A stretch of DNA of 64,000 nt from an uncultured Acidobacteriota bacterium (GCA_963709325.1 CAVPVV010000003.1:192329-256328), one strand, 5' to 3'. Shown: positions 1 to 64,000, numbered from the stretch's first letter. Notes: generated from the letters alone by a model not told the origin. Program-made: numbers and translations.

Positions 1-546
1 GTCGATCGGCTGCCGGCCGTGGTCTTCGTCACCGCGTTCGACCAGTACGCGGTCGAGGCCTTCGAGCTTGCCGCGGTGGACTATCTGCTCAAGCCTTTCG
101 ACGATGACCGCTTTGCCGCGGCGTTCGAGCGTGCCCGGCAGCGACTGGCCGGCGACACCATGGCCGCGTTCCGCGACCGCCTCGGCGCTCTTCTCGGCGG
201 CGCCGCCGCGCCCTCGCAGGGGCCTTCCGGGCACGTTACCGTGGAGAAGGGCGGCCGGCTCGAGGTGCTGCCCGTCACTGACGTCGACTGGGTCCGCGCC
301 TCCGGCAACTACGTCGAGCTCCACGCTCGCGGCGACACGTACCTCGTGCGCAACACTCTGGCGAGCGCCGCAAAACGGCTTCCCTGCCCGCCGTTCCTCC
401 GCACCCACCGCGGCGTCCTCGTCAACGCCGACCGCATCGCCCACATCGAGGCGGTCGCCACGGGCGAGCACCGCGTTGTCCTGCGGGACGGCACTCGCCT
501 CCCTCTGTCACGACGCTATCGCCGCCAGTTGCCCACACTCGGGTGA
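1..546 (+). CDS. LytR/AlgR-family response regulator, C-terminal part (5' end outside window)
   Basis: The frame is open from base 1 (ORF track 19-546). VVFVTAFDQYAVEAFELAAVDYLLKPF is the end of a CheY-type receiver. VDWVRASGNYVELH...FLRTHRGVLVN...LSRRY fits the LytTR DNA-binding domain. Confidence 0.8.
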   Translation, partial: VDRLPAVVFVTAFDQYAVEAFELAAVDYLLKPFDDDRFAAAFERARQRLAGDTMAAFRDRLGALLGGAAAPSQGPSGHVTVEKGGRLEVLPVTDVDWVRASGNYVELHARGDTYLVRNTLASAAKRLPCPPFLRTHRGVLVNADRIAHIEAVATGEHRVVLRDGTRLPLSRRYRRQLPTLG

Positions 547-611
547 ACGGGCCGCGTTCGGGCCTGGTCTGGTCCCTTCGTGCTCCGGTCGAGGAGGGGC
601 CCTGTGGTCTA

Positions 612-1778
612 ATGTCGCGCATGCGTCTGGCGTCCGGTCTCGTGCTCGGCCTGGTGTTGACCTCAGCGGTCACGGCCGGAGGCTGCTCTGAAACCGCAGG
701 GCAGCAACCTCAGCAGAAGGCCGGGGCGCCCGCCTCCCCCGCCGTGCCCGTCACCGCTGCGCCCGCCGTCGAGAAGGACATGCCGCTCGAGGTCAGCGTG
801 ATCGGCTCGGTCGAGGCCTATTCGACCGTCACGGTCCGCGCCCAGATCACCGGCGAGCTCACCACCGTCAAGTTCGAGCAGGGCGACGACGTCCAGGCCG
901 GACAGGAGCTGTTCACGCTGGACCGCCGGCCGCTCGAAGCGGCGCTGCTGCAGGCCGACAGCCACACTCGAGCGCGATTCGGCGCAACGCCGCCAACGCG
1001 AAGGCGATCCTGGAGCGCTACGAGGAGCTGACCCAGCGCGGCATCGTCGCGCGTGAGACGCGCGACACGGCGCGCGACGCAGGTCGCCGCGCTCGAAGCG
1101 ACGCTGGCCGTCCGATCGCGCGGCGGTCGAAAACGCGAAGGTGCAGCTGCAGTACGCGACCATCCGCGCGCCGATCAGCGGGCGAACCGGCGCGCTGATG
1201 GTGAACGCCGGCAATCTCGTTCGCGCCAACGATCAGACGCCGCTCGTCACCATCAACCAGGTGACGCCGATCTACGTGTCGTTCGCGTTTCCCGAGGCGA
1301 TGCTGGCGGACCTGCGCCGCTACATGGCCCGCGGGACGCTCCAGGTCGAGGCGCAGGCTCGCCAACGACCCGGCCGGCGCGCGCGCCGTCGGCCGCATCA
1401 CCTTCGTCGACAACGTCGGTCGATCAGACGACCGGCACGATCAAGATCAAAGGCACGTTTGCCAACCAGGATCGGACGCTCTGGCCCGGGCAGTTCGTCA
1501 ACGTCGTCGTCCGGCTGACCACCGAGCCGAGCGCGATCGTCGTGCCGTCGATCGCCGTGCAGACGGGCCCGGACGGCAGCTACGTCTACGTCGTCAAGGC
1601 AGACCAGACCGTCGAGATGCGACCGGTCACCGTCGCGCGGCTCGCCGGCACCGAGACGGTGATCAAGCAGGGACTCGCCAGGCCGGCGACATCGGTCGTC
1701 ACCGACGGGCACCTGCGGCTCGTGCCCGGCAGCCGCGTCAGCGTGCGGGACGCCAGCGGCGCAAAGGCGGGATCATGA
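612..1778 (+). pseudogene. RND efflux periplasmic adaptor (membrane fusion protein), frame-disrupted
   Basis: Lipoprotein signal MSRMRLASGLVLGLVLTSAVTAGGCS. Adaptor motifs are present (VRAQITGELTTVKFEQGDDVQAGQELFTLD, VQLQYATIRAPISGRTG, TGTIKIKGTFANQDRTLWPGQFVNV) but the reading frame steps 0>1>2>0>1>2>0. The ORF-track pieces are 543-1031, 1141-1518 and 1053-1778. Confidence 0.8.
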
Positions 1779-4700
1779 ACGTCGCCGAGCTCTTCATCAA
1801 GCGGCCGATCACGACGACGCTCATCATGCTGGGCATCTCCGTCTTCGGCGTGATGTCGTATCAGCTGCTGCCGGTCAGCGACCTGCCGACGGTGGACTTT
1901 CCCGACCATCCAGGTGCAAGGCCAGCCTGCCCGGCGCCAGCCCCGAGACGATGGCGTCGTCGGTGGCGCTGCCGCTCGAGAAGCAGTTTGCGACCATCGC
2001 CGGCCTCGATTCGCTCAACTCGACGAGCTCGCAGGGCAGCACCAACATCACGCTGCAGTTCGATCTGAACCGCAACATCGACGCCGCGGCGCAGGACGTG
2101 CAGGCGATGATCGCGCGGGCGGCGCGCCAGTTGCCGCCGCAGATGCCGTCGCCGCCGTCGTACCAGAAGGTGAATCCCGGCGACCAGCCGGTGATCTTCC
2201 TGTCGCTGCGCTCGGCGACGCTGCCGCTGTCGACCGTCAACGAGTACGCCGAGACGATCGCGCAGCGCATCTCGATGGTCAGCGGCGTCGCGCAGGTGCA
2301 GCTGTTCGGCGCGGCCAAGTACGCGGTGCGCGTCGATCTCGATCCGCGCAAGCTCTCGTCGCGCGGCATCGGCATCGACGAAGTGGCGACGGCGATTCAG
2401 AGCGCGAACGTCAACCTGCCGACCGGCACGATGTACGGCCCGGACCGCGCCTATCACGGTGGTCGCCAACGGCCAGCTGATGCGCGCCGACAGCGTACGG
2501 GCCGATGGTGATCGCCTATCGCAACGGCAATCCGGTGCGGCTCAACGAGGTGGCGCGCGTCTACGACGGCATCGAGCAGGACAAGTCGGCGAACTTCTAT
2601 CAAGGGCCTGCGCAACATCTACCTGTCGATCCTGAAGCAGCCCGGCACCAACGTGGTGGCGGTCGTCGACGCCATCAAGACGCTGCTGCCGACGTTCCGC
2701 GAGCAGCTGCCGCCGTCGGTCATCCTCGACGTGCGCACCGACCGGTCCGCGACCGATCCGCGAGTCGGTGCACGACGTCAAGATGACGCTGTGGCTGACC
2801 TTCGCGCTGGTCGTGGCGGTGATCTTCGTCTTCCTGCGCAGCGTGACGCGCCACCATCATTTCGAGCCTGACGCTGCCGGTGACGATGGTGGCCACCTTC
2901 GCGGTGATGTACCTCTTCAACTACAGCCTCGACAACCTGTCGTTGATGGCGCTCACGCTGAGCGTCGGCTTCGTCGTCGACAACACGATCGTGATGCTCG
3001 AGAACATCGTGCGGCACATGGAGATGGGCAAGACGCCGATGCAGGCGTCGTTCGACGGGTCGAAGGAAGTGGCCTTCACGATCGTCGCGATGACGGTGTC
3101 GCTGGTCGCGATCTTCATTCCGGTCCTCTTCATGGGCGGCCTGGTCGGGCGGCTGCTGAACGAGTTCGCGGTGACGATCGCGGTCGCGATCATCGTGTCG
3201 GGGTTCGTCTCGATCAGCCTGACGCCGATGCTGTGCAGCCGGTTCCTGAAGCCGCCGCAGAGCCAGCGGCATGGCGGGCTCTACAACCTGACCGAGCGCA
3301 TGTTCGACGCGCTGGGCGCGCGCCTACGACTGGTCGCTGCGCCTCAGCCTGCGGTATCGCGCCGCTGACGATGGCGATCTCGCTCGTGCTGCTCGGCGGC
3401 ACGGTCTACCTGTTCATGCTGATTCCCGAAGGGCTTCCTGCCGAGCGAGGACCAGGGCCGCTTCAACATGACGCGTCGAAGGCATTCAAGGCATCGGCTT
3501 CGAGGAGATGGTGCGGCACCAGACCGAGGTCGCCGACATCGTCGCCAAGGATCCCGACATCATCGGCTTCAGCGAGCAACTTCGGCGGCGGCGGTGGTGG
3601 CGGCGGCGGCGCGGCTCAACCAGGGCCGGATGTGGCATCGACCTGAAGCCGCGAGTCCGAGCGCACGCGCTCGGTCGATCAGATCATCGCCGACCTGCGC
3701 CCGAAGGTCGCGCAGGTGCCGGGCGTGCGCGTGTTCATGGTCAACCAGCCGCCGATCAACCTGGGCGGCCAGCAGGGGCCGCGCAGCACCTATCAGTTCA
3801 CGCTGCAGGACACCGACACGGCCGAGCTCTACCGGGCGGCGCCGCTGCTCGAGGAGAAGATGCGGGCAGCTGCCCGGCATCGAGGACGTCAACAGCGATC
3901 TGCGACTGAACAACCCGCAGATCCAGATCGACATGGATCGCGACCGGATCTCGTCGCTCGGCCTCACGGTGAACCAGGTGGAGACGGCGCTCTACAACGC
4001 CTACGGCACGCGCCAGGTGTCGCAGATCTACGCGCCCAACAATCAGTACCAGGTGATCCTCGGCGTGGCGCCGGAGTTCCAGAGCGATCCGGCGGCGCTG
4101 TCGATGCTGTACGTGCGTTCGTCGATCGGGCAAGCTCATGCCGCTGAACACGGTGGCGACGGTGACGACCGGCGCGGGGCCGCTGAGCGTGAGCCACACC
4201 GGCCAGCTGCCGTCGGTGACCATTTCGTTCAACCTCAAACCCGGCTACGCGCTCGGCGACGCGGTCGCGCAGATTCAGGAGACGGCCGCGGCCACGCTGC
4301 CGGCGACGGTGTCGACGCGGTTCCAGGGCGCGGCCCAGGCGTTCCAGGATTCGCTGCGCGGCCTCGGCCTCATCCTGGTCATGGCCATCGTCGTCGATCT
4401 ATCTCGTGCTGGGCATCCTCTACGAGAGCTTCACGCAGCCGCTGGTCATCCTCTCGGGCCTGCCCGTCGGCCGGGTTCGGCGCGCTGCTGACGCTGCTGA
4501 TCTTCAAGAGCGATCTGAGCCTCTACGCGTTCGTCGGCGTGATCATGCTCGTCGGTCTGGTGAAGAAGAACGGCATCATGATGGTGGACTTCGCGGCGGT
4601 GGCCGAGCGCGAGCGACGGCAAGACGCCGCTCGAGGCCATTCATCGAGGCCTGCATGGTCCGCTTCCGGCCGATCATGATGACGACGATGTGCGCGCTGG

Positions 4701-4976
4701 TCGGGACGCTGCCGATCGCGGTGGGCTGGGGCGCCGGCGCCGAGTCACGACGTCCGCTGGGACTCGCGGTGGTCGGCGGGCTTGCTCGTGTCGCAGCTGC
4801 TGACGCTGTACATCACGCCGGTCTACTACGTCTACATCGAGAACGCGCGCCTGCGGGTCATGCGGCGGCGCGCCAAAGAAGTGACGGACCTGCCCGTGTC
4901 CACGTCGGCTCCGCTGCCGTCGCTCGCCGACCCGCCGCGGGCAATGCATCGCTCGATAGAAGGCGGCGGACGCTAG
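1775..4976 (+). pseudogene. RND (AcrB/HAE1-type) efflux permease, frame-disrupted
   Basis: ATGA overlap with the adaptor. Typical RND sequence is present: MNVAELFIKRPITTTLIMLGI, VALPLEKQFATIAGLDSLNS, SLMALTLSVGFVVDNTIVMLENI, LYAFVGVIMLVGLVKKNGIMMVDFA, VSQLLTLYITPVYYVYIE. It is scattered over about 23 fragments in rotating frames (ORF-track pieces 1775, 1951, 2505, 2653, 2768, 2880, 3468, 3508, 3716, 4138, 4406, 4782). Confidence 0.85.
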
Positions 4977-4998
4977 CAACCGGCGCGATCGAGCAGGC

Positions 4999-5619
4999 CT
5001 ACTTCGGATGGCCCATCTCGGGCACCACGCGCCCGAGAAACCCCTCGAGCGGCTGCTGATCGCCCATCCGCATGTCATCCATGAGATTGATCTTGCGGGT
5101 CTGTTCCAGCGCCAGTGCCACCGGCTCTTTCCGCTCACGAATCAGGTACGCCGCCCAGAGGTGGCTCGCCCGCCAGGCGACCGTGCAGTGCAGGAGGACT
5201 TTGCCGTCAGCCGAGTCCATCGCGGCGGTAAACGCGTCGAGCTCCTTCGGCCCGTAGGGATTCTCCTTCGTGCCGCGCATCGGAATGTGGAGGTAACGGA
5301 TTCCGAGCTCCTTGGCGAGCGCGGCCTCGTCGAAACCGACCTTCTTCATCTCCTCCGGCATCCGCAGGTTCACGATCGTCGTCACGCCCTTCGCGCGCAG
5401 GTCGCGGAGCGCCTTTTCGGTCGGCTGCCCGCCAATGAACATGTCGTCGCCGACACTGGCGAACTTCGCCTGGAACAGGCCTTCGTTGTTGAGGACAACC
5501 GGGTCCGGCACAGGGCCGGTCTTTCCCTTACCCACCACGCTTTGAGCGCTGAGCGGAACCATCCCGAACGCCATCAGCGCGACGACGACGAAAGCAGCGG
5601 ACCGTGAGGCACAGCTCAT
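4999..5619 (-). CDS. secreted dual-specificity/tyrosine-phosphatase-fold protein (DUF442-like)
   Basis: ATG at 5619 is preceded by an AGGAGGAG SD. Signal peptide MSCASRSAAFVVVALMAFGMVPLSAQS. The P-loop HCTVAWRAS fits HCxxxxR. The ORF track extends to a TTG at 5643. Confidence 0.6.
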   Translation of the reverse strand: MSCASRSAAFVVVALMAFGMVPLSAQSVVGKGKTGPVPDPVVLNNEGLFQAKFASVGDDMFIGGQPTEKALRDLRAKGVTTIVNLRMPEEMKKVGFDEAALAKELGIRYLHIPMRGTKENPYGPKELDAFTAAMDSADGKVLLHCTVAWRASHLWAAYLIRERKEPVALALEQTRKINLMDDMRMGDQQPLEGFLGRVVPEMGHPK

Positions 5620-5665
5620 GCGGCTCCTCCTGAATTCAGGCAATATATCAAGCCACGTTTAGCTG

Positions 5666-5695
5666 TTGCGGTCGGCCGTCCCTCCTCATTAGCAT
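5666..5695 (+). promoter_or_regulatory. predicted sigma70-type promoter (TTGCGG-18-TAGCAT)
   Basis: TTGCGG at 5666-5671 and TAGCAT at 5690-5695, followed by an AAGGAG SD at 5703-5708 and ATG at 5717. This is one of five TTGnnn/TAGCAT pairs in the window. Prediction only. Confidence 0.35.
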
Positions 5696-5716
5696 CCCCA
5701 TCAAGGAGAACACACC

Positions 5717-6783
5717 ATGGTTCGCGGAAGGATTTCGCGCCGGCGATTGCTCCAGTCATTTTCGATCGCCGCCGTCGCCCTGCCAGGCGCGTCGTTTGCC
5801 CAACAAGGCGGGAGCGGGCGTCCCCCAGCGCCGCGCGACACGACGCCACTCGTCCCGCCGTTCGAGGCCACCGGCTGGAATACCGTCTGGCTCGACCACC
5901 TGTCATATCGCTGCGTCGACTACCGCAAGGCGGCGGCCTTCTACGCGACGCTGATGGGCTGGAAGGTTCGCAGCGACGATGGTAAGCAGGCCGTGCTCGA
6001 CATCGGCGAGAACTCGGGCGGGATCGTCATCCGCGGCGGATTGACGGCTCCGCCGCCGGCAGCCATCACCGACGCCGGGCTCGGCGTCAATCGTCCGCCG
6101 GTGCAGGCCGTGTTCGACGGCTTCGCCTGGGGCATCACGCCCTGGGACACCGACAAAGTGAAGGCGGAGCTCGAGAAGCGCGGGCTGCACCCGATGGCCG
6201 ATCACGCCGGTCCCGACTATCAGAGCTTCCGTGTCAAGGATCCCGACGGGTTCGACGTCGCGGTCACCAACGGCACCAGGGCGCTTCGGCGCAGGACGCC
6301 GGCAACCGCGAAACTGCCGGCCCCGGCCCCGTTCGCGCCGACCGGCTGGAACACGCTCTACCTTGATCACATCTCGTTCGAAGTACCCGATTTTCGCCGC
6401 AGCGCGGCGTTCTACCAGGCGCTGCTCGGATGGACGATGCGTCCGGGCAACGGATCACAGGTGTCGGTGCAGATTGGCGATATCGGCGGCGCGATTATCC
6501 GCGGCAATGCGGCGGCGCGGGCGGCTGCGACATCCGGCACAGCGGCGCCGGCGGCGGCGCCGCGGCGAGGTGACCGCCGCGATCGGGCACATCAGCTTCG
6601 GCATCGAGAACTGGAACACCGACAACGTGCGCGCCGAATTGATCAAGCGGGACGTGGTTTACGTCAACAAGGAAGGGAAGCGCGAGCCGCGGCCCGACAT
6701 GACCGGTACGCTCGAGAGCTTCCACGTCCCCGACGCGATGGGCTGGGACCTGCAGATCGGCAACAAGATCTCGGCGCGCTGAC
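5717..6783 (+). CDS. Tat-signal, multi-domain glyoxalase/VOC-family protein (one apparent +1 frame break near 6545-6565)
   Basis: Twin-arginine leader MVRGRISRRRLLQSFSIAAVALPGASFAQ. VOC modules are repeated (VWLDHLSYRCVDYRKAAAFYATLMGW, LYLDHISFEVPDFRRSAAFYQALLGW). The conserved C-terminus (GEVTAAIGHISFGIENW...HVPDAMGWDLQIGN) continues in the frame of ORF 6231-6782, after a GC-rich GCG/GCC repeat. Confidence 0.7.
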
Positions 6784-6861
6784 CCTGCATCACGATCACG
6801 ATGGGACCGGGGGCCCCCACCCGGCCATCTTGATTCCCATCGTGCCCGTGATGGCATCATC

Positions 6862-8085
6862 CTAGAGATCGGCCCGCTCACGTCGGACCAGCCAGATGCA
6901 CGGCGCCGCCATCAGCTGGATCAGGGCACAGCCGACGTAGGAAGCCGGGTAACCCCACACATCCGCGGTCCTGCCGAGGAGCGGCTGGGCAATCACGCCA
7001 CCACACGACCCCATCAACGAATCGAGCGACAGGCCGGTGGCTCGCTGCGTAGAAGGAATCAGATCGTTGAGGTAGGCCTGCCGGACCGGCGTAACGGTGG
7101 CAAACACCAGTCCCCACAGCACCAGCAATCCCACGGCGAGCGGGAAGCGGGGCACGAGCCCAATCAGCAAGAGGACCGCGCCGCTCGCCATCACCGCGGC
7201 CTGCAGCCAGGTCGTACGCCGTCGCACGACCCGGGACAGCCGCGAGACGAGCAGGCCGCCGGCGATCTGCGCGCCGCCGACAATCGCCGCCGACAGCCCG
7301 GCTACGCCATAGGCCCTCGGGTCGCCGTACAAGTCGAGCAGATACGGTTGCATCGCGTAGAAACCGTAGATCGATACGCCATCGGTGAACGCGCTCGCGA
7401 TCATCACCCAGCGGACCGGACGGTTCTGCATCCCGTATCGAACCGCATCCCGGAGCAGCGCCGTCGCCTGCTGCAGCGGGCCGCCGTCGCGCATCGGGGT
7501 GAACCCGACGTCGTGCATCAGGAAGGACGCCATCGTGAAACTGACCACCAGCGCGATGGCTCGGAGGACGTACGGCACGCCGAGGTTCGTCAACTGCGCG
7601 ATGTAACCGCCCAACACCGACCCGCCGAGCATCGCCACGCCCTGGACGATCTCCCCGCGGGCGAACACCGGGTCGAGCGCACCCTCGTAGCCGTGCGCTT
7701 TCAGCGCATCGACCAGCCAGGCCTGAACCGCGCCGGAGAAGAACGTGAAGCCAAGGCCCAGCACCACCGACGCCAGCGCCCAGGCCCAGAATGGCGCCGA
7801 CACTCGCCACATCAGGAGATAGAGCAGCGTCGACACTGCCAGCGTCAGCGTGCCGAGCAAGTACGAGAGCCGCCGTCCTCGCATGTCGGCGATCACTCCG
7901 GTTGGCACCTCGAAGAGAACGAGCCCGGCGGTGAAGAACGCGTTGGCGGTAAATGCCTGCGTGTTGGTGAGCCCGGCGTCGAGCAGGAAGAGCGTGTTGA
8001 TCCCCCAGATGAACGACGCCGCCAGCGTATGAAGGAGGAGCAAGACGAGATAGACGCGCTGAACGCGCCGGGCTCCGGCGTTCAT
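6862..8085 (-). CDS. MFS transporter
   Basis: About 12 hydrophobic segments. The MFS loop motif is ADMRGRR. The internal ATG at 8085 (MNAGARRVQRVYLVLLLLHTL) is preferred over the ORF-track start at 8241, whose N-terminal 52 aa look non-coding. Confidence 0.7.
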   Translation of the reverse strand: MNAGARRVQRVYLVLLLLHTLAASFIWGINTLFLLDAGLTNTQAFTANAFFTAGLVLFEVPTGVIADMRGRRLSYLLGTLTLAVSTLLYLLMWRVSAPFWAWALASVVLGLGFTFFSGAVQAWLVDALKAHGYEGALDPVFARGEIVQGVAMLGGSVLGGYIAQLTNLGVPYVLRAIALVVSFTMASFLMHDVGFTPMRDGGPLQQATALLRDAVRYGMQNRPVRWVMIASAFTDGVSIYGFYAMQPYLLDLYGDPRAYGVAGLSAAIVGGAQIAGGLLVSRLSRVVRRRTTWLQAAVMASGAVLLLIGLVPRFPLAVGLLVLWGLVFATVTPVRQAYLNDLIPSTQRATGLSLDSLMGSCGGVIAQPLLGRTADVWGYPASYVGCALIQLMAAPCIWLVRRERADL

Positions 8086-8165
8086 GAGGCGGTCGTGACG
8101 CACACCATCACCGCAGCCCGGGGATTGTCCAGAGAGTCGGGGGACGAGACAGCGCGGCGCATCCG

Positions 8166-8567
8166 CTAGGCAGGGTTTTCCGAATAGATGGTCAACAGGA
8201 AGCCGCTCGGATCGGTGACCTCGAACGCGCGGCTGTTCCACTCGGTGTCGTGTGGCTCCGCGCTCAGCCTGATACCAGCCGCTTTGGCTCGCGCCGCGAT
8301 CTCATCGACATTCTGTGTCGTCGACAGGGTCAATCGCGTGCCGATGCCCTTCTTCCGATCGCGTCCCTTCTTCCAATCGTCCTGGCTCAGTCCAATCTGG
8401 CTCTTGCCGGCGCGGAGCATCACGCCAAGCAGCGTCCCGTTCTCCTCCCACCGCTCGTCGATAGCGAAGCCGAGCGCTTCATAAAAGGCAATGCTCTTCT
8501 GCAAATCGTCGACGGTGAGGCTGGGAGCGATTGCGCTGATCTGCAGAGCTTCTTGCGTTGTTGCCAC
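8166..8567 (-). CDS. glyoxalase/bleomycin-resistance (VOC) family protein
   Basis: 133 aa. GTG start at 8567 with an AGGAGG SD. The VOC pattern is PSLTVDDLQKSIAFYEALGF...GTRLTLSTT...HDTEWNSRAFEVTDPSGFLLTIY. Confidence 0.75.
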   Translation of the reverse strand: MATTQEALQISAIAPSLTVDDLQKSIAFYEALGFAIDERWEENGTLLGVMLRAGKSQIGLSQDDWKKGRDRKKGIGTRLTLSTTQNVDEIAARAKAAGIRLSAEPHDTEWNSRAFEVTDPSGFLLTIYSENPA

Positions 8568-8597
8568 GGTAACCTCCTACTGGGTCAGATCCTCCGG

Positions 8598-8627
8598 ATG
8601 CTAGCGGCGGGCGTCGAGGCACTGCAA
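8598..8627 (-). promoter_or_regulatory. predicted promoter (TTGCAG-18-TAGCAT, minus strand)
   Basis: The minus strand reads TTGCAG (8627-8622) and TAGCAT (8603-8598), about 30 nt upstream of the GTG at 8567. Prediction only. Confidence 0.35.
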
Positions 8628-8679
8628 GCAGAGCACTTCATTCGCGCTGCGCCACTCCCTGGCGCGCGAGCCAGATTTA

Positions 8680-8738
8680 TTGACTACCGATACGTGACTT
8701 GACGATAATCAATAAATAACGTATTGATATTCGATATC
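8680..8738 (+). promoter_or_regulatory. AT-rich promoter/operator region upstream of the DUF2975-XRE pair
   Basis: This is the only markedly AT-rich stretch nearby. It has two TTGAC(T/G) boxes (8680-8685, 8699-8704) and a perfect 7-bp inverted repeat, ATCAATA-N7-TATTGAT, at 8708-8728. It lies 20-80 nt before the start at 8758. Confidence 0.4.
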
Positions 8739-8757
8739 GCAAGGTGGTCAACCCCGT

Positions 8758-9282
8758 ATGAGGCCGAGCTCCCCATCCGCCGCGCTGCCAATCGCACACC
8801 TCTTTCTGCGGATCCTCGTCGTCGTGAACTGGCTGTACGGCGCCGCGCTTCTTGCCCTGCTGATCGTCATGCCTCACGAACAATGGATCATGGCGGCGTT
8901 CAAGATTGCTCCCTCGCCTGACGCGGCCCGGCTGATCATGGGCCTCCGCGTCATCGCGGTTGCCGGCCTCGCCGCGGTTCCGCTGAACTACACCGTCTTG
9001 ACGCGGCTGCTCGCCATCGTCGGGACCGTTCGCGACGGCGACCCGTTTGTCCCCGCCAACGCGCAGCGCTTGCAGGCGATCGCCTGGGCGCTGCTCGCGC
9101 TCCAGCTGCTCAGCATCTTCATCGGCGCAGTCGCGAGATCCGTCTCGACGCCCGCGCATCCGGTTCATCTCGATGCAGGCTTCTCGATCAGCGGCTGGCT
9201 CGCGGTTCTCCTGACGTTCCTGCTGGCCCGCGTGTTCGCCGCAGGCACGCTGATGCGCGACGACCTCGAAGGGACGGTGTGA
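8758..9282 (+). CDS. DUF2975-like integral membrane protein
   Basis: 174 aa with four hydrophobic helices. It is immediately followed (stop TGA 9280-9282, start 9284) by a small XRE regulator, which is the usual pairing for this family. Confidence 0.6.
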   Translation: MRPSSPSAALPIAHLFLRILVVVNWLYGAALLALLIVMPHEQWIMAAFKIAPSPDAARLIMGLRVIAVAGLAAVPLNYTVLTRLLAIVGTVRDGDPFVPANAQRLQAIAWALLALQLLSIFIGAVARSVSTPAHPVHLDAGFSISGWLAVLLTFLLARVFAAGTLMRDDLEGTV

Positions 9283-9283
9283 G

Positions 9284-9541
9284 TTGCCGATCGCCGTCAA
9301 ACTCGACGATCTCCTCCACGATCGGCGGATGACGCTGACCGAACTCGCGGATCGGGTCGGAATGACGCTCGCCAACCTCTCGATCCTCAAGACCGGCAAG
9401 GCGCGGGCCATCCGCTTCTCGACGCTCGATGCGATCTGCGAGGCCCTCGCGTGTCAGCCCGGCGACATCCTCCGCTTCGAGCCGGCGCAGGCAGTTCGCG
9501 AGCCAGCGGCAGCGACAGGCAAACGAAGCGCAAGCCGATGA
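9284..9541 (+). CDS. XRE/Cro-type helix-turn-helix transcriptional regulator (YozG-like)
   Basis: TTG start. MPIAVKLDDLLHDRRMTLTELADRVGMTLANLSILKTGKARAIRFSTLDAICEALACQPGDIL is a full-length match to the small HTH_26-type regulators that accompany DUF2975. Confidence 0.8.
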   Translation: MPIAVKLDDLLHDRRMTLTELADRVGMTLANLSILKTGKARAIRFSTLDAICEALACQPGDILRFEPAQAVREPAAATGKRSASR

Positions 9542-9641
9542 ATTCGTGACGCCTCATCCACATGACGAGGGCGGAATGGTCGGCGGGCGCTCGGCGTCAC
9601 AACGGTCGTCTCAGCCACCCTGGCGGCGCGCGACCTGTGGA

Positions 9642-10049
9642 TTACACTCCAGAGAGCGTCAGGAACACGGCCTGTTGTGCCCCGGCATGCGGAGTGACGG
9701 CCTTCTCGTCGGTCCGCCATCCAGCTGCCGACGCGCGAAGCAGCATCCCGACGCCGGCCGTCAAATCGTCGAACACGAAGCCGCCGTCTTCATCCCAGAC
9801 GCCGCACGGGGTTGTCTGCGTGACGCGCTGGCCCGCGTGCTGTCCGGCCACCACTTCGACAATGGCGTCAGCAACACACGCACCGGTCGCGTCGACCACC
9901 ATTCCCCAGAGCCGCACCGGCGCCTGCGCTGTCGAAGCGAGAGGTGAATCGGGACCGGTCGGGCCTCCCGCCGAACATCCGGCCACGATCACGCTCGCCA
10001 GGACGACGGGCAAGGATCTCAAGACAATCGCTCGAGTCATGGCTGGCAC
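9642..10049 (-). CDS. lipoprotein with carboxypeptidase-regulatory-like (Ig-like) domain
   Basis: Lipobox SVIVAGCS. The beta-sandwich style segment is LWGMVVDATGACVADAIVEVV...GGFVFDDLTAGVGMLLRASAAGW. Confidence 0.5.
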   Translation of the reverse strand: MPAMTRAIVLRSLPVVLASVIVAGCSAGGPTGPDSPLASTAQAPVRLWGMVVDATGACVADAIVEVVAGQHAGQRVTQTTPCGVWDEDGGFVFDDLTAGVGMLLRASAAGWRTDEKAVTPHAGAQQAVFLTLSGV

Positions 10050-10119
10050 ACCTCAAACTGCTTGGAACGACGTCGGAAGCCGAAGCAAACCGGCGCCGCA
10101 AAAGTGTGACCCTGGCCGG

Positions 10120-10148
10120 ATGCTAGTCCCGAATCAGCTCGATGTCCA
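10120..10148 (-). promoter_or_regulatory. predicted promoter (TGGACA-17-TAGCAT, minus strand)
   Basis: The minus strand reads TGGACA (10148-10143) and TAGCAT (10125-10120), about 70 nt upstream of the ATG at 10049. It overlaps an 8-bp stem-loop at 10139-10158. Confidence 0.35.
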
Positions 10149-10165
10149 CCGACATCGAGGAACGC

Positions 10166-11590
10166 TTACCAGCCGAGGCTGACTCGCCGCAGGATGCGGG
10201 CTTCGAATACCTGGCCGAGGGGAAACTGTGTGCCGGTGCGATAGGCGTATGACAGCTGGAGCCGTGTCGCCGGGACGACCGGCATGTCGGTGGTCAGGCG
10301 CAGGGCACGCAACAGCTGGCCGTCCCGGTTGGTGATACCGAGCTCCGTTTCGCCGGTCAGCGCCGTATTTTCGATCAGGGCCACGCGGCCGCTGACTTTC
10401 GAGTTCACGCCGGCGCCGGTCGGAGAGGATCCCGCCGTGAGCGCGGCGCGCAGGTCCGGGCAACCCGCGCATCGGGTCGCCATCGACGGGAGATCGAGCT
10501 CGACCCGGGACGAGCCCCGCTCGACTCCCTCCGGCGCCGAGTCCGACATCCGCAGATACACGTAGCGCACCGCCATCTTGCCGGGCCCGCGCTGCCGCCA
10601 TTCGAGCGAGGTGACGTCCGACTCCCGAGACGCCGTCGCCTCGCGCTGCCGGAGGGCCGCCATCTGCCCGCTGCGGAGCCCGTCATAGGCTACGCGGAGC
10701 GATCCCAGCGCCGTGTCGTCGGCATCGGGTTCGTTCGACGGGCGCGACAAGCTCGTGAGCGCGGCAAGCGTGAGGCCTGGCAACGGCTGCACCTGTGCCT
10801 GCGCTGCTTCGCGGTCGCGCGATGAGACCAGCGCTGTGGCCGTGCCGACCGGGGCGGGTGCGCCGCGCAGCACGCTGGTCTCGATCCCGGCCCGGGGCCA
10901 CTGGCCGACAAGGCGAGCAGATGTCAACGGAGCCCAGGGGGCGTCGGCGCTCCCGGCCATTCCGAGGTCAGTCAGCACGGTCACGTTGTCGACAACCTTC
11001 GCCCGGATCGCGGTTCCGACGCTGGTCGGCGCACCGGGCGAACCGCTGGGCATCACGGCCTGGGGCGTGACCGACAGGCGGGCGGTCGGGTTGAAGCTCA
11101 CGGCGGCCGCGGCCAACGCCGGTGAGCCTGGCGCCTGCGTAGCCGACGCTGCGACGGGCATCTGCCCGAACGACACGCTCAATGGCGCACTGCCGGTGGT
11201 CGTGAACGTCAGTCCGCGCACCGGAGAGGCCAACGCCGATCCTGCGAACGGTGCGGAGCGGAAAACGGCCGGAAGCGGCTGGTCGCCGACCCGCGACGAC
11301 ACTGACAGCGTCGCGAGCTCGAGGTCCGGCAGTTCCAGCACGAGATTTCTCACCCGGGGCCCGCTGCCGTCGTCGGTCACGGAGAGGGACGGCAACGCCA
11401 GGCCGCGATCGGTTGCCGGCCTGGGCTTGAGAGCATCGATGCTAATCCGTGACATCGTGATGCCCGAGCCGAGCGAGGCCACGGTCGTGGACATGTTCGC
11501 CTCCTGCGCGGCGGCCAGGACGCGCGTCGTCAGCAGGCAAACGGCCAACACGGCGGCGACTCCGGTGATGCGCTGCACGGCTTTGTTCAA
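10166..11590 (-). CDS. secreted hypothetical protein, possible outer-membrane beta-barrel
   Basis: Signal peptide MNKAVQRITGVAAVLAVCLLTTRVLAAAQE. The body is rich in Ala/Ser/Thr/Pro. The C-terminus (QLSYAYRTGTQFPLGQVFEARILRRVSLGW) ends in an aromatic residue. I recognise no family. Confidence 0.45.
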   Translation of the reverse strand: MNKAVQRITGVAAVLAVCLLTTRVLAAAQEANMSTTVASLGSGITMSRISIDALKPRPATDRGLALPSLSVTDDGSGPRVRNLVLELPDLELATLSVSSRVGDQPLPAVFRSAPFAGSALASPVRGLTFTTTGSAPLSVSFGQMPVAASATQAPGSPALAAAAVSFNPTARLSVTPQAVMPSGSPGAPTSVGTAIRAKVVDNVTVLTDLGMAGSADAPWAPLTSARLVGQWPRAGIETSVLRGAPAPVGTATALVSSRDREAAQAQVQPLPGLTLAALTSLSRPSNEPDADDTALGSLRVAYDGLRSGQMAALRQREATASRESDVTSLEWRQRGPGKMAVRYVYLRMSDSAPEGVERGSSRVELDLPSMATRCAGCPDLRAALTAGSSPTGAGVNSKVSGRVALIENTALTGETELGITNRDGQLLRALRLTTDMPVVPATRLQLSYAYRTGTQFPLGQVFEARILRRVSLGW

Positions 11591-11662
11591 GACCCGTGCA
11601 TCGTATCGGTCATCGGCGTCGTCGCGACATCGGGCAAAGGGGGGAGAAGCGCCGGCCCCCTG

Positions 11663-12790
11663 TCAGGGCAGGCTGACCGCGAGCCCGAACGCGCCCAGCA
11701 ACTCATTCGTCGTGAACGTGCAGTGGCCGTAGCGGTCCACCGGAATCGGGAGGAAGCGGCCGCGGTCGAACAGATCTACCTTCGGCAGGTACAGCAGTTC
11801 GTGTCCGAACGGCACCAGGTCGTCCCGCGTCGTGTGCAGTGTCACGAGAGGGATGCTCAGGTCTCCGCTCGTCTCGTAGTTGCCGAGGGCCTGCAGGGCC
11901 GCCGGCGACGCAGAAAAGCGGCGGACTAGCAGGTTCAGCCGAAGGTCGTTGCTCGACCCGAAATACCATGTGAACCGGTTGCCAAATGGGTTCCCGCCGA
12001 GTTTCTGCCGCGCGTCGTTGGTGGCGACGACGTTGGAGGTCAGCACGTCGAACGTGGTGTTGAGGATCGTGAGCGGAGTGGCCGGGTCGAAGGCTGCCTT
12101 CGACACGCGCATCAGGTCAAGCGCCTTGCCTGGATTTGCGACCAGCGCCGCGGCAACTCGCGGCTTGTAGACCGATTCCCAATCGACGATGACCTCGGCT
12201 GGAATATCGATCGCCGAACCGGGAATGATTCCGGGGAAGAAGTAGTCGAACAGGACGCGGAAGTCGCCGACGTAATTGACCTGCAGCCTGAAATTGCCGA
12301 TCGGGGCACAGGCGGCAAAGGCGCTCGCGAACAACTCCGGCGAGCGCTCGGCCAGGAGCGTCGCGACGAGCCCGCCTTCGGAGACGCCGGCGATATGGGT
12401 GCGTGTCGGCGGCGGGTGCCTGGCGTCGAACGCCGCCACGAGCTCGCGGACATCGTCCACGCCCTCCAGGATCACCAGCCCATTCTGGCGATAACTCGTC
12501 GTCGCGAAGGCAAACCCAAGCGACACGAGCACGACCGGCAGTGACGTGCCGTCGTTGGTCGACAGCTGATAGAAGTCAAGAGGCAGGAACGGCGCCACGA
12601 AACCGTGCGCATAGACGACCAGCTGGCCGTTCCATCCGACTGGCGGGACGCAGATGAGCGACCGTGCGCCGCTTGGCAGGACACCGAGCTCACATCCGGG
12701 GGGCAGCGCCTGCGCGGTCGCCGGCGACGGCAGCAGGAGCAGGAGGGCGAGGACAAGCGTTCCGAGCGACGCGCGGAGGATCGCGCACAT
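11663..12790 (-). CDS. secreted alpha/beta-hydrolase-fold protein
   Basis: ATG at 12790 gives the signal peptide MCAILRASLGTLVLALLLLLPSPATAQA. The nucleophile elbow is HIAGVSEGG (GxSxG). The ORF track extends to 13033 across the intergenic region, which is unlikely to be coding. Confidence 0.6.
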   Translation of the reverse strand: MCAILRASLGTLVLALLLLLPSPATAQALPPGCELGVLPSGARSLICVPPVGWNGQLVVYAHGFVAPFLPLDFYQLSTNDGTSLPVVLVSLGFAFATTSYRQNGLVILEGVDDVRELVAAFDARHPPPTRTHIAGVSEGGLVATLLAERSPELFASAFAACAPIGNFRLQVNYVGDFRVLFDYFFPGIIPGSAIDIPAEVIVDWESVYKPRVAAALVANPGKALDLMRVSKAAFDPATPLTILNTTFDVLTSNVVATNDARQKLGGNPFGNRFTWYFGSSNDLRLNLLVRRFSASPAALQALGNYETSGDLSIPLVTLHTTRDDLVPFGHELLYLPKVDLFDRGRFLPIPVDRYGHCTFTTNELLGAFGLAVSLP

Positions 12791-12864
12791 GCAGCGGCTC
12801 CTTTCAGATGGAGGCGACGCGAGGAGTATACGGCTACCGCGGCCCGGTCTGACGCGACGGCACA

Positions 12865-12957
12865 CCCATAGATATTCGACTGATAGCGCTGTCGAAATCT
12901 CTATTGCAGAGATTGTCGGAAGGTGTCTGACCGCTTCCGCGATTCCCATAGATATTC
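12865..12957. promoter_or_regulatory. divergent control region: 13-bp direct repeat x2 flanking an inverted repeat
   Basis: CCCATAGATATTC occurs at 12865-12877 and again, perfectly, at 12945-12957. AATCTCT-N5-AGAGATT lies at 12896-12914. The region sits between the divergent hydrolase and PadR genes and is a likely PadR operator/promoter. Confidence 0.45.
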
Positions 12958-12977
12958 TAGTGGAGTAAACTCCGGCC

Positions 12978-13331
12978 GTGCCCCGACGCTCCAGTCCCGG
13001 CAGCGGCGACATGCTCCAGGGCGCCCTGGACATGTTGATCCTGCGATCCCTGGTCCTCGGCCCGGCCCATGGTCATACCATCGCGCACGCCATCGCCCAG
13101 CGATCGGAGCAGGTGCTGCAGGTCGAGCATGGCTCGCTCTATCCGGCGCTTCACCGGCTCGAGGACCGAGGCTGCGTCGCATCGTTCTGGGGCACGTCCG
13201 AGAACAACCGCAAGGCGAAGTACTACCGGCTGACGCCGTCGGGGCGGAAGATGCTGGCCGCGGAAACGAGCCGATGGGAGCAACTGGCGCGGGCGATCGC
13301 CCAGGTGCTGAACCCGGCGGACGAGCAATGA
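12978..13331 (+). CDS. PadR-family transcriptional regulator
   Basis: [27 protein letters not shown]...[42 protein letters not shown] is a classic PadR winged helix. The start is either GTG 12978 or ATG 13011. Confidence 0.9.
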
Positions 13332-16012
13332 CCTGGCGCCGTTTCTTCAACCGCCGTCAGCGCGACGAGGAGCTCCAGCGCGAGATCGCGTCGTACATCG
13401 CGTTCGAAACCGACGACAACATTGCCCGCGGCCTATCGCCGCGCGACGCCCACGACGCCGCCGTCCGCAAGTTCGGCAACGTGACTCGCGTGCGAGAGGA
13501 CGTGTACGTGATGAACACTGTGATGCCTCTCGACACGCTCTGGCAGGACATCAGGCTCGCGGTTCGGCTCCTGAGGCGGGACAAGGGGTTCACAATCGCC
13601 GCGATCCTGTCGCTTGCGCTCGGGATCGGCGCCAACACGGCCCTCTTTCAGTTGCTCGACGTTGTCCGGCTGCGCAGTCTTCCGGTCGCCGCGCCCGATC
13701 GCCTCGTCAAGGTGTCGTTGCCGCCCGGCAGCGAGCGCAGCGGCAGCTTCAGCAGCCGGTGGCCGGAGATGACGTTCGCGCAGTTCGAGCAAATCGGCCG
13801 GAACCAGAGAATCTTCACCGGGCTGTTTGCGTGGAGCAGCCGCGGCGTGAACACGGCGGACGGTGGGATCATCCGCGAGGTGGACACGCTGTGGCTGAGC
13901 GGCGACGCGTTCGGCGTGCTGGGGGTCCGGCCGGAGCTCGGCCGGGTATTCGGACGCGACGACGACCGGTCTGGATGCGCGCCGATCGCCGTGATCAGTC
14001 ACGCCTACTGGCAGCGCGCGCTCGGCGGAGATACTTCGGTCCTGGGCCGCACCATCCGGCTCGAGGGCACCTCGTTCGAGATCGTCGGCATCACCACGCC
14101 GGGGTTCTACGGGCTCGACGTCGGCCGCCGCTTCGATGTCGCGATCCCGCTGTGCACCGACCCCTTGCTGAACCCGTCGAATCGGCTGGAGACGCGGCGC
14201 AGCTGGTGGCTGTCGGCCGTCGGCCGGCTCCCCTCCGGAGTCACGCTCAAGCAGGCCACCGAGCACCTGAAAGCGATCGCGCCGGCGGTGATGAAGTCCA
14301 CGGTGCCGCCGGACTCGAGCGGCGAGGGGATCGAGAAATATCTCGCCAACACGTTGCAGGCCTCTCCCCTGCTGTCTGGCGTCTCGGATGTGCGCGACAC
14401 GTTCGGGACGGTCCTGATCGTCCTGCTCGCGGGGACCGGGATCGTGTTGCTGATCGCGTGTGCGAACCTGGCCAGCCTGCTGCTGGCACGTGGCACCGCC
14501 CGTCAGAAGGAAATCGCGGTCCGCCTGGCGATTGGCGCATCCCGCCGGCGAGTGGTGCGGCAGCTGCTCGTCGAGAGCGCAATCCTTGTCGCAGCCGGCG
14601 TCGTCGCGGGCACGATCGTGGCCCGCGGCCTCACCACCGTGGTCGTGACGCAGCTCGCCGACGGGATGGGCCCGGTGTTTCTCGACATCCAGTGGAACCT
14701 CAACGTCCTCGGATTCACGGCCGGCGTTGCCGCCGTGACCTGCCTGCTGTGTGGCCTGGCCCCTGCCCTGAAGGCGACCGCGCTGGCGCCGGCTGCCGCG
14801 ATGCGTGCTGACGGCCGCGGCATGACTCAGGGTCCCGATCGCTTCCGATTCCGGCGTCTGCTCCTGATCGGCCAGGTCGGCCTGTCAGTGGTCCTGCTGC
14901 TAGGCGCCGTCCTGTTCACGCGAACGCTTTACAACCTGCTCAACGTCAACGTCGGCTTCGATCAGCAGGTCGTGGTGGCCGGCCTGTCGCACAGGAGCCT
15001 GGCGGAGGGCACGCTGGATCAGCGGCAGCTGCTTCGCGAGCGGCTGCGCGACGCGATTGCCGCCCATCCCGCGGTTGCCGACGTCGCGGCGTCGCGGAAC
15101 CAGCCGCTGACCGGACGATGGTGGAACGACTACGTCTACGTGGACGTTTCGTCGGAGAAGCTGCTGTCGAACTTCAACCGTGTCAGTCCCAACTACTTCC
15201 GGATGTTGGGCATTCCGATTCTCAAGGGCCGCGGTTTCCTGCCGCAGGATGTACAGCAGGCGCCAGCTGTCGCGGTGGTCAGCGACGCCTTCGCGAGAAA
15301 GGCTTTTCCGAATGGCGACGCGCTCGGACACACGCTCTGGATCGAGACGCCGCCCGGCCAGCCGGCTCGGCGGATTGAGATCGTAGGCATTGCCGCGGAT
15401 GCGAAGTACGAGGACATCCGCAGCGATTTCGCGCCGGTGGTCCACCTCCCTGCCGCGCAGGACGATGAGCTGCGCGAAGCCGCGTGGTTCGTCGTCAAGC
15501 CGCGCGGGCCGATCGACGACCTGCCGGCGGCCATCGAGCAGAGCGTTGCCGGCGTGAATCCGGCGATCGCTCTTCATGTGACGGTCCTCAGCCGCCAGGT
15601 CCGAGAAGGGCTCCTGCGCGAGCGCCTGATGGCCGGCCTGTCGGTCGCGTTCGGGTCGCTGGCGGCGCTGCTAGCCGCGATTGGCCTCTACGGCGTGATG
15701 TCGTACATGGTCACGCGGCGTTCGAGCGAGTTTGGTATCCGCCTGGCCCTCGGCGCTCACCGTCGCGACGTGGTCCGCATTGTCGTCGGCGAAGCCGGCG
15801 TGGTCGTCGCGATTGGACTCGCCATCGGCATTCCGCTCGGCCTCGGCGCGGCGGCAGCTGCGCGAAGCCTCCTCTTCGGCCTGGAACCGACCGATCCCGC
15901 TACGATCGCCATCGCGGTCGCTCTTCTCGCCGCGATCGGACTGCTGGCCGCGTACCTGCCCGCGCGACGGGCGTCGCGGCTGGATCCGGTCGAGGTCCTC
16001 CGGATGGAGTAA
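13328..16012 (+). CDS. ADOP-family duplicated FtsX/MacB-type permease
   Basis: ATGA overlap with the PadR gene. The hallmark leader is [51 protein letters not shown]. Two MacB-periplasmic/FtsX halves follow, ending [13 protein letters not shown]. Confidence 0.9.
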
Positions 16013-16138
16013 TCCGCCGGACTACATGAACCAGGTCACGACCAATCCGGCGTGGGTGCGTTCAGGGTTCGGAAGGGCCTGGTCCTGGCGGGCGGCGCCG
16101 GACATACCCGAGGCCGTCGAAGACGGTGTCCACGATGC

Positions 16139-18040
16139 TTACCCGACGTGGATCCGCGGCCGCCGGCTTGGATCGGGTTCGGCCTGACGCAGTACTTCAC
16201 GCGCAACGGGTGCGGTATCGCCCTCGCCGAATGCCAGGAACTTCAGAAGGTAGGTGATGGGATTGCCCTCGGTCCAACCGAAGTATGCGTGCGGGGGGAC
16301 TCCTGTACGGTCGCGAAGGTCGAGGAGCACCGCGGCAATGGCGTTGGGGATGGCGGGGCTGGTGGTTGCCAGCACCTGATACTCGCCAAGGTTCTTGCCC
16401 GACACCCGCAGCTCGTCGGCGAACGCCGAGACATCGCTCGGAAACACCTCGAGAAAGACCACGCACGAGTCAGGCGGCAGATGGTGTGACTGGCGCGCCT
16501 CGTTCAGCTTCTGGGCGTACTCCTCTGGCAATCCGGAGTCAGGACGGTTGGCGATGATCCGCAGCGGCGATCCCGCCGCGGCGGAGACGATCGCTTCGGC
16601 CGCCGGGTCGTAGCGCACGCCGCTGGCGCGCAGCTCCGTCGAGCGCATCACGCGAGAGACGAGCGAGGTAACGATCATGACGGCGATGAACCAGAGCGCA
16701 ATCGTCAAGCCTTCCGGCCGCTCGACGATGTTGACCAGTGTCGTGTAGGCGAACACCGCGAACACGAGTCCAAACCGCACCCGCCGGCTCGGTGTCGCAA
16801 TCGTCGCGGCAAACGCCACCGAAGAGATCAGGACGAGCACGCCGGTTGCGTAGGCGCCTGCCTGCGCGTTCACGTCGGCGTTGAAGAGGAGCGTGACGAG
16901 GCACGCGGTGCCGGTGATGATCAGGATCAGCGGACGCTCGGCACGGGCCCATTCCGGCGCCATCCCGTATCGCGGAAGGTAGCGCGGGATCAGGTTCAGC
17001 AGGCCGGCCATCGCCGAGGCCCCGGCGAACCACAGGATCGTGATGGTCGCCAGGTCGTAGAGCGTGCCAAACAGGTCGCCGAAGTCGCGGTGCGCGATAT
17101 AGGCGAGCGCACGCCCGTTCGCCGCGCCGTCTCCCTGATACGCCTCCGGCGGGATGAGCAGCGTCGCGACCACGCTGCTGCCCACCAGCAGCACGCTCAT
17201 GATCGAGGCCGCGAGCGTCAGCAGCTTCTTCGTGTTCCGGATGCGAGCGGCGAGCCTCTCGTCCTCTGACTCCCCCTCGGCGCGAACCAGCGGCATGACG
17301 GCGACACCAGTCTCGAATCCGGACAGGCCGAGCGCGAGCCGTGGGAACACGAGCAAGGCCGCCAGGACGGCCAACCCGTAATTCGGCTCCTGCTGCAGCA
17401 GCCGGGACTGCCAGTTGGCGAGCAGTTCGGGCTGGTTCACGATCTGGGACAGGCCGTGCGCGATCACCACGAGATTGAAACTGATGTAGACGGCCACGAT
17501 GATCGCCGCCACCGAGACCGCCTCCTTGAGCCCGCGCAGGAAGACGACGCCGAGCGCTCCGATTAGCGCAAGCGTGACCGCCACCGGATGCGGCACCAGA
17601 AACCGCATGAACGGGTTCTCGACGATGTGGGCCGCGGCGTCGGCCGCCGACACGGTAATGGTGATCACGAACGCGGTGGCGGCAAATCCGAGCAGGCACA
17701 GCACCAGCGCCTTGCCACGCCACCGTGGAAGCCGCTCCTCCAGCACCGCCACGCTGCCCTGACCGAACGGACTCAGTTCGGCGATGCGGGCATACGCCGG
17801 CAGCGCCCCGAACAGCGTCACCAGAACGAGTACGAGCGTGGCCAGGGGCGACAGAAAGCCGGCGGCGATGAACGCGATGCTTGGTTGATATCCCAGCGTC
17901 GAGAAGTAATCGACGCCGGTCAGGCACATCACCTGCCACCAGGGTGCGGTATGACGGCTCCCGTGCGCCGCTTCAGCGGGGTGGATGCCCTTGAGCAGCC
18001 AGCGGCGAGCGATGCTGGTGGACGCGGCGAGAGACGGCAC
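16139..18040 (-). CDS. APC-superfamily-like transporter with C-terminal soluble domain
   Basis: 633 aa. There are at least 10 hydrophobic helices over the first ~430 aa ([19 protein letters not shown]...) followed by a ~190 aa hydrophilic tail. The family assignment is tentative. Confidence 0.5.
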
Positions 18041-18167
18041 CGAACAGGGAGCTTAGCAAACCTGGGCTGCGATTGCCGATGCCGAACTGGCAGCAGCCGT
18101 CGAGTTGCAGCGCTCCCCGCACGGGCTCAACGCAAACAGACCCGCGTCGTGTGCTCAGCGTCTCGTA

Positions 18168-21002
18168 TCAAAAACTGAACTTCCCGCTGAGCATCAGGCG
18201 ACGCGGCGCGACGAACGTCCCGGGGTATTGATACTGGCCGTTGGTCACGTTCGATGACACGACCGCCTGCGGGCTGTTTTCGTTGTTCAGGTTCAGGACG
18301 TCGAGGAACAGCGTCAGCCGGGAGTTGCCTCCCGCGGCGAACTCCTTCTGCATCCGGAAATCGACAATCGTGGTCCAGGGCAACCGGTCGAGCTCGCCAC
18401 GCGGTTGCAGAATGATGGTCGTGGACGGCTGTCCGGCCACCGAGGCCGGGATCGACCGTGTCCGAATCCGATGTGCGTTGCCATGAGAGTCGAGGCTCGC
18501 CGATGCTTGCAACCGCCACGGCAGATTCACGACCCCCTGCGCCTTGTATTGCCAGCCGACGTCGCCGTTCAGCCTGCCCACCGCATTCACGAAGTCATTG
18601 GGGTTTCGACCGAAGGGCTGGAACTCCAGACCGCTCCGTTGTTGGATGCTCGTGCTCCGCAGACTGCCTCCGACCGCGCCCTCCGACCGGAGGTAGGTGA
18701 CCGACGCATTCGCGAACCACTGCGTCATTCGTTTGGTCACGTTGGCCGTGAACGCGTGGATGTTCGTGAACACGCCATCCGAGTTCCCCAGCTCGAAAAT
18801 GCGGGCACCCGGATCGCTGGTCAGCCTCTGGATTGTGATCGTTTGGCCTGTGGCACCTGTGCCGACGTCGTCTACCACGGTCACCGGAACGTAGGTGCCG
18901 ACGGTGTCACGCCAAGCGGCGAACTGGCGGCCCCACTTCCGAACATAGTTCACCTGGAGGCCGATCTTCGACGTCAGCTCCTGCTCGACGCCGACGATGA
19001 ACTGATCGGTGTGCGGGTTGTTGTAAGAGGACGAGACCTTGAGGCTCTCAGGGCTGCTCGTCACGAACAGGTCCTCGACCTCGCCGGTGGCAAAGTTGTA
19101 GGTCCCCTGGTAATACGGCTTGATGTTGGGGCCGATGACGTTGGCGAACTCGCCGGTCGTAATCTGCGGATGGTAGCGACCCCAGTGCGACTTGAGGACC
19201 GTCCTCCCGGTCGAGTTGAGTTTGATGTTGACGCCCAGGCGCGGCGAGATGCTGTTCCACGTGAAGAAGTCGGTCTTGGGGAATGTGCGGCCGGTCGGCT
19301 GCGCGTTATCGTCGAGTTCCTGCTGCTCCGGGGCCAGAGCCTTGCTGTAGTCGCCGCGCACGCCGAGGTTCATCGTGATGCGATCGCCAATCCGCACGTT
19401 GCTGTCGATGAATGCGCCGAGGTTCCGGATCTCCGCCGCATAGGAGAACGGCTGGCGCACGTTGCCGTATCCATAGGGCACGCCGCCGACCAGGTAGGTG
19501 TAGATGAAATCGTTGTAGCCGTACACACCGGAGACGCCAGCCTGGTTGTACTGCACGCCGAAGTGGAAGTCCTCTTCAGCGCCCAGGAACTGGGCGGCAT
19601 GCCGCGATATCTTGGCGGTCGCAGTGGTGCGATAGGCATCGTAGTGATACCAGTAGTAGTTGCCGCCGCTGATCGTGTTGGTCGCACCGTTGTAGATGCG
19701 GGGCATGTCCAGCGGCAGGCTCGGGTCGGATGGATAGCCGGTGACGTTGCCGTAGAACCCCGAGTACCGCACCTCCAGCAGAGTCTTGTCGGACAACGTC
19801 GCCGTGTACCCCACGCCCGGCGTCGGCGCCTTCTGGGTCCGGGTCCACGCCGTGGACGGCGTCTCGTTGAAGCTGTAACCCGTGTCGCTGGGAAAGCGAT
19901 CGAAATGGAAGTTGCCAACCAGCCGCTGCTTCGGTGTCACCTGCCAGGTGACCTTGGCCATTACGCGATCTTTGGTCGTGTCGATCGAGCTGCCGGGCAG
20001 TTCCGAGTTCACGCCGACGCGGGTGAATTCGTCCTTCTGGTGCCCATAGGATCCGAAGAAGAACACCCGGTCCCTGATGATCGGGCCGCCGAGTTGGGCC
20101 GTCACTTCGTAGTAGTCGCCACGCGTCCATGGACACCGGGCGTTGGGGTTGTCCGAGCAGGCGTCCGCAAAATTGCCATTCGGAAATTTGACGTTCTTGG
20201 TGTTGTTCGACGTCATGCCGTCGGTCTGGAAGAACGCCCTTGCGTCGCCATGGAACTGGTTCGTGCCCTGCTTGGTGACGATGTTGTAGACGGCGCCCAT
20301 GAGGTTGCCGTACTCGGCGGGCGCGCCGAGCGCAAGAATCTCGATCTCCTCGACCGCATCCGGATTGGGCTCGGAGAAGCCCTCGCTGAAGAAATTGTCG
20401 GTCACGTTTACGCCGTCGAGCTGGAACGCGTTTTCGTCAAACGAAGCGCCAAAGCTCATGGTCCGGCGTTCGCCGGCGGCGGTTCCGTCTCCGCCTTTGA
20501 CCGACCCCGGCGCCTGGGACAGCAGATCGTAAATGCCGGCGCGCCTCGTTGGCGCCGCGGTCAGCCACTCCTGGTCGAAAGTCGTCCCGACTTCGTTCGA
20601 CGTGGTATCGATGACCGGCGACTCGGCGACCACGCTGACGGTTTCGGCGAGCTGGCCGATCTCGAGTCCGACGTTCTGATCGACCACCCCACCCAGATTG
20701 ATGCGGATGCCCTCGAGGACGACGGCCTTGAACCCCGACAGCTCGTATCTGACGGTGTAGGTTCCTGGCGGCAGGTTGGGAACGCGGTAACTGCCGTTCT
20801 CGGTGGTGACGGTGGTCTGGGTGCCCGCGATCCGCGGGCCGCTGACGGTCACCGTCACTCCCGGAAGGAGAGCACCAGACGAGTCGCGCACCACACCAAG
20901 GAGATCGCCGGTGGTGCGCTGGGCCTCGGCAACTGACGCGAGAGCCAGGAACATGAACACCCACGAACGAACGACGCCGCTACACGTGGTCCCGTCACAC
21001 AT
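18168..21002 (-). CDS. TonB-dependent receptor with N-terminal carboxypeptidase-regulatory-like domain
   Basis: Signal peptide. The CarboxypepD_reg-like segment is GVVRDSSGALLPGVTVTVSG...NGSYRVPNLPPGTYTVRYELSGFK. A plug and a long beta-barrel follow, with the terminal motif LMLSGKFSF. Confidence 0.85.
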   Translation of the reverse strand: MCDGTTCSGVVRSWVFMFLALASVAEAQRTTGDLLGVVRDSSGALLPGVTVTVSGPRIAGTQTTVTTENGSYRVPNLPPGTYTVRYELSGFKAVVLEGIRINLGGVVDQNVGLEIGQLAETVSVVAESPVIDTTSNEVGTTFDQEWLTAAPTRRAGIYDLLSQAPGSVKGGDGTAAGERRTMSFGASFDENAFQLDGVNVTDNFFSEGFSEPNPDAVEEIEILALGAPAEYGNLMGAVYNIVTKQGTNQFHGDARAFFQTDGMTSNNTKNVKFPNGNFADACSDNPNARCPWTRGDYYEVTAQLGGPIIRDRVFFFGSYGHQKDEFTRVGVNSELPGSSIDTTKDRVMAKVTWQVTPKQRLVGNFHFDRFPSDTGYSFNETPSTAWTRTQKAPTPGVGYTATLSDKTLLEVRYSGFYGNVTGYPSDPSLPLDMPRIYNGATNTISGGNYYWYHYDAYRTTATAKISRHAAQFLGAEEDFHFGVQYNQAGVSGVYGYNDFIYTYLVGGVPYGYGNVRQPFSYAAEIRNLGAFIDSNVRIGDRITMNLGVRGDYSKALAPEQQELDDNAQPTGRTFPKTDFFTWNSISPRLGVNIKLNSTGRTVLKSHWGRYHPQITTGEFANVIGPNIKPYYQGTYNFATGEVEDLFVTSSPESLKVSSSYNNPHTDQFIVGVEQELTSKIGLQVNYVRKWGRQFAAWRDTVGTYVPVTVVDDVGTGATGQTITIQRLTSDPGARIFELGNSDGVFTNIHAFTANVTKRMTQWFANASVTYLRSEGAVGGSLRSTSIQQRSGLEFQPFGRNPNDFVNAVGRLNGDVGWQYKAQGVVNLPWRLQASASLDSHGNAHRIRTRSIPASVAGQPSTTIILQPRGELDRLPWTTIVDFRMQKEFAAGGNSRLTLFLDVLNLNNENSPQAVVSSNVTNGQYQYPGTFVAPRRLMLSGKFSF

Positions 21003-21060
21003 GACGATCCTCTCCCGTGCGGTCGAACGTGCCGCTCTTGCAGTTGCCGGTGGCTGAACT

Positions 21061-23271
21061 TTGCGGGTGTATAACAGCGGTGTGTCAACGGTGTCAAGGC
21101 TCCCGAGGGAAAGCCTGGGACGAGCGCGGCCGCCGCGACGTCACACCGTGCTGCTGGCCGCCGCAGCGATCGGGCTTTTCAGCGTCGCGTCCTGCAGCGA
21201 GTCGCGTCCGCCATCCACCGCCCGGCACCTCGTGCTGGTGACGATCGACACGTTGCGCGCCGATCGGGTTGGCGTCTACGGCGGCGGCGACCTCACGCCT
21301 CGGCTCGATCGGATCGCCCGCGAGGGCGCGTTTGCGGCCGACGCCATGAGCCACGTCCCGCTGACCCGTCCCTCGCATGCGACGCTATTGTCCGGCCTCC
21401 TGCCCTGGCAGTCGGGCGTGCGCGACAACCTCGCGCCGGTCGACTTACCTTCGTCCCCTCTCCTCGCCGAGATCCTGAAGTCTGCCGGCTTTCGTACCGC
21501 GGCATTCGTGTCGACGATGGTGCTGGAGAGGCGAGGCGGGTTCAACCGCGGGTTCGATCGTTACGACGACGCGTTTCCGAAGGCCCAGGGTGCAGAGATG
21601 CTGGCGACGCTGCAGAAGCCGGGCGCCGAGTCGTTACGGGCGGCAACTGGCTGGCTCGAGGCCCAGGGCAAGGCGGATCGACTCTTCGTGTGGCTGCACC
21701 TGTTCGAGCCGCACGATCCCTACGAGCCTCCAGAGCCCTACGCGACGCGCTATCGCGATCGGCCGTACGACGGTGAGATCGCGTATGTCGATACGCTCGT
21801 CGGACAACTCGACGACACCCTCGACCGCCTCGGCTTGAAGTCGAACACGCTTGTCGTCGTCGCATCCGATCACGGTGAGGGCCTGGGCGAGCACGAAGAA
21901 ACGCTGCACGGCTTCTTCGTGTACCAGACGACGCTCGCGGTGCCGATGATCTTCCGCGGCCCAGGTGTCCGCGGCGGTGGGCGCATAACCGGTTCGGTCG
22001 GGCTCGTGGACGTCATGCCGACGGCGCTCGAGTTGCTGGGGGTGCATATCCCGGAGAACTTCAAGCCCGCGGGCGTCAGCCTGGCCGCCGAACTGCGCGC
22101 CGGGACCGGGTCAACCGACACCGTCCACTACGCGGAATCGCTGGTGCCGCTGCTGCATTTCGGGTGGAGCGATCTCCGCGTCCTTCGCAGCGGCGCGTGG
22201 AAGTACGTGCTCGCGCCGAGGCCGGAGCTCTACGACCTCTCCGCCGATCCCCACGAACGGACCAACCTCGCCGGCGAGCAGCCGGCCCGCGCCGAGTCGT
22301 TTCGGAAGACGCTCACGAATTTTCTCGAGCAGGAACGCCGCGTCAGCGCCGACGTCCAGGCACGCACCGTTCCCGCGGGCCTGCTCGAGCAGCTGGGCGC
22401 GCTCGGTTACGTCAGCGGTGTCGGAGACCCGTCGACGATCAAGGCATCGGGAGCCGACCCGAAGGACAAGATCCTCGAGTTCCGTCGCGCCAACCAGGCG
22501 ATGCGCGATGGCCTGCTGGCGCTGAATCGGCACGAGTATTCGTCCGCGGCCGACCAGTTCGGCGCGTTGCTCGACAGCGGCATCGAGAGCTTCGAGGCGC
22601 ACCTCTATCTCGCGCGCGCGTTCGCCGGCATGAAGCGCTTCGATCGAGCCGCGCCGCACTTCGAGGAAGCTTCGCGACGAGGGCCGCTCGTCGAAGAGGC
22701 GTGGACCGGGTGGGCCGAGTCGCAACTGAGCCTGGCCGGCCCCGAGGCGGCGCTGGCCATCGTGCGCGACGGCCGCCGCCACAACCCCGGGGGAGCGCAG
22801 CTGGCGCTTGCCGAGGCCACCCTGTGCCTCCGGCTCCGGCGCGCCGGGGAGGCGGTCGCCGCCTACAAGTCGGCCGCGTCACTGTTACCGAACGACGGGA
22901 ATGTCCGCCAGCAGCTCGGTGAGTTGCAGCGCGATCTCGGCCGGGTTGACGCGGCGCTCGCCACGCTCCGCGACGCGGTCGCCGTCGATCCGGCCAATGC
23001 GTCGGCATGGAACGCCCTGGGGATGACGCTGGGAGGTGCCGGGCGCTTGAATGAAGCGGAGGACGCGTTTCGACACGCGATCGAGCGAAACGGCCAGGAT
23101 CACCGCTATCACTTCAACCTCGGGCTCGTGCTGGTCCGGCAGGGCCGCGGCGAGCTGGCACGTCCATCCTTCGAGCGGGCCCTGCAGCTGACGCCCGACT
23201 TCGCGCCAGCCCGTGACGAGCTTCGCAAGCTCGCCGCCGACCGCGGCGGATCGCACGGGGATGGCTCGTGA
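21061..23271 (+). CDS. sulfatase-like (alkaline-phosphatase superfamily) hydrolase/transferase fused to TPR repeats
   Basis: LVLVTIDTLRADRVGVYGG, PLTRPSHATLLSG and VVASDHGEGLGEH mark the AP-superfamily core. The C-terminal ~280 aa are TPR-like. The start is uncertain (TTG 21061 or downstream GTGs). A possible lipobox is FSVASC. Confidence 0.75.
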   Translation: MRVYNSGVSTVSRLPRESLGRARPPRRHTVLLAAAAIGLFSVASCSESRPPSTARHLVLVTIDTLRADRVGVYGGGDLTPRLDRIAREGAFAADAMSHVPLTRPSHATLLSGLLPWQSGVRDNLAPVDLPSSPLLAEILKSAGFRTAAFVSTMVLERRGGFNRGFDRYDDAFPKAQGAEMLATLQKPGAESLRAATGWLEAQGKADRLFVWLHLFEPHDPYEPPEPYATRYRDRPYDGEIAYVDTLVGQLDDTLDRLGLKSNTLVVVASDHGEGLGEHEETLHGFFVYQTTLAVPMIFRGPGVRGGGRITGSVGLVDVMPTALELLGVHIPENFKPAGVSLAAELRAGTGSTDTVHYAESLVPLLHFGWSDLRVLRSGAWKYVLAPRPELYDLSADPHERTNLAGEQPARAESFRKTLTNFLEQERRVSADVQARTVPAGLLEQLGALGYVSGVGDPSTIKASGADPKDKILEFRRANQAMRDGLLALNRHEYSSAADQFGALLDSGIESFEAHLYLARAFAGMKRFDRAAPHFEEASRRGPLVEEAWTGWAESQLSLAGPEAALAIVRDGRRHNPGGAQLALAEATLCLRLRRAGEAVAAYKSAASLLPNDGNVRQQLGELQRDLGRVDAALATLRDAVAVDPANASAWNALGMTLGGAGRLNEAEDAFRHAIERNGQDHRYHFNLGLVLVRQGRGELARPSFERALQLTPDFAPARDELRKLAADRGGSHGDGS

Positions 23272-25571
23272 CCCGCGGCTGGACTCGACGGGGCGCGGCG
23301 ATCGCCGCCGCCCTTGTCGCGCTTGGCAGCGGCTGGTTCGTTCTCCGAGGACAACTTCCCTACTTTCGGACGGCCGCTCCGCGCAACCTGCTCCTCGTCT
23401 CTCTCGACACCGTCCGCGCGGATCATCTCGGCAGCTACCGGTATGCCGCGGCCCGGACGCCGCGGATCGATGCGCTGGCCAACGCCGGCCTCCGCTTCGA
23501 GCACGCGACAACGGTCGTGCCGCTGACGCTGCCGGCTCATTCCTCGCTGATGACCGGCACGTTTCCCGGTTGGCATGGCGTCCGCGATAACGGCGGCTTC
23601 TACCTGGACGACGATCAGCTGACGCTCGCCGAGGTCCTCAAGCAGCAGGGGTATCGCACCGGCGGTTTCATCGGCGCGTTCGTGCTCGATCGGCGCTGGG
23701 GAATCGGGCAGGGCTTCGATCGTTACTTCGACGAGTTCGATCTCGACAAGTTCGCCGACGCCGCGTCGATGGACATGATTCAGCGGCGCGGCGCGGACGT
23801 CGTCGATCGCGCGCTGGCCTGGCTCGGGGAGAACCGCGAACAGCGCTTTTTCGCCTGGGTGCATCTATACGACGCCCACACACCGTACGACGCGCCTGAC
23901 GACGTGCAGTCGCAGTTCCCGCGCACCAGGGACGGTGCCTACGATGCCGAGATCGCGTACGTGGACCTGCAGGTCGGCAGGCTGGTCGATGCCCTGCGCG
24001 CCGACGGCCGGCTGTCGAATACCTTGATCGTCGTGGTCGGCGATCACGGAGAAATGCTCGGCGAACACGGCGAGGCGACGCACGGCTTCTTCATCTACGA
24101 AGCGGCCACGCGGGTGCCCCTCATCATCAACGGCCCGGGCGTGCCGGCCGCGGTGATTGGCGATCAGGTCCGCATCGTGGATGTGATGCCTACCGCGCTC
24201 TCGCTCCTGGGCGTCGCGGTGCCCGCGGCGGTGCAGGGCGTGGATCTGATGCCTCTCTCCAGGGGGGAAGCGCTCGACCTCGTCGCCCACAGCGAGAGTT
24301 GGTACCCGCGCTACCACTACGGCTGGAGCGAGCTGCGCTCGATCCAGGACGGACGATTCAAGCTGATTCAGGCTCCGCGGCCGGAGCTGTACGACCTGGC
24401 GGACGATCCGGGCGAGGAGCACGATCGCTCGGCTGGCGAGACCGCCCGGCGCGACGGTTTCGCGCGCGCGCTCAAGGCGTTCGAAGGCCGGACCGCACGA
24501 GAGGGTGCGGACCGAGGTCCGCGGCCGATCGATTCCGAAACGGAGGAACGGCTCGCCGCGCTCGGATACGTTTCCGGTCGCGTCAACCCGAAGCGGCTGG
24601 ATCAGCCCGCCGGCGGCGATCCCAAAGACAAGATCGCGCTGTACAACCTCCTCAAGCAGGCCGCCAGCCTCTCCATCGAGGGGAAACTCGACGACGCGGC
24701 CGCGGCGGTCAGGACGGCGCTCGCCGAGGACCCTGACATCGTCGAAGCCCACATGGTGCTCGGCAATATCTACAAGAAGATGAACCGCCCCGAGGACGCG
24801 ATTGCCGCCTATCGCGCAGCGCTCGCGCGAGACGACGAACACCAGAACGCGTTGTTCAGCCTCGCCATCGCCTACAAGGACGAAAGGCGCTTCGACGAAG
24901 CCCTGGTCGGCTTCGAACGGGCTCGTGCGCTCGATCCCAGGAACGGGAAGGTTCTGTGGCAGCTGGCCGATTTGTGGATGCGCCAGGGAGACCCCGCTCG
25001 CGCCGAGGCCGTCGTCCGGGACGCGCTCGAGCGACAGGTCGATGAGCCGCGATTTCTCCTCAAGCTGGGCGAGATCTGCATCGAGGAGAAACGGTTCGAT
25101 GAGGCCGAGCAGGCGATCGGGCGGGCGCTGGAGAAGAAACCAGGCCTGGTGCTGGCCCACTACGATCTCGGGCTCGTTCATGAAGGCCGGGGCGAGATCG
25201 AGAAGGCGATCGACGCCTACCGGACGGAACTCACGGGCAACACGACGGCCTATCGCGCGGCCTTCAACGCGGCGAAGCTGATGCAGAAGACTGGCCGCAC
25301 GAAGGAGGCGATCACGTATTTCCGCAAGGTTGTCGAGATCGAGCCGGCATTCGGCACCGGTCACCTCTATCTCGCACAGGCGCTTTTCGAAACCGGCGAT
25401 CTGGATGGCGCCGAGCGGTGGGCGCGAAGCGGCCTCGAGAACCACCCCGAACCACGATTGACGCCGCTCGGTCACTACGTGCTGGCGGACGTCTACGAAC
25501 AACGCGGACGCATGGCGGAGGCGAAACGCGAGATCGCGGCCGCCGAAAGGCTGAAGACACGGCAGCCGTAA
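23268..25571 (+). CDS. sulfatase-like hydrolase/transferase fused to TPR repeats (paralog of the upstream gene)
   Basis: GTGA overlap with the upstream gene. The motifs are LLLVSLDTVRADHLGSY, PLTLPAHSSLMTG and VVGDHGEMLGEH. There are multiple C-terminal TPRs (EAHMVLGNIYKKMNRPEDAIAAYRAALARD...). Confidence 0.8.
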   Translation: MTRGWTRRGAAIAAALVALGSGWFVLRGQLPYFRTAAPRNLLLVSLDTVRADHLGSYRYAAARTPRIDALANAGLRFEHATTVVPLTLPAHSSLMTGTFPGWHGVRDNGGFYLDDDQLTLAEVLKQQGYRTGGFIGAFVLDRRWGIGQGFDRYFDEFDLDKFADAASMDMIQRRGADVVDRALAWLGENREQRFFAWVHLYDAHTPYDAPDDVQSQFPRTRDGAYDAEIAYVDLQVGRLVDALRADGRLSNTLIVVVGDHGEMLGEHGEATHGFFIYEAATRVPLIINGPGVPAAVIGDQVRIVDVMPTALSLLGVAVPAAVQGVDLMPLSRGEALDLVAHSESWYPRYHYGWSELRSIQDGRFKLIQAPRPELYDLADDPGEEHDRSAGETARRDGFARALKAFEGRTAREGADRGPRPIDSETEERLAALGYVSGRVNPKRLDQPAGGDPKDKIALYNLLKQAASLSIEGKLDDAAAAVRTALAEDPDIVEAHMVLGNIYKKMNRPEDAIAAYRAALARDDEHQNALFSLAIAYKDERRFDEALVGFERARALDPRNGKVLWQLADLWMRQGDPARAEAVVRDALERQVDEPRFLLKLGEICIEEKRFDEAEQAIGRALEKKPGLVLAHYDLGLVHEGRGEIEKAIDAYRTELTGNTTAYRAAFNAAKLMQKTGRTKEAITYFRKVVEIEPAFGTGHLYLAQALFETGDLDGAERWARSGLENHPEPRLTPLGHYVLADVYEQRGRMAEAKREIAAAERLKTRQP

Positions 25572-25592
25572 CACCCGCACTAAACTGCCGCG

Positions 25593-26105
25593 ATGCGCCG
25601 CCCACCCGTGGCCCTGCTGGTCGTGCTGACCGTGTGCACGTCCTGTGCAACGGCCCCAGCTGCGACCTCAGCCGTTCGTGCAGCGACCGGACCCACCAGC
25701 GATGCACGCGCGATTGTCGTCACACCGGACGATCTGGCCTACTGCGTCGCGGTGACCAATCGATACCGTGCGTCGCTGCGACTCGACCCTCTCGGCCGCT
25801 CGACCGAGGCGGAAGGCTACGCCGCCGCTTCGGCTCGCGACGACCACGCACGTCGCAAGGCCCACCATCGATCGTCCGGCCGCAACCGCCCTCGAGGCGC
25901 GTTCGCCGAAAACGAGGCGCTCCGCTGGTCGTTCGAACAGGCCGGCGGCTCGGCGCGAACGTTCATCGATCGTGCGCTGGCGATGATGTGGGCCGAAGGG
26001 CGTGGCGGAGGCCATTACGAGAACATCCGCGGCAAGTGGCGCGTGCTGGGCTGCGGGCTGTATGCAGACAAGTCGCGGATTACGCTGGCGCAGCACTTCC
26101 GTTGA
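25593..26105 (+). CDS. secreted CAP/SCP (PR-1-like) domain protein
   Basis: Lipoprotein-like signal LLVVLTVCTSC. CAP-type motifs are VTNRYRASLRLDPL... and GGGHYENIRGKWRVLGCG. Confidence 0.6.
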   Translation: MRRPPVALLVVLTVCTSCATAPAATSAVRAATGPTSDARAIVVTPDDLAYCVAVTNRYRASLRLDPLGRSTEAEGYAAASARDDHARRKAHHRSSGRNRPRGAFAENEALRWSFEQAGGSARTFIDRALAMMWAEGRGGGHYENIRGKWRVLGCGLYADKSRITLAQHFR

Positions 26106-26111
26106 CTCTCG

Positions 26112-26915
26112 ATGGCACCTCCCGAGCCGTACTCTCGTGACCACGAGCACATGACAGACCGCGACGATCTGCTGGCCCGCGCCGAGACACACGCATCGGC
26201 GTGGGGTGTCACGCCTGAACAGGTCGTTCACACCACTGGCTCCGTGTGCGTGTTCGGCCGCTGGCGCGGGATCGAGGTCGTGCTGAAGGTCGTTCGCCGT
26301 TCGACCGACGAATGGTTCACTGGTTCGGTCCTGGAGGCGTTCCAGGGAGCAGGCGTCGGGGACCGCGAAGCCACAGCTGTCATCGCCGGCGTGATCGCGC
26401 GAATGGAGCCCGGGCCGCCGCCAGCAACGGCGCCGCCAGTGGAGTCGTGGTGTCGAAGCTTCGAGCGGCACGTAAGCGCGCCGCCCAGCGGAATTCCGAA
26501 GGCGCTGTTCGATGCTGCGCATGACACGTATCGCGCGCTCTGCGCCTCGCAGTCTGCGGTTCGCCTGCTCCACGGCGATCTGCACCATCGCAACGTGCTC
26601 TCGGACTCCCGCAAGGGCTGGGTAGCCATCGATCCCAAGGGAGTAGTCGGAGAAGTGGCCTTCGAAGTTGGCGCGGCGCTGCGGAATCCGTGCGAGCGTC
26701 CCGACATCTTCGCGGACCCGCTGACGATCCGGGAACGGGTCGATCACTTCACGCGGGCGCTGAGGCTGGACCGCGGGCGCCTGCTTCAATGGGCGTTCGC
26801 GCAGGCGGTCCTCGCCGCGGTCTGGGAATGGGAAGACTCTGGTGCGCTGAGTGCCGGCCACGGCTGGCTCGCGTTCGCCGGGGCCATCCGAAACAACCCC
26901 GCCACCTGCTATTAA
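26112..26915 (+). CDS. APH(6)/StrB-like phosphotransferase-fold protein (kinase-like)
   Basis: The catalytic-loop region LLHGDLHHRNVLSDSRKGWVAIDPKGVVGEVAFEVGAALRNP matches aminoglycoside 6-kinase-type enzymes. The N-lobe looks shortened. An alternative start is ATG 26151. Confidence 0.6.
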   Translation: MAPPEPYSRDHEHMTDRDDLLARAETHASAWGVTPEQVVHTTGSVCVFGRWRGIEVVLKVVRRSTDEWFTGSVLEAFQGAGVGDREATAVIAGVIARMEPGPPPATAPPVESWCRSFERHVSAPPSGIPKALFDAAHDTYRALCASQSAVRLLHGDLHHRNVLSDSRKGWVAIDPKGVVGEVAFEVGAALRNPCERPDIFADPLTIRERVDHFTRALRLDRGRLLQWAFAQAVLAAVWEWEDSGALSAGHGWLAFAGAIRNNPATCY

Positions 26916-26925
26916 TAGCGTTGCC

Positions 26926-28146
26926 ATGGTCTCCACCGATGCAGTTCCCAGACGCATCCTCGCTCTCGACGGCGGCGGTGTCCGGGGCATGCTCACCCTC
27001 CAGTATTTGCGCGCGGTCGAGACAATTCTTCGCGCCCGCTACGGGCGACCTGACTTCCGGCTGCACGAATACTTCGATCTGATCGGCGGCACGTCGACCG
27101 GCGCCATCATCGCCGCCGGGCTTGCGCTCGGCAGGAGCGTTGACGAGATCGAGCGCCTCTATCGCGACCTCGCGACCCGAATCTTCACGAAACCTTGGTA
27201 CTCGATCGGGGCATTCACGCCAAAGTTCGGGCACGCCTCACTGGTGCGCGCGCTGCAGGACGCGTTCGGCGCCGACACGACGCTCGGGTCCGATCGCCTC
27301 AGGACCGGCCTCCTCGTGATCGCCAAGCGGATGGACTCCGGCAGCCCGTGGGTGGTCACCAATTCTCAGCACGATCCGTATTTCTCGCCCGTCGCCGGTC
27401 AGAAGCGGGTCGGCAATTGCAACATGCTGCTCTGGCAGGTCGTGCGAGCTTCGACCGCCGCGCCGCATTACTTCCGGCCTGAGGCCCTGGTGGTCGGGTC
27501 GTGGCTGGACCCCACCACCGGCAGGCAGGTCAGCGCGTCAGGTGAGTTCGTGGATGGCGGCGTCACCCCTTTCAACAACCCCGCGCTTCAGTGTCTCCGC
27601 GCAGCCCTCATGCCGGCGTACGGATTCAACTTCACGCCCGGAGAGAAGGCGCTGTTGCTCGTGTCCGTCGGTACCGGCTTGCGCCGTCGCGGCGCCGGCA
27701 AGGCGGCAGGCGTCCAACGCGTGTCCAGCGTCTATGCGTTCAACGCCTTAATCGCCCTGATGGACGACTGCACGACCGACGTGGAGCTCGCCCTCCAGTG
27801 GCTGTCGCGCAGTGACACGGCTCGGCGAATCGACAGCCTCGTCGGCACGGCCGAAGGCTCCCCGCCCTTTGGCCAGCCGCTCCTCACCTACCAACGCTAC
27901 AATCTGCGCTTCGAGTTGGAGCGGTTCCGAGACGCGCTGCCGGCGAGGCTGCCCCCGAAGATCGCCGACACGATTGTGGAGCAGGTGAAGACGTCCTATA
28001 CGCAGGCGGTGCTCGATCGGTTGTCGTTGATGGACCGGCCGAAGAACATGCCGGAGCTGAAAGCGCTCGGCGAGATCGCCGCGCAGCTGGTCCGGCCCGA
28101 GCACTTCCCGGCGGATTTCGATCGCTGGCCTGTGCCAACCCGGTGA
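26926..28146 (+). CDS. patatin-like phospholipase
   Basis: ATG at 26926 (the ORF-track frame opens at 26851). The oxyanion hole is LDGGGVRG. The nucleophile is GGTSTG (Ser codon 27094-27096). The catalytic Asp is in FVDGGVTPFNNP. Confidence 0.9.
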   Translation: MVSTDAVPRRILALDGGGVRGMLTLQYLRAVETILRARYGRPDFRLHEYFDLIGGTSTGAIIAAGLALGRSVDEIERLYRDLATRIFTKPWYSIGAFTPKFGHASLVRALQDAFGADTTLGSDRLRTGLLVIAKRMDSGSPWVVTNSQHDPYFSPVAGQKRVGNCNMLLWQVVRASTAAPHYFRPEALVVGSWLDPTTGRQVSASGEFVDGGVTPFNNPALQCLRAALMPAYGFNFTPGEKALLLVSVGTGLRRRGAGKAAGVQRVSSVYAFNALIALMDDCTTDVELALQWLSRSDTARRIDSLVGTAEGSPPFGQPLLTYQRYNLRFELERFRDALPARLPPKIADTIVEQVKTSYTQAVLDRLSLMDRPKNMPELKALGEIAAQLVRPEHFPADFDRWPVPTR

Positions 28147-28150
28147 CCCT

Positions 28151-29489
28151 ATGCCCCGACACATCTTCATCAGCCTCAATCACGCCGACGAGCCGATCGC
28201 CGTAGCGCTCAGTGACATGTTCAAGAGCCTCTTCGGTGATTTCCTGAAACCGCACTACTCGCCGAGCACCAAGCTCGAGAGCGGCATCGACTCGGGCGCT
28301 GACTGGTTCCAGTGGATCGTCGACAAGGTCGTCGCCTGCGACTTCGCATTGATCCTGGTGACACCCTCGTCCGTGCACCGGCCGTGGATCCTGTGGGAAG
28401 CCGGCGCCGTGGCCGGCGCCGCCCTCGGGTCCCAGTCGGGGCAGGCACTGGGGAAAGTGCGTCCGCTTATCTACAATCTGCCCACGGACATGATCCCTTC
28501 GCCGATCCGCGACTCGAAGGTCCAGTTCCGGCGCGGCGACAGCCGGTCCGATATCAAGCGGCTGATGCAGGAAACCCTCTATCAGTATCGAAACGACCCG
28601 GAACTGGGCGCCGATCGAGTCACAGAGTTCGGAGGATTGGTAGACGATGCCGTCGGCACCTACCTCGGGCGCGTCAACAAGGCGCTGCTCGACGCGCCGG
28701 CCGTGCCAACCGTCACGATGCTCGACGAATGGCGCCAGCGGCTCGACGATGTGCTGCGACAGAACAGGGCGTCGGAGGTGAGGCACCTGCACGACTGGAT
28801 GGACATCGCCTTCGGCCGCAACGGTGAGAAGAACCCGCGACCGCTCGATCTGCGAATCCACGCCCGGCTTGGAGAGATCTACATGAAAGCGCGCGAGTAC
28901 GAGCGCGCGATCGAACAGCTCGAACAGGCCCGGGACCTGGCGCCGCGCGATATCTTCGTGCTGCGGACCCTTGGCAGTGCCTACCTGGAAAAGAACGACA
29001 AGCGCGAGTCGGTTCAGGGCATCCTCGACCGCATCGGCGAACTCGACAAGGACGCCTTTCGCCACAACACCGAGTGCGCGGCGCTGCAGGGACGCTTCTA
29101 CCGCTCGGGTGGCGACTCGCGGAAGGCGGCCGACGTCTATCGCGCGGCGCTCGACGTGAATCCCGAGTCGCACTATCTGGCGACGCTGGTCGCCGAGGCC
29201 AGCCTCGAAGCCGGGGACCGCGACGGGGCGACGGTCGCCTACCGGCGGGTGCTGGACATCCTGTCCCGCCTCAACGAAGCCAATACCTGGACGCACGCCA
29301 GCGCCGCCAACGCCCAGTTCTTCCTCGGGAACGAGACCGGGCTGGCGCGCGGAGATCGACGCCATCCGCCAGACGAAACCGGGCGCCGATCAACTCGCCG
29401 CTATCGAACGCGGACTTGAAACGGTGTCGAAGCACGTGGACGGTGGCGACACGCGGCTTCGCCAGGTGCTGGCTACGCTCCGGACATGA
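28151..29489 (+). CDS. TIR-domain protein with C-terminal TPR-like repeats (one apparent +1 frame break near 29342)
   Basis: The N-terminus IFISLNHADEPIAVAL...CDFALILVTPSSVHRPWILWEAG fits the bacterial TIR (TIR_2-like) fold, with a conserved Glu at codon 28397-28399. Residues ~235-400 are TPR-like helical repeats. After FFLGNETG the sensible sequence WRAEIDAIRQTKPGADQLAAIERGLETVSKHVDGGDTRLRQVLATLRT* continues in the next frame and ends in an ATGA overlap with the next gene. Confidence 0.75.
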
Positions 29490-30382
29490 GCGCAATTTCT
29501 CGCGCGCTGAGCGATGCGTGGCAGGCCCAGGCCGAGTGGTCGGCCCGCGCCAGCACGCTCAAGACCCGGATTGCCGGGCAGCGTTCCAGGGTCCTCTATC
29601 TCCTGGCAGCGGCGGCCTTCTTCGGCGGCCTTGCCGCGTGGCTCACGGCGGCCGGCACGGCGCCGGGCGCACGTGTTCGGGCCGTGTCCGGCACCTCCGC
29701 GATCCTGGCGGCACTCGCGGCCACCATGCAACGGGCCGCAGGCCAGGTGAAAACGGTGGAGCAATGGAACCGGGCCCGCTCGGTGTCCGAAGCGCTCAAG
29801 GAAGCCGTCTACCGCTACCGCACCGGCACCGGCCGGTATGCAGCCGACCGCGACAACGCGCTCAGGGGACGGGTTGAAGAGATCGTTCAGCGCGCGCAGG
29901 ACCTGCTTGCGATAACAGTCCCGACTAAGTCGCCCTCGCGTGAGCCCCCGCCAGACCTCGACGCCGCGGCATACGTCGAGCGGCGGGTAAAGCAGCAGAT
30001 CGACGGCTACTACCTGAAACAGGTCGCGACGCTGTCAGCCAGCCGCGCGCGCTGGCAACTCGCAGAACAGGGTCTGCTGTACTCCGGCGCCATCATCGGG
30101 GCGCTGGCCGCCTCCCTGCCTGCCGCCTCGCTGGCCCCGTGGGTGGCCGTCGCCACGACAATTGCCGGAGCAGTCGCCGCGCAGGCCGAGGCGTCACGTT
30201 TCAGCCACCTGATCGTGTCGTACCAGGCGACGGCGGATCGCCTCCGCGCCATCGAGTCCAAGTTCACGGACGATCGGGATCGCGGGTTGACGATCGACTT
30301 CGAGGTGCTGGTCAATCGCGCCGAGGACGCGATCTCGGTGGAGAACCAGGCGTGGATGGCGGCCTGGTCGCGGAATGCGTGA
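29486..30382 (+). CDS. tandem SLATT/DUF4231-type 2TM membrane protein
   Basis: There are two modules. Each has a helix, then two TM segments, then an amphipathic helix. Module 1 is AEWSARASTLKTR..[LYLLAAAAFFGGLAAWLTAAG][VSGTSAILAALAATM]..VEQWNRARSVSEALKEAVYRYRTGTGRY. Module 2 is YYLKQVATLSASRARWQLAEQ[GLLYSGAIIGALAASL][WVAVATTIAGAVAAQ]..FSHLIVSYQATADRLRAIE. Confidence 0.65.
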   Translation: MSAISRALSDAWQAQAEWSARASTLKTRIAGQRSRVLYLLAAAAFFGGLAAWLTAAGTAPGARVRAVSGTSAILAALAATMQRAAGQVKTVEQWNRARSVSEALKEAVYRYRTGTGRYAADRDNALRGRVEEIVQRAQDLLAITVPTKSPSREPPPDLDAAAYVERRVKQQIDGYYLKQVATLSASRARWQLAEQGLLYSGAIIGALAASLPAASLAPWVAVATTIAGAVAAQAEASRFSHLIVSYQATADRLRAIESKFTDDRDRGLTIDFEVLVNRAEDAISVENQAWMAAWSRNA

Positions 30383-30391
30383 AGCGGATGA

Positions 30392-31255
30392 CTACGGCGA
30401 GATCGCCAGAGACGGGTAGGTGAACAACAGGAGATGAATGGTGTTCAGGCCGGCGTGAGCCAGAATGGCCGCGGCGATGGAGCCCGTGGATGCGTAAATC
30501 CATCCGTACCCAATCCCCGCCACCGCTGAGACCAGCACGTACACCGGCCCGCCGGCGATGTGGGCGACGCCGAACAACAGTCCTCCGACCACAATCGCCA
30601 GCACGCTCCGAGGATCGGCACGACGCTCGGCCAGCGTGCTGTGAACGACGCCGCGGAACGCGGCTTCCTCCGGCAGCGCGGTCAGCACCAGCATGATGCC
30701 GAGCCACATCGGCCACCACGAGGGAAGCTTGGGATCCCAGCGCAGGTAGCCAGTCGCCAGCGCCACGACGATGGCCGCAGCGACGACCATAAGGAAGCGA
30801 GCAAGAGACGCCGCCAGTGGTCGCGGCCCGCGGTCCTCCTGCACACGTTCGGGCACATACAAGCCCAGCAGGACCAGTCCCGCGAGGGCTTTGTCGACGT
30901 TGAGGTATTGCGTGTAGGGAACGGCGCCCGGCGAGAGCACGACGTGGTCAATGACCACCGGATTCGCAAATCCAGGCAGCACGTGCAGAAACAAGCCGGT
31001 CGTCACCGCAAGGACGTAGGCATGCGCCAGCCACCTGATTACTGAGTGACTCCCCTGATGAGCGTATGCGGCAGCGGCGGCCAACCCGAGGACGATTGCC
31101 AGGCCGGTGCCATTCACGAATCCCTCGACAACCGCGAATCCGATCGCCGCGAGCGCCGGTAACGTCCAGATGCGTCGCGCTGCTATCCCGGCGAGATCGC
31201 GGGGCCACCACAAGCCTGCGGCGGCCAGACTCAGGAACCAGAACGTCGCCGGCAT
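30392..31255 (-). CDS. CPBP-family intramembrane glutamic endopeptidase (CAAX protease/Abi family)
   Basis: Polytopic membrane protein with the family motifs LPEEAAFRGVV, FGVAHIAGG and AILAHAGLN. Confidence 0.8.
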   Translation of the reverse strand: MPATFWFLSLAAAGLWWPRDLAGIAARRIWTLPALAAIGFAVVEGFVNGTGLAIVLGLAAAAAYAHQGSHSVIRWLAHAYVLAVTTGLFLHVLPGFANPVVIDHVVLSPGAVPYTQYLNVDKALAGLVLLGLYVPERVQEDRGPRPLAASLARFLMVVAAAIVVALATGYLRWDPKLPSWWPMWLGIMLVLTALPEEAAFRGVVHSTLAERRADPRSVLAIVVGGLLFGVAHIAGGPVYVLVSAVAGIGYGWIYASTGSIAAAILAHAGLNTIHLLLFTYPSLAISP

Positions 31256-31374
31256 CAGCGTGCCGGCAGCGACTTCATCATCTCTATCCCGATCGCCACT
31301 GTCGCGATGCTAGCACTCATGAGGTTGCTTCCGGGGCCGCTCTGATTGCACGATGCTTGCAAGGACACGCCCTC

Positions 31375-33123
31375 GTGAAACGCCGCCGTTTGCCGGTCCC
31401 GGACACAGCCTGGCCTCCGCCGCCATCGTCCGACGAGCCGGAAGTCACGCTCTTCAACCTCCCTGGGCCGCGGCGAGCAGGTGCCAACGTCGTGGACGTC
31501 AACGGCGCTCCCCGCCTCAACATTGGTGGGAGATCCATTGCCCCGCCTACGTCGCCGGTTGACGTACTGCCGGCGGATGAGGTGACAGGCCTCCAGGATT
31601 TCGAGTTCGAACGGCGCGACGATTTCCCCCTCGAACAGATCGCGCCCCGTTCAGGGAAGCCGCGATCCGCGGATGCCGAGCTCAATCGGAACGACGGCCC
31701 CGCCCGAGTGGAGCCGCAAGCGCCACCGACACTTGCAGCTGAGCCAGACCGAGCGCCAACGCCGCCAGTTGTGCAGCAGCCTGATCCAACAGACGAGGCA
31801 GCCGGTCTGGACGCGTTTGTCGCAGAACTGGACGCGTTTGCCGCAGAGACTGTGGCACATGAGCTGGAGCAACCACGAATCGAGGATCTGGATCTCGGAT
31901 CGCGGGAATCGCACGCTCCTTTCGCTAGGGATATCGGGGGGCCGGTCGGGCCAACGCCACCCGCCGAGGCGCCGTTTGTTGAGCATGAAGGCGACACGGC
32001 GTGGCCGAAGACCGGACCGCTGCCGGCAATCACTTTCAATGCCGAGCCTGAGAGCCGCTCCCGAGCGAGGAAGATCGCTGCGTCCCTGGCAGCCGTCGCG
32101 GCGCTCGTGTTGTTCGCATTCGCGGTGCTGTTGATTCTGCTGGCCAAGGCTGACGAGTTCATGGCGCGGAAATCGGTCTCGCCGTCGTCCGACGATTCAT
32201 CAGCGCCGGCAGCTGCAGGTGCAGATCGGGATGCTGCTCCACCGCCCGACGCTCCTTCGACAGCACCCAGCGTGGAGACACCTGCAGCGGCGGTTGCCAC
32301 TGCTGGCATCGCCACCCCGCGTGACAAGGACCGGTCGAAGGACGCCGAGACCAGCAGTCTGGGGATCTCGGGGTCGGACACCACTCCAGCCGCCGCTACG
32401 CCGCCCGTGACGGCCCAACCGAAGAGCACAGCGCCAGCGAGCCGTCCATACGCCTCCGAAACGACGGCGCCGCGACCGACGACGGTCCGACCGCCTGCGC
32501 CAGCCATATCGGCCGCGTCACGACCCACACCGCCGCCTCCGCCACCATCGACCGGAAGATCACCAGGTGCGGCGACGGCACCACCGGCATCGATGGCGAA
32601 CTCGAGTTCCGCGGTCGCGCCCGCCACGCCGCCGGCGCGAGAGACCGCCCCGACAGCAAACGCCCGCTCCGAGCCGCCTCGCTTCATCCCTGACCCACCG
32701 ATCGCTGAACCGGTTGCGGAGGACACCGAACGGCCGCGGACCGAGCCGGCACCAGTCGCCCCTGCTCCGCCGCCTGCCGCGGCAGCGAGAGAGCTGACCG
32801 CCAGCGAAGGCATGGCCGCGGCGCTCGAACAGCTTCAGATGGCCTACGCGCGTCGCGACGCGGCGAGGGTGAAGGAAATCTGGCCCTCGGTCGACGCCCG
32901 GGCCCTGTCCAAAGCGTTCGAGGGGCTGCGCGCGCAGACGCTTACCTTCGAGGCCTGTCAGACTCGTGCGGAGGCTCGCACCGGCGAAGTTGCATGCCGC
33001 GGCGAAACGACCTACGTGCCGCGGGTCGGCGGCCCGGACCCGAGGACCGAGTCGCGGCAATGGCGATTCCGGATGGCAAAGCGCGGTACAGGCTGGGTGA
33101 TCGATAGCGTCACGGTGCGCTGA
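31375..33123 (+). CDS. Pro/Ala-rich single-pass membrane protein with C-terminal NTF2/SnoaL-like domain
   Basis: The frame opens at 31066 but there overlaps the CPBP gene on the other strand, so GTG 31375 is proposed as the start (low certainty). The TM helix is KIAASLAAVAALVLFAFAVLLILLA. About 230 aa of low-complexity P/A/T/S follow. The compact C-terminus is ALEQLQMAYARRDAARVKEIWPS...WRFRMAKRGTGWVIDSVTV. Confidence 0.5.
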   Translation: MKRRRLPVPDTAWPPPPSSDEPEVTLFNLPGPRRAGANVVDVNGAPRLNIGGRSIAPPTSPVDVLPADEVTGLQDFEFERRDDFPLEQIAPRSGKPRSADAELNRNDGPARVEPQAPPTLAAEPDRAPTPPVVQQPDPTDEAAGLDAFVAELDAFAAETVAHELEQPRIEDLDLGSRESHAPFARDIGGPVGPTPPAEAPFVEHEGDTAWPKTGPLPAITFNAEPESRSRARKIAASLAAVAALVLFAFAVLLILLAKADEFMARKSVSPSSDDSSAPAAAGADRDAAPPPDAPSTAPSVETPAAAVATAGIATPRDKDRSKDAETSSLGISGSDTTPAAATPPVTAQPKSTAPASRPYASETTAPRPTTVRPPAPAISAASRPTPPPPPPSTGRSPGAATAPPASMANSSSAVAPATPPARETAPTANARSEPPRFIPDPPIAEPVAEDTERPRTEPAPVAPAPPPAAAARELTASEGMAAALEQLQMAYARRDAARVKEIWPSVDARALSKAFEGLRAQTLTFEACQTRAEARTGEVACRGETTYVPRVGGPDPRTESRQWRFRMAKRGTGWVIDSVTVR

Positions 33124-33141
33124 TGGCGCCAGGCGCCGGCC

Positions 33142-34317
33142 TCACCGTGCGAAGGCGTAGTCGAACCCGAACAGCACGGCCATGTCCGGTCGCAGGCCGC
33201 GGCTGGTCAGAGGTATGGCCACGTTGACGTTGGCCAGCCAGGTCCCGCTCACATTCCACTTCGCGCCAAGCACGACCGATGACGTATTCACACTGTCGCC
33301 AGTACTTGTCAGGCGAATGGTATCGACTCCGGCGAGCTGCGGGTGCGGCACCCGCTCCTGGACGAGGCTGCCGACGTCGCCGATTCGCCGTCCGAGGAGC
33401 TCGGCCACCAGCGTCAGCGGGCTCAGGGGCGTCACCGTAAACGCGCCGCGATAATCGAGCACGTTCGCCAGGCCCCCGAACGACGTTCCGAAATTACCGT
33501 GCACGCCAATCGATCCCGACTCGGCCGACCCGATGAAGACCGTACGAAACGAGGTCTCCCCAGAGCCGAGCAGATCTTCCTCGCGGCCGGTCGGAAGCCT
33601 GACCTCCTGTACGAGAGACACGCCACTCGGACCGCGGCTCCAGACGTTGAACTTGCCGCGGAACGCGATGTCCCCTAAGCCGGACGCCTCGGCATTCGCG
33701 CCTGCCTGCAACAGGCTCGACCCGCGATAGACGTTGATCCGCGACCCCTCCATGGTCAACGCGACGATCGGCACCGCCACCCCCACGTCGATGCGGTCGT
33801 GCAGACCCACATTGCCGAAGAGCGTCAGCGTGGTCGAGCGCATGTCGAGCGTGAGGGTTTCGACGTCGAACGGCTGGGCCTCATCACGAAACTGATTGGC
33901 GATGGTCACGAACGAGCCGTCGAGCAGATCGTTGTCGTCCAGGTGGGAGTAATGCGCCACCTGCGCCTGCGCGCCGACCGACACGCGTCGCGCGCCGATG
34001 GTGAGGCTGCGCTCGGTGAAGAACGGCCCGAAGTTGCCGGTGGCGCGCTCGACGGTGCCGATCGCCGGATTGAACCGATACGAAAAGCCTCCCGACGACG
34101 AGCTGAGCGGCGTGGTGGTCAATTCAATCAGGAGCAGCCGCTCGATGGTGTCGCGGGTGACCTCCGCCGACTGGCGGTCTTTGACGAAGTCGCCAGTCGC
34201 CACCGCCTGGGTTGTAAGGAGGAACGAGAGCGTATCGACGAGCGAATCCTGAGCGTCGGCAGGCCGAACGCAGAGAAGCGTCAAGAGGACGGTGACGGGG
34301 AATAGTGTGCGCGTCAT
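33142..34317 (-). CDS. putative outer-membrane beta-barrel protein
   Basis: ATG at 34317 (ATGA overlap with the upstream repeat-protein gene) gives the signal peptide MTRTLFPVTVLLTLLCVRPADAQ. The body has an alternating beta-strand pattern. The C-terminus is AVLFGFDYAFAR. The ORF-track extension to 34785 is non-coding-looking. Confidence 0.6.
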   Translation of the reverse strand: MTRTLFPVTVLLTLLCVRPADAQDSLVDTLSFLLTTQAVATGDFVKDRQSAEVTRDTIERLLLIELTTTPLSSSSGGFSYRFNPAIGTVERATGNFGPFFTERSLTIGARRVSVGAQAQVAHYSHLDDNDLLDGSFVTIANQFRDEAQPFDVETLTLDMRSTTLTLFGNVGLHDRIDVGVAVPIVALTMEGSRINVYRGSSLLQAGANAEASGLGDIAFRGKFNVWSRGPSGVSLVQEVRLPTGREEDLLGSGETSFRTVFIGSAESGSIGVHGNFGTSFGGLANVLDYRGAFTVTPLSPLTLVAELLGRRIGDVGSLVQERVPHPQLAGVDTIRLTSTGDSVNTSSVVLGAKWNVSGTWLANVNVAIPLTSRGLRPDMAVLFGFDYAFAR

Positions 34318-36525
34318 CGGCCTTCTCGTACGGCCAACGCCAGCATCGAATTGTCGGGCTGGATGACGCCGGTGACGGTGACGGTGTCGCCATTTCTGAT
34401 TCGATCGCAGCGGCTTCCGTAGACCGTCGCCGCGGTGGCGTGAACCAGCGTGCCGCCGACCGTGAACGTCAGCGCCGGGCAACTGCCGCTCAGTCCCGAG
34501 ACCGCGCCGGACACCTCGATGGAGACCGGAGGTGCCGCAGCCTGGGAAATGGCAACTCCAACGCCCACAACCGTAAGGGTGGCGTTGCGCGCCGCACCTG
34601 TGTTTGCCGCGACCGAGTATCGGGCGGTGCCGTCCCCGGTGCCCGCGCCTGTCGTCACGGTAATCCACGAGTCGGTCGTCGTGGCCGTCCAGGCACAGCT
34701 GGCTGCCGACGCGTTGACGCTGACCGTGCCGGTGCCTCCGGTATCGGTGAACGACTGCGACGTGGGGTTCACGGTGAACGTGCACGGCGGCGCCGCGGCC
34801 TGGGTCACCGTGAACATCGCGCCGGCGATGGTCATTGTCCCGGTTCGCGCGCCACCGCTGTTGGCGGCGACGGTGTAGCGCACGTCACCGTCACCGGTTC
34901 TGCTGTTCCCGGCCGTGATTGTGATCCACGGGGCGTTCGAGGCCGCCGTCCACGCGCAGCTGTTTGCGGACGCATTGACGTTGACGCGCTCGTCAACACC
35001 GGCGGAGGCGACCGACTGGGACGTCGGGGACAAGGTGAACGTGCACGCCGGCGGCGCCGCGGATTGCGTGACCGTAATGGCGATCCCGGCGACGGTGAGC
35101 GCCCCGGTTCGCGCCGCCACCGGTATTGGTAGCGACTGTAAAGCGAGCGTTGCCCTCGCCGGTGCCCGATCCGGCGGCAACGGTAATCCACGGCACGCCG
35201 GACGTCGCCGTCCATGCGCAACTCGGCGCGGACGTGGTCACGTGAATCGTGACCTCGCCACCGGCGTTGTCGACCGACGGTGTCCGGGGCGACGCGTCGA
35301 ACGTGCAGGTGGGCGCGGGGGCAGCGGCTTGCGTGATCGTGACGGTGGCGCCTGCGACGCTCACGGTTCCGCTCCGCTCGGCGCCCGTGTTGACGGCAAC
35401 CGTATAGCGGAGGGTGGCGGAGCCGTTACCGCCGCCGCTCGCGAGTGAAATCCACGATGCGCTGGTCGCCGCCGTCCACGTGCAGCTCGCTGTCGAGGCG
35501 GTGATTCGAATCGTGCCGTCGCCGCCCGCCGCGGCGAACGATTCGGTATTCGGCGACACGGTGAAAACGCACCCGGCCGGCGGAGCGGCTGCCTGGGTGA
35601 CGCGGATCGTCGAACCCGCGACGCTCAAATTGCCGGTGCGCTCGCCCCCGGTGTTGGCCGCGACGGTGTACCGTGCCGTGCCGTTGCCGTTGCCGGCAGT
35701 CGTCACCATGGTGATCCACGGAACGCTCGAGGCCGCCGCCCAGACGCATGACGAAGAGGAGGCGGCGACGGTAACCGCGCCGTCCCCGCCGCTGCTCCCG
35801 TACGATGCCGACGTAGGGGAGGGGTTGAACTGACAACCGGGCTGGGGAGGCTGCGGGTTGGGATTGGTGGGTGAAGTCGAACCTGGCTGACTGACCGTGT
35901 AACTTTGTCCACCGATGAGAACGGCCGCCTCCCGAGACTCGCCGCCATTGGCCGCCACGACAATCGAGACCACGCCGTTGCCGTTCCCCTGCCGGCCCTG
36001 GCTGATCTGGACCCACTCGACCTGGCTGGTTGCCGTCCACGCGCACCCGCTAGGAGCGGTGACGGTCACCGCCAGGGAGGCCCCTTCGGCCGGTGCTTCC
36101 GCGCCAGGGGCGCTCAGCGCGTAGCTGCACGCAGCGGCTGCCTGGACAACATCCACGCGCTGGTCGTTGACGACGACGGCGCCGCGCCGCGACGACACGG
36201 CAGTATTCGCCGTGGTCGTGAACCGCAGCGTGCTCTGCCCTTGTCCGCTGGTCGGCGGCGTCAGGCGGATCCAGTCCGCATCGGCCCGCGCATCCCACGT
36301 GCAGTCGCGATCGACCGTGATGTTCACCTGGCCGGTGCCGCCATTCGCGTCGACGGTCGATGGCGACGCGGCGAGGGTCATGCCGCAGCGGCCGCCCGCG
36401 GTCGGCGATGTCGTAGTTTCAGACTTTGACGAGCAGGCCGCACCGAACACGGCGAGGCACAGCAGCATCGCCACCGAGCACCGCGTGCGCGTAAAGCTCA
36501 GGTAGTAACTCGGGCGTACACGCAT
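34314..36525 (-). CDS. lipoprotein with seven BACON-like Ig repeats and a C-terminal beta-barrel (DUF5666-like) domain; one apparent frame break near 35118
   Basis: Signal/lipobox MRVRPSYYLSFTRTRCSVAMLLCLAVFGAACSS. The repeat unit is C.[WF]T.SP....G..G.V.V.AS...C.WTA.S...WI.......G.G.....V..N.G..R.G...V.G....V.Q. ORFs 34993-36555 and 34314-35180 join within a repeat (NTG|AARTGALTVAG). Confidence 0.7.
34527..36420. repeat. tandem ~270-290 bp coding repeats (BACON-like domain modules x7)
   Basis: The C.W.A...WI...G.G.G...Y.V..N.G..R motif recurs seven times in the translation of the minus strand. The boundaries are approximate. Confidence 0.6.
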
Positions 36526-36660
36526 CTCGCTTAGGCGATGCAAACTGCCAGCCACGCTCGGGTGGAAGCGCGCTACACACGCGCGCGTTTGTCATAGCCG
36601 TCAGCTACACATGGGCTGCGCGAGCGGAGTGGCGCGGCCCACGCCCCCGACGAGCGTCAG

Positions 36661-37395
36661 TCAGAGCGATGCGATCAATGTCCGCAGACTGAGCAGTACG
36701 ATCAGCACGCCGACGGCGATCATGAGACGAGTGGCCTCGAGCCGTCGGGCGAGGGTCGCGGCAAGCGGGGCGGCGAGAGCGCCGCCCAGGCACAGTCCGA
36801 GCACGACCGGCCAGTTGCCGATGCCGATGGTCAGAACGAACGTCGCGGACTGAACGACGGTCACGAAGAACTCCGCGCGATTCACCGATCCGATCGCCAT
36901 GCGCGGCTCGTGCCCGCGCTCGACCAGCGTCGAGGTGACGATCGGTCCCCATCCGCCGCCGCCAATCGCGTCCATCAAGCCGCCGACGAACCCGAGTACT
37001 TCCATCTGCCTGCCGGTGACGTGAGCCGTCGGCCGCTCGCTGAACGCCTTGCGGATGATGCGCACACCCATGACCGCGAGATAGATCGCCACCCACGGCT
37101 TCAGCGCGTCGCCCGGCAGGGCCGATAACAGGTACGCGCCGATCGCGCCGCCGATCATTCCGGGCCAGACCAGACTGCGAAAGAGCGCCGGATCGACGTT
37201 GCCCAGCCGCCAGTGGAAGTGGCCGGAGATGCCGCTGGTGACGATCTCGGCCATGTGAACGCTGGCGCTCGCTGCCGCCGGCGAGTAGCCGAAGGCCAGC
37301 AGCATCGACGTGCAGGACACGCCGTAGGCCATGCCCAGCGCGCCGTCGATGGTCTGCGCGACGAATCCGGTGAGGGCAAACAGGAAGAAGTCCAA
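36661..37395 (-). CDS. TauE/SafE-family (DUF81) anion exporter
   Basis: MDFFLFALTGFVAQTIDGALGMAYGVSCTSMLLAFG...VHMAEIVTSGISGHFHWRLGNVD, with 7-8 TM helices typical of the family. Confidence 0.8.
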   Translation of the reverse strand: MDFFLFALTGFVAQTIDGALGMAYGVSCTSMLLAFGYSPAAASASVHMAEIVTSGISGHFHWRLGNVDPALFRSLVWPGMIGGAIGAYLLSALPGDALKPWVAIYLAVMGVRIIRKAFSERPTAHVTGRQMEVLGFVGGLMDAIGGGGWGPIVTSTLVERGHEPRMAIGSVNRAEFFVTVVQSATFVLTIGIGNWPVVLGLCLGGALAAPLAATLARRLEATRLMIAVGVLIVLLSLRTLIASL

Positions 37396-37520
37396 CGGTG
37401 GACCTCAGGCGGGGCGCACGGGGCGCCACCCTGCTGCGATGACACCTGGAGGGTCGGCTACAATCTGCGCCAGCAACCCAACCATTCTAGCCGCGACGAG
37501 CAGAACATCGCGCGGCTGTC

Positions 37521-38240
37521 ATGGAGCCACGCATGCGACCCACCTGTCGGAAGCGCTCGACGATCGCCAGCCTCGCCGTGATGATCGCGCTGAGCGCCGC
37601 CGTAACCGGCGCGATCGTCCAACCCGGTCCGGATCCGCGGCGCTTCGAGTCGGAGGTCGCCGAGTTCGAAGCCGCCGACCGGGCGACGCCGCCTCCCGAC
37701 GGCGCGGTCCTCTTCGTCGGCAGTTCGAGCATCCGCTACTGGGACGTTGCCGCGGCGTTTCCCGGAAGGAGCGCGATCAAGCGCGGGTTCGGCGGCTCGC
37801 ACGTTTCCGACAACATCTACTTCGCCGATCGCCTCATCTTTCGCTACAAGCCGCCGCTGATCGTGTTCTACGCCGGCGACGCCGACGTCGCCGCCGGCAA
37901 GCAGGCGGAGCAGATCGCGGCCGACTACCGCACTCTTATCGCCGCCATCCACACGCGTCTGCCCGCGACTCGCGTTATCGTCATCGGCACCAAGCCAAGC
38001 CCGGCGCACTGGGCGCAGATGAGCACGATTCGCGGCGCGAACGCGTCGGTGAAGGCGCTGGCCGATGCCGATCCGCTCATCGAGTACATCGATGTGGAAT
38101 CCGCGCTCCTTGGAGCGGACGGCAAGCCGCGCCCCGAGCTGTACGCGGAGAACGGCCTGAACTTGAACGAGCGCGGTTACGAGCGATGGAACGCGGCCGT
38201 CAGGCCGGTTATAGAGAAGAACTGGCCGCCGAAGAAATGA
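37521..38240 (+). CDS. SGNH/GDSL-type hydrolase (secreted)
   Basis: Signal anchor IASLAVMIALSAAVTGA. Block I is VLFVGSSSIRYW. The remainder is YAGDADV...GTKPSP...LNLNERGYERW, consistent with SGNH esterases. Confidence 0.7.
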   Translation: MEPRMRPTCRKRSTIASLAVMIALSAAVTGAIVQPGPDPRRFESEVAEFEAADRATPPPDGAVLFVGSSSIRYWDVAAAFPGRSAIKRGFGGSHVSDNIYFADRLIFRYKPPLIVFYAGDADVAAGKQAEQIAADYRTLIAAIHTRLPATRVIVIGTKPSPAHWAQMSTIRGANASVKALADADPLIEYIDVESALLGADGKPRPELYAENGLNLNERGYERWNAAVRPVIEKNWPPKK

Positions 38241-38247
38241 GCCAGCC

Positions 38248-38868
38248 TTACTGCATCGTCGTCGTCGGAGTCGGCCAGCCCTTGTCGATCGGCTTCGCGG
38301 GATCGGCCGTGATCTGCAGGTCCGCGCAGTGGTGATAGGAATAGCCACCGGGCTGGTTGTAGCCGTGGTCCGCCATGAACTGGATTACCTGCAGGGTGCA
38401 GCGCGGGCAGGTGATGTTGGGCAACTGGACGTCGGTCTCGAAAGGCTGCGGGTTGGCCGGCTTCGTGTAGTGCGGAAACAGGCCGTCGGCCAGGACCGGC
38501 AGTTGCGGCGGGCTCTGGATCACGCCCCATACCGAGCGAGGCCCTTTCTCCGTGGTCCGCTCGAAGGTCATCGGGTCCGGCGGCAGCTCCTCGCGTGAGT
38601 TCACTGCGAGCGCCACGCGGTAGTGGCCGGGGTGATAGATCGTTTCGGTCACCTTCAGGTGCAGAGCCGACCCGCCTTTGACCTGCGTCAGGGCCTTGCT
38701 CATTTCCGCCTTCGGATCGGCGCCGCACGGGGCCGCCTTCTGCGGATCGCCGCGCTCGTTTTCAACGATCCAGGAGGCTGGCTCGAGCAGCTTGAAATGG
38801 GCATCGGTGACGACGCCTGTGCCGACCGCCAGGGCTGACGCAAACAGGGTGGCAATCAAAACGCGCAT
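38248..38868 (-). CDS. secreted LPMO-like (histidine-brace-type) protein
   Basis: The signal peptide ends VVTDA|HF, so the mature protein would start with His (codon 38797-38799). A second His candidate is in TETIYHPGHYRVA. Cys pairs and YSYHHCADL are also present. The family assignment is from memory of 'polysaccharide monooxygenase-like' myxobacterial proteins and is unverified. Confidence 0.45.
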   Translation of the reverse strand: MRVLIATLFASALAVGTGVVTDAHFKLLEPASWIVENERGDPQKAAPCGADPKAEMSKALTQVKGGSALHLKVTETIYHPGHYRVALAVNSREELPPDPMTFERTTEKGPRSVWGVIQSPPQLPVLADGLFPHYTKPANPQPFETDVQLPNITCPRCTLQVIQFMADHGYNQPGGYSYHHCADLQITADPAKPIDKGWPTPTTTMQ

Positions 38869-38935
38869 GAGGACTCCTCGTGCCGCCCATCATATTCGCT
38901 CCGGCGCCGCACCGTTGCGCTGTTTCCGTATGGAG

Positions 38936-40273
38936 TCAGCGCGCCGGGAGGACTCGCCCGCGGACCTCGCCCAGTCCGATCGCGGTGAATCCGCGGCGGC
39001 GTGCTCGCGCGCGCATGATCACCTCGTCCCCGTCCTCGAGGAATGTCCGCGTGGCGCCGGTTTCGAGCCGGATGGGGCGCTTGCCGCCTTCGCTGATCTC
39101 GAGGAGGCTGCCGTATCCGTCGGGGCTCGGCGCCGAAATCGTGCCCGAGCCGAGCAGATCGCCGGGGCGCAGATTACAGCCGTTGCTCGTGTGATGCGCG
39201 ATGAGCTGCGCGATCGTCCAATACAGGTGCTTCGTGCTCCCGATCGAGAGGCGATGCGGCGGCAGGTTCTTCTCACGAAGCTCGCTGGTGAACAACAGCA
39301 CTTCGAGCTCGATGTCGAGCGCGCCGTCACGCTGGTCCATGGCGTCGAGAAGGTACGGCAGCGGCGCCGGATCTTGGTCCGGCCGCGGTTCGGGCGCCAC
39401 CCGGAACGGCGCAATTGCTTCGGGGGTGATCACCCACGGCGAGATGCTGGTCGCGAAGTTCTTCGCCAGGAACGGGCCGAGCGGCTGGTACTCCCACGCC
39501 TGGATGTCGCGTGCCGACCAGTCGTTGAGCAGGCAGATACCCGACACGTGGTCCCACGCGTCGGGCATCGGCACGGGAGCACCGAGGTCGTTGCCTGGCC
39601 CAATCCAGATGCCGATCTCGAGCTCATAGTCGAGACGCCGCGAGGGCCCAAACGTCGGCACCTCCTCCGTCGGCGCCTTGCGCTGGCCGTTCGGGCGATG
39701 AATGGAAGTACCCGAGACGCAGATGGACGATGAGCGTCCGTGATAACCGATGGGCACGTACTTGTAGTTGGGGAGCAGCGGGTTGTCGGGGCGGAACTGG
39801 CGGCCGACGTTCAGCGCGTGATGAATGCCGGCGTAGAAATCTGTGTAATCCCCGATGTCCGCCGGCACGTGCAGGACGCACTCCGCAGCGGGACGCAGAA
39901 GCGGCTCGACCAACGCCCTCTCCGCCGCTCCTTCGGCAAGCAGCTCGCAGAGTCGGGAACGCAGAGCCCGTCGCGGCGCGGCACCGAGGCCCATTACGCC
40001 ATTGAGGTGGCCATCCCCCGCCAGCGCCGCGGCTCGCGCGGCGTCTTCGGCAAACAGGCGCGTGCGATACCCGGCCGCCAGATCGAGGATGAAATCGCCG
40101 ATCGCAACCCCCGCGCGCGCCGCCTGGGGGGACTGTCCCCCGTCAGAAACCGTCAGCGGCGTGAAGACGCACAGTGGCAGATTCTGAATCGGAAAGTCCG
40201 GATGACCGTTCGCCGAGGCGACCCAGCTTCGGCGTTTCGGATCGTGCGTGGCGTCGAGCTCCATCACCGGCAC
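38936..40273 (-). CDS. fahA: fumarylacetoacetase
   Basis: WVASANGHPDFPIQNLPLCVF is the N-terminal FAH domain, followed by the C-terminal FAA-hydrolase fold (GYHGRSSS...LLNDWSARDIQAWEYQPLGPF...GDLLGSGT). The start is either GTG 40273 or ATG 40264. Confidence 0.85.
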   Translation of the reverse strand: MPVMELDATHDPKRRSWVASANGHPDFPIQNLPLCVFTPLTVSDGGQSPQAARAGVAIGDFILDLAAGYRTRLFAEDAARAAALAGDGHLNGVMGLGAAPRRALRSRLCELLAEGAAERALVEPLLRPAAECVLHVPADIGDYTDFYAGIHHALNVGRQFRPDNPLLPNYKYVPIGYHGRSSSICVSGTSIHRPNGQRKAPTEEVPTFGPSRRLDYELEIGIWIGPGNDLGAPVPMPDAWDHVSGICLLNDWSARDIQAWEYQPLGPFLAKNFATSISPWVITPEAIAPFRVAPEPRPDQDPAPLPYLLDAMDQRDGALDIELEVLLFTSELREKNLPPHRLSIGSTKHLYWTIAQLIAHHTSNGCNLRPGDLLGSGTISAPSPDGYGSLLEISEGGKRPIRLETGATRTFLEDGDEVIMRARARRRGFTAIGLGEVRGRVLPAR

Positions 40274-40279
40274 CGCACG

Positions 40280-41635
40280 CTACGGCCTGGTCGGGTCGAA
40301 GTGCTTCTTCAGCTGCCGGCCGTATCCGCGGTACGCGTCCTGTCGCGCGTCCACTTCCGCGGCGTACTTCGTCACGCGCTGCGGGAAGCGGGTCTCGAAC
40401 ATGAACGCGAGCGTGCCGTCGAGCTTCTTCGGCTCGAGCTCGACGTTGCTGTTCACCTCGAACGCCTCGACGTCCGGTCCGTGCGGCAGCATCATGTTGT
40501 GCAACGAAATGCCGCCCGGCACGAATCCCTGCGGCTTGGCGTCGTACTGCCCGTAGACCAGGCCCATGAACTCGCTCATGACATTCATGTGATACCAGGG
40601 CGGACGGAACGTGTTCTCGGCAACGAGCCAGCGATCCGGGAAGATCACGAAATCCACGTTCGCGGTGCCTGGCGTTTCCGACGGCGAGGTCAGCACGGTG
40701 AAGATCGACGGGTCGGCGTGATCGAACCGCACCGGGCCGACCGGGGAATAGCGCCGCAGGTCGTATTTGTACGGGGCGTAGTTGCCGTGCCAGGCGACGA
40801 CGTCGAGCGGCGAGTGATCGAGCGCGGACTCCCAGAGCGCGCCGCCCCACTTCACGTAGAGCCGCGACGCGACGTCGCGATCCTCGTAGGCGGCGACCGG
40901 CGTCAGGAAGTCGCGCGGGTTCGCGAGGCAGTTGGCGCCGATCGGGCCGCGCTCGGGCAGCCGGAATCCGCCGCCGTAGTTCTCGCACAGATAGCCGCGG
41001 GCCGGCCCGCCGCCGAGCTCGACCCGAATCTTGACGCCGCGCGGAATCACTGCGATCTCGCCGGGCTCGATGTCGATGATCCCGAACTCCGTCCAGATGC
41101 GCAGCTCGCCGATCTGGGCGACGAACAGCAGTTCGCCGTCGGCGTTGTAGAAGTACTCGTCCTCCATCGACCGGGTGACGAAGTAGACATGCGCGCCCAT
41201 GCCCGACTGCGTCCCCGCATCGCCCGCGGTTGTAATGGTGCGGGTCCCTTCGATGAACGACAGCGGCTCGTTCGGCAACGGGATCGCACCCCAGCGCATC
41301 GGCGCGATCGGCAGTTCCACTTCGTGGCACGGCGCGGTGCGCCAGAGTCCGATATCTGTCCTGGCGAAGTCGCCGAAGTGAAACACAGTCGGCCGAATGC
41401 GGTACAGCCACGTGCGCTCGTTGCTCGCGCGCGGCGCGGTGAAGGGCGATCCGCTCAGCTGCTCGGCATACAGCCCGTAGGCGCATCTCTGCGGCGAGTT
41501 GCGGCCGATCGGGAGCGCCCCCGGCAGCGCCTCGGTTTCGAATCCGTTGCCGAAGCCCGACATGTAGCCCGGCGTCACCAGCGGCTGCCCGGCACGGGCC
41601 AGGTCTGGTGTCGCGGTCGGAAAGTCAGCCTTCAT
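40280..41635 (-). CDS. hmgA: homogentisate 1,2-dioxygenase
   Basis: [46 protein letters not shown] and [21 protein letters not shown] are characteristic HmgA sequence. Confidence 0.9.
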
Positions 41636-41978
41636 GTGCGCTCTCCTCGAGGCCCGACAGATCCACGTAGATATCGTCCTGCTCGATCTTCGCCGGCAGC
41701 GTCCTCAGCCGGTTCGTCGTCACCGCGCCGTCGGGTGCGCCGGTCCTGATGTCGAAGAGTGCGTAGTGAACCGGGCACTCGATGAGGCCATTGACGACGC
41801 ATCCGTGGGACAGCGAGGCTCCGTGGTGCGGACAGGTGTCGGTCGAGGCGAAGATGCCGTCGGCGAGCCGATACAGCGCGAGCCGCCGCCCCTCGCACAC
41901 GACGCCGAGTACATCATTGCCATTGAACGCCGAGAGTGCCGCAACCCGCACCCACGACCTGGGCTTGTCGCCACTCAC
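41625..41978 (-). CDS. Rieske [2Fe-2S] ferredoxin-type protein
   Basis: 117 aa with a GTG start. The Rieske ligand motifs are [11 protein letters not shown]...CPVHYALFD. It overlaps the hmgA start by 11 nt. Confidence 0.8.
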
Positions 41979-41995
41979 GCGCTGTTTCCAATTCG

Positions 41996-42044
41996 CACTT
42001 GCCTTGCGCCTTCTGCCTTCTGCCTTGTGCCTTGTGCCTTCTCA
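41996..42044. repeat. tandem heptamer array (CTTNNGC x7; GCNNAAG on the coding strand)
   Basis: cacttgc cttgcgc cttctgc cttctgc cttgtgc cttgtgc cttctca. The last unit contains the hppD stop codon (42042-42044). The array fills most of the hppD-Rieske intergenic gap. Confidence 0.8.
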
Positions 42045-43160
42045 CTTCGCCGCGGCCGGCGACAGCACGCCGCGGCGTATCTGATCCTCTTCAATCGACT
42101 CGAACAGCGCCTTGAAGTTGCCTTCGCCAAACCCATCATCGCCCTTGCGCTGGATGAACTCGAAGAAGATGGGGCCGATCGCCGTCTTGCCGAAGCGTTG
42201 CAGCAGGACCTTGGTGAAGCCGCCCTCGACGACCCCTTCGCCGTCGATCAGGATGCCGTTCTGTTCCAGCCGCCCGAGATCCTCGCCGTGCTCCGGCAGC
42301 CGGCGATCCACCCGCGCATAGTAGATCGGGTTCGGAGCCGGCATGAACTCGACACCGCGAGCGACCAGCGCCTCGATCGAAGCGTAGAGGTCGTGGGCGC
42401 CCAGCGCGATGTGCTGGATCCCCTCGCCGCCGTATTCCGCGAGGTACTCCTCGATCTGCCCCTTGTCTCCGGCGTCCTGGTTGATCGGGATACGGATCTT
42501 GCCGTCCGGGCTGGTCATCGCGCGCGAATGGAGGCCGGTCAGCTTGCCTGCAATATCGAAGTAGCGAATCTGCCGGAAGTTGAAGATTCGTTCGTAGAAC
42601 CCGGCCCACTCGTCGAGCCGGCCGCGATAGACGTTGTGGGTGAGGTGATCGATGTACCAGAGGCCGAGCCCCTCGGGCTTCGGATCGCGTTCACCGAGCC
42701 ACTCGAAATCCACGTCGTAGATCGAGCCGTTCGCGCCGTAGCGATCAACGAAGTAGATGTGCAGGCCGCCGATTCCTTCGATCGTCGGAATTTCGAGCTC
42801 ACCGGGATTGGTGGCGCGCTCGATCGGTCTGGCCCCGAGCTTGACCGCGCGTTCGAACGCATACTGCGCGTCGACCACGCGGAACGCCATCGCCGGCGCC
42901 GACGGCCCGTGCTCCTCGGCAAACCGCGCCGCAAACGAGCCAGGCTCGGCGTTCAGAATCAGGTTGATGCCCCCCTGCCGGTAGAGCGTGACGTTCTTCG
43001 ACCGGTGCCGCGCCACCGCGGTGAACCCCATCTGCGTGAACAGGCGGTCCAGCTCGGCGGGGTCGGGATGGCAGAACTCGACGAACTCGAAACCGTCGGT
43101 TCCCATCGGGTTGGCGTCGCTGATGATCGGCGGTTCGGCGTCGTGTGGAAACGGACCCAT
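42042..43160 (-). CDS. hppD: 4-hydroxyphenylpyruvate dioxygenase
   Basis: GTDGFEFVEFCHPDPAELDRLFTQMGFTAVARHRSKNVTLYRQGGINLILN...GIQHIALGAHDLYASIEALVARGVEF...GEGNFKALFESIEEDQIRRG is typical bacterial HppD. Confidence 0.9.
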   Translation of the reverse strand: MGPFPHDAEPPIISDANPMGTDGFEFVEFCHPDPAELDRLFTQMGFTAVARHRSKNVTLYRQGGINLILNAEPGSFAARFAEEHGPSAPAMAFRVVDAQYAFERAVKLGARPIERATNPGELEIPTIEGIGGLHIYFVDRYGANGSIYDVDFEWLGERDPKPEGLGLWYIDHLTHNVYRGRLDEWAGFYERIFNFRQIRYFDIAGKLTGLHSRAMTSPDGKIRIPINQDAGDKGQIEEYLAEYGGEGIQHIALGAHDLYASIEALVARGVEFMPAPNPIYYARVDRRLPEHGEDLGRLEQNGILIDGEGVVEGGFTKVLLQRFGKTAIGPIFFEFIQRKGDDGFGEGNFKALFESIEEDQIRRGVLSPAAAK

Positions 43161-43175
43161 GCGGGATCTCCAGTA

Positions 43176-44139
43176 TCAGGAAACCGTCAGCGCGTGCAGC
43201 TCGCCGGCGGGCTCGGTAAACGAACAGGACCCAAAGCTCACGAGGGTGTGATCGCGGACGGCCCGGAGCGCCTCGACCGGCAGCTCGACGCTGCCCCAGC
43301 GAACGAATCGCTCGCCGAAATCGAGCCCGGCGGCGTCGGTCAGCTGCAGCAGGCGCTCGACAGTCCGACAGCGGCAGACCGGCGCGGCGGCCCGCGGCGG
43401 CGAGCAGTAGATTGAGATAGCCGTACATCGGCGCCACGGCCGATCCGGCTTCGTAGGTCAGGCGATAAGTCCCGCGAACGGCATGGTGCAGTCCGGCGGT
43501 GGCCTTGAACGCAACGTGAAGGCGGACGGCCTGGTCGATGAACGTCATCAGCGACGAGGCGCTGGGAAACGCGTCGGCCGTCAGTCCGCCGGTCCGGACC
43601 TTGGCCTTCAGACCGCGATCGCGGACCCGTTCCAGCCAGCGGCCCGCATCGTCACCGGCGACCACTTCCACGTAGACGTCGAACTCGGAGCCGAACGAGT
43701 CTGCCAGCCGGTCGATTCCTTCAAGTGTCTGCGGTTTGGATTCAATGGTGTCGACGACCGCCCTGTGCCGCGCGGCGTCGCGGTTGAACACGGTCACCGC
43801 CATGCGATCTTCGTCTGCCCCATCCCGGACGATCGCGCTCAACCGGACAACCTCTGCCCGATCAGCGGGTGCGGACTCGGCAGCGAACTCACCTAATCGC
43901 GAGACGGGCAGGACGAAGCGCCCCAGCATCCAAACATCCGGACCGGAGCGCGCCGCGATGTACTCGGCCACGGCGGCGGCCATCGCCAGCCCCGCCGGCG
44001 GAAACAAGCCTGCGTAGTCAACGACCTGACCCAGAAGCGCGAGCGCCGTTGCCGGTTGTGCCGTAGCCGAGGTCGGCGCTTCCGGCTGGGAACCGCGGTG
44101 CATATCACCAAGGTAGGCCCCCTGAATCAATATGTCCAA
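43176..44139 (-). CDS. conserved hypothetical protein (one apparent frame break near 43360)
   Basis: ORF 42799-44139 is coding-like to about LLAAAGRRAGLPLSD. The plausible continuation VERLLQLTDAAGLDFGERFVRWGSVELPVEALRAVRDHTLVSFGSCSFTEPAGELHALTVS* lies in the next frame and stops at 43176, just upstream of hppD. I recognise no family. Confidence 0.45.
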
Positions 44140-44154
44140 TAGCGTCTGAGGCCG

Positions 44155-44167
44155 TGATCGATAATCA
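44155..44167. promoter_or_regulatory. LysR-type T-N11-A box candidate
   Basis: TGATCGATAATCA (TGAT-N5-ATCA dyad, T-N11-A) lies in the short divergent region between the LysR gene and the hppD-side operon. Confidence 0.35.
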
Positions 44168-44173
44168 GCACCT

Positions 44174-45064
44174 ATGAACGTGCCCGCGCGACCCGAGTTA
44201 CGCCACCTTCGGTACTTCGCCGCTCTCGCCGACGAGCTCCACTTCGGCCGGGCCGCCGCGCGCCTCGCGGTCTCTCAGCCCGCGCTCAGCGTCCAGATCC
44301 GTCAGCTCGAATCGATGGTCGGCGCGAGGCTGCTCGACCGCCATAGCCGCCTGGTAGCGTTGACCGAGGCTGGCCGCACGCTGGCGGCCGCCGCCGAGCG
44401 CATCCTGCTGGAGGTGGACACCGCCATCGACGCGGCCCGCCGTGCGAGCGCGGGCGAAGTCGGCGTGCTCCGACTTGGCTTCGGTCCCACGCTGATGCTC
44501 TCGACGCTCGCCCGGGTCGTGCGTACCTACCGGCAGCGCTATCCGGACGTCCGCATGGACCTCCGTGAGCTCGCGACCGGGGAGCAGATGGACGCGCTCC
44601 TCCGCGGCGATCTCGATCTCGGGTTCGTGCGCGGCGCGGAAACCGACCCCCGGCTGCACGTCGAGCTGTTTGCCCGCGAACCCCTCCTGATCGCCCTCAA
44701 CCGCGATCATCCGGCGGCGGCACAGGCCCGAGTCCCGCTTGCCTCGCTCGCCGGCGAGCCCTGGGTGCTGTTCCCCCGCTCGATTGCGCCCCAGCTCCAT
44801 ACGCAAGTGCTGCGGCTGTGCCACGACGCCGGTTTCACCCCCAACGTCGTCCAGGAGAGCCGTGAGGTGTACACCACCGTCGGGCTGGTCGGCGCGGGCG
44901 TCGGCGTGACGATTGTTCCCGCGGCTGCACAACGCATGTCTTGGAAGGGCGTCGTTTACAAACCCATCCCGCGCACCTCAGTTCGGCTGTCCATGGTCCG
45001 GCCGAGCGGGCCGGTCCCGCCGGTCGTGGAAGCGTTCCTTGCCATCGCGCGAAAGGCGACGTAG
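44174..45064 (+). CDS. LysR-family transcriptional regulator
   Basis: The N-terminal HTH is LRHLRYFAALADELHFGRAAARLAVSQPALSVQIRQLE, followed by a LysR substrate-binding domain. It is divergent from the homogentisate genes. Confidence 0.9.
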   Translation: MNVPARPELRHLRYFAALADELHFGRAAARLAVSQPALSVQIRQLESMVGARLLDRHSRLVALTEAGRTLAAAAERILLEVDTAIDAARRASAGEVGVLRLGFGPTLMLSTLARVVRTYRQRYPDVRMDLRELATGEQMDALLRGDLDLGFVRGAETDPRLHVELFAREPLLIALNRDHPAAAQARVPLASLAGEPWVLFPRSIAPQLHTQVLRLCHDAGFTPNVVQESREVYTTVGLVGAGVGVTIVPAAAQRMSWKGVVYKPIPRTSVRLSMVRPSGPVPPVVEAFLAIARKAT

Positions 45065-45067
45065 CAT
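45039..45067 (+). promoter_or_regulatory. predicted promoter (TTGCCA-17-TAGCAT)
   Basis: TTGCCA at 45039-45044 and TAGCAT at 45062-45067 (its TAG is the LysR stop). A GAGGAG SD and ATG 45086 follow. The surrounding sequence GTTCCTTG...CGTAGCATCGAG is repeated upstream of the paralog at 52551-52588. Confidence 0.4.
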
Positions 45068-45085
45068 CGAGTGAGGAGACTCACC

Positions 45086-46106
45086 ATGCGCCGCTGCCTC
45101 ATCCTGGCCTGTGCCCTGGTTCTCCTTCCTGCCCTCGCCTTCGCCGACGAGGTCCTGCTGAAGGGCGGTGGAAAGATTTCCGGCCGCATCCTGTCGCGGA
45201 CCGATACCGCGGTGCAGGTGGACGTTGGCGCCGGCATCATCACTGTGCCAATGGCAAGCGTCCTCTCGATTGAACAGAAGCGATCGATCGTCGACGAGTA
45301 CGAAGAGCACGCCGCGCGCTTGAAGGACAGCGATGTCCAGGGATGGCTGCAGCTGGCGCGCTGGTCCTTGACCCAGGGATTGGGCACGCAGGCGCGGCGC
45401 GCCTACGAGCACGTGCTCGGTGTCGAACCCCAGAACGTCGAGGCCAACCAGGGACTCGGCCGCGTCCTCCTGGATGGCCGCTGGGTACCCGAGCCGGAGA
45501 TCCATCGCGCCCGCGGCATGGTGCAGTTCGAGGGCCAGTGGATGACCCCGTCCGAGCGCGACGCGATTCTCGAGGAGCGCGACGACCGGTTCAACGAGTT
45601 GATGCGCCTCGACGCCGAGCGCCGCGCCCGCGACGCGGAAGCAGCGCGCGGCCGACGCGGAGGCTCGAGCGCAGCAGGCGACTCTCGACGCGGCTGTCGG
45701 CGGGATTCCGCTGTATTACGGCAGCGGCTACGTCGTCGGCGGCTATCCATCGTACGGGTATGGATACGGCTATGGCCGGCCCGGGTACGGCAACAAGTGG
45801 CGGCAACCGCCCGGCACAGTCTGGCCGCCGCTGGGAATGTATCCGAACACGCCGTTAGGAGTGTGGCCGTCCTTTCCAATCGGACCGGCCGGCAACTTCC
45901 CGATCGGGGGCGGTACGTTCCCGGTAGGCCCCTCATTTCCTCCTGGCAGCATCCACCCGGGCGGCGGTGGCAGACATCCGGGTGGTGGTCCGCGTCCCGG
46001 TCCACCGCCGGCCGCACACGGACCCTCAGGCAAGCCCTCAGGCGCTGCGCCTTCGGCGCCGGCCGGACGCGGTGCTGGCGGCGGTGGCGCGGCCCCACGC
46101 CCCTGA
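45086..46106 (+). CDS. secreted hypothetical protein, paralog A (one apparent +1 frame break near 45640-45660)
   Basis: Signal MRRCLILACALVLLPALAFA. Conserved sequence is DEVLLKGGGKISGRILSRTDTAVQVDVGAGIITVPM, VEANQGLGRV and VQFEGQWMTPSERDAILE, then an ERRARDAEA coiled-coil. The Gly/Tyr/Pro-rich tail (GIPLYYGSGYVVGGYPSYGYGYGYG...) continues in the frame of ORF 45837-46106. Confidence 0.6.
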
Positions 46107-46108
46107 CA

Positions 46109-46195
46109 AGGAGAGAGGAGACAGGAACTAGGAGACAGGAGACAGGAATCAGTTCCTCCTGCTTCCTGCCTCCTAACTCCTCTCTCCTCTCTCCT
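46109..46195. terminator. long imperfect hairpin built from inverted heptamer arrays (AGGANNN x6 / NNNTCCT x6), between convergent genes
   Basis: The arms 46109-46147 and 46157-46195 pair at 33 Watson-Crick plus 1 GU of 39 positions by my hand alignment. The outer 12 bp are perfect (aggagagaggag / ctcctctctcct). The element lies between stop codons at 46104-46106 (+) and 46198-46200 (-). Confidence 0.55.
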
Positions 46196-46197
46196 AT

Positions 46198-48669
46198 TCA
46201 GCGCGTAACGCGACGAGCGGGTCCACCAGCGTCGCGCGCCGCGCCGGCAGCGTACGCGGCCACCGCGGCCACAAGCAGCATCAGGACGACCACGCCGCCG
46301 AAGCTGACTGGGTCGGTTGGCGTCACGTTGTAGAGCAGGCTACCGATCACCCTAGTAATCCCGAAGGCGCCGGCGATCCCGAGGAGGATGCCCCAGACCG
46401 CCAGCATCACGCCCTGGCGCATCATCATGCCCCGTACGTCGCGCGGCTCGGCGCCGAGCGCCATCCGGACGCCGAATTCCTGCGTCCGCTGCGACACGCT
46501 ATAGGACAGCACACCGTAGACGCCGACAATGGCGAGGATGATCGCCAGACCACCAAAGACGGCGAACATCTGGCCGAACAACTGAAACTGCCAGAATCCG
46601 CGGCGGCGGATTTCGTCCATCGAGCTGGCAGCAAACATCGGAATCGATGAATCGGATGCGCGGACGGCGGCCCGTATTGCCGGGCTCAGCTCGGAAGCGT
46701 CACTAACGGAGGTCCTGACGATCAGTCCCGTGTTTGGCGTTTGCTGATACGCATACGCGACGAACGCGGCTGGTGTCACCTCGTTTTCCGCAATCTCCTC
46801 GATCATCAGGTCAGCCACGACGCCGATGACAGTGAACGTCTCCGCGTCCGGGTCCTGCAGCATGGTGAACTGGCGACCGATCGGATCGAGCCGATCGAGT
46901 TCACGGGCGCCGGCGAGCCGGTTGGGGCTGAGTCGCGGCAGCGCCGCGTTCTCCTCCGCGGTCGCCAGGAGCGTCCGCGCCATGCTCACGTTCACCACTG
47001 CCAGTCGTGAGCGGGTTGCTGACTCCTGTTCGGTGAGGCCGCGCCCGCGCAGCAGGGTCGCGCCGAGCGCGTCGAGGTAGTGAGCAGTGACCCCGGCGTA
47101 GAACAGTCTCGGCTCCCGGCCGGCGTCAAAGTTCTTGCCCGGAACGCGAATGCGCGTCATCGTGCCGCCGCCGTCGAGCGGAATCAGGTTCGACGCACCC
47201 GCCGCGAGGATTCCGGGCGTTCCCTCGAGGCGATGCAGGATGTCGTCGACCCGACGCAGCCGCGCGTCGGGCTCCGTGTGTGTCTCGGCCGGCATGTAGA
47301 TCCGGGCAGTCGTGATCGGGCGCGTATCGAATCCCGCGTCGGCACGCTGCAGCTGCAGAAAGCTCCGGACGAACAGGGCCGCGCCAACCAGCAGGACGAT
47401 CGACACCGCGACCTCGGCAATCACCAGCGCGTACCGCGCCCGGTTTCGGGCGCTGCCTTCGCCGGTTCGCCCGCCTTCGCGCAGTGCGGAGACCAGATCG
47501 CCGCGCGCCGCGTGCAGGGCCGGCGCGAGGCCGAACACGATTCCGGTCGCGATGCTGATGAGCAGGGTGTAGAGCAGCGTCCGGGCGTCGACCTCGAAAT
47601 GAATCAAGTACGGAATGTCATCGGCTTGGACGCCGGCCCGGACGCCGCCGACGCCCGCGTAGGCGAGCGCGATGCCGATTGGGCCGCTGACCAGACCGAG
47701 GACCATGCTCTCGGTAATCAACTGCCGCACGATGCGGCCGCGGCCCGCACCGACAGCGGCCCGCACCGACATCTCGCGAGCCCGGGCCGTGGCCCGGGCC
47801 AGCAGCAGGTTGGCGACGTTCGCGCAGGCGATGAGCAGCACGAGCGTCACCGCTCCCATCGCGGTGAGCACGAAGAGCCGCGCGTCACCCGGCATGTAAT
47901 ATTCGGTCAGCGGATTGACGAGCACGCTCCATCCAGCGTTCTCGGGATACTGGCCGGCCAGGCGCGCCGCGACCCCCACCAGCGATTCCCGCGCCTGCTG
48001 GAGCGTCCGGTCCGGTGCGATCCGCGCAAAGACCTGGAGGTCTCGGGCCTGCCGCGGCTGCTCTCCCGCAAGCGGCACCAGCGGCACCCAGGCCACCTCC
48101 TGGAACGGGAACTTGACGCGGGGCGGAAGCACGCCGATCACGGTGTGAGGACGCGCGTTGACCGCGAGGGCGCGGCCGATGATTCGTGAATCGGCGTTGT
48201 AGCGCCGCCGCCAGAGTTCGTCGCTCAGGATGACGACCGGGGCCGCGCCGGGCCTGTCGTCCGATTCGGTGAAATCGCGCCCGAGGGCCGGGACGACGCC
48301 AAGCATCGAGAAGAGCCGCCAGCTCACGGCCGCGCCCTGGACGCGCTCGGGTTCGTCGGTATCCGAGAAGGTGAGGCTGCGGCTCTGCAGCCCGGACAGC
48401 GTCTCGAACGCCGTCGCCTGCTCCTGGTAGTCCCGCAGGTCCTGGAAGGAGACGTTGCCTCGTCGCACGCCGCCTTCCGGCTGGGTGGACCTGACGGTGA
48501 CCAGGCGACTGCTGTCACGGAACGGCAGCGAATCGATCAGCGTCGTGCTGACCACGCTGAACATCGTGGCATTCGTGCCCATGCCCAGGGCCAGGCACGT
48601 AATGGCGAGGATTGAGGCGAGCGGCGCGCGAACCAGTCCGCGCAGGGCGAGGCGCAGGTCGTGCAGCAT
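46198..48669 (-). CDS. ADOP-family duplicated FtsX/MacB-type permease (no adjacent PadR)
   Basis: MLHDLRLALRGLVRAPLASILAITCLALGMGTNATMFSVV, with two MacB_PCD/FtsX halves. The C-terminal FtsX motif is FGVRMALGAEPRDV. Confidence 0.85.
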   Translation of the reverse strand: MLHDLRLALRGLVRAPLASILAITCLALGMGTNATMFSVVSTTLIDSLPFRDSSRLVTVRSTQPEGGVRRGNVSFQDLRDYQEQATAFETLSGLQSRSLTFSDTDEPERVQGAAVSWRLFSMLGVVPALGRDFTESDDRPGAAPVVILSDELWRRRYNADSRIIGRALAVNARPHTVIGVLPPRVKFPFQEVAWVPLVPLAGEQPRQARDLQVFARIAPDRTLQQARESLVGVAARLAGQYPENAGWSVLVNPLTEYYMPGDARLFVLTAMGAVTLVLLIACANVANLLLARATARAREMSVRAAVGAGRGRIVRQLITESMVLGLVSGPIGIALAYAGVGGVRAGVQADDIPYLIHFEVDARTLLYTLLISIATGIVFGLAPALHAARGDLVSALREGGRTGEGSARNRARYALVIAEVAVSIVLLVGAALFVRSFLQLQRADAGFDTRPITTARIYMPAETHTEPDARLRRVDDILHRLEGTPGILAAGASNLIPLDGGGTMTRIRVPGKNFDAGREPRLFYAGVTAHYLDALGATLLRGRGLTEQESATRSRLAVVNVSMARTLLATAEENAALPRLSPNRLAGARELDRLDPIGRQFTMLQDPDAETFTVIGVVADLMIEEIAENEVTPAAFVAYAYQQTPNTGLIVRTSVSDASELSPAIRAAVRASDSSIPMFAASSMDEIRRRGFWQFQLFGQMFAVFGGLAIILAIVGVYGVLSYSVSQRTQEFGVRMALGAEPRDVRGMMMRQGVMLAVWGILLGIAGAFGITRVIGSLLYNVTPTDPVSFGGVVVLMLLVAAVAAYAAGAARDAGGPARRVTR

Positions 48670-48766
48670 CGGGGAATTCGACGATTGTCGACGGCCGGCG
48701 GTTCCCGAGTATCCGCCGAACGGCGCTGAGAGTACACTAGCGCCCGCCCCTCACGAAGGAGGCCGG

Positions 48767-50269
48767 ATGCGGGTATTGCTGTTGTCGATGCCGGACTCGT
48801 TCGAGCACATGGCGCCGATCGCGATTCGGATGCCGAACGGGGCGCTCGCCTCGCTCGCGGGCAATCTTGATTCGCACCACGAAGTCGCGATCGCCGACCT
48901 GGTGCTCGTGCAGGGACGCGTCGGCGCGACCGTCACGCGCCTGATCGGCGAGTTCGAGCCCGACGTGGTCGGGCTCTCGGTGATGACGTTCCAGCGCGCG
49001 ACGGCCTTCGCCGTGGCCGAGCTGGTACGGCGCCTCGCGCCGAACGCCCACATCGTGGCGGGTGGGTACGACCCCAGCCTCGCTCCCGACGTCTATTCCC
49101 CCGCGACCGCGATTGACATCCTCGTGCGCGGCGAAGGTGAGCACACGTTCCGCGAGCTGATCCGAGCCCTGGAGGGAGGGTGCCAGCTCTCGGCCATCGC
49201 CGGGCTCTCGTACCGCCCCACCGCCGGTGCAGCTCTGGTCCACAATCCCGAACGCCACGTGAGCCGGCTGGCGGCCGAACCGCTCGCGCTGCCCAAGCGC
49301 GCCGCCCGCGTCCTCGACGGCTACACGCTGCTCGGCCGGCGCGTCGACGTCGTCGAGACGTCGCGCGGCTGCACGTTCGACTGCAGCTTCTGCTCGATCA
49401 TCGAGATGCGCGGCCGGAACTTCCACCCGTATCCGCTCGATCGGGTGCTCGACGACATTGCTGACGCGCGCCGCCACGGCGCCGAGGCCATCTTCCTGGT
49501 CGATGACAACATCACGCTCGACGTCAAACGGTTCGAGCGGCTATGCGAAGCGATCGTCGAACGCGGGCTCGAGGGGATGGAGTACTTCGTGCAGGCGATG
49601 ACCGCTCCGCTCGCGGAGCACGGGGCGAGACTCGCCCCGCTTATGCGCCGAGCCGGATTCCGCTACGTGTTCCTCGGAATCGAGAACATCCTCGCCGACG
49701 ACCTCGCGTTCCTCAAGGCATCGGCGAAGAACGCGCAACGGGAGCACGGCCGGACGGTCGGCAACGCATCGATCTCCGCAATTCAGCACCTGCACGAGAA
49801 CGGCATGTACGTCGTCGGCGGCCTGATTGTCGGAAATCCTGACGACACACGCGAGTCGATCGAAGCCAACCTGGCGTTCGCGCGCGAGTACGTGGACTGG
49901 CCGTATATCCAGCATCCGACCCCCTATCCGCGCACCCCGATGACCGAAACCTTCCGTCAGCGCGGGCTGATCGTCGAAGAGGACGTGGCGCGATACGACG
50001 GGACGACCGCGGTCGTCCGCACGGAGCACGTGACCGCCGAAGAGGTGGAGTTCATGCGGTGGCGCGCGGAGCGCTGGATGAAGGTCCGCCACATGCCGGT
50101 GGCGGTGTTTCACAGCCCGGGATTCGTGCTGCGGCACGGCCTCTCGATGCTGCGGCATACGTTTGCCGGCACGTCGCTGCGATCGCTGCTTGGTCTCGAG
50201 GACGAACATGTGAGCTTCGAACGGTTCCGGGAAGTCCGACGCCGGGAACGCACCGCCGCGGTGAGCTGA
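48767..50269 (+). CDS. B12-binding-domain radical SAM protein
   Basis: ATG at 48767 follows a GAAGGAGG SD. The N-terminal cobalamin-binding-like domain is MRVLLLSMPDSFEH...VVGLSVMTF. The radical SAM cluster motif is SRGCTFDCSFCSI. The substrate is unknown. Confidence 0.75.
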   Translation: MRVLLLSMPDSFEHMAPIAIRMPNGALASLAGNLDSHHEVAIADLVLVQGRVGATVTRLIGEFEPDVVGLSVMTFQRATAFAVAELVRRLAPNAHIVAGGYDPSLAPDVYSPATAIDILVRGEGEHTFRELIRALEGGCQLSAIAGLSYRPTAGAALVHNPERHVSRLAAEPLALPKRAARVLDGYTLLGRRVDVVETSRGCTFDCSFCSIIEMRGRNFHPYPLDRVLDDIADARRHGAEAIFLVDDNITLDVKRFERLCEAIVERGLEGMEYFVQAMTAPLAEHGARLAPLMRRAGFRYVFLGIENILADDLAFLKASAKNAQREHGRTVGNASISAIQHLHENGMYVVGGLIVGNPDDTRESIEANLAFAREYVDWPYIQHPTPYPRTPMTETFRQRGLIVEEDVARYDGTTAVVRTEHVTAEEVEFMRWRAERWMKVRHMPVAVFHSPGFVLRHGLSMLRHTFAGTSLRSLLGLEDEHVSFERFREVRRRERTAAVS

Positions 50270-50274
50270 AGGGG

Positions 50275-51543
50275 TCAGAAGATCTCGCCAAAGAGCGCCC
50301 AGAACTGCTCAAGCAGGCGCGACCAGAGGGAGCGCCGCCGCCACTCCTCGAGCGTGATCCGGCGGGCGTGCTGGCGATCGCGATCGAAGTCCTCGAGGAG
50401 CCGCGCCGCCAGCTCGGGACTCGACACCGCGACGTTCAGCTCGTCGTTCAGCTCCAACGACCGGTTGTCGAAATTCGATGAGCCCACGATGTTCCACGTC
50501 CCGTCGACGACAAACGTCTTGGCGTGCATCATCGTCGGCTGGTACTCGTAGATCTCCACACCCAGCTTCAGCAACTCCTCGTAGTAGCGCCTGGAGGCGT
50601 ACTTCACCGGCTTGGCGTCGGTCTTGTCACCCTCGACGAGCAGTCGGATGTGCACACCACGGTTCGCTGCGTCCTGCAGCGACCAGCGGCTCGACTCGTC
50701 GGGCATGAAGTACGGCGTGGTGATGTCGACGCTCCGGCGGGCGGCAGCGAGACCGAGCAGGTAGAGCCGCTTCATGTCGTTCGCCCCGCCGCTTGGCGAG
50801 CTGCGAACCACGAACGCCGCTCCCTGATCTCCGCGGACCGGCCCCACGTCGTCGAGCTCGGGCATCGCTTCGGCGACGGCCTCGGTGAAGTTCTCGTAGA
50901 AGCCGCCTTCCAGCAGGCGCGCCGCCGGGCCGATCACCTGAACCATCGTGTCGCGCCAGTGATCTTCGTCCTGCGCGTTTCCGTTCCAGTGATCGGCGAT
51001 TCCGACCCCGCCGGTGAACGCCACTTCGCCGTCGATGATCAGGACCTTGCGGTGGGTGCGGTAGTTCACCTCCTCCAGCGAGTACCACCGGAGCGTGTTG
51101 AAGCGCACGACGCGGCAACCCGCATCCTCGAGCTGCTTCACATCGTCGCTGTCGATGCCGCTCCCTCCCACAGCGTCCACGACGAGATTGACGCGGACCC
51201 CGCGGCCGGCCGCCTCGGCGAGCGCCCGCGTGAACGCGCCGGCAACCTCGCCGGACTCGTAGATGTAGGTTTCGAAGCTGATCCGTCGCTTCGCCTGCTG
51301 AATGGCCTCGAGCATCGCCGGGAAGATCTGGTCGCCATTGGTCAGGACGGCGAAGCGGTTCCCGTGCGTCAATTGCGCACCGAGCAGGCCTGCGACGTAT
51401 TCTGCGTGGTGAGGATCCCCCGCGCCGCTCTCACTCCGAAGTCTCAGGGTGACCTGATCCTGGGCGAGCAGGAGCAGCGAGGCGACCACGGCGGCCGTGA
51501 TCACCACGCCGAGCGCGACCTTGCGAAGCCTTGGCAGCCGCAT
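50275..51543 (-). CDS. cls: cardiolipin synthase (PLD superfamily, two HKD motifs)
   Basis: N-terminal TM segment (VALGVVITAAVVASLLLL). The HKD motifs are HRKVLIIDGEVAFTGGVG and HAKTFVVDGTWNIVGSSNFDNRS. ATG 51543 is preferred over TTG 51561. Confidence 0.8.
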   Translation of the reverse strand: MRLPRLRKVALGVVITAAVVASLLLLAQDQVTLRLRSESGAGDPHHAEYVAGLLGAQLTHGNRFAVLTNGDQIFPAMLEAIQQAKRRISFETYIYESGEVAGAFTRALAEAAGRGVRVNLVVDAVGGSGIDSDDVKQLEDAGCRVVRFNTLRWYSLEEVNYRTHRKVLIIDGEVAFTGGVGIADHWNGNAQDEDHWRDTMVQVIGPAARLLEGGFYENFTEAVAEAMPELDDVGPVRGDQGAAFVVRSSPSGGANDMKRLYLLGLAAARRSVDITTPYFMPDESSRWSLQDAANRGVHIRLLVEGDKTDAKPVKYASRRYYEELLKLGVEIYEYQPTMMHAKTFVVDGTWNIVGSSNFDNRSLELNDELNVAVSSPELAARLLEDFDRDRQHARRITLEEWRRRSLWSRLLEQFWALFGEIF

Positions 51544-51602
51544 ACAGTCCGGGTTCAGCAATTTCCGGGCCGAACCGCACGCGTCGGGCCCTCAGCTGCG
51601 AG

Positions 51603-52559
51603 ATGATTGGCACGATGGCAACGTCGAGCGACGAGGAGCGCTGCGCGGAAGCGCGGCGGCTGCGGCGGATAGACGACGCGTTCGCGGCCGGCGCCCTCGA
51701 GGCACTGCGCGCCGCGGTCGAGGACCCGGCAGCAATCCCGAACGGCGTGATGCCCCTCACCATCGGGTCGTGCCTGGTGTACGCGGTCTATCACAGCCCG
51801 CTCGCGTTCATTCGAACCCTGCTCGACATCGGCGCCGATCCGAACGCGCCGGCCGACGACGGGTTCCCCCCGCTGATCGCGACGCTCAGCGCGATGCAGC
51901 CGACGCCCGGGGCGCGGCAGCGCGAGGACGGGCACGACGTCCTGCGGCTGCTGCTCTCATGCGGCGTCGACCCGAACCAGCGGGGCATCAACGACTACAC
52001 GCCGCTGCACATGGCGGTCGCGATCCGCGACGCCGCCGCCGTGCACATCCTTCTCGATGGCGGTGCCGATCCCGACCTTCGCACGCGAATCGATGATCAC
52101 GAGACGCCGCTGGAGATGGCCTGCGCCGCCGGCCTGAGCGAAATCGCGGCCCTGCTCGAGGGTCGCGGGGCGCCGCTGCGTCAGCGGCTGCGCTCGGGCC
52201 TGATCCTGTTGGCCGAGGTGACGGGCACGGGCGAGCCGGTTCACCGCCAACGAAACTATCGCGTCCGGCTTCGTACCTGGTTACCCGACGGCACGCCAGT
52301 CCGCTGGTCCACTGCCTGGGGACGCGTGGATGACGCACGTCTCGAAGACGACGGCGGGACACTCGTGACGACCATCTTCGTGAACCGCGGACAGTTGATG
52401 AATGGCCTCTTCTATGGCCTTGACAGCATGCGCGTCGGCGGCATGCGACGCCTCGAGATCGCACCGCATCTCGGATTCGGCGATCACGGCGTCCCTGATC
52501 TCATTCCGCCCAAGGCGACGTTGACCGTCGAAGTGACAGTGCTCGCGGCCGTTCCTTGA
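51603..52559 (+). CDS. ankyrin-repeat protein fused to FKBP-type peptidyl-prolyl isomerase-like domain
   Basis: ANK-like repeats are LLDIGADPNAPADDGFPPL, LLSCGVDPNQRGINDYTPLHMAV and LLDGGADPDLRTRIDDHETPLEMA. The C-terminus (YRVRLRTWLPDGT...GLDSMRVGGMRRLEIAPHLGFGDHGVPDLIPPKATLTVEVTVL) resembles FKBP_C. Confidence 0.6.
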   Translation: MIGTMATSSDEERCAEARRLRRIDDAFAAGALEALRAAVEDPAAIPNGVMPLTIGSCLVYAVYHSPLAFIRTLLDIGADPNAPADDGFPPLIATLSAMQPTPGARQREDGHDVLRLLLSCGVDPNQRGINDYTPLHMAVAIRDAAAVHILLDGGADPDLRTRIDDHETPLEMACAAGLSEIAALLEGRGAPLRQRLRSGLILLAEVTGTGEPVHRQRNYRVRLRTWLPDGTPVRWSTAWGRVDDARLEDDGGTLVTTIFVNRGQLMNGLFYGLDSMRVGGMRRLEIAPHLGFGDHGVPDLIPPKATLTVEVTVLAAVP

Positions 52560-52584
52560 TTCAGTTGCAGCCGGAGCGTAGCAT
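52556..52584 (+). promoter_or_regulatory. predicted promoter (TTGATT-17-TAGCAT)
   Basis: TTGATT at 52556-52561 overlaps the upstream stop codon. TAGCAT is at 52579-52584. The context GTTCCTTG...CGTAGCATCGAG is shared with 45034-45071. Confidence 0.4.
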
Positions 52585-52612
52585 CGAGGTGAGATCTCTT
52601 CGGGAATCACCT

Positions 52613-53377
52613 GTGCGTCATTGGTCAACCATCGCGTTGCTTCTGGTCCTCGCCCCGGCCATGGCCGGCGCCGATGACGTGATCCTCAAGGGTGGCGGCC
52701 GGGTGTCGGGACGGATCCTGTCCCGTACCGACCAGGCCATCGAAGTGGACGTCGGCGCAGGGACGATCACCGTGCCGATGACGAGCGTCGTCCGCATCGA
52801 TCAGAAGCGATCGCCGCTCGACGACTATTACGAGCGAGCGGGAGCGCTCCGCGCCGACGACGCCGCGAGTTGGCTGGCATTGGGCAAGTGGGCATCGAGC
52901 CAGGGGCTCGGCGCGCAGGCGCGCACCGCCTTCGAGAACGTCGTGGCCGCGGATCCCGCCAACGTCGAGGCGAACCAGGCGCTCGGCCGGGTATTCATGG
53001 ACGACCGATGGGTGACGCAGGAGGAGAGCTACCGCGCGCGCGGCTTCGTGCAGTTCGAAGGCGAGTGGATGGCGCCCGCCGAACGGGACGCGATCGTGAG
53101 GCAGCGCGACGCACAGCAGCAGGCGGAGATCGCGCAGCTCGAGGCCGAGCGGCGGACCCGGGAAGCCGAAGCCCGCGCCGCCGAGGCCGAGGCTCGCGCA
53201 CGCGAGGCAGAGGCTGCTGCGGCCCCTGGCAACGCCGGCTACCCGTTGTATTGGGACGGCTACTGGGGATACGGGCCGCCGGTCTGGCCGACGCGCCCGA
53301 TCGTGACCCCGCCGCGGCCGACCCCACCAATCGCGCGGCCGCCCGCACGGCCACGGCCGGACGAGGAGCGCCAGTGA
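52613..53377 (+). CDS. secreted hypothetical protein, paralog B
   Basis: GTG 52613 is proposed as the start (the ORF track opens at 52556, inside the predicted promoter). The signal is VRHWSTIALLLVLAPAMAGA. Then DDVILKGGGRVSGRILSRTDQAIEVDVGAGTITVPM, VEANQALGRV, VQFEGEWMAPAERDAIV, an EAEARAAEAEARAREAEA coiled-coil and a Pro/Tyr/Trp-rich tail. It is collinear with 45086-46106. Confidence 0.6.
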   Translation: MRHWSTIALLLVLAPAMAGADDVILKGGGRVSGRILSRTDQAIEVDVGAGTITVPMTSVVRIDQKRSPLDDYYERAGALRADDAASWLALGKWASSQGLGAQARTAFENVVAADPANVEANQALGRVFMDDRWVTQEESYRARGFVQFEGEWMAPAERDAIVRQRDAQQQAEIAQLEAERRTREAEARAAEAEARAREAEAAAAPGNAGYPLYWDGYWGYGPPVWPTRPIVTPPRPTPPIARPPARPRPDEERQ

Positions 53378-54114
53378 TGCGGCGGCTGATACTCGCCTGC
53401 CTTTTCGGCCTGGGGCCGATCGCCGGCGTCGCGCACGCGCAAACCGTTGATGAGATCGTCGCGCGGCACATCGAGGCGCGCGGCAGCGCCGCCCAATGGC
53501 AGGCGGTGCGGACCCTCCGCATGACCGGACGAGCCATGGCCGGACCCGGCCGCGAGGCGCTGATCACCAGGGAGATCAAGCAGCCAGGCCGGGTCCGAAC
53601 CGAGTTCACGTTCCAGGGCATCACAGGCGTGTTCGCCTTCGACGGCAAGCGCGGCTGGCAGATCTCGCCACTGACCGGGGTGATCCAACCGAGGCTGATG
53701 CCGGCCGACGAGGCGCTCCTCGCCGTCGAACAGGCCGACCTCGACGGGCCGCTCGTCGCCGCGCGGCGGCACGGCGCCGCACTGGTCCTCGTCGGACGGG
53801 AGACGATCGCCGGTCGTGAGACGTTCCGGATACGCGTGACGCCGAAGAACAGTCCGGCCCAGGAGCACTATGTGGATGGGGAAACGTTCCTCATGCTCCG
53901 CTCGGACACGAACCGAACGGTGGGCGGACGCAACCTCGCCGTTGAGACGACTTTCAGCGATTACCGCAGTGTCGGCGGCCTGGTGTTCCCGCACACCATC
54001 GAGATGGGCGCCGCGAATCGCCCGGATCGCCTGCGAATAGTCGTGGAGACGATCGAGTTGAACCCGACGATCGATGACTCGCGATTCAAGGCGCCGTCAG
54101 GAACCCGAAAGTGA
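53377..54114 (+). CDS. LolA-like outer-membrane lipoprotein-sorting family protein
   Basis: TGATG overlap with paralog B. The signal is MRRLILACLFGLGPIAGVAHAQ. TVDEIVARHIEARGSAAQWQAVRTLRMTGRA...VFAFDGKRGWQISP...EQADLDGPL is typical of this acidobacterial family (from memory). Confidence 0.6.
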   Translation: MRRLILACLFGLGPIAGVAHAQTVDEIVARHIEARGSAAQWQAVRTLRMTGRAMAGPGREALITREIKQPGRVRTEFTFQGITGVFAFDGKRGWQISPLTGVIQPRLMPADEALLAVEQADLDGPLVAARRHGAALVLVGRETIAGRETFRIRVTPKNSPAQEHYVDGETFLMLRSDTNRTVGGRNLAVETTFSDYRSVGGLVFPHTIEMGAANRPDRLRIVVETIELNPTIDDSRFKAPSGTRK

Positions 54115-54178
54115 GAAGTGAGAACCAAAGCTTCACAACTTGCTTCTCACTTCTCACCTCTCACTTCTAACCTCTCAC
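54111..54178. terminator. perfect 14-bp-stem hairpin built from heptamers (GTGAGAA x2 / TTCTCAC-like x5), between convergent genes
   Basis: gtgagaagtgagaa (54111-54124) is the exact reverse complement of ttctcacttctcac (54144-54157), with a 19-nt loop. Three further heptamers (ctctcac ttctaac ctctcac) extend to 54178. Both flanking stop codons (54112-54114 and 54175-54177) lie inside repeat units. Confidence 0.65.
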
Positions 54179-55581
54179 CTGGTGTTCTGCCCGCCCGGGA
54201 TCGTGATCTCGATCGTCCGGTCGTTGCCGCTGTTCGGGTGCTGGATGTTCACCCAGGCGCGGCGCTTGTTCGTCGGATCGAAGAACAGGCCGGTGAACTC
54301 GGAGCCCTGGGTGCCGTTGCTGGCCCAGCGCGCGATCCCTTCACCGGCATCCAGCAGGTCGCCATCGTTGTTCAGATCGACCGCCAGCCAGATGTCGTCG
54401 TCCTGGCCGCCGTTGCGATCCTCGACGATGTAGATGAAGCCGTCGGCGTCGACGGCCAGGTTGTCGGGACTGTTCAACGCGGTCCCGACCGGCTGACCGG
54501 TCGCCAGGTCGATCGTGTTGCGGTTGGCGAACACTGAAATCCGCTGGGCAGCAAGGTCGAGGACGTAGACCTCGTGGGTGGTGGTGGTGGCTACGAAGAG
54601 GTAGTCGCGCCCGTTCACTGTCTTGATCTGAATGTCTTCGGGCCGCTGGTAGTCAGTGCCCTTGAACGCGGGCCGGTCGGTGGTGTTGCGCGCGTCCACC
54701 GAGGTCACGCCGCGGGTGTCGGTCATCGTCAGCGCGCCGGCCAGCGCCGCGCCGCTGGCGTCGGTGAACGGCACCCAGGTGTAGGCGCCGGTCGCATTCG
54801 GCGCGGTGCCATCGCCAACGCGAAGCACTGAGGTCTGCCCCGCCGCGAAGTAGTCGGCGCCGGCGTAGACGTCGGCCAGCCGCGCGGCGGACGTGAACCG
54901 GTAGATGTTCCCGCCGTTCAGCTCGTCGATGAAGTACATGTTTCCGACCTTGTCGAGCTGGATGCCCTCATGCGACGTCCGCGGAACGGCGTTCTGGTGG
55001 ACGAAGTCGGCGTTCACGTTGCTGCCGGCACCCACCGGGTTGACCAGGCCGGCCGCGTCGAGCGGGTTCTTCAGCTCGAAGAGCCGCCCGTACGGTGACG
55101 TCGAGCCCGCCGCCGCGGTCTCCCACGACTCTTCCGCAGTGATCAACGTCCCCCACGGCGTCCAGTAGCAGGCGTCGAACGACACGTGTCCGCCCGCAGT
55201 CGGCGTGTACCAGACCGTATCGGTCTGCCCCGTCCAGAGGTCCGTGCGCTGAACACCGGACTGGCCGGTCTCGAACACCGTGAACAGATACCGGCCCTGG
55301 TGCGGACCGGTCTCGTTCGTGGCGATCATGTCGAAGCTGCCGGTGTTCGGAATACCCAGCGCGATCTGAGTCGCGCGATCGGCGACCGACCGCTGCTCGA
55401 AGTCCTCGTTGCCGAACCGGATCGGCATCGCTTCAGCAGCGGAGCCAACGGCGATCGGGCCGGCCGAGGCGACCAGCGGGTTGATGTCCGAGAAGCGCGT
55501 ACCGTTCGCATACAGAATCGTGCCCGCCAGGACCGTGCCGCCGATTGCGGCGATGCAGGCGTCGTGCCGTGACAATCTCAT
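54175..55581 (-). CDS. PhoX-like (DUF839) beta-propeller phosphatase
   Basis: ATG 55581 follows an AGGAGG SD. YWTPWGTLITAEE, HEGIQLDKVGNMYFIDE, PDNLAVDADGFIYIVED and SEFTGLFFDPTNKRRAWVNIQHP resemble PhoX-type alkaline phosphatases. Confidence 0.65.
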   Translation of the reverse strand: MRLSRHDACIAAIGGTVLAGTILYANGTRFSDINPLVASAGPIAVGSAAEAMPIRFGNEDFEQRSVADRATQIALGIPNTGSFDMIATNETGPHQGRYLFTVFETGQSGVQRTDLWTGQTDTVWYTPTAGGHVSFDACYWTPWGTLITAEESWETAAAGSTSPYGRLFELKNPLDAAGLVNPVGAGSNVNADFVHQNAVPRTSHEGIQLDKVGNMYFIDELNGGNIYRFTSAARLADVYAGADYFAAGQTSVLRVGDGTAPNATGAYTWVPFTDASGAALAGALTMTDTRGVTSVDARNTTDRPAFKGTDYQRPEDIQIKTVNGRDYLFVATTTTHEVYVLDLAAQRISVFANRNTIDLATGQPVGTALNSPDNLAVDADGFIYIVEDRNGGQDDDIWLAVDLNNDGDLLDAGEGIARWASNGTQGSEFTGLFFDPTNKRRAWVNIQHPNSGNDRTIEITIPGGQNTR

Positions 55582-55727
55582 CGTGCCTCCTGTCGATCCG
55601 GGTCGTCCGGACCGCAGGAGTGTTTGTACCGGGCCGAGATGACACGGCCGGCAACGTCATCTGTCGTTTCCGCGAAATCGACGTGATCGGCCGGTAACCA
55701 GCGGCTCGATCTACTCCGTGGAGGGTG

Positions 55728-57457
55728 CTATCTGCGATACACGACGCGGCCGTCGAAGATCGTGACTGCCGCCTGGACATCGTCGGCGGCCCTGGGAGGT
55801 TCCGCGAAGATATCTCGAGTGAGCACGACGATGTCAGCCAGCTGGCCTGGAGCAAGCCGGCCCTTTCGATCTTCGTCGAACGCAGCGTAGGCGGCACCGG
55901 CCGTGTACCCGTCGATCATCTCATCGAGCGAGAGCCGCTGCGACGCGACGGAGCCGTGGCCGATCCGGTTGAGGCCGATCCAGATTCCGGTCAGCGGGTT
56001 GAGCGACGCTACCGGCCAATCGCTGCCGAATGCCAGCCGGCCCCCCCGCTCCCGGATGTCCTTCCACATCCAGCCCCGCGCCTGGCGCTCCGGCCCGATG
56101 TTGCCCGCCCATTGACCGCGCGGATTCGGGCTGTTCATCAGGCGGGTATGAGGTGGCTGCATCGACGCAATCACTCCAAGCGCGCCAAACCGCGGCACGT
56201 CAGCCAGGTCGATGGTTTCGATGTGCTCGACGCGATGCCGGCGCCCTCGCGCCGGCGGCGGATTTGCCTTCGCGGCCCGCTCGAACGCGTCGAGCGTCAT
56301 CCGGACCCCGCCGTCGCCGATGGCGTGAACAAAGATCTGCCAGCCGCGCGCGTCGAACATGCGGACAATGCGATCGAGCTCGGGCGCCGGATAGTTGGGA
56401 ACACCCCTCGTCGCGGGATTGTTGACATATGGCGCGAGCATCACCGCGGTGTTGGTCTCGATGACGCCGTCCACGAGCAGCTTTACGGCCCCGACCTTGA
56501 ATCGATCGTCGTTCGCGATGCGGCGGCGGATCGCGTCGAACCGATCCGCGTCGGCCTCGGTGAATCCCGGCGACACCGACAGGGAGGAATAGACGCGCAG
56601 CGGCAGCTCGCCGGCCGCACGCGCCTCTTCATACACCGCAAACTCATCATCGTTGCCGCTCGCGTTCTGGATGCTGGTGACACCGATCGCGTGGGCGCGC
56701 TCGATGCCGGCGGCGATCGCGCGGCGCTTCTCGGCCCGTGACGGCTCGGGCATCACCTTGCGGACCAGGCCTTGTGCCGATTCCTTCAAAAGCCCATCCG
56801 GCTCGCGCGTGTTCCCAATCCGGGTGATCGCGCCGTTCGGCGGGTCGGTCGTCGAGCTGTCGATGCCGGCGGCCTGGAGCGCCCTGCTGTTCACCCAGGA
56901 GCTGTGGCCGTCGAAGCAGACGAGCACGGCGGGCCGATCCGGCAGCGCACGATCGAGCTGTGCGCGCGTTGGCAGCCCGTCGGGAAATGCGCCGTAGTTC
57001 CAGCCGCGGCCGCGGATCCAGGGCACACCGGGATTCGCGGCGGCGAAGTCGCGGATCTTCTGCAGCACGTCTTCCAGCGTTCGAGCCCCGCTCAGATCCA
57101 GTTCCTGCAGGCTCTGCGCCCCGCTGACGAAGTGCACGTGGCTGTCGTTGAAGCCGGGCAGCACGGCCGCGCCCCCGGCGTCCACGACGCTCGTGGACGG
57201 TCCTTTCAGCGCCTCGATCGAGGTCCGGGTACCGACCGCGACGATCTGCGACCCGCGGACGGCCACGGCCTCCTGACGCGGGCTCCCGGCTCCGGTGAAG
57301 ACGCGGCCGTTGACGACAACAAGGTCCGCGGGCGCCGGTTGTTGCCCGGCGACCCCGACCGCCATCACTGCCGCGACGCACGCCGCGAACCTCGCGAACC
57401 CCGAGAACCTCGAGAACCCCGAGAACCCCGAGCGAACCTCGAGAACCCCGAGAACAT
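55728..57457 (-). CDS. amidohydrolase-3 (YtcJ-like) metal-dependent hydrolase; N-terminus runs through a 9-nt repeat with a 2-nt frame break
   Basis: The body (ORF 55728-57368) carries VLPGFNDSHVHFVSG, VHAIGDGG and HRVEHIE. An ATG at 57457-57455 overlaps the receptor stop (TGATG) and would give the signal peptide MFSGFSRF..FSGFSGFSRFSGFARFAACVAAVMAVGVAG if the one 11-nt repeat unit were 9 nt. Confidence 0.7.
57384..57457. repeat. tandem 9-nt repeat (CGAGAACCN x8, one unit 11 nt)
   Basis: cgcgaacct cgcgaaccc cgagaacct cgagaaccc cgagaaccc cgagcgaacct cgagaaccc cgagaacat. On the minus strand the units encode F-S/A-G/R triplets. Confidence 0.85.
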
Positions 57458-60240
57458 CAGAACTCGTAACGGACGCCGAGCTGCACCGTGCGCGGCCGGA
57501 CCACCGAGAGCGACTGCTGCCACGGCGTGGTCGCCGTCACCTGCGAGCTGTTGTTCCGGAGCGTCAGCACCGTGTCGGAGTTGAAGATGTTCAGGAAGTC
57601 GACCGAGAACCGCAGCCGCTGGGAGCTGGCGATCCGGATGTCCTTGTCGAGCCGGATCTGGAAGTCGTTCACGGCCGGTAGCGCATACGTGCCCCGAGTA
57701 TCCGCGAGGATGGTCACATCACCCTGTCCGGCGCCCATCCCACGGACGATGATCTGGCGGCCATAGGGCCGGCCGGACTCGAAGGAATAGCGCCCCCCGA
57801 CCTGAATCCCCCACATTGCGGCGTAGGTGGCCGACAGCTTCACGGCGTGTGTCGCATTGGTCGCGGTCGGCCCGAAGGCGTTCAGCGTGTCGTTGGGATC
57901 GCGTCCGTAGCCGGCGGTCGGAGACAGGTTACTGAAATCCTGCTGGGTGCTGCCGGTGACCGAGCCCGATCCGAACGCCTTCGAGTCCTGCCAGGTGTAG
58001 GAAGTCTGGGCCTGGATGTTGTTCGAGAACCTCCGGTTCACCTCGATCACGACCGACTTGAAGGACTGGTCCAGATCGCCTCGGTTCACGACCGTGAAGA
58101 GCTGCGATCCGACGCCGCTCGTGAGGTTCTGCACCGTGATGATCTGGCTGTTCCCTTCGAAGGTGTCGACGATGTCGCGCGGGACGTAGGTGCCGCGGTT
58201 GTCACGCAGCCGCACGAAATCGCCCTCGTTCTTGTAAACGAACGAGACGGCCACACCGGTCCGATCCGCGACCTGCTGCTCGACGCCGACCGAGAACTGA
58301 TCGGTGTACTGGTTGTTGAGTCCGCCGTCTACCCCGAAGTTCAGTTTTGGATCGGTCACGCTGACCGGGATGTCGTACTGCCCCGTTGCCGGATTGATCT
58401 CGCGCACGTAGGTGACGGCGCCGCCCGGGGACGTGCCGGAGAACATCAGCGAGGTCAGCTTCCCGTAGAAGCGGCCGTAGCCCGACTTGAGGACTGTCCG
58501 CCCGGACTTGGTGAGACGATAGGTCAAACCGATCCGCGGCGCCAAGGTATTGAAGGAAATCAGGTCCGGGATGCCCGCGTACGAGACGACTGGCGGCGAG
58601 AAACTGGCGCCCTTGATGCCGTCTAGCGTGGCTTCGGAGGTCATCTCCGGCACATCGCCGCGCACGTTGTCGAAACGGAGGCCGACATTGACGGTCAGCG
58701 CGTCATTCACGGTCCAGGTGTCCTGCCCGTAAAGGCCGAGGGTCCTGATCCGTCCGCCGGTCGCCGACGGCTCGCTGTAGGTGGCGCGGTAGGCCGCGCT
58801 GCTGAGATCGGTGTAGCTGACGCCACCGATGCGGATGCCGACCGTCCGCTGCGTCCCATACGTCGTCTGGATGCCGGTCTTGAGGTCGTGGGTGCCGCCC
58901 AGCCACGAACGGGTGTTGGCCAGCGATGCGTCGAGCGTGGTCCGGTTGTGGAACTGCTTGCTCGCGGTCTGGCCGTTGACCGACGAGATGCCGGTGGATT
59001 GATCGGTGCGGCCCGGGGTCTCGAAGTCGTCCGAGTAGGGCGTGAAGTTGTCGCGGATGTAGATGCCGCCGCCGCGAACTTCGAGCAAGGTGGCGCTCCC
59101 AAACGAATGGGTGTACTGGCTGTAGATCACCGGGTTGTGCCCGTGCTCGACGGTCTGGGTGACGAGCGGCGCGGTTCGCGACGCGGTTGCTGCGCAGCAG
59201 AAGTTGTTGTTGTTGAAGCCGATCGACAGGTTCCCATTCTCGGAAGGCCGCCACGTCGCCTTGACGAACGGCTTGAAGTTGCGGCCGCCCGCCTTCTCGC
59301 TGTTGGGATCGACGCCGACGCCGGTGGTCATCTGCCGCGTCGCGGTCAGCAAGCCGTAGAACCAGATCCGATCGCGCTTGATTGGGCCGCCCAGCTCTCC
59401 GGTCCCCTGCTGGTTGTAATGGATGGTGTAGGGGAACTGCTCGTTCGGCGTGTTGTTGGCGACCCAGTCGCCTGGAATGAAATAGCCGCTGCCCATCCCG
59501 CGGAACTGGTTGCTTCCCGACTTGGTGACGATGTTCACGACACCGCCCTGGAAGCTGTGGAACTCGGCGGAGGCGCCAATCGCCTTGACCTGCACTTCCT
59601 GCATGATGTCGGGGCTCGGGAAGTCCCACACTCCGCCGTTGGACACCGCCGAGATGTCCACGCCGTCGTACTGGAACTGGTTCTGGTCGCTGCTCGACCC
59701 GAAGATGATGAACCGCGAGTCGTTCGGCACCTGGTTGATGCGCACCGACGGCGCGAAGGTGACAACGTCGAAATACGATTGCCGCGCGGTCGGAACGTTC
59801 TGGAGCAGTTCCTGGTTGAAGTTCGTGGAAAAGCCGGCGTTGGCCGCGTCAACCACCGGTGACGAGCCGGTCACGGTGACCGACTCCTGGAGGTTGCCGA
59901 CCTCGAGCGTCGCGTCCACCTGGATGGTGCGTCCCACTTCCACGCGGATGTCCTCGCGCCGGACCGACGTGAACCCCTGCAGCGTGAACACCATCGTGTA
60001 AGTGCCGATCGGCAGATTCGCGAAGGAGTAGAGGCCCTGCGCGTCGGTCACCGCGACCGCGGCGCCGCCAATCCGCGCCGGGCTCGACGCTTCGACCGTG
60101 ACTCCGGCCATCACCAGACCGCTGTTGTCACGGACGAATCCCCGGAGCCCTCCTGTCGATGTCTGGGCCGCACCCGCGAGCGCGGTCCCCAGCACTAGCA
60201 CAACCACCAGCAGTCCCCGACCCGTTGCTCGACCAATCAT
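57457..60240 (-). CDS. TonB-dependent receptor with N-terminal carboxypeptidase-regulatory-like domain
   Basis: GGGAGG SD and ATG 60240. Signal peptide. GFVRDNSGLVMAGVTVEASS...QGLYSFANLPIGTYTMVFTLQGF is followed by a plug and a long barrel, with the terminal QLGVRYEF. Confidence 0.85.
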   Translation of the reverse strand: MIGRATGRGLLVVVLVLGTALAGAAQTSTGGLRGFVRDNSGLVMAGVTVEASSPARIGGAAVAVTDAQGLYSFANLPIGTYTMVFTLQGFTSVRREDIRVEVGRTIQVDATLEVGNLQESVTVTGSSPVVDAANAGFSTNFNQELLQNVPTARQSYFDVVTFAPSVRINQVPNDSRFIIFGSSSDQNQFQYDGVDISAVSNGGVWDFPSPDIMQEVQVKAIGASAEFHSFQGGVVNIVTKSGSNQFRGMGSGYFIPGDWVANNTPNEQFPYTIHYNQQGTGELGGPIKRDRIWFYGLLTATRQMTTGVGVDPNSEKAGGRNFKPFVKATWRPSENGNLSIGFNNNNFCCAATASRTAPLVTQTVEHGHNPVIYSQYTHSFGSATLLEVRGGGIYIRDNFTPYSDDFETPGRTDQSTGISSVNGQTASKQFHNRTTLDASLANTRSWLGGTHDLKTGIQTTYGTQRTVGIRIGGVSYTDLSSAAYRATYSEPSATGGRIRTLGLYGQDTWTVNDALTVNVGLRFDNVRGDVPEMTSEATLDGIKGASFSPPVVSYAGIPDLISFNTLAPRIGLTYRLTKSGRTVLKSGYGRFYGKLTSLMFSGTSPGGAVTYVREINPATGQYDIPVSVTDPKLNFGVDGGLNNQYTDQFSVGVEQQVADRTGVAVSFVYKNEGDFVRLRDNRGTYVPRDIVDTFEGNSQIITVQNLTSGVGSQLFTVVNRGDLDQSFKSVVIEVNRRFSNNIQAQTSYTWQDSKAFGSGSVTGSTQQDFSNLSPTAGYGRDPNDTLNAFGPTATNATHAVKLSATYAAMWGIQVGGRYSFESGRPYGRQIIVRGMGAGQGDVTILADTRGTYALPAVNDFQIRLDKDIRIASSQRLRFSVDFLNIFNSDTVLTLRNNSSQVTATTPWQQSLSVVRPRTVQLGVRYEF

Positions 60241-60257
60241 TGTCGCCTCCCGAGCCC

Positions 60258-60315
60258 GTGCATTTGAACCGTCGCGCTTTGAACCTTAGTGCTTGAACCC
60301 GCGTGCTTTGAACCC
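60258..60315. repeat. four direct repeats, period 14-15 nt (core CTTTGAACC; GGTTCAAAG on the gene strand)
   Basis: gtgcatttgaacc / gcgctttgaacc / agtgcttgaaccc / gcgtgctttgaaccc. They lie in the 82-nt gap between the PQQ dehydrogenase stop (60323) and the receptor start (60240). Confidence 0.75.
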
Positions 60316-60322
60316 GCGTGCG

Positions 60323-62318
60323 TCAGGGCAGCGCGAAGGCCACCCACTCGGGGGCATGCGTGCTGCTGCCAACCGTCACGAGGACGTATTGCTTGCCGCC
60401 GTGCATGTAGGTGATCGGCGCGCCGGTCGTGCCTGCGGGCAGCTCCGTCTCCCAGAGCACCATGCCGGTCTTCTTGTCGTAGGCGCGGAACTTGTTGCCC
60501 CACATGCCGTCGCGGTTCGTGCCCGGGATCGAGTCGCTTCCCTCGCCGATGAAGAGCAGCGACTTCGTGAGCAGCGGCGCCGCGCGACCCGGGACGCCGA
60601 GCGGCGGCAGGTTCAGGTCCTTGACGAGCGGGTGGTGGCGCGGGCCATCCCCGTTCGGCACCATCCACAGCTGCTCGCCGCGGTTCATGTCGATGGCGGT
60701 GATGCGCCCGTACGGCCCCTTGAAGATCGGGAATCCGTCGATCGACAGATCCGGGCCCGGCCATGGTGGCTGCTGTTGCTGCGGCCGCCCCTGGTTGGGC
60801 GGTGTGCCGCGCGCCTGCGTCGCATAAAGCAGCGTCCCTTCGGGATCCTCGACCTTGTAGGCGCGGGAGATGCCCGGGAGGGTATGTGAGACGGCGTAAT
60901 AGACGCCGGTCTCCGGATCGAACGCGCCGGTGTGCCAGTTGCCGGCGCCCCATCCGCCCGGCATGATCAACGCGCCGCGCTTGCCGCCCGCTTCGGTGCT
61001 CGGCACCTGCGGCGGCGTGAACATCGGTCCGAGCACGAAGTCCTTCACTTTCTCCTTCGCTCGGGCCCGTAGTTCGGGCGTGTAGTCGATCAGATCGTCC
61101 TCGGTGAAGCCCTGCCGATCGAACGCCGGCGGCCTGGTCGGGAACGGCTGCGTCTTCGCTGTCGCTTCGCGCGGCACCGTGGACTGCGGCACCGGCCGCT
61201 CCTCGATCGGCCACACCGGCTTGCCGGTTTCGCGGTCGAACACGTAGAGGAACGCGGTCTTGCTCGGCTGCATCACGGCCTTAATCCGTCGCCCATCAAC
61301 CGTGATCTCGCCGAGCGTTGCCGGGCCAACCGTGTCGTAGTCCCACAGATCGTGGTGCACCATCTGGAAGTGCCAGGCCCGCTTGCCGGTCTTGGCGTGG
61401 ATGGCGACGAGCGAGTCCGAGAAGAGGTTGTTGCCGGGACGGTGGCCGCCGTAGACGATGCCGGTCGGTGCGGACAGCGGAACGTAGACGAGATCGAGCT
61501 CTTCGTCGGCGGTCAGGCAACACCACGACGCGAGGTCGCCCGAGTAGGTGTATGAATCCTCACCCCACGTCTCGACGCCGTACTCGCCGGCGTGGGGCAC
61601 GACGTTGAAGATCCACAGGAGCTTCCCGGTGCGGACGTCGAAAGCGCGGATGTTCTCCGGCGTGGCCTCCTTCTTGACGCCGCCGTCACCCGCGCCGGCG
61701 GTGGCGCCCGCCACCACGATCACGTCGTTGACGATGATCGGACCCGCCGTCCAGCTGAAGAGGCCGGCGAGCTCGGCGTCCCAGTGCAGCATGACTCTGC
61801 CCTGATCGCCGAAGGCCTTGTCGTACTCACCGGTCTTCAGATCCAGCGAGTACAGGTACTCGCCGCGGACGAGCAGCAGCCGTTCAGCATCGTCCTTGTG
61901 CCAGTACTCGGCGCCGCGCGGGCTGGGCCGTGAGATCTCTTCGATGGTGTCGCCGAACGGCTTCTGCTCCCACTTCGTCTGGCCGGTGGCCGGATCGAGC
62001 GCGCGGAGGAGGCCCACCGCGTTCGGCGCGTAGAGGACGCCGTGGATCATCAGCGCCGTCGAGCGGAAGTTCCCGGAGATTCTCAGCTCCGGGTAGCGCT
62101 CCTTGAGACTCTGGATCGGCGCCGGGCTGTCGCCATGCCACCTGCAGCTGGCTGACGTTGGCCGGAGTGATCTGATCGAGCGGGAGATAACGTGTGAAGG
62201 CCTTATCACTGCCCCAATAGCGCCACTCGGGCAGGGGTCCGGATTCCGCGTGCATGGCCAATCCGGCCATGAGTCCGCCGAGCAGAACGATTCCGCCACT
62301 GAGCCACAGCCGCCGCAT
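60323..62318 (-). CDS. PQQ-dependent dehydrogenase (quinoprotein, 8-bladed propeller); one apparent frame break near 62133
   Basis: The true N-terminus is in ORF 61884-62318 (MRRLWLSGGIVLLGGLMAGLAMHA...ANVSQLQVAW). The body is in ORF 60323-62452 (GNFRSTALMIHGVLYA, LRALDPATGQTKWE, NLFSDSLVAIHAKTGKRAWHFQMVHHDLWDYD, repeated W-motif blades). Confidence 0.8.
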
Positions 62319-62537
62319 GCCGCCCCCTTCCGGAGCTGTCGCGCCGGAACCGCGCGCACTGAGACGCGCGGCTCGGTCGCGAGGACGTTTCGAGGCGCAT
62401 CTTCGAGAGAGGGCGCCGCGTTGTCAAGCAGTATAGAGGCGATCCCTGCCAAAGGCCGTGCAGTATGCGCGCGACCTATGTGCGTATAACGCCGAATACC
62501 AACCCGCTAATGAGCCGCGCACGGGCGCCGCGGCGGC

Positions 62538-63719
62538 TTATCGCTTCAGTCGAGGGACGAACTTCGTGACGCCCTGAATCGGCCCGACCTCGCCGGCGTA
62601 GACGTCGCCCTGCGCGTCTACCGTGACGCCCTCACCCATCGAACCGTAGCCGCCCATCCCGGACGCCTGCTTCGAGACGTGTTCGGGGACGAAGAACCAC
62701 ACCTCGCCGCTCCTGGCACTCCCGACCCGCAGCCCCTTGCGCCAGCCGGGGTTGTAATTGTCGTCCGATTCCGAGTCGATGGCGTAAAGCGTGTCGTCCG
62801 TGCTGATCGCGAGCCCGCTGATGCGGCTGAACTGGTACCAGGTGTCGAGCAGCTTTCCGTCCTGGTCGAAGATCTGGATGCGCCGGTTGCCGCGATCGGC
62901 GACGAACAGGCGGCCCTTCGAATCGAAGGCCAGCGCGTGTGGCCCGCGGAACTGCGACGGTCCATACCCGTAAGACCCGAACGTCTTGATGAATTTCCCG
63001 TCTTTCGAGAACTTCGAGATTCGGCCGATACCGTCCGGCGGGTTCTGATCCAGGTACTGGGCGTTGTGCGCCTCGCCGACGAAGATGCTACCGTCGGGCG
63101 CAATGACGACGTCGTTGGGCTCGGTGAATGCCTCAGGCGGGTTGCCGGCCTTGCCCGGCGAGCCGAGCTGCAGCAAGACCCTTCCGTCAGGGCTGAACTT
63201 GGTAACGGTGTGTCCCTTACCGGCCGAATCGGGAAACTGCTTGAGCTCGGCATCGGTCGCCGAGCGCGCGTCCACGACCCAGACGTTGCCGTCCTTGTCC
63301 ACGTCCATTCCGTGCGGCCAGAGAATCTGCCCGGCGCCAAAGCTCTTGATCGCCTTCCCGCTCGGGTCGAACTTCACGATCGGGTCCACCTTCGAGCCGG
63401 CGCACGAATTGGCGCCGCACCGATCGCCCGCCCAGATCGACTTGCCGTCCACGTCCACCTGGATGGCGCTCACCGAACCCCATTTGCGCCCGTTCGGCAG
63501 CGTGCCCCAGTTGCGGACAGTCTCGTAGGGATTGGGCAGGTTGTTGATCGGAGTTACCTTCGCCTGCTCGGGCGGCGCCGACGAACCGCGCGGCGGCGCT
63601 TGTGAAGACGGCTGCTGGTCGGCAACCGCCAGCGAACCGGCGGCGGCAAGCGCGGTGAGTGCGATCGGAAGAGACCGGCGAAGGGGCAGCAGCGGGGCGT
63701 GAGCTCTCACGCGCGGCAT
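62538..63719 (-). CDS. secreted NHL-repeat beta-propeller protein
   Basis: ATG 63719 gives MPRVRAHAPLLPLRRSLPIALTALAAAGSLAVA. NHL-type repeats are WPHGMDVDKDGNVWVVD, PNDVVIAPDGSIFVGE, GPHALAFDSKGRLFVADRGNRRIQIFD and GLAISTDDTLYAID. Confidence 0.75.
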   Translation of the reverse strand: MPRVRAHAPLLPLRRSLPIALTALAAAGSLAVADQQPSSQAPPRGSSAPPEQAKVTPINNLPNPYETVRNWGTLPNGRKWGSVSAIQVDVDGKSIWAGDRCGANSCAGSKVDPIVKFDPSGKAIKSFGAGQILWPHGMDVDKDGNVWVVDARSATDAELKQFPDSAGKGHTVTKFSPDGRVLLQLGSPGKAGNPPEAFTEPNDVVIAPDGSIFVGEAHNAQYLDQNPPDGIGRISKFSKDGKFIKTFGSYGYGPSQFRGPHALAFDSKGRLFVADRGNRRIQIFDQDGKLLDTWYQFSRISGLAISTDDTLYAIDSESDDNYNPGWRKGLRVGSARSGEVWFFVPEHVSKQASGMGGYGSMGEGVTVDAQGDVYAGEVGPIQGVTKFVPRLKR

Positions 63720-63745
63720 TGTATTCCGATCCAAGATGGCGCCGA

Positions 63746-64000
63746 CGTGACCGCTGCCACCGGCGAAACGCCGCACCTGCGCCGAGTTCTCTCGCTCCCC
63801 GGGTTGGTGCTGTTCGGCCTCGCCTACCTCGTGCCGCTGACGGTGTTCACCACCTACGGGCTGGTCACGATTCAAACCGGCGGCCGACTGCCAGCGGCCT
63901 ACCTGGTAACGCTGGTGGCCATGACCTTCACCGCTCTGTCGTACGGGGCAATGGCGCGCGCTTATCCGCTGGCTGGTTCCACGTTCACGTACGCGTCGGC
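63746..64000 (+). CDS. APC-family amino acid/polyamine permease, N-terminal part (3' end outside window)
   Basis: The frame is open from GTG 63746 to the window end. LRRVLSLPGLVLFGLAYLVPLTVFTTYGLVTIQTGGRLPAAYLVTLVAMTFTALSYGAMARAYPLAGSTFTYAS is typical of the N-terminal helices of PuuP-like APC permeases. It is absent from the ORF track because it has no stop. Confidence 0.7.

Follow-up and report, generated by a model that had tools for sequence, protein, structure and literature searches.

ORF calling in the window, the whole 64-kb stretch of DNA that was analysed, located three tightly packed genes in one direction, encoding a patatin, a TIR-TPR protein and a tandem SLATT protein (genes 1 to 3, Table 1). 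A gap of 4 nt separates gene 1 from gene 2. When a single surplus G is removed from gene 2, its stop codon overlaps the start codon of gene 3, which suggests that these two genes are translated together. The same 4-nt stop/start overlap was also found in related loci (L002, L004, L005, L011, L029, L033, L084 and L089). The Pfam and NCBIfam matches of the cassette are at family level, with E-values far under chance.

The cassette is neighboured by genes for an APH(6)-like kinase, a CAP protein and a CAAX protease (Pfam). A Pfam scan of the window flanks detected housekeeping and envelope genes and no defence island. The cassette of the syntenic Vicinamibacterales locus L005 likewise lies among envelope and housekeeping genes, without mobile-element or defence markers. 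Gene 2 is the sole TIR ORF in the window. Pfam detected no ThsA effector of the SIR2/SLOG type among the operon neighbours, which separates the locus from type I Thoeris, and the operon contains neither a Macro-type ThsA nor a STAND NTPase. None of the six genes between 25593 and 31255 encodes a CD-NTase cyclase (Pfam), as CBASS would demand, and the PADLOC cyclase models matched none of the four proteins scanned.

Table 1. Features of the patatin/TIR-TPR/tandem SLATT cassette (positions in the window).
Feature	Position	Strand	Evidence
Gene 1, patatin-like phospholipase, 406 aa	26926-28146	+	Pfam, PADLOC, NCBIfam, motifs
Gene 2, TIR-TPR protein, 445 aa with one G removed	28151-29489	+	Homologues, L005 alignment, AlphaFold
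TIR domain of gene 2 (by Pfam and predicted fold), residues 1-150	28151-28600	+	TIR_2, Foldseek, invariant W79/W82/E83
TPR solenoid of gene 2, predicted helical, residues ~188-400	28712-29350	+	TPR_2, AlphaFold helices, PDB matches
Frameshift site, extra G in GCGCGC-GG-AG	29351-29352	+	Both-frame translations, L005 nucleotide alignment
ATGA, gene 3 start over repaired gene 2 stop	29486-29489	+	Sequence
Gene 3, tandem SLATT membrane protein, 298 aa	29486-30382	+	Pfam, NCBIfam, BLASTP, hhalign
SLATT_3/DUF4231 module of gene 3, residues 18-145	29537-29920	+	Pfam
SLATT_1 module of gene 3, residues 163-290	29972-30355	+	Pfam, NCBIfam

Gene 1 encodes a patatin with an invariant catalytic set

The gene 1 product matched the Pfam family Patatin (PF01734) with E=1.7e-24 (87.5 bits, cutoff 27.7). 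All motifs of patatin-like phospholipases are present: the oxyanion motif G-G-G-x-R/K-G (DGGGVRG, residues 15-21), the nucleophile motif G-x-S-x-G (G-T-S57-T-G, residues 55-59, Ser57 codon 27094-27096) and the Asp of the D-G-G/A dyad (D210-G-G, residues 210-212, Asp210 codon 27553-27555). These three motifs are invariant in 120 of 120 homologues. In the C-terminal ~180 aa no Pfam domain was found, and Pfam revealed no recognisable signal-binding domain in the patatin. Four patatin relatives at 45-47% identity were sampled, and for three of them (L083, L086, L087) the gene immediately downstream encodes a TPR-S (PF20308) protein. The relative in L082 is without a conflict-type neighbour.

Both CBASS of the CapV type and the cassette have a patatin phospholipase, the catalytic set being the same in the two, and the best PADLOC and NCBIfam matches of gene 1 are CBASS lipases (PADLOC, CBASS-type phospholipase effector, 9.3e-44). 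However, the window operon is without a CD-NTase and the C-terminal half of gene 1 diverges. Gene 1 does not match a CapV-equivalent, cGAMP-activated phospholipase: its score with the NCBIfam model CBASS_lipase was 113 bits where 200 are required, and the alignment took in no more than the N-terminal two-thirds of the model (positions 2-212 of 317).

Gene 2 combines a TIR domain with a conserved TPR solenoid

The N-terminus of gene 2 matched TIR_2 with E=3.2e-5 and 24.8 bits, just under the Pfam cutoff of 28. Across the TIR-TPR family TIR_2 was matched in 46 of 46 members (best 1.8e-13); ThsB_TIR was touched by only 3 of 46. An AlphaFold model of residues 1-160 (pLDDT 82.6) contains strands A-E and helices A-E, and the top 33 Foldseek matches of this model in the PDB (E<=1e-3) were all TIR domains. 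Structural matches include BtTir (7uxr, E=9e-6), the SPARTA TIR-APAZ protein (TM 0.65-0.67) and AbTir. By Pfam and predicted fold, the N-terminal domain is a genuine TIR domain. Glu83 (GAA, 28397-28399), within the motif P-W79-I-L-W82-E83, is the candidate catalytic residue. W79, W82 and E83 are invariant in the family (E83 checked in 46 sequences), Glu83 is placed at the start of helix C in the model, and the motif is in register with the W-x-x-x-E of ThsB TIRs in Table S1 of Yirmiya et al. (bioRxiv 10.64898/2025.12.03.692087).

TPR_2 matched residues 236-267 of gene 2 (E=3.5e-12), and residues 188-392 are modelled by AlphaFold as an all-helical solenoid (gene 2 pLDDT 89.9), whose PDB matches are TPR proteins. 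The TPR-S model (PF20308) scored 0.0012 and 19.8 bits, under its cutoff of 27.6, and was matched weakly in 18 of 46 family members (best 9e-5). By hhalign, gene 2 is collinear with the three patatin-linked TPR-S proteins over 361 columns (85.5%, E=5.7e-6, with a target of only 3 sequences), and Glu83 aligns with a conserved Glu of these proteins. Pairwise BLAST between gene 2 and TPR-S proteins gave no significant match. Mean pairwise identity across the family is 0.50 for the TPR part and 0.51 for the TIR part, and the TPR part holds many invariant polar residues. An earlier note on this DNA, made from the sequence alone, had cast the TPR part as the sensor. That assignment found no support. 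A TPR conserved as much as the TIR is more in keeping with a conserved ligand or binding partner than with a phage sensor that evolves fast.

As sequenced, the gene 2 ORF stops at 29419 and encodes 422 aa, of which the last 22 are out of frame. The public annotation also carries this truncated product (P0001). Nucleotide alignment with L005 identified one extra G in GCGCGC-G-GAG. Its removal yields a 445-aa protein ending at TGA 29487-29489, within the ATGA overlap, and gene 2 homologues (102 proteins of 440-445 aa) cover 100% of this repaired protein. The frameshift cuts off the last 45 residues and breaks the overlap with gene 3. The copy in the window may be inactive or impaired, unless the extra G is an assembly error. 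That a genuine frameshift, truncating gene 2 and uncoupling gene 3 translation, has left a decaying, non-functional remnant in this genome is a possibility that we regard as somewhat doubtful. The single extra G relative to intact orthologues and the annotated 422-aa product argue for it, and a relative with an in-frame stop inside its SLATT gene (L009) indicates that such cassettes do decay. On the other hand, the patatin and SLATT genes are intact and 94-95% identical to their L005 orthologues, the lost 45-residue tail is the least conserved region of gene 2 (mean pairwise identity 0.31), and one-base indels in GC-rich runs are a frequent assembly error.

Gene 3 is a tandem SLATT protein related to ThsH

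Residues 18-145 of gene 3 matched DUF4231 (6e-11) and SLATT_3 (3.5e-5) in Pfam, and residues 163-290 matched SLATT_1 (3.7e-16 in Pfam, 7.7e-23 in NCBIfam). Hydrophobic stretches are located at residues 34-57 and 195-232. BLASTP aligned gene 3 with the ThsH relative L049 over 259 aa (E=2e-6), with the same two-module architecture, and hhalign against ThsH relatives gave 98.6% and E=1.2e-15. In relatives of the verified Alteromonadales type VII system (TIR domain 95% identical), a 290-aa SLATT_3+SLATT_1 protein is encoded just downstream. By sequence homology, gene 3 is a member of the ThsH family.

All that the earlier note had claimed on structure was reproduced: the gene packing with an ATGA overlap after frame correction, the complete patatin catalytic set, the TIR-like N-terminus with its candidate Glu, the TPR-like repeats and both SLATT/DUF4231 modules. 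The frame break it had seen is real with respect to the family, and its statement that a SIR2/SLOG/Macro ThsA, a CD-NTase and a STAND NTPase are lacking is correct for the operon.

The conserved core is TIR-TPR plus SLATT

TIR-TPR and tandem SLATT genes lie side by side in 16 of 35 genome loci, including loci of Nitrospirota, Acidobacteriota, Actinobacteriota, Proteobacteria, a cyanobacterium and the archaeon Methanothrix. The patatin joins this pair only in the subclade of the window (5/35 genome loci). The full trio was found in Nitrospirota (L002), Vicinamibacterales (L005), Thermoanaerobaculia (L006), Acidimicrobiaceae (L008) and metagenomic loci (L084, L089, L090). The core is TIR-TPR plus SLATT, and the patatin is an add-on of one subclade. 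The earlier note had proposed the three-part composition as a candidate uncharacterised system; the trio does recur in unrelated lineages (all of the above except L005), with some copies in defence-type neighbourhoods. L089 contains additional TIRs together with a Schlafen-type ATPase and toxin-antitoxin genes, a TIR/MoxR/trypsin system lies next door to L084, and on a Lichenicola plasmid a ThsB TIR and a TIR-TPR-like gene adjoin an MmeI restriction-modification system.

Other members of the TIR-TPR family adjoin CHAT, caspase and nSTAND1 genes, and the effector partner changes from locus to locus (SLATT, CHAT, caspase, 8xMP, S8 peptidase). In several loci (for example L014, L021, L024, L025 and L028) TIR-TPR has no recognisable adjoining effector gene. 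Of the 16 loci that pair TIR-TPR with SLATT, 8 contain no other TIR within +-7 kb. About half of the loci with this pairing, and many further loci of the family, have a second TIR gene nearby; small ThsB-type TIR genes stand beside TIR-TPR in L013, L018, L022, L027, L031 and on the Lichenicola plasmid. Tandem SLATT proteins also pair with other TIR scaffolds, as in Caballeronia (TIR-nSTAND1-WD40, L044), which suggests a general TIR-to-SLATT signalling link.

Comparison with known systems

Type VII Thoeris consists of a ThsB TIR and the SLATT effector ThsH, with canonical cADPR as the signal (Yirmiya et al., December 2025 preprint, bioRxiv 10.64898/2025.12.03.692087). It protects against phage, its TIRs make cADPR only upon infection, and added cADPR is toxic to system-bearing cells (same preprint). 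The window cassette has the same arrangement, in which a TIR gene directly adjoins a ~290-300-aa tandem SLATT_3+SLATT_1 protein that, like ThsH, is predicted to span the membrane, and the gene 2 TIR retains the W-x-x-x-E with the catalytic Glu. The view of the earlier note that the locus is uncharacterised and not Thoeris is therefore out of date, as TIR plus SLATT is a verified system; its broader proposal, a TIR-based system whose effectors are directed at the membrane, is supported. The differences lie in gene 2 and in the patatin. Verified ThsB relatives are short, TIR-only proteins of 130-161 aa that match ThsB_TIR (9e-14), whereas gene 2 is a 445-aa protein in which a TIR_2-type domain is fused to ~300 aa of conserved TPR. 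The TPR of the cassette is conserved like the TIR, which speaks against its being a phage sensor that evolves fast, and the patatin is added as a putative second effector. Among the entries of Table S1 of Yirmiya et al. available to us, the TIR-TPR family was not found.

Computational work by Burroughs & Aravind (2020), in the summary of Liu et al. (2023), had already pointed to patatins beside TPR-S-type proteins ('Patatin-Tpr'), and this pairing was recovered here for the patatin family of gene 1. TPR-S-centred assemblies also include type VIII Thoeris ThsI/BcTpr. The cassette resembles these assemblies in its gene order, with the patatin first and then a protein that carries a TIR-like Rossmann domain at its N-terminus and a TPR, in a directly adjacent partner gene (the patatin, 4 nt upstream), in a patatin family of which one pairing is with PF20308 proteins (L083, L086, L087), and in the weak collinearity of gene 2 with those proteins. 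It differs in that the N-terminal domain of the TPR-S proteins is of the 'CMP hydrolase'/MAP3K_TRAF_bd type and that of gene 2 is a TIR, in that TPR-S matches gene 2 below threshold, and in its conserved partner, which is SLATT. TIR-STAND/GAP1-type conflict systems (Kaur et al. 2020, eLife) likewise place a tandem SLATT beside a TIR multidomain protein (L044), but the window cassette is without an NTPase, and its TIR is fused to TPR and not to STAND plus WD40. The TIR and SLATT core matches type VII Thoeris; the TPR fusion and the patatin set the window cassette apart.

Discussion

We consider the window cassette to be a Thoeris-type TIR signalling defence cassette with a core equivalent to type VII Thoeris, at a probability of about 0.6. 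The domain identities, the synteny and the ThsH homology were established in the analysis; the signal chemistry, the trigger and the route of patatin activation are the parts that we infer. A TIR_2-type domain with TPR is unlike the short ThsB_TIR proteins, and its product could differ or the domain could be a plain NADase. The flanks without a defence island and the frameshifted gene 2 also count against this interpretation. 'SLOG-patatin' Thoeris candidates gave no defence when tested (Yirmiya et al., bioRxiv 10.64898/2025.12.03.692087), which leaves a patatin effector in Thoeris unproven.

TIR-TPR might instead be a self-contained sensor-effector, comparable to TIR-STAND/Avs, SPARTA or TIR-SAVED, in which the TPR senses a phage or stress cue and the TIR depletes NAD+ without a diffusible signal, SLATT and patatin acting in parallel or being activated by contact. 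NADase-type TIRs (SPARTA TIR-APAZ, AbTir, BtTir) are among the best structural matches, Yirmiya et al. (bioRxiv 10.64898/2025.12.03.692087) say outright that effectors which deplete NAD+ may be among the unverified TIR configurations, and loci in which no recognisable effector gene adjoins TIR-TPR (for example L014, L021, L024, L025, L028) are consistent with this. We judge it unlikely. Without a signal it is difficult to account for the conserved translational coupling of TIR-TPR to a ThsH-type SLATT, SLATT in verified systems answers a TIR-made nucleotide, and the pairing of tandem SLATT with another TIR scaffold in L044 points to a general signalling link.

Where a second TIR is nearby, TIR-TPR could be a receiver or effector: its TPR would bind a nucleotide made by a TIR encoded elsewhere, and the fused TIR would degrade NAD+ or nucleotides. 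The TPR-bearing ThsI of type VIII Thoeris, an enzymatic N-domain with TPR-S, is an effector, and the collinearity of gene 2 with TPR-S proteins, with Glu83 on their conserved Glu, therefore points to such a role. A TPR conserved like the TIR is expected of a small-molecule pocket, and ThsB-type TIR genes adjoin TIR-TPR in L013, L018, L022, L027, L031 and on the Lichenicola plasmid. Yet TIR-TPR has no companion TIR ORF in the whole window or, for 8 loci paired with SLATT, within +-7 kb, TPR-S stays at 19.8 bits against a threshold of 27.6 with weak matches in only 18 of 46 members, and hhalign, run against a target of 3 sequences, gave a probability of no more than 85%. A receiver role is thus rather improbable. 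A housekeeping or stress module for membrane lipid remodelling, with the patatin in lipid turnover and the TIR in NAD+ metabolism, would suit the envelope and housekeeping surroundings of the window and L005, free of mobile-element or defence markers, and patatin relatives such as L082, but is made very improbable by the patchy spread across phyla including an archaeon, the swapped effector partners, the defence-island contexts elsewhere and the verified anti-phage activity of homologous TIR+SLATT systems.

In the Thoeris-type reading, the TIR domain of TIR-TPR would, upon infection, turn NAD+ into a cyclic ADP-ribose-type signal via Glu83. No TIR other than TIR-TPR exists in the window, and the same holds within +-7 kb for 8 of the loci with SLATT, so that, if SLATT needs a TIR-made signal, TIR-TPR must make it. 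[quoted passage not shown] 2015). By homology to ThsH, the tandem SLATT protein would bind the signal, oligomerise in the membrane as a pore and kill or arrest the cell. The window copy, in which the +1 G removes 45 TIR-TPR residues and uncouples gene 3, would possibly be impaired in this response. The patatin lipase, acquired in one subclade, would attack membrane phospholipids, as its conserved adjacency suggests, and is probably activated by the signal; its coupling to the TPR-bearing protein may run through this same signal or through direct TPR contact. The TPR itself, related to TPR-S, would serve as a conserved module for regulation or ligand binding and not as a variable phage-recognition surface.

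Gene organization and the frame break in gene 2

The cassette comprises three ORFs in one direction, spanning 26926-30382, with the start of gene 2 at position 28151, 4 nt past the patatin stop; the gap reported in the earlier note (28146/28151) was reproduced. The reading frame of gene 2 ends at 29419 in the given sequence, and the +1 frame continues plausibly to a TGA at 29487-29489. Nucleotide alignment with L005, a syntenic locus from another member of the Vicinamibacterales, located one additional G, in GCGCGC-G-GAG at 29351/29352. The repaired gene encodes 445 aa, its stop codon overlaps the gene 3 start codon (ATGA, 29486-29489), and homologues of ~440-445 aa (n = 102) cover 100% of it. 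The frame break and the stop/start overlap proposed from the sequence were confirmed, relative to the family, by the L005 alignment and the intact homologues. The public annotation carries a shortened 422-aa product, and conservation within the protein is lowest in the lost tail (mean pairwise identity 0.31 versus ~0.50 elsewhere). The extra G is either a genuine change or an assembly error; a programmed frameshift was ruled out because close orthologues are intact. A 4-nt stop/start overlap was also present in the homologous loci L002, L004, L005, L011, L029, L033, L084 and L089, which argues that translational coupling of TIR-TPR and SLATT is conserved and is broken here by the frameshift.

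Coordinates of the cassette genes, their neighbours in the window and features of homologous loci
Feature	Locus	Position	Strand	Description
Gene 1, patatin-like phospholipase	window	26926-28146	+	406 aa; Pfam Patatin E = 1.7e-24
Gene 2, TIR-TPR (repaired)	window	28151-29489	+	
Gene 3, tandem SLATT protein	window	29486-30382	+	298 aa; two SLATT modules
APH(6)/hydroxyurea-kinase-like gene	window	26112-26915	+	10 nt upstream of the patatin gene
Tandem ORFs	window	21061-23271, 23268-25571	+	~740-770 aa each; 4-nt overlap
CAAX/Rce1-like (CPBP) intramembrane protease	window	30392-31255	-	convergent with gene 3, 9 nt apart
Pro/Ala-rich ORF	window	31066-33123	+	685 aa
CHAT (caspase-like) proteins beside TIR-TPR	L022, L023, L034	about 8400-11690		~1,090 aa; downstream of TIR-TPR; L023 by size only
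nSTAND1 NTPases beside TIR-TPR	L012, L023			upstream in L023
ThsB-type TIR + caspase beside TIR-TPR	L027	4977-6993		TIR just upstream of TIR-TPR
ThsB-type TIR	L013	5631-6101		just upstream of TIR-TPR
ThsB-type TIR + 8xMP + DUF7701 beside TIR-TPR	L018	8388-9525		
Same arrangement, two ORFs by size only	L031	8393-9557		
8xMP gene alone	L016	8297-8842		
S8 peptidase + alpha/beta hydrolase (weak matches) beside TIR-TPR	L003, L040	7509-10662		
CbiA/ParA-like (AAA_31) protein	L090	3037-5717		
CbiA/ParA-like (AAA_31) protein	L019	8665-11552		
CbiA/ParA-like (AAA_31) protein	L089	575-5156		
Split SLATT gene	L009	8239-9228		8239-8508 and 8509-9228
TIR-TPR within a long ORF	L032	6980-11071		1,362 aa; TPR part in another frame, 7848-8396
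CAP12/Pycsar-effector-type TIR gene	L049	2558-3313		match 8e-30

Gene 2 combines a TIR domain with a conserved TPR solenoid

The N-terminal 150 residues of gene 2 scored 24.8 bits against TIR_2, just below the Pfam threshold of 28, and all 46 of 46 aligned family members matched this model (best 1.8e-13). Since TPR matches dominated a Foldseek search with the full-length protein, the TIR region was modelled by itself. With the AlphaFold model of residues 1-160 (pLDDT 82.6) as query, the only significant PDB matches in a structure search were TIR domains, among them BtTir (7uxr, E = 9e-6), SPARTA TIR-APAZ (TM 0.65-0.67), AbTir, TRAM and MAL; a PDB sequence search with the same region returned no match. 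The candidate catalytic residue is Glu83 (GAA, 28397-28399), which lies within an invariant P-W-I-L-W-E at the start of helix C in the model. It is in register with the W-x-x-x-E of experimentally studied ThsB TIRs in the list of Yirmiya et al. A helical TPR solenoid is confidently modelled over residues ~188-392 (pLDDT 89.9; Pfam TPR_2 3.5e-12; PDB matches to TPR proteins). The TIR-like fold, the candidate catalytic Glu and the TPR-like repeats that the earlier note had read from the translation are all borne out by these results.

The same note had cast the TPR part as the sensor of infection, which is possible and not favoured. Mean pairwise identity within the family is 0.50 for the TPR and 0.51 for the TIR part; 38 of 170 TPR columns and 30 of 150 TIR columns are conserved at 90% or above, and the TPR part holds many invariant charged and aromatic residues. 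Such conservation fits a conserved ligand or partner better than a fast-changing phage-recognition surface. The family profile aligned collinearly with patatin-linked TPR-S proteins over 361 columns (hhalign 85.5%, E = 5.7e-6, against a three-sequence target), and in this alignment Glu83 falls on a conserved Glu of the TPR-S proteins. Pairwise BLAST between gene 2 and these proteins was not significant, and the direct TPR-S match of the family stayed under threshold. Together, the comparisons are moderate evidence for a likeness between the TIR-TPR and TPR-S proteins.

Gene 3 is a ThsH-family SLATT protein

Profile searches agreed with the earlier description of gene 3 as two consecutive SLATT/DUF4231 modules: DUF4231/SLATT_3 covers residues 18-145 and SLATT_1 residues 163-290, with a hydrophobic stretch in each. 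Thoeris has been widened to eleven verified types (Yirmiya et al., bioRxiv 10.64898/2025.12.03.692087, December 2025), of which type VII consists of a TIR protein (ThsB) and a SLATT effector (ThsH). In that study, type VII TIRs made canonical cADPR only upon infection, and growth of type VII cells was stopped by added cADPR, not by 2'- or 3'cADPR. The TIR-domain sequence of the verified Alteromonadales system was used as query and led to 33 related metagenomic loci. These encode a short ThsB_TIR protein and, no more than ~12 nt downstream, a 290-aa protein that matches SLATT_3 (3e-46) and SLATT_1 (6e-40), the architecture and size of gene 3. BLASTP aligned gene 3 with such a relative over 259 collinear residues (E = 2e-6), and the profile of window-type SLATT proteins matched 17 of these proteins at 1e-22 to 1e-27 (hhalign 98.6%, E = 1.2e-15). 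On shared architecture, BLASTP and profile matches, gene 3 is assigned by sequence to the ThsH family.

The TIR+SLATT core is therefore of a known, recently verified kind, and the earlier view that the three-part composition has no characterised counterpart does not hold for it. No system-level model of PADLOC v2.0.0 matched the trio; its generic effector matches were a phospholipase, 'TIR-TM' (6e-9) and 2TM (0.003). Motifs of the TIR family (WEAGA and similar) did not occur among the entries compared from Table S1 of Yirmiya et al. Tandem SLATT proteins were also found beside other TIR scaffolds, for example TIR-nSTAND1-WD40 in Caballeronia. Their occurrence beside varied TIR scaffolds agrees with the comparative-genomics prediction, as cited in Kaur et al. 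2020, that SLATT is a nucleotide-signal-responsive pore. A CAP12/Pycsar-effector-type TIR gene lies directly downstream of the type VII relative L049, which makes this locus a small defence island.

Gene 1 is a patatin with TPR-S-linked relatives

Gene 1 has the complete catalytic set described earlier, with DGGGVRG at residues 15-21, G-T-S57-T-G (Ser codon 27094-27096) and D210-G-G, all kept in 120 of 120 homologues. The top matches in defence libraries were CBASS-type phospholipase effectors (PADLOC 9.3e-44). Against the NCBI CapV equivalog model it scored 113 bits, below the cutoff of 200, and only the N-terminal two-thirds of the model could be aligned. The patatin family is large (7,822 proteins at E<=1e-10). 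Four relatives at 45-47% identity were sampled; three (L083, L086 and L087) have a TPR-S protein directly downstream, and this partner is absent beside the fourth, L082. The three pairs are the 'Patatin-Tpr' assembly of Burroughs & Aravind 2020, as listed by Liu et al. 2023; a patatin beside TPR-S-type proteins is a theme already known computationally.

Conservation of the cassette and its neighbours in other genomes

A scan of one genome per species yielded 39 loci; in 35 the TIR-TPR gene is close to full length, and all ORFs of these loci were searched with HMMs. Gene calls in fetched loci followed a simple longest-ORF/GC3 heuristic, except where called genes were supplied, so that neighbour lists are approximate. 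A tandem SLATT gene adjoins TIR-TPR in 16 of the 35 loci, in lineages that include Nitrospirota, Acidobacteriota, Actinobacteriota, Alpha-, Gamma- and Deltaproteobacteria, a cyanobacterium and the archaeon Methanothrix. A patatin gene does so in just five (L002 from Nitrospirota, L005, L006, L007 and L008), all within a subclade in which TIR-TPR shares 49% identity or more with the window protein. The trio does recur in unrelated lineages, with the TIR-TPR/SLATT pair as its core and the patatin limited to one subclade. Three more trios, in L084, L089 and L090, were confirmed on metagenomic contigs for which gene calls were supplied. The patatin gene is flipped in L008 and the SLATT gene in L090, which argues for functional linkage over a frozen operon.

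Other partners adjoin TIR-TPR elsewhere (see table). The CHAT genes occur in a more distant clade, where the TIR-TPR module may work with other effectors; the L022 and L034 proteins contain a weak metallo-beta-lactamase region. The caspase of the Streptomyces locus L027 is a Peptidase_C14 and, with the ThsB-type TIR, resembles the type IV Thoeris pair; this locus and L013, also from Streptomyces, suggest that Thoeris systems may be stacked or form hybrids. Downstream of TIR-TPR, L018 has a small ThsB-type TIR, the octameric membrane protein '8xMP' (PF24838) and DUF7701; in L031, three ORFs occupy the same positions and are similar in size, and the first of them matches the L018 ThsB TIR. A literature search on 8xMP in defence turned up no relevant work. 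Outside the patatin clade, the TIR-TPR proteins most similar to that of the window (68% identity) are those of L003 and L040, from Vicinamibacterales; they lack SLATT and patatin partners, and downstream of them come an S8 peptidase and a 453-aa protein that gave weak lipase/alpha-beta-hydrolase matches. An AAA_31 protein, fused or adjacent to a TIR domain, recurs by the cassette as an accessory module in L090, L019 and L089. The SLATT gene of L009 is split by an in-frame stop, apparently another decayed copy, and the TIR-TPR of L032 seems frameshifted or fused.

Surroundings of the cassette in the window

The cassette is flanked by sulfatases, a CAP-domain protein, an APH(6)-like kinase, a CAAX protease, an ABC permease and outer-membrane proteins. 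These flanks are shared with L005 and contrast with the clear defence neighbourhoods of L089 (additional TIRs, a Schlafen-type ATPase and toxin-antitoxin genes), L084 (adjoining a TIR/MoxR/trypsin system) and a Lichenicola plasmid (an MmeI restriction-modification system beside the cassette). A mobile-element origin was rejected: no tRNA or integrase was found near the cassette, phage records held no relative, and plasmids held one distant copy only. Promoter and terminator scans at the locus gave nothing over background.

The APH(6)-like gene matches only the C-terminal part of its Pfam model (profile positions 90-251) and is possibly degenerate; tblastn against L005 gave 290 columns for 263 query residues, the L005 orthologue being ~27 residues longer. 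It was dismissed as part of the system, being syntenic in L005 only and absent from every other trio locus. The CPBP protease is likewise kept in L005 and not in other trio loci. By reading of their translations, both tandem ORFs upstream look like an N-terminal sulfatase-like region with C-terminal TPR repeats. The Pro/Ala-rich ORF has no Pfam match and a long overlapping antisense ORF, and its coding status is uncertain.

A Thoeris-type pathway as the most economical reading

The most economical reading of the cassette would be a Thoeris-type pathway. The TIR-TPR protein would make an NAD-derived signal, the coupled ThsH-like SLATT protein would respond to it and breach the membrane, and the patatin, coupled to the TPR protein, would serve as a second membrane effector specific to its lineage. 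The case for TIR-TPR as the generator rests chiefly on its being the sole TIR available: an iterative TIR screen that recovered every TIR-TPR gene found no other TIR ORF across the 64-kb window, and in 8 of the 16 SLATT-paired loci it found no second TIR ORF within +-7 kb. A main rival makes TIR-TPR an NADase effector without signalling function. Another takes the cassette, with its frameshifted gene 2, as an inactive remnant in this genome. A third is modelled on type VIII Thoeris, where Yirmiya et al. treat the TPR-bearing ThsI as the cADPR-perceiving effector: TIR-TPR would receive a signal from another TIR. This is plausible in loci with an extra ThsB-type TIR, but not in the window.

Beyond the Thoeris-type pathway, we consider it a speculative and rather unlikely extension that the family is an evolutionary and mechanistic bridge from ThsB generators to TPR-S receivers (ThsI/BcTpr and, via MAP3K_TRAF_bd, the N-terminal region of eukaryotic ASK-type kinases). 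One chain would then both make and bind the NAD-derived signal, or bind the patatin, through a conserved TPR-S-like pocket, giving a self-amplifying switch in which one signal fires the SLATT pore and the phospholipase.

In the literature consulted, with Burroughs & Aravind 2020 represented through citing papers, we found no description of a SLATT system whose sole TIR is fused to a conserved TPR, nor of a cassette that combines a ThsH-type pore with a patatin lipase. Should the intact cassette act through the Thoeris-type pathway, Thoeris would be extended in two ways: a TIR that generates the signal would be joined to a conserved TPR(-S-like) module, and a single TIR would control two different membrane-attacking effectors. 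The family has a wide distribution among soil and sediment lineages (such as Acidobacteriota, Nitrospirota and Actinobacteriota) and occurs in Methanothrix; these hosts are poorly covered by experimental work on defence systems. The main value of the cassette is as a compact test bed for TPR-S-like domains and patatin effectors in TIR signalling. It offers a way to probe whether TPR-S-type domains serve in phage sensing, signal binding or effector docking, and could show whether patatin lipases act as Thoeris effectors, which the 'SLOG-patatin' candidates of Yirmiya et al., giving no defence on testing, had not.
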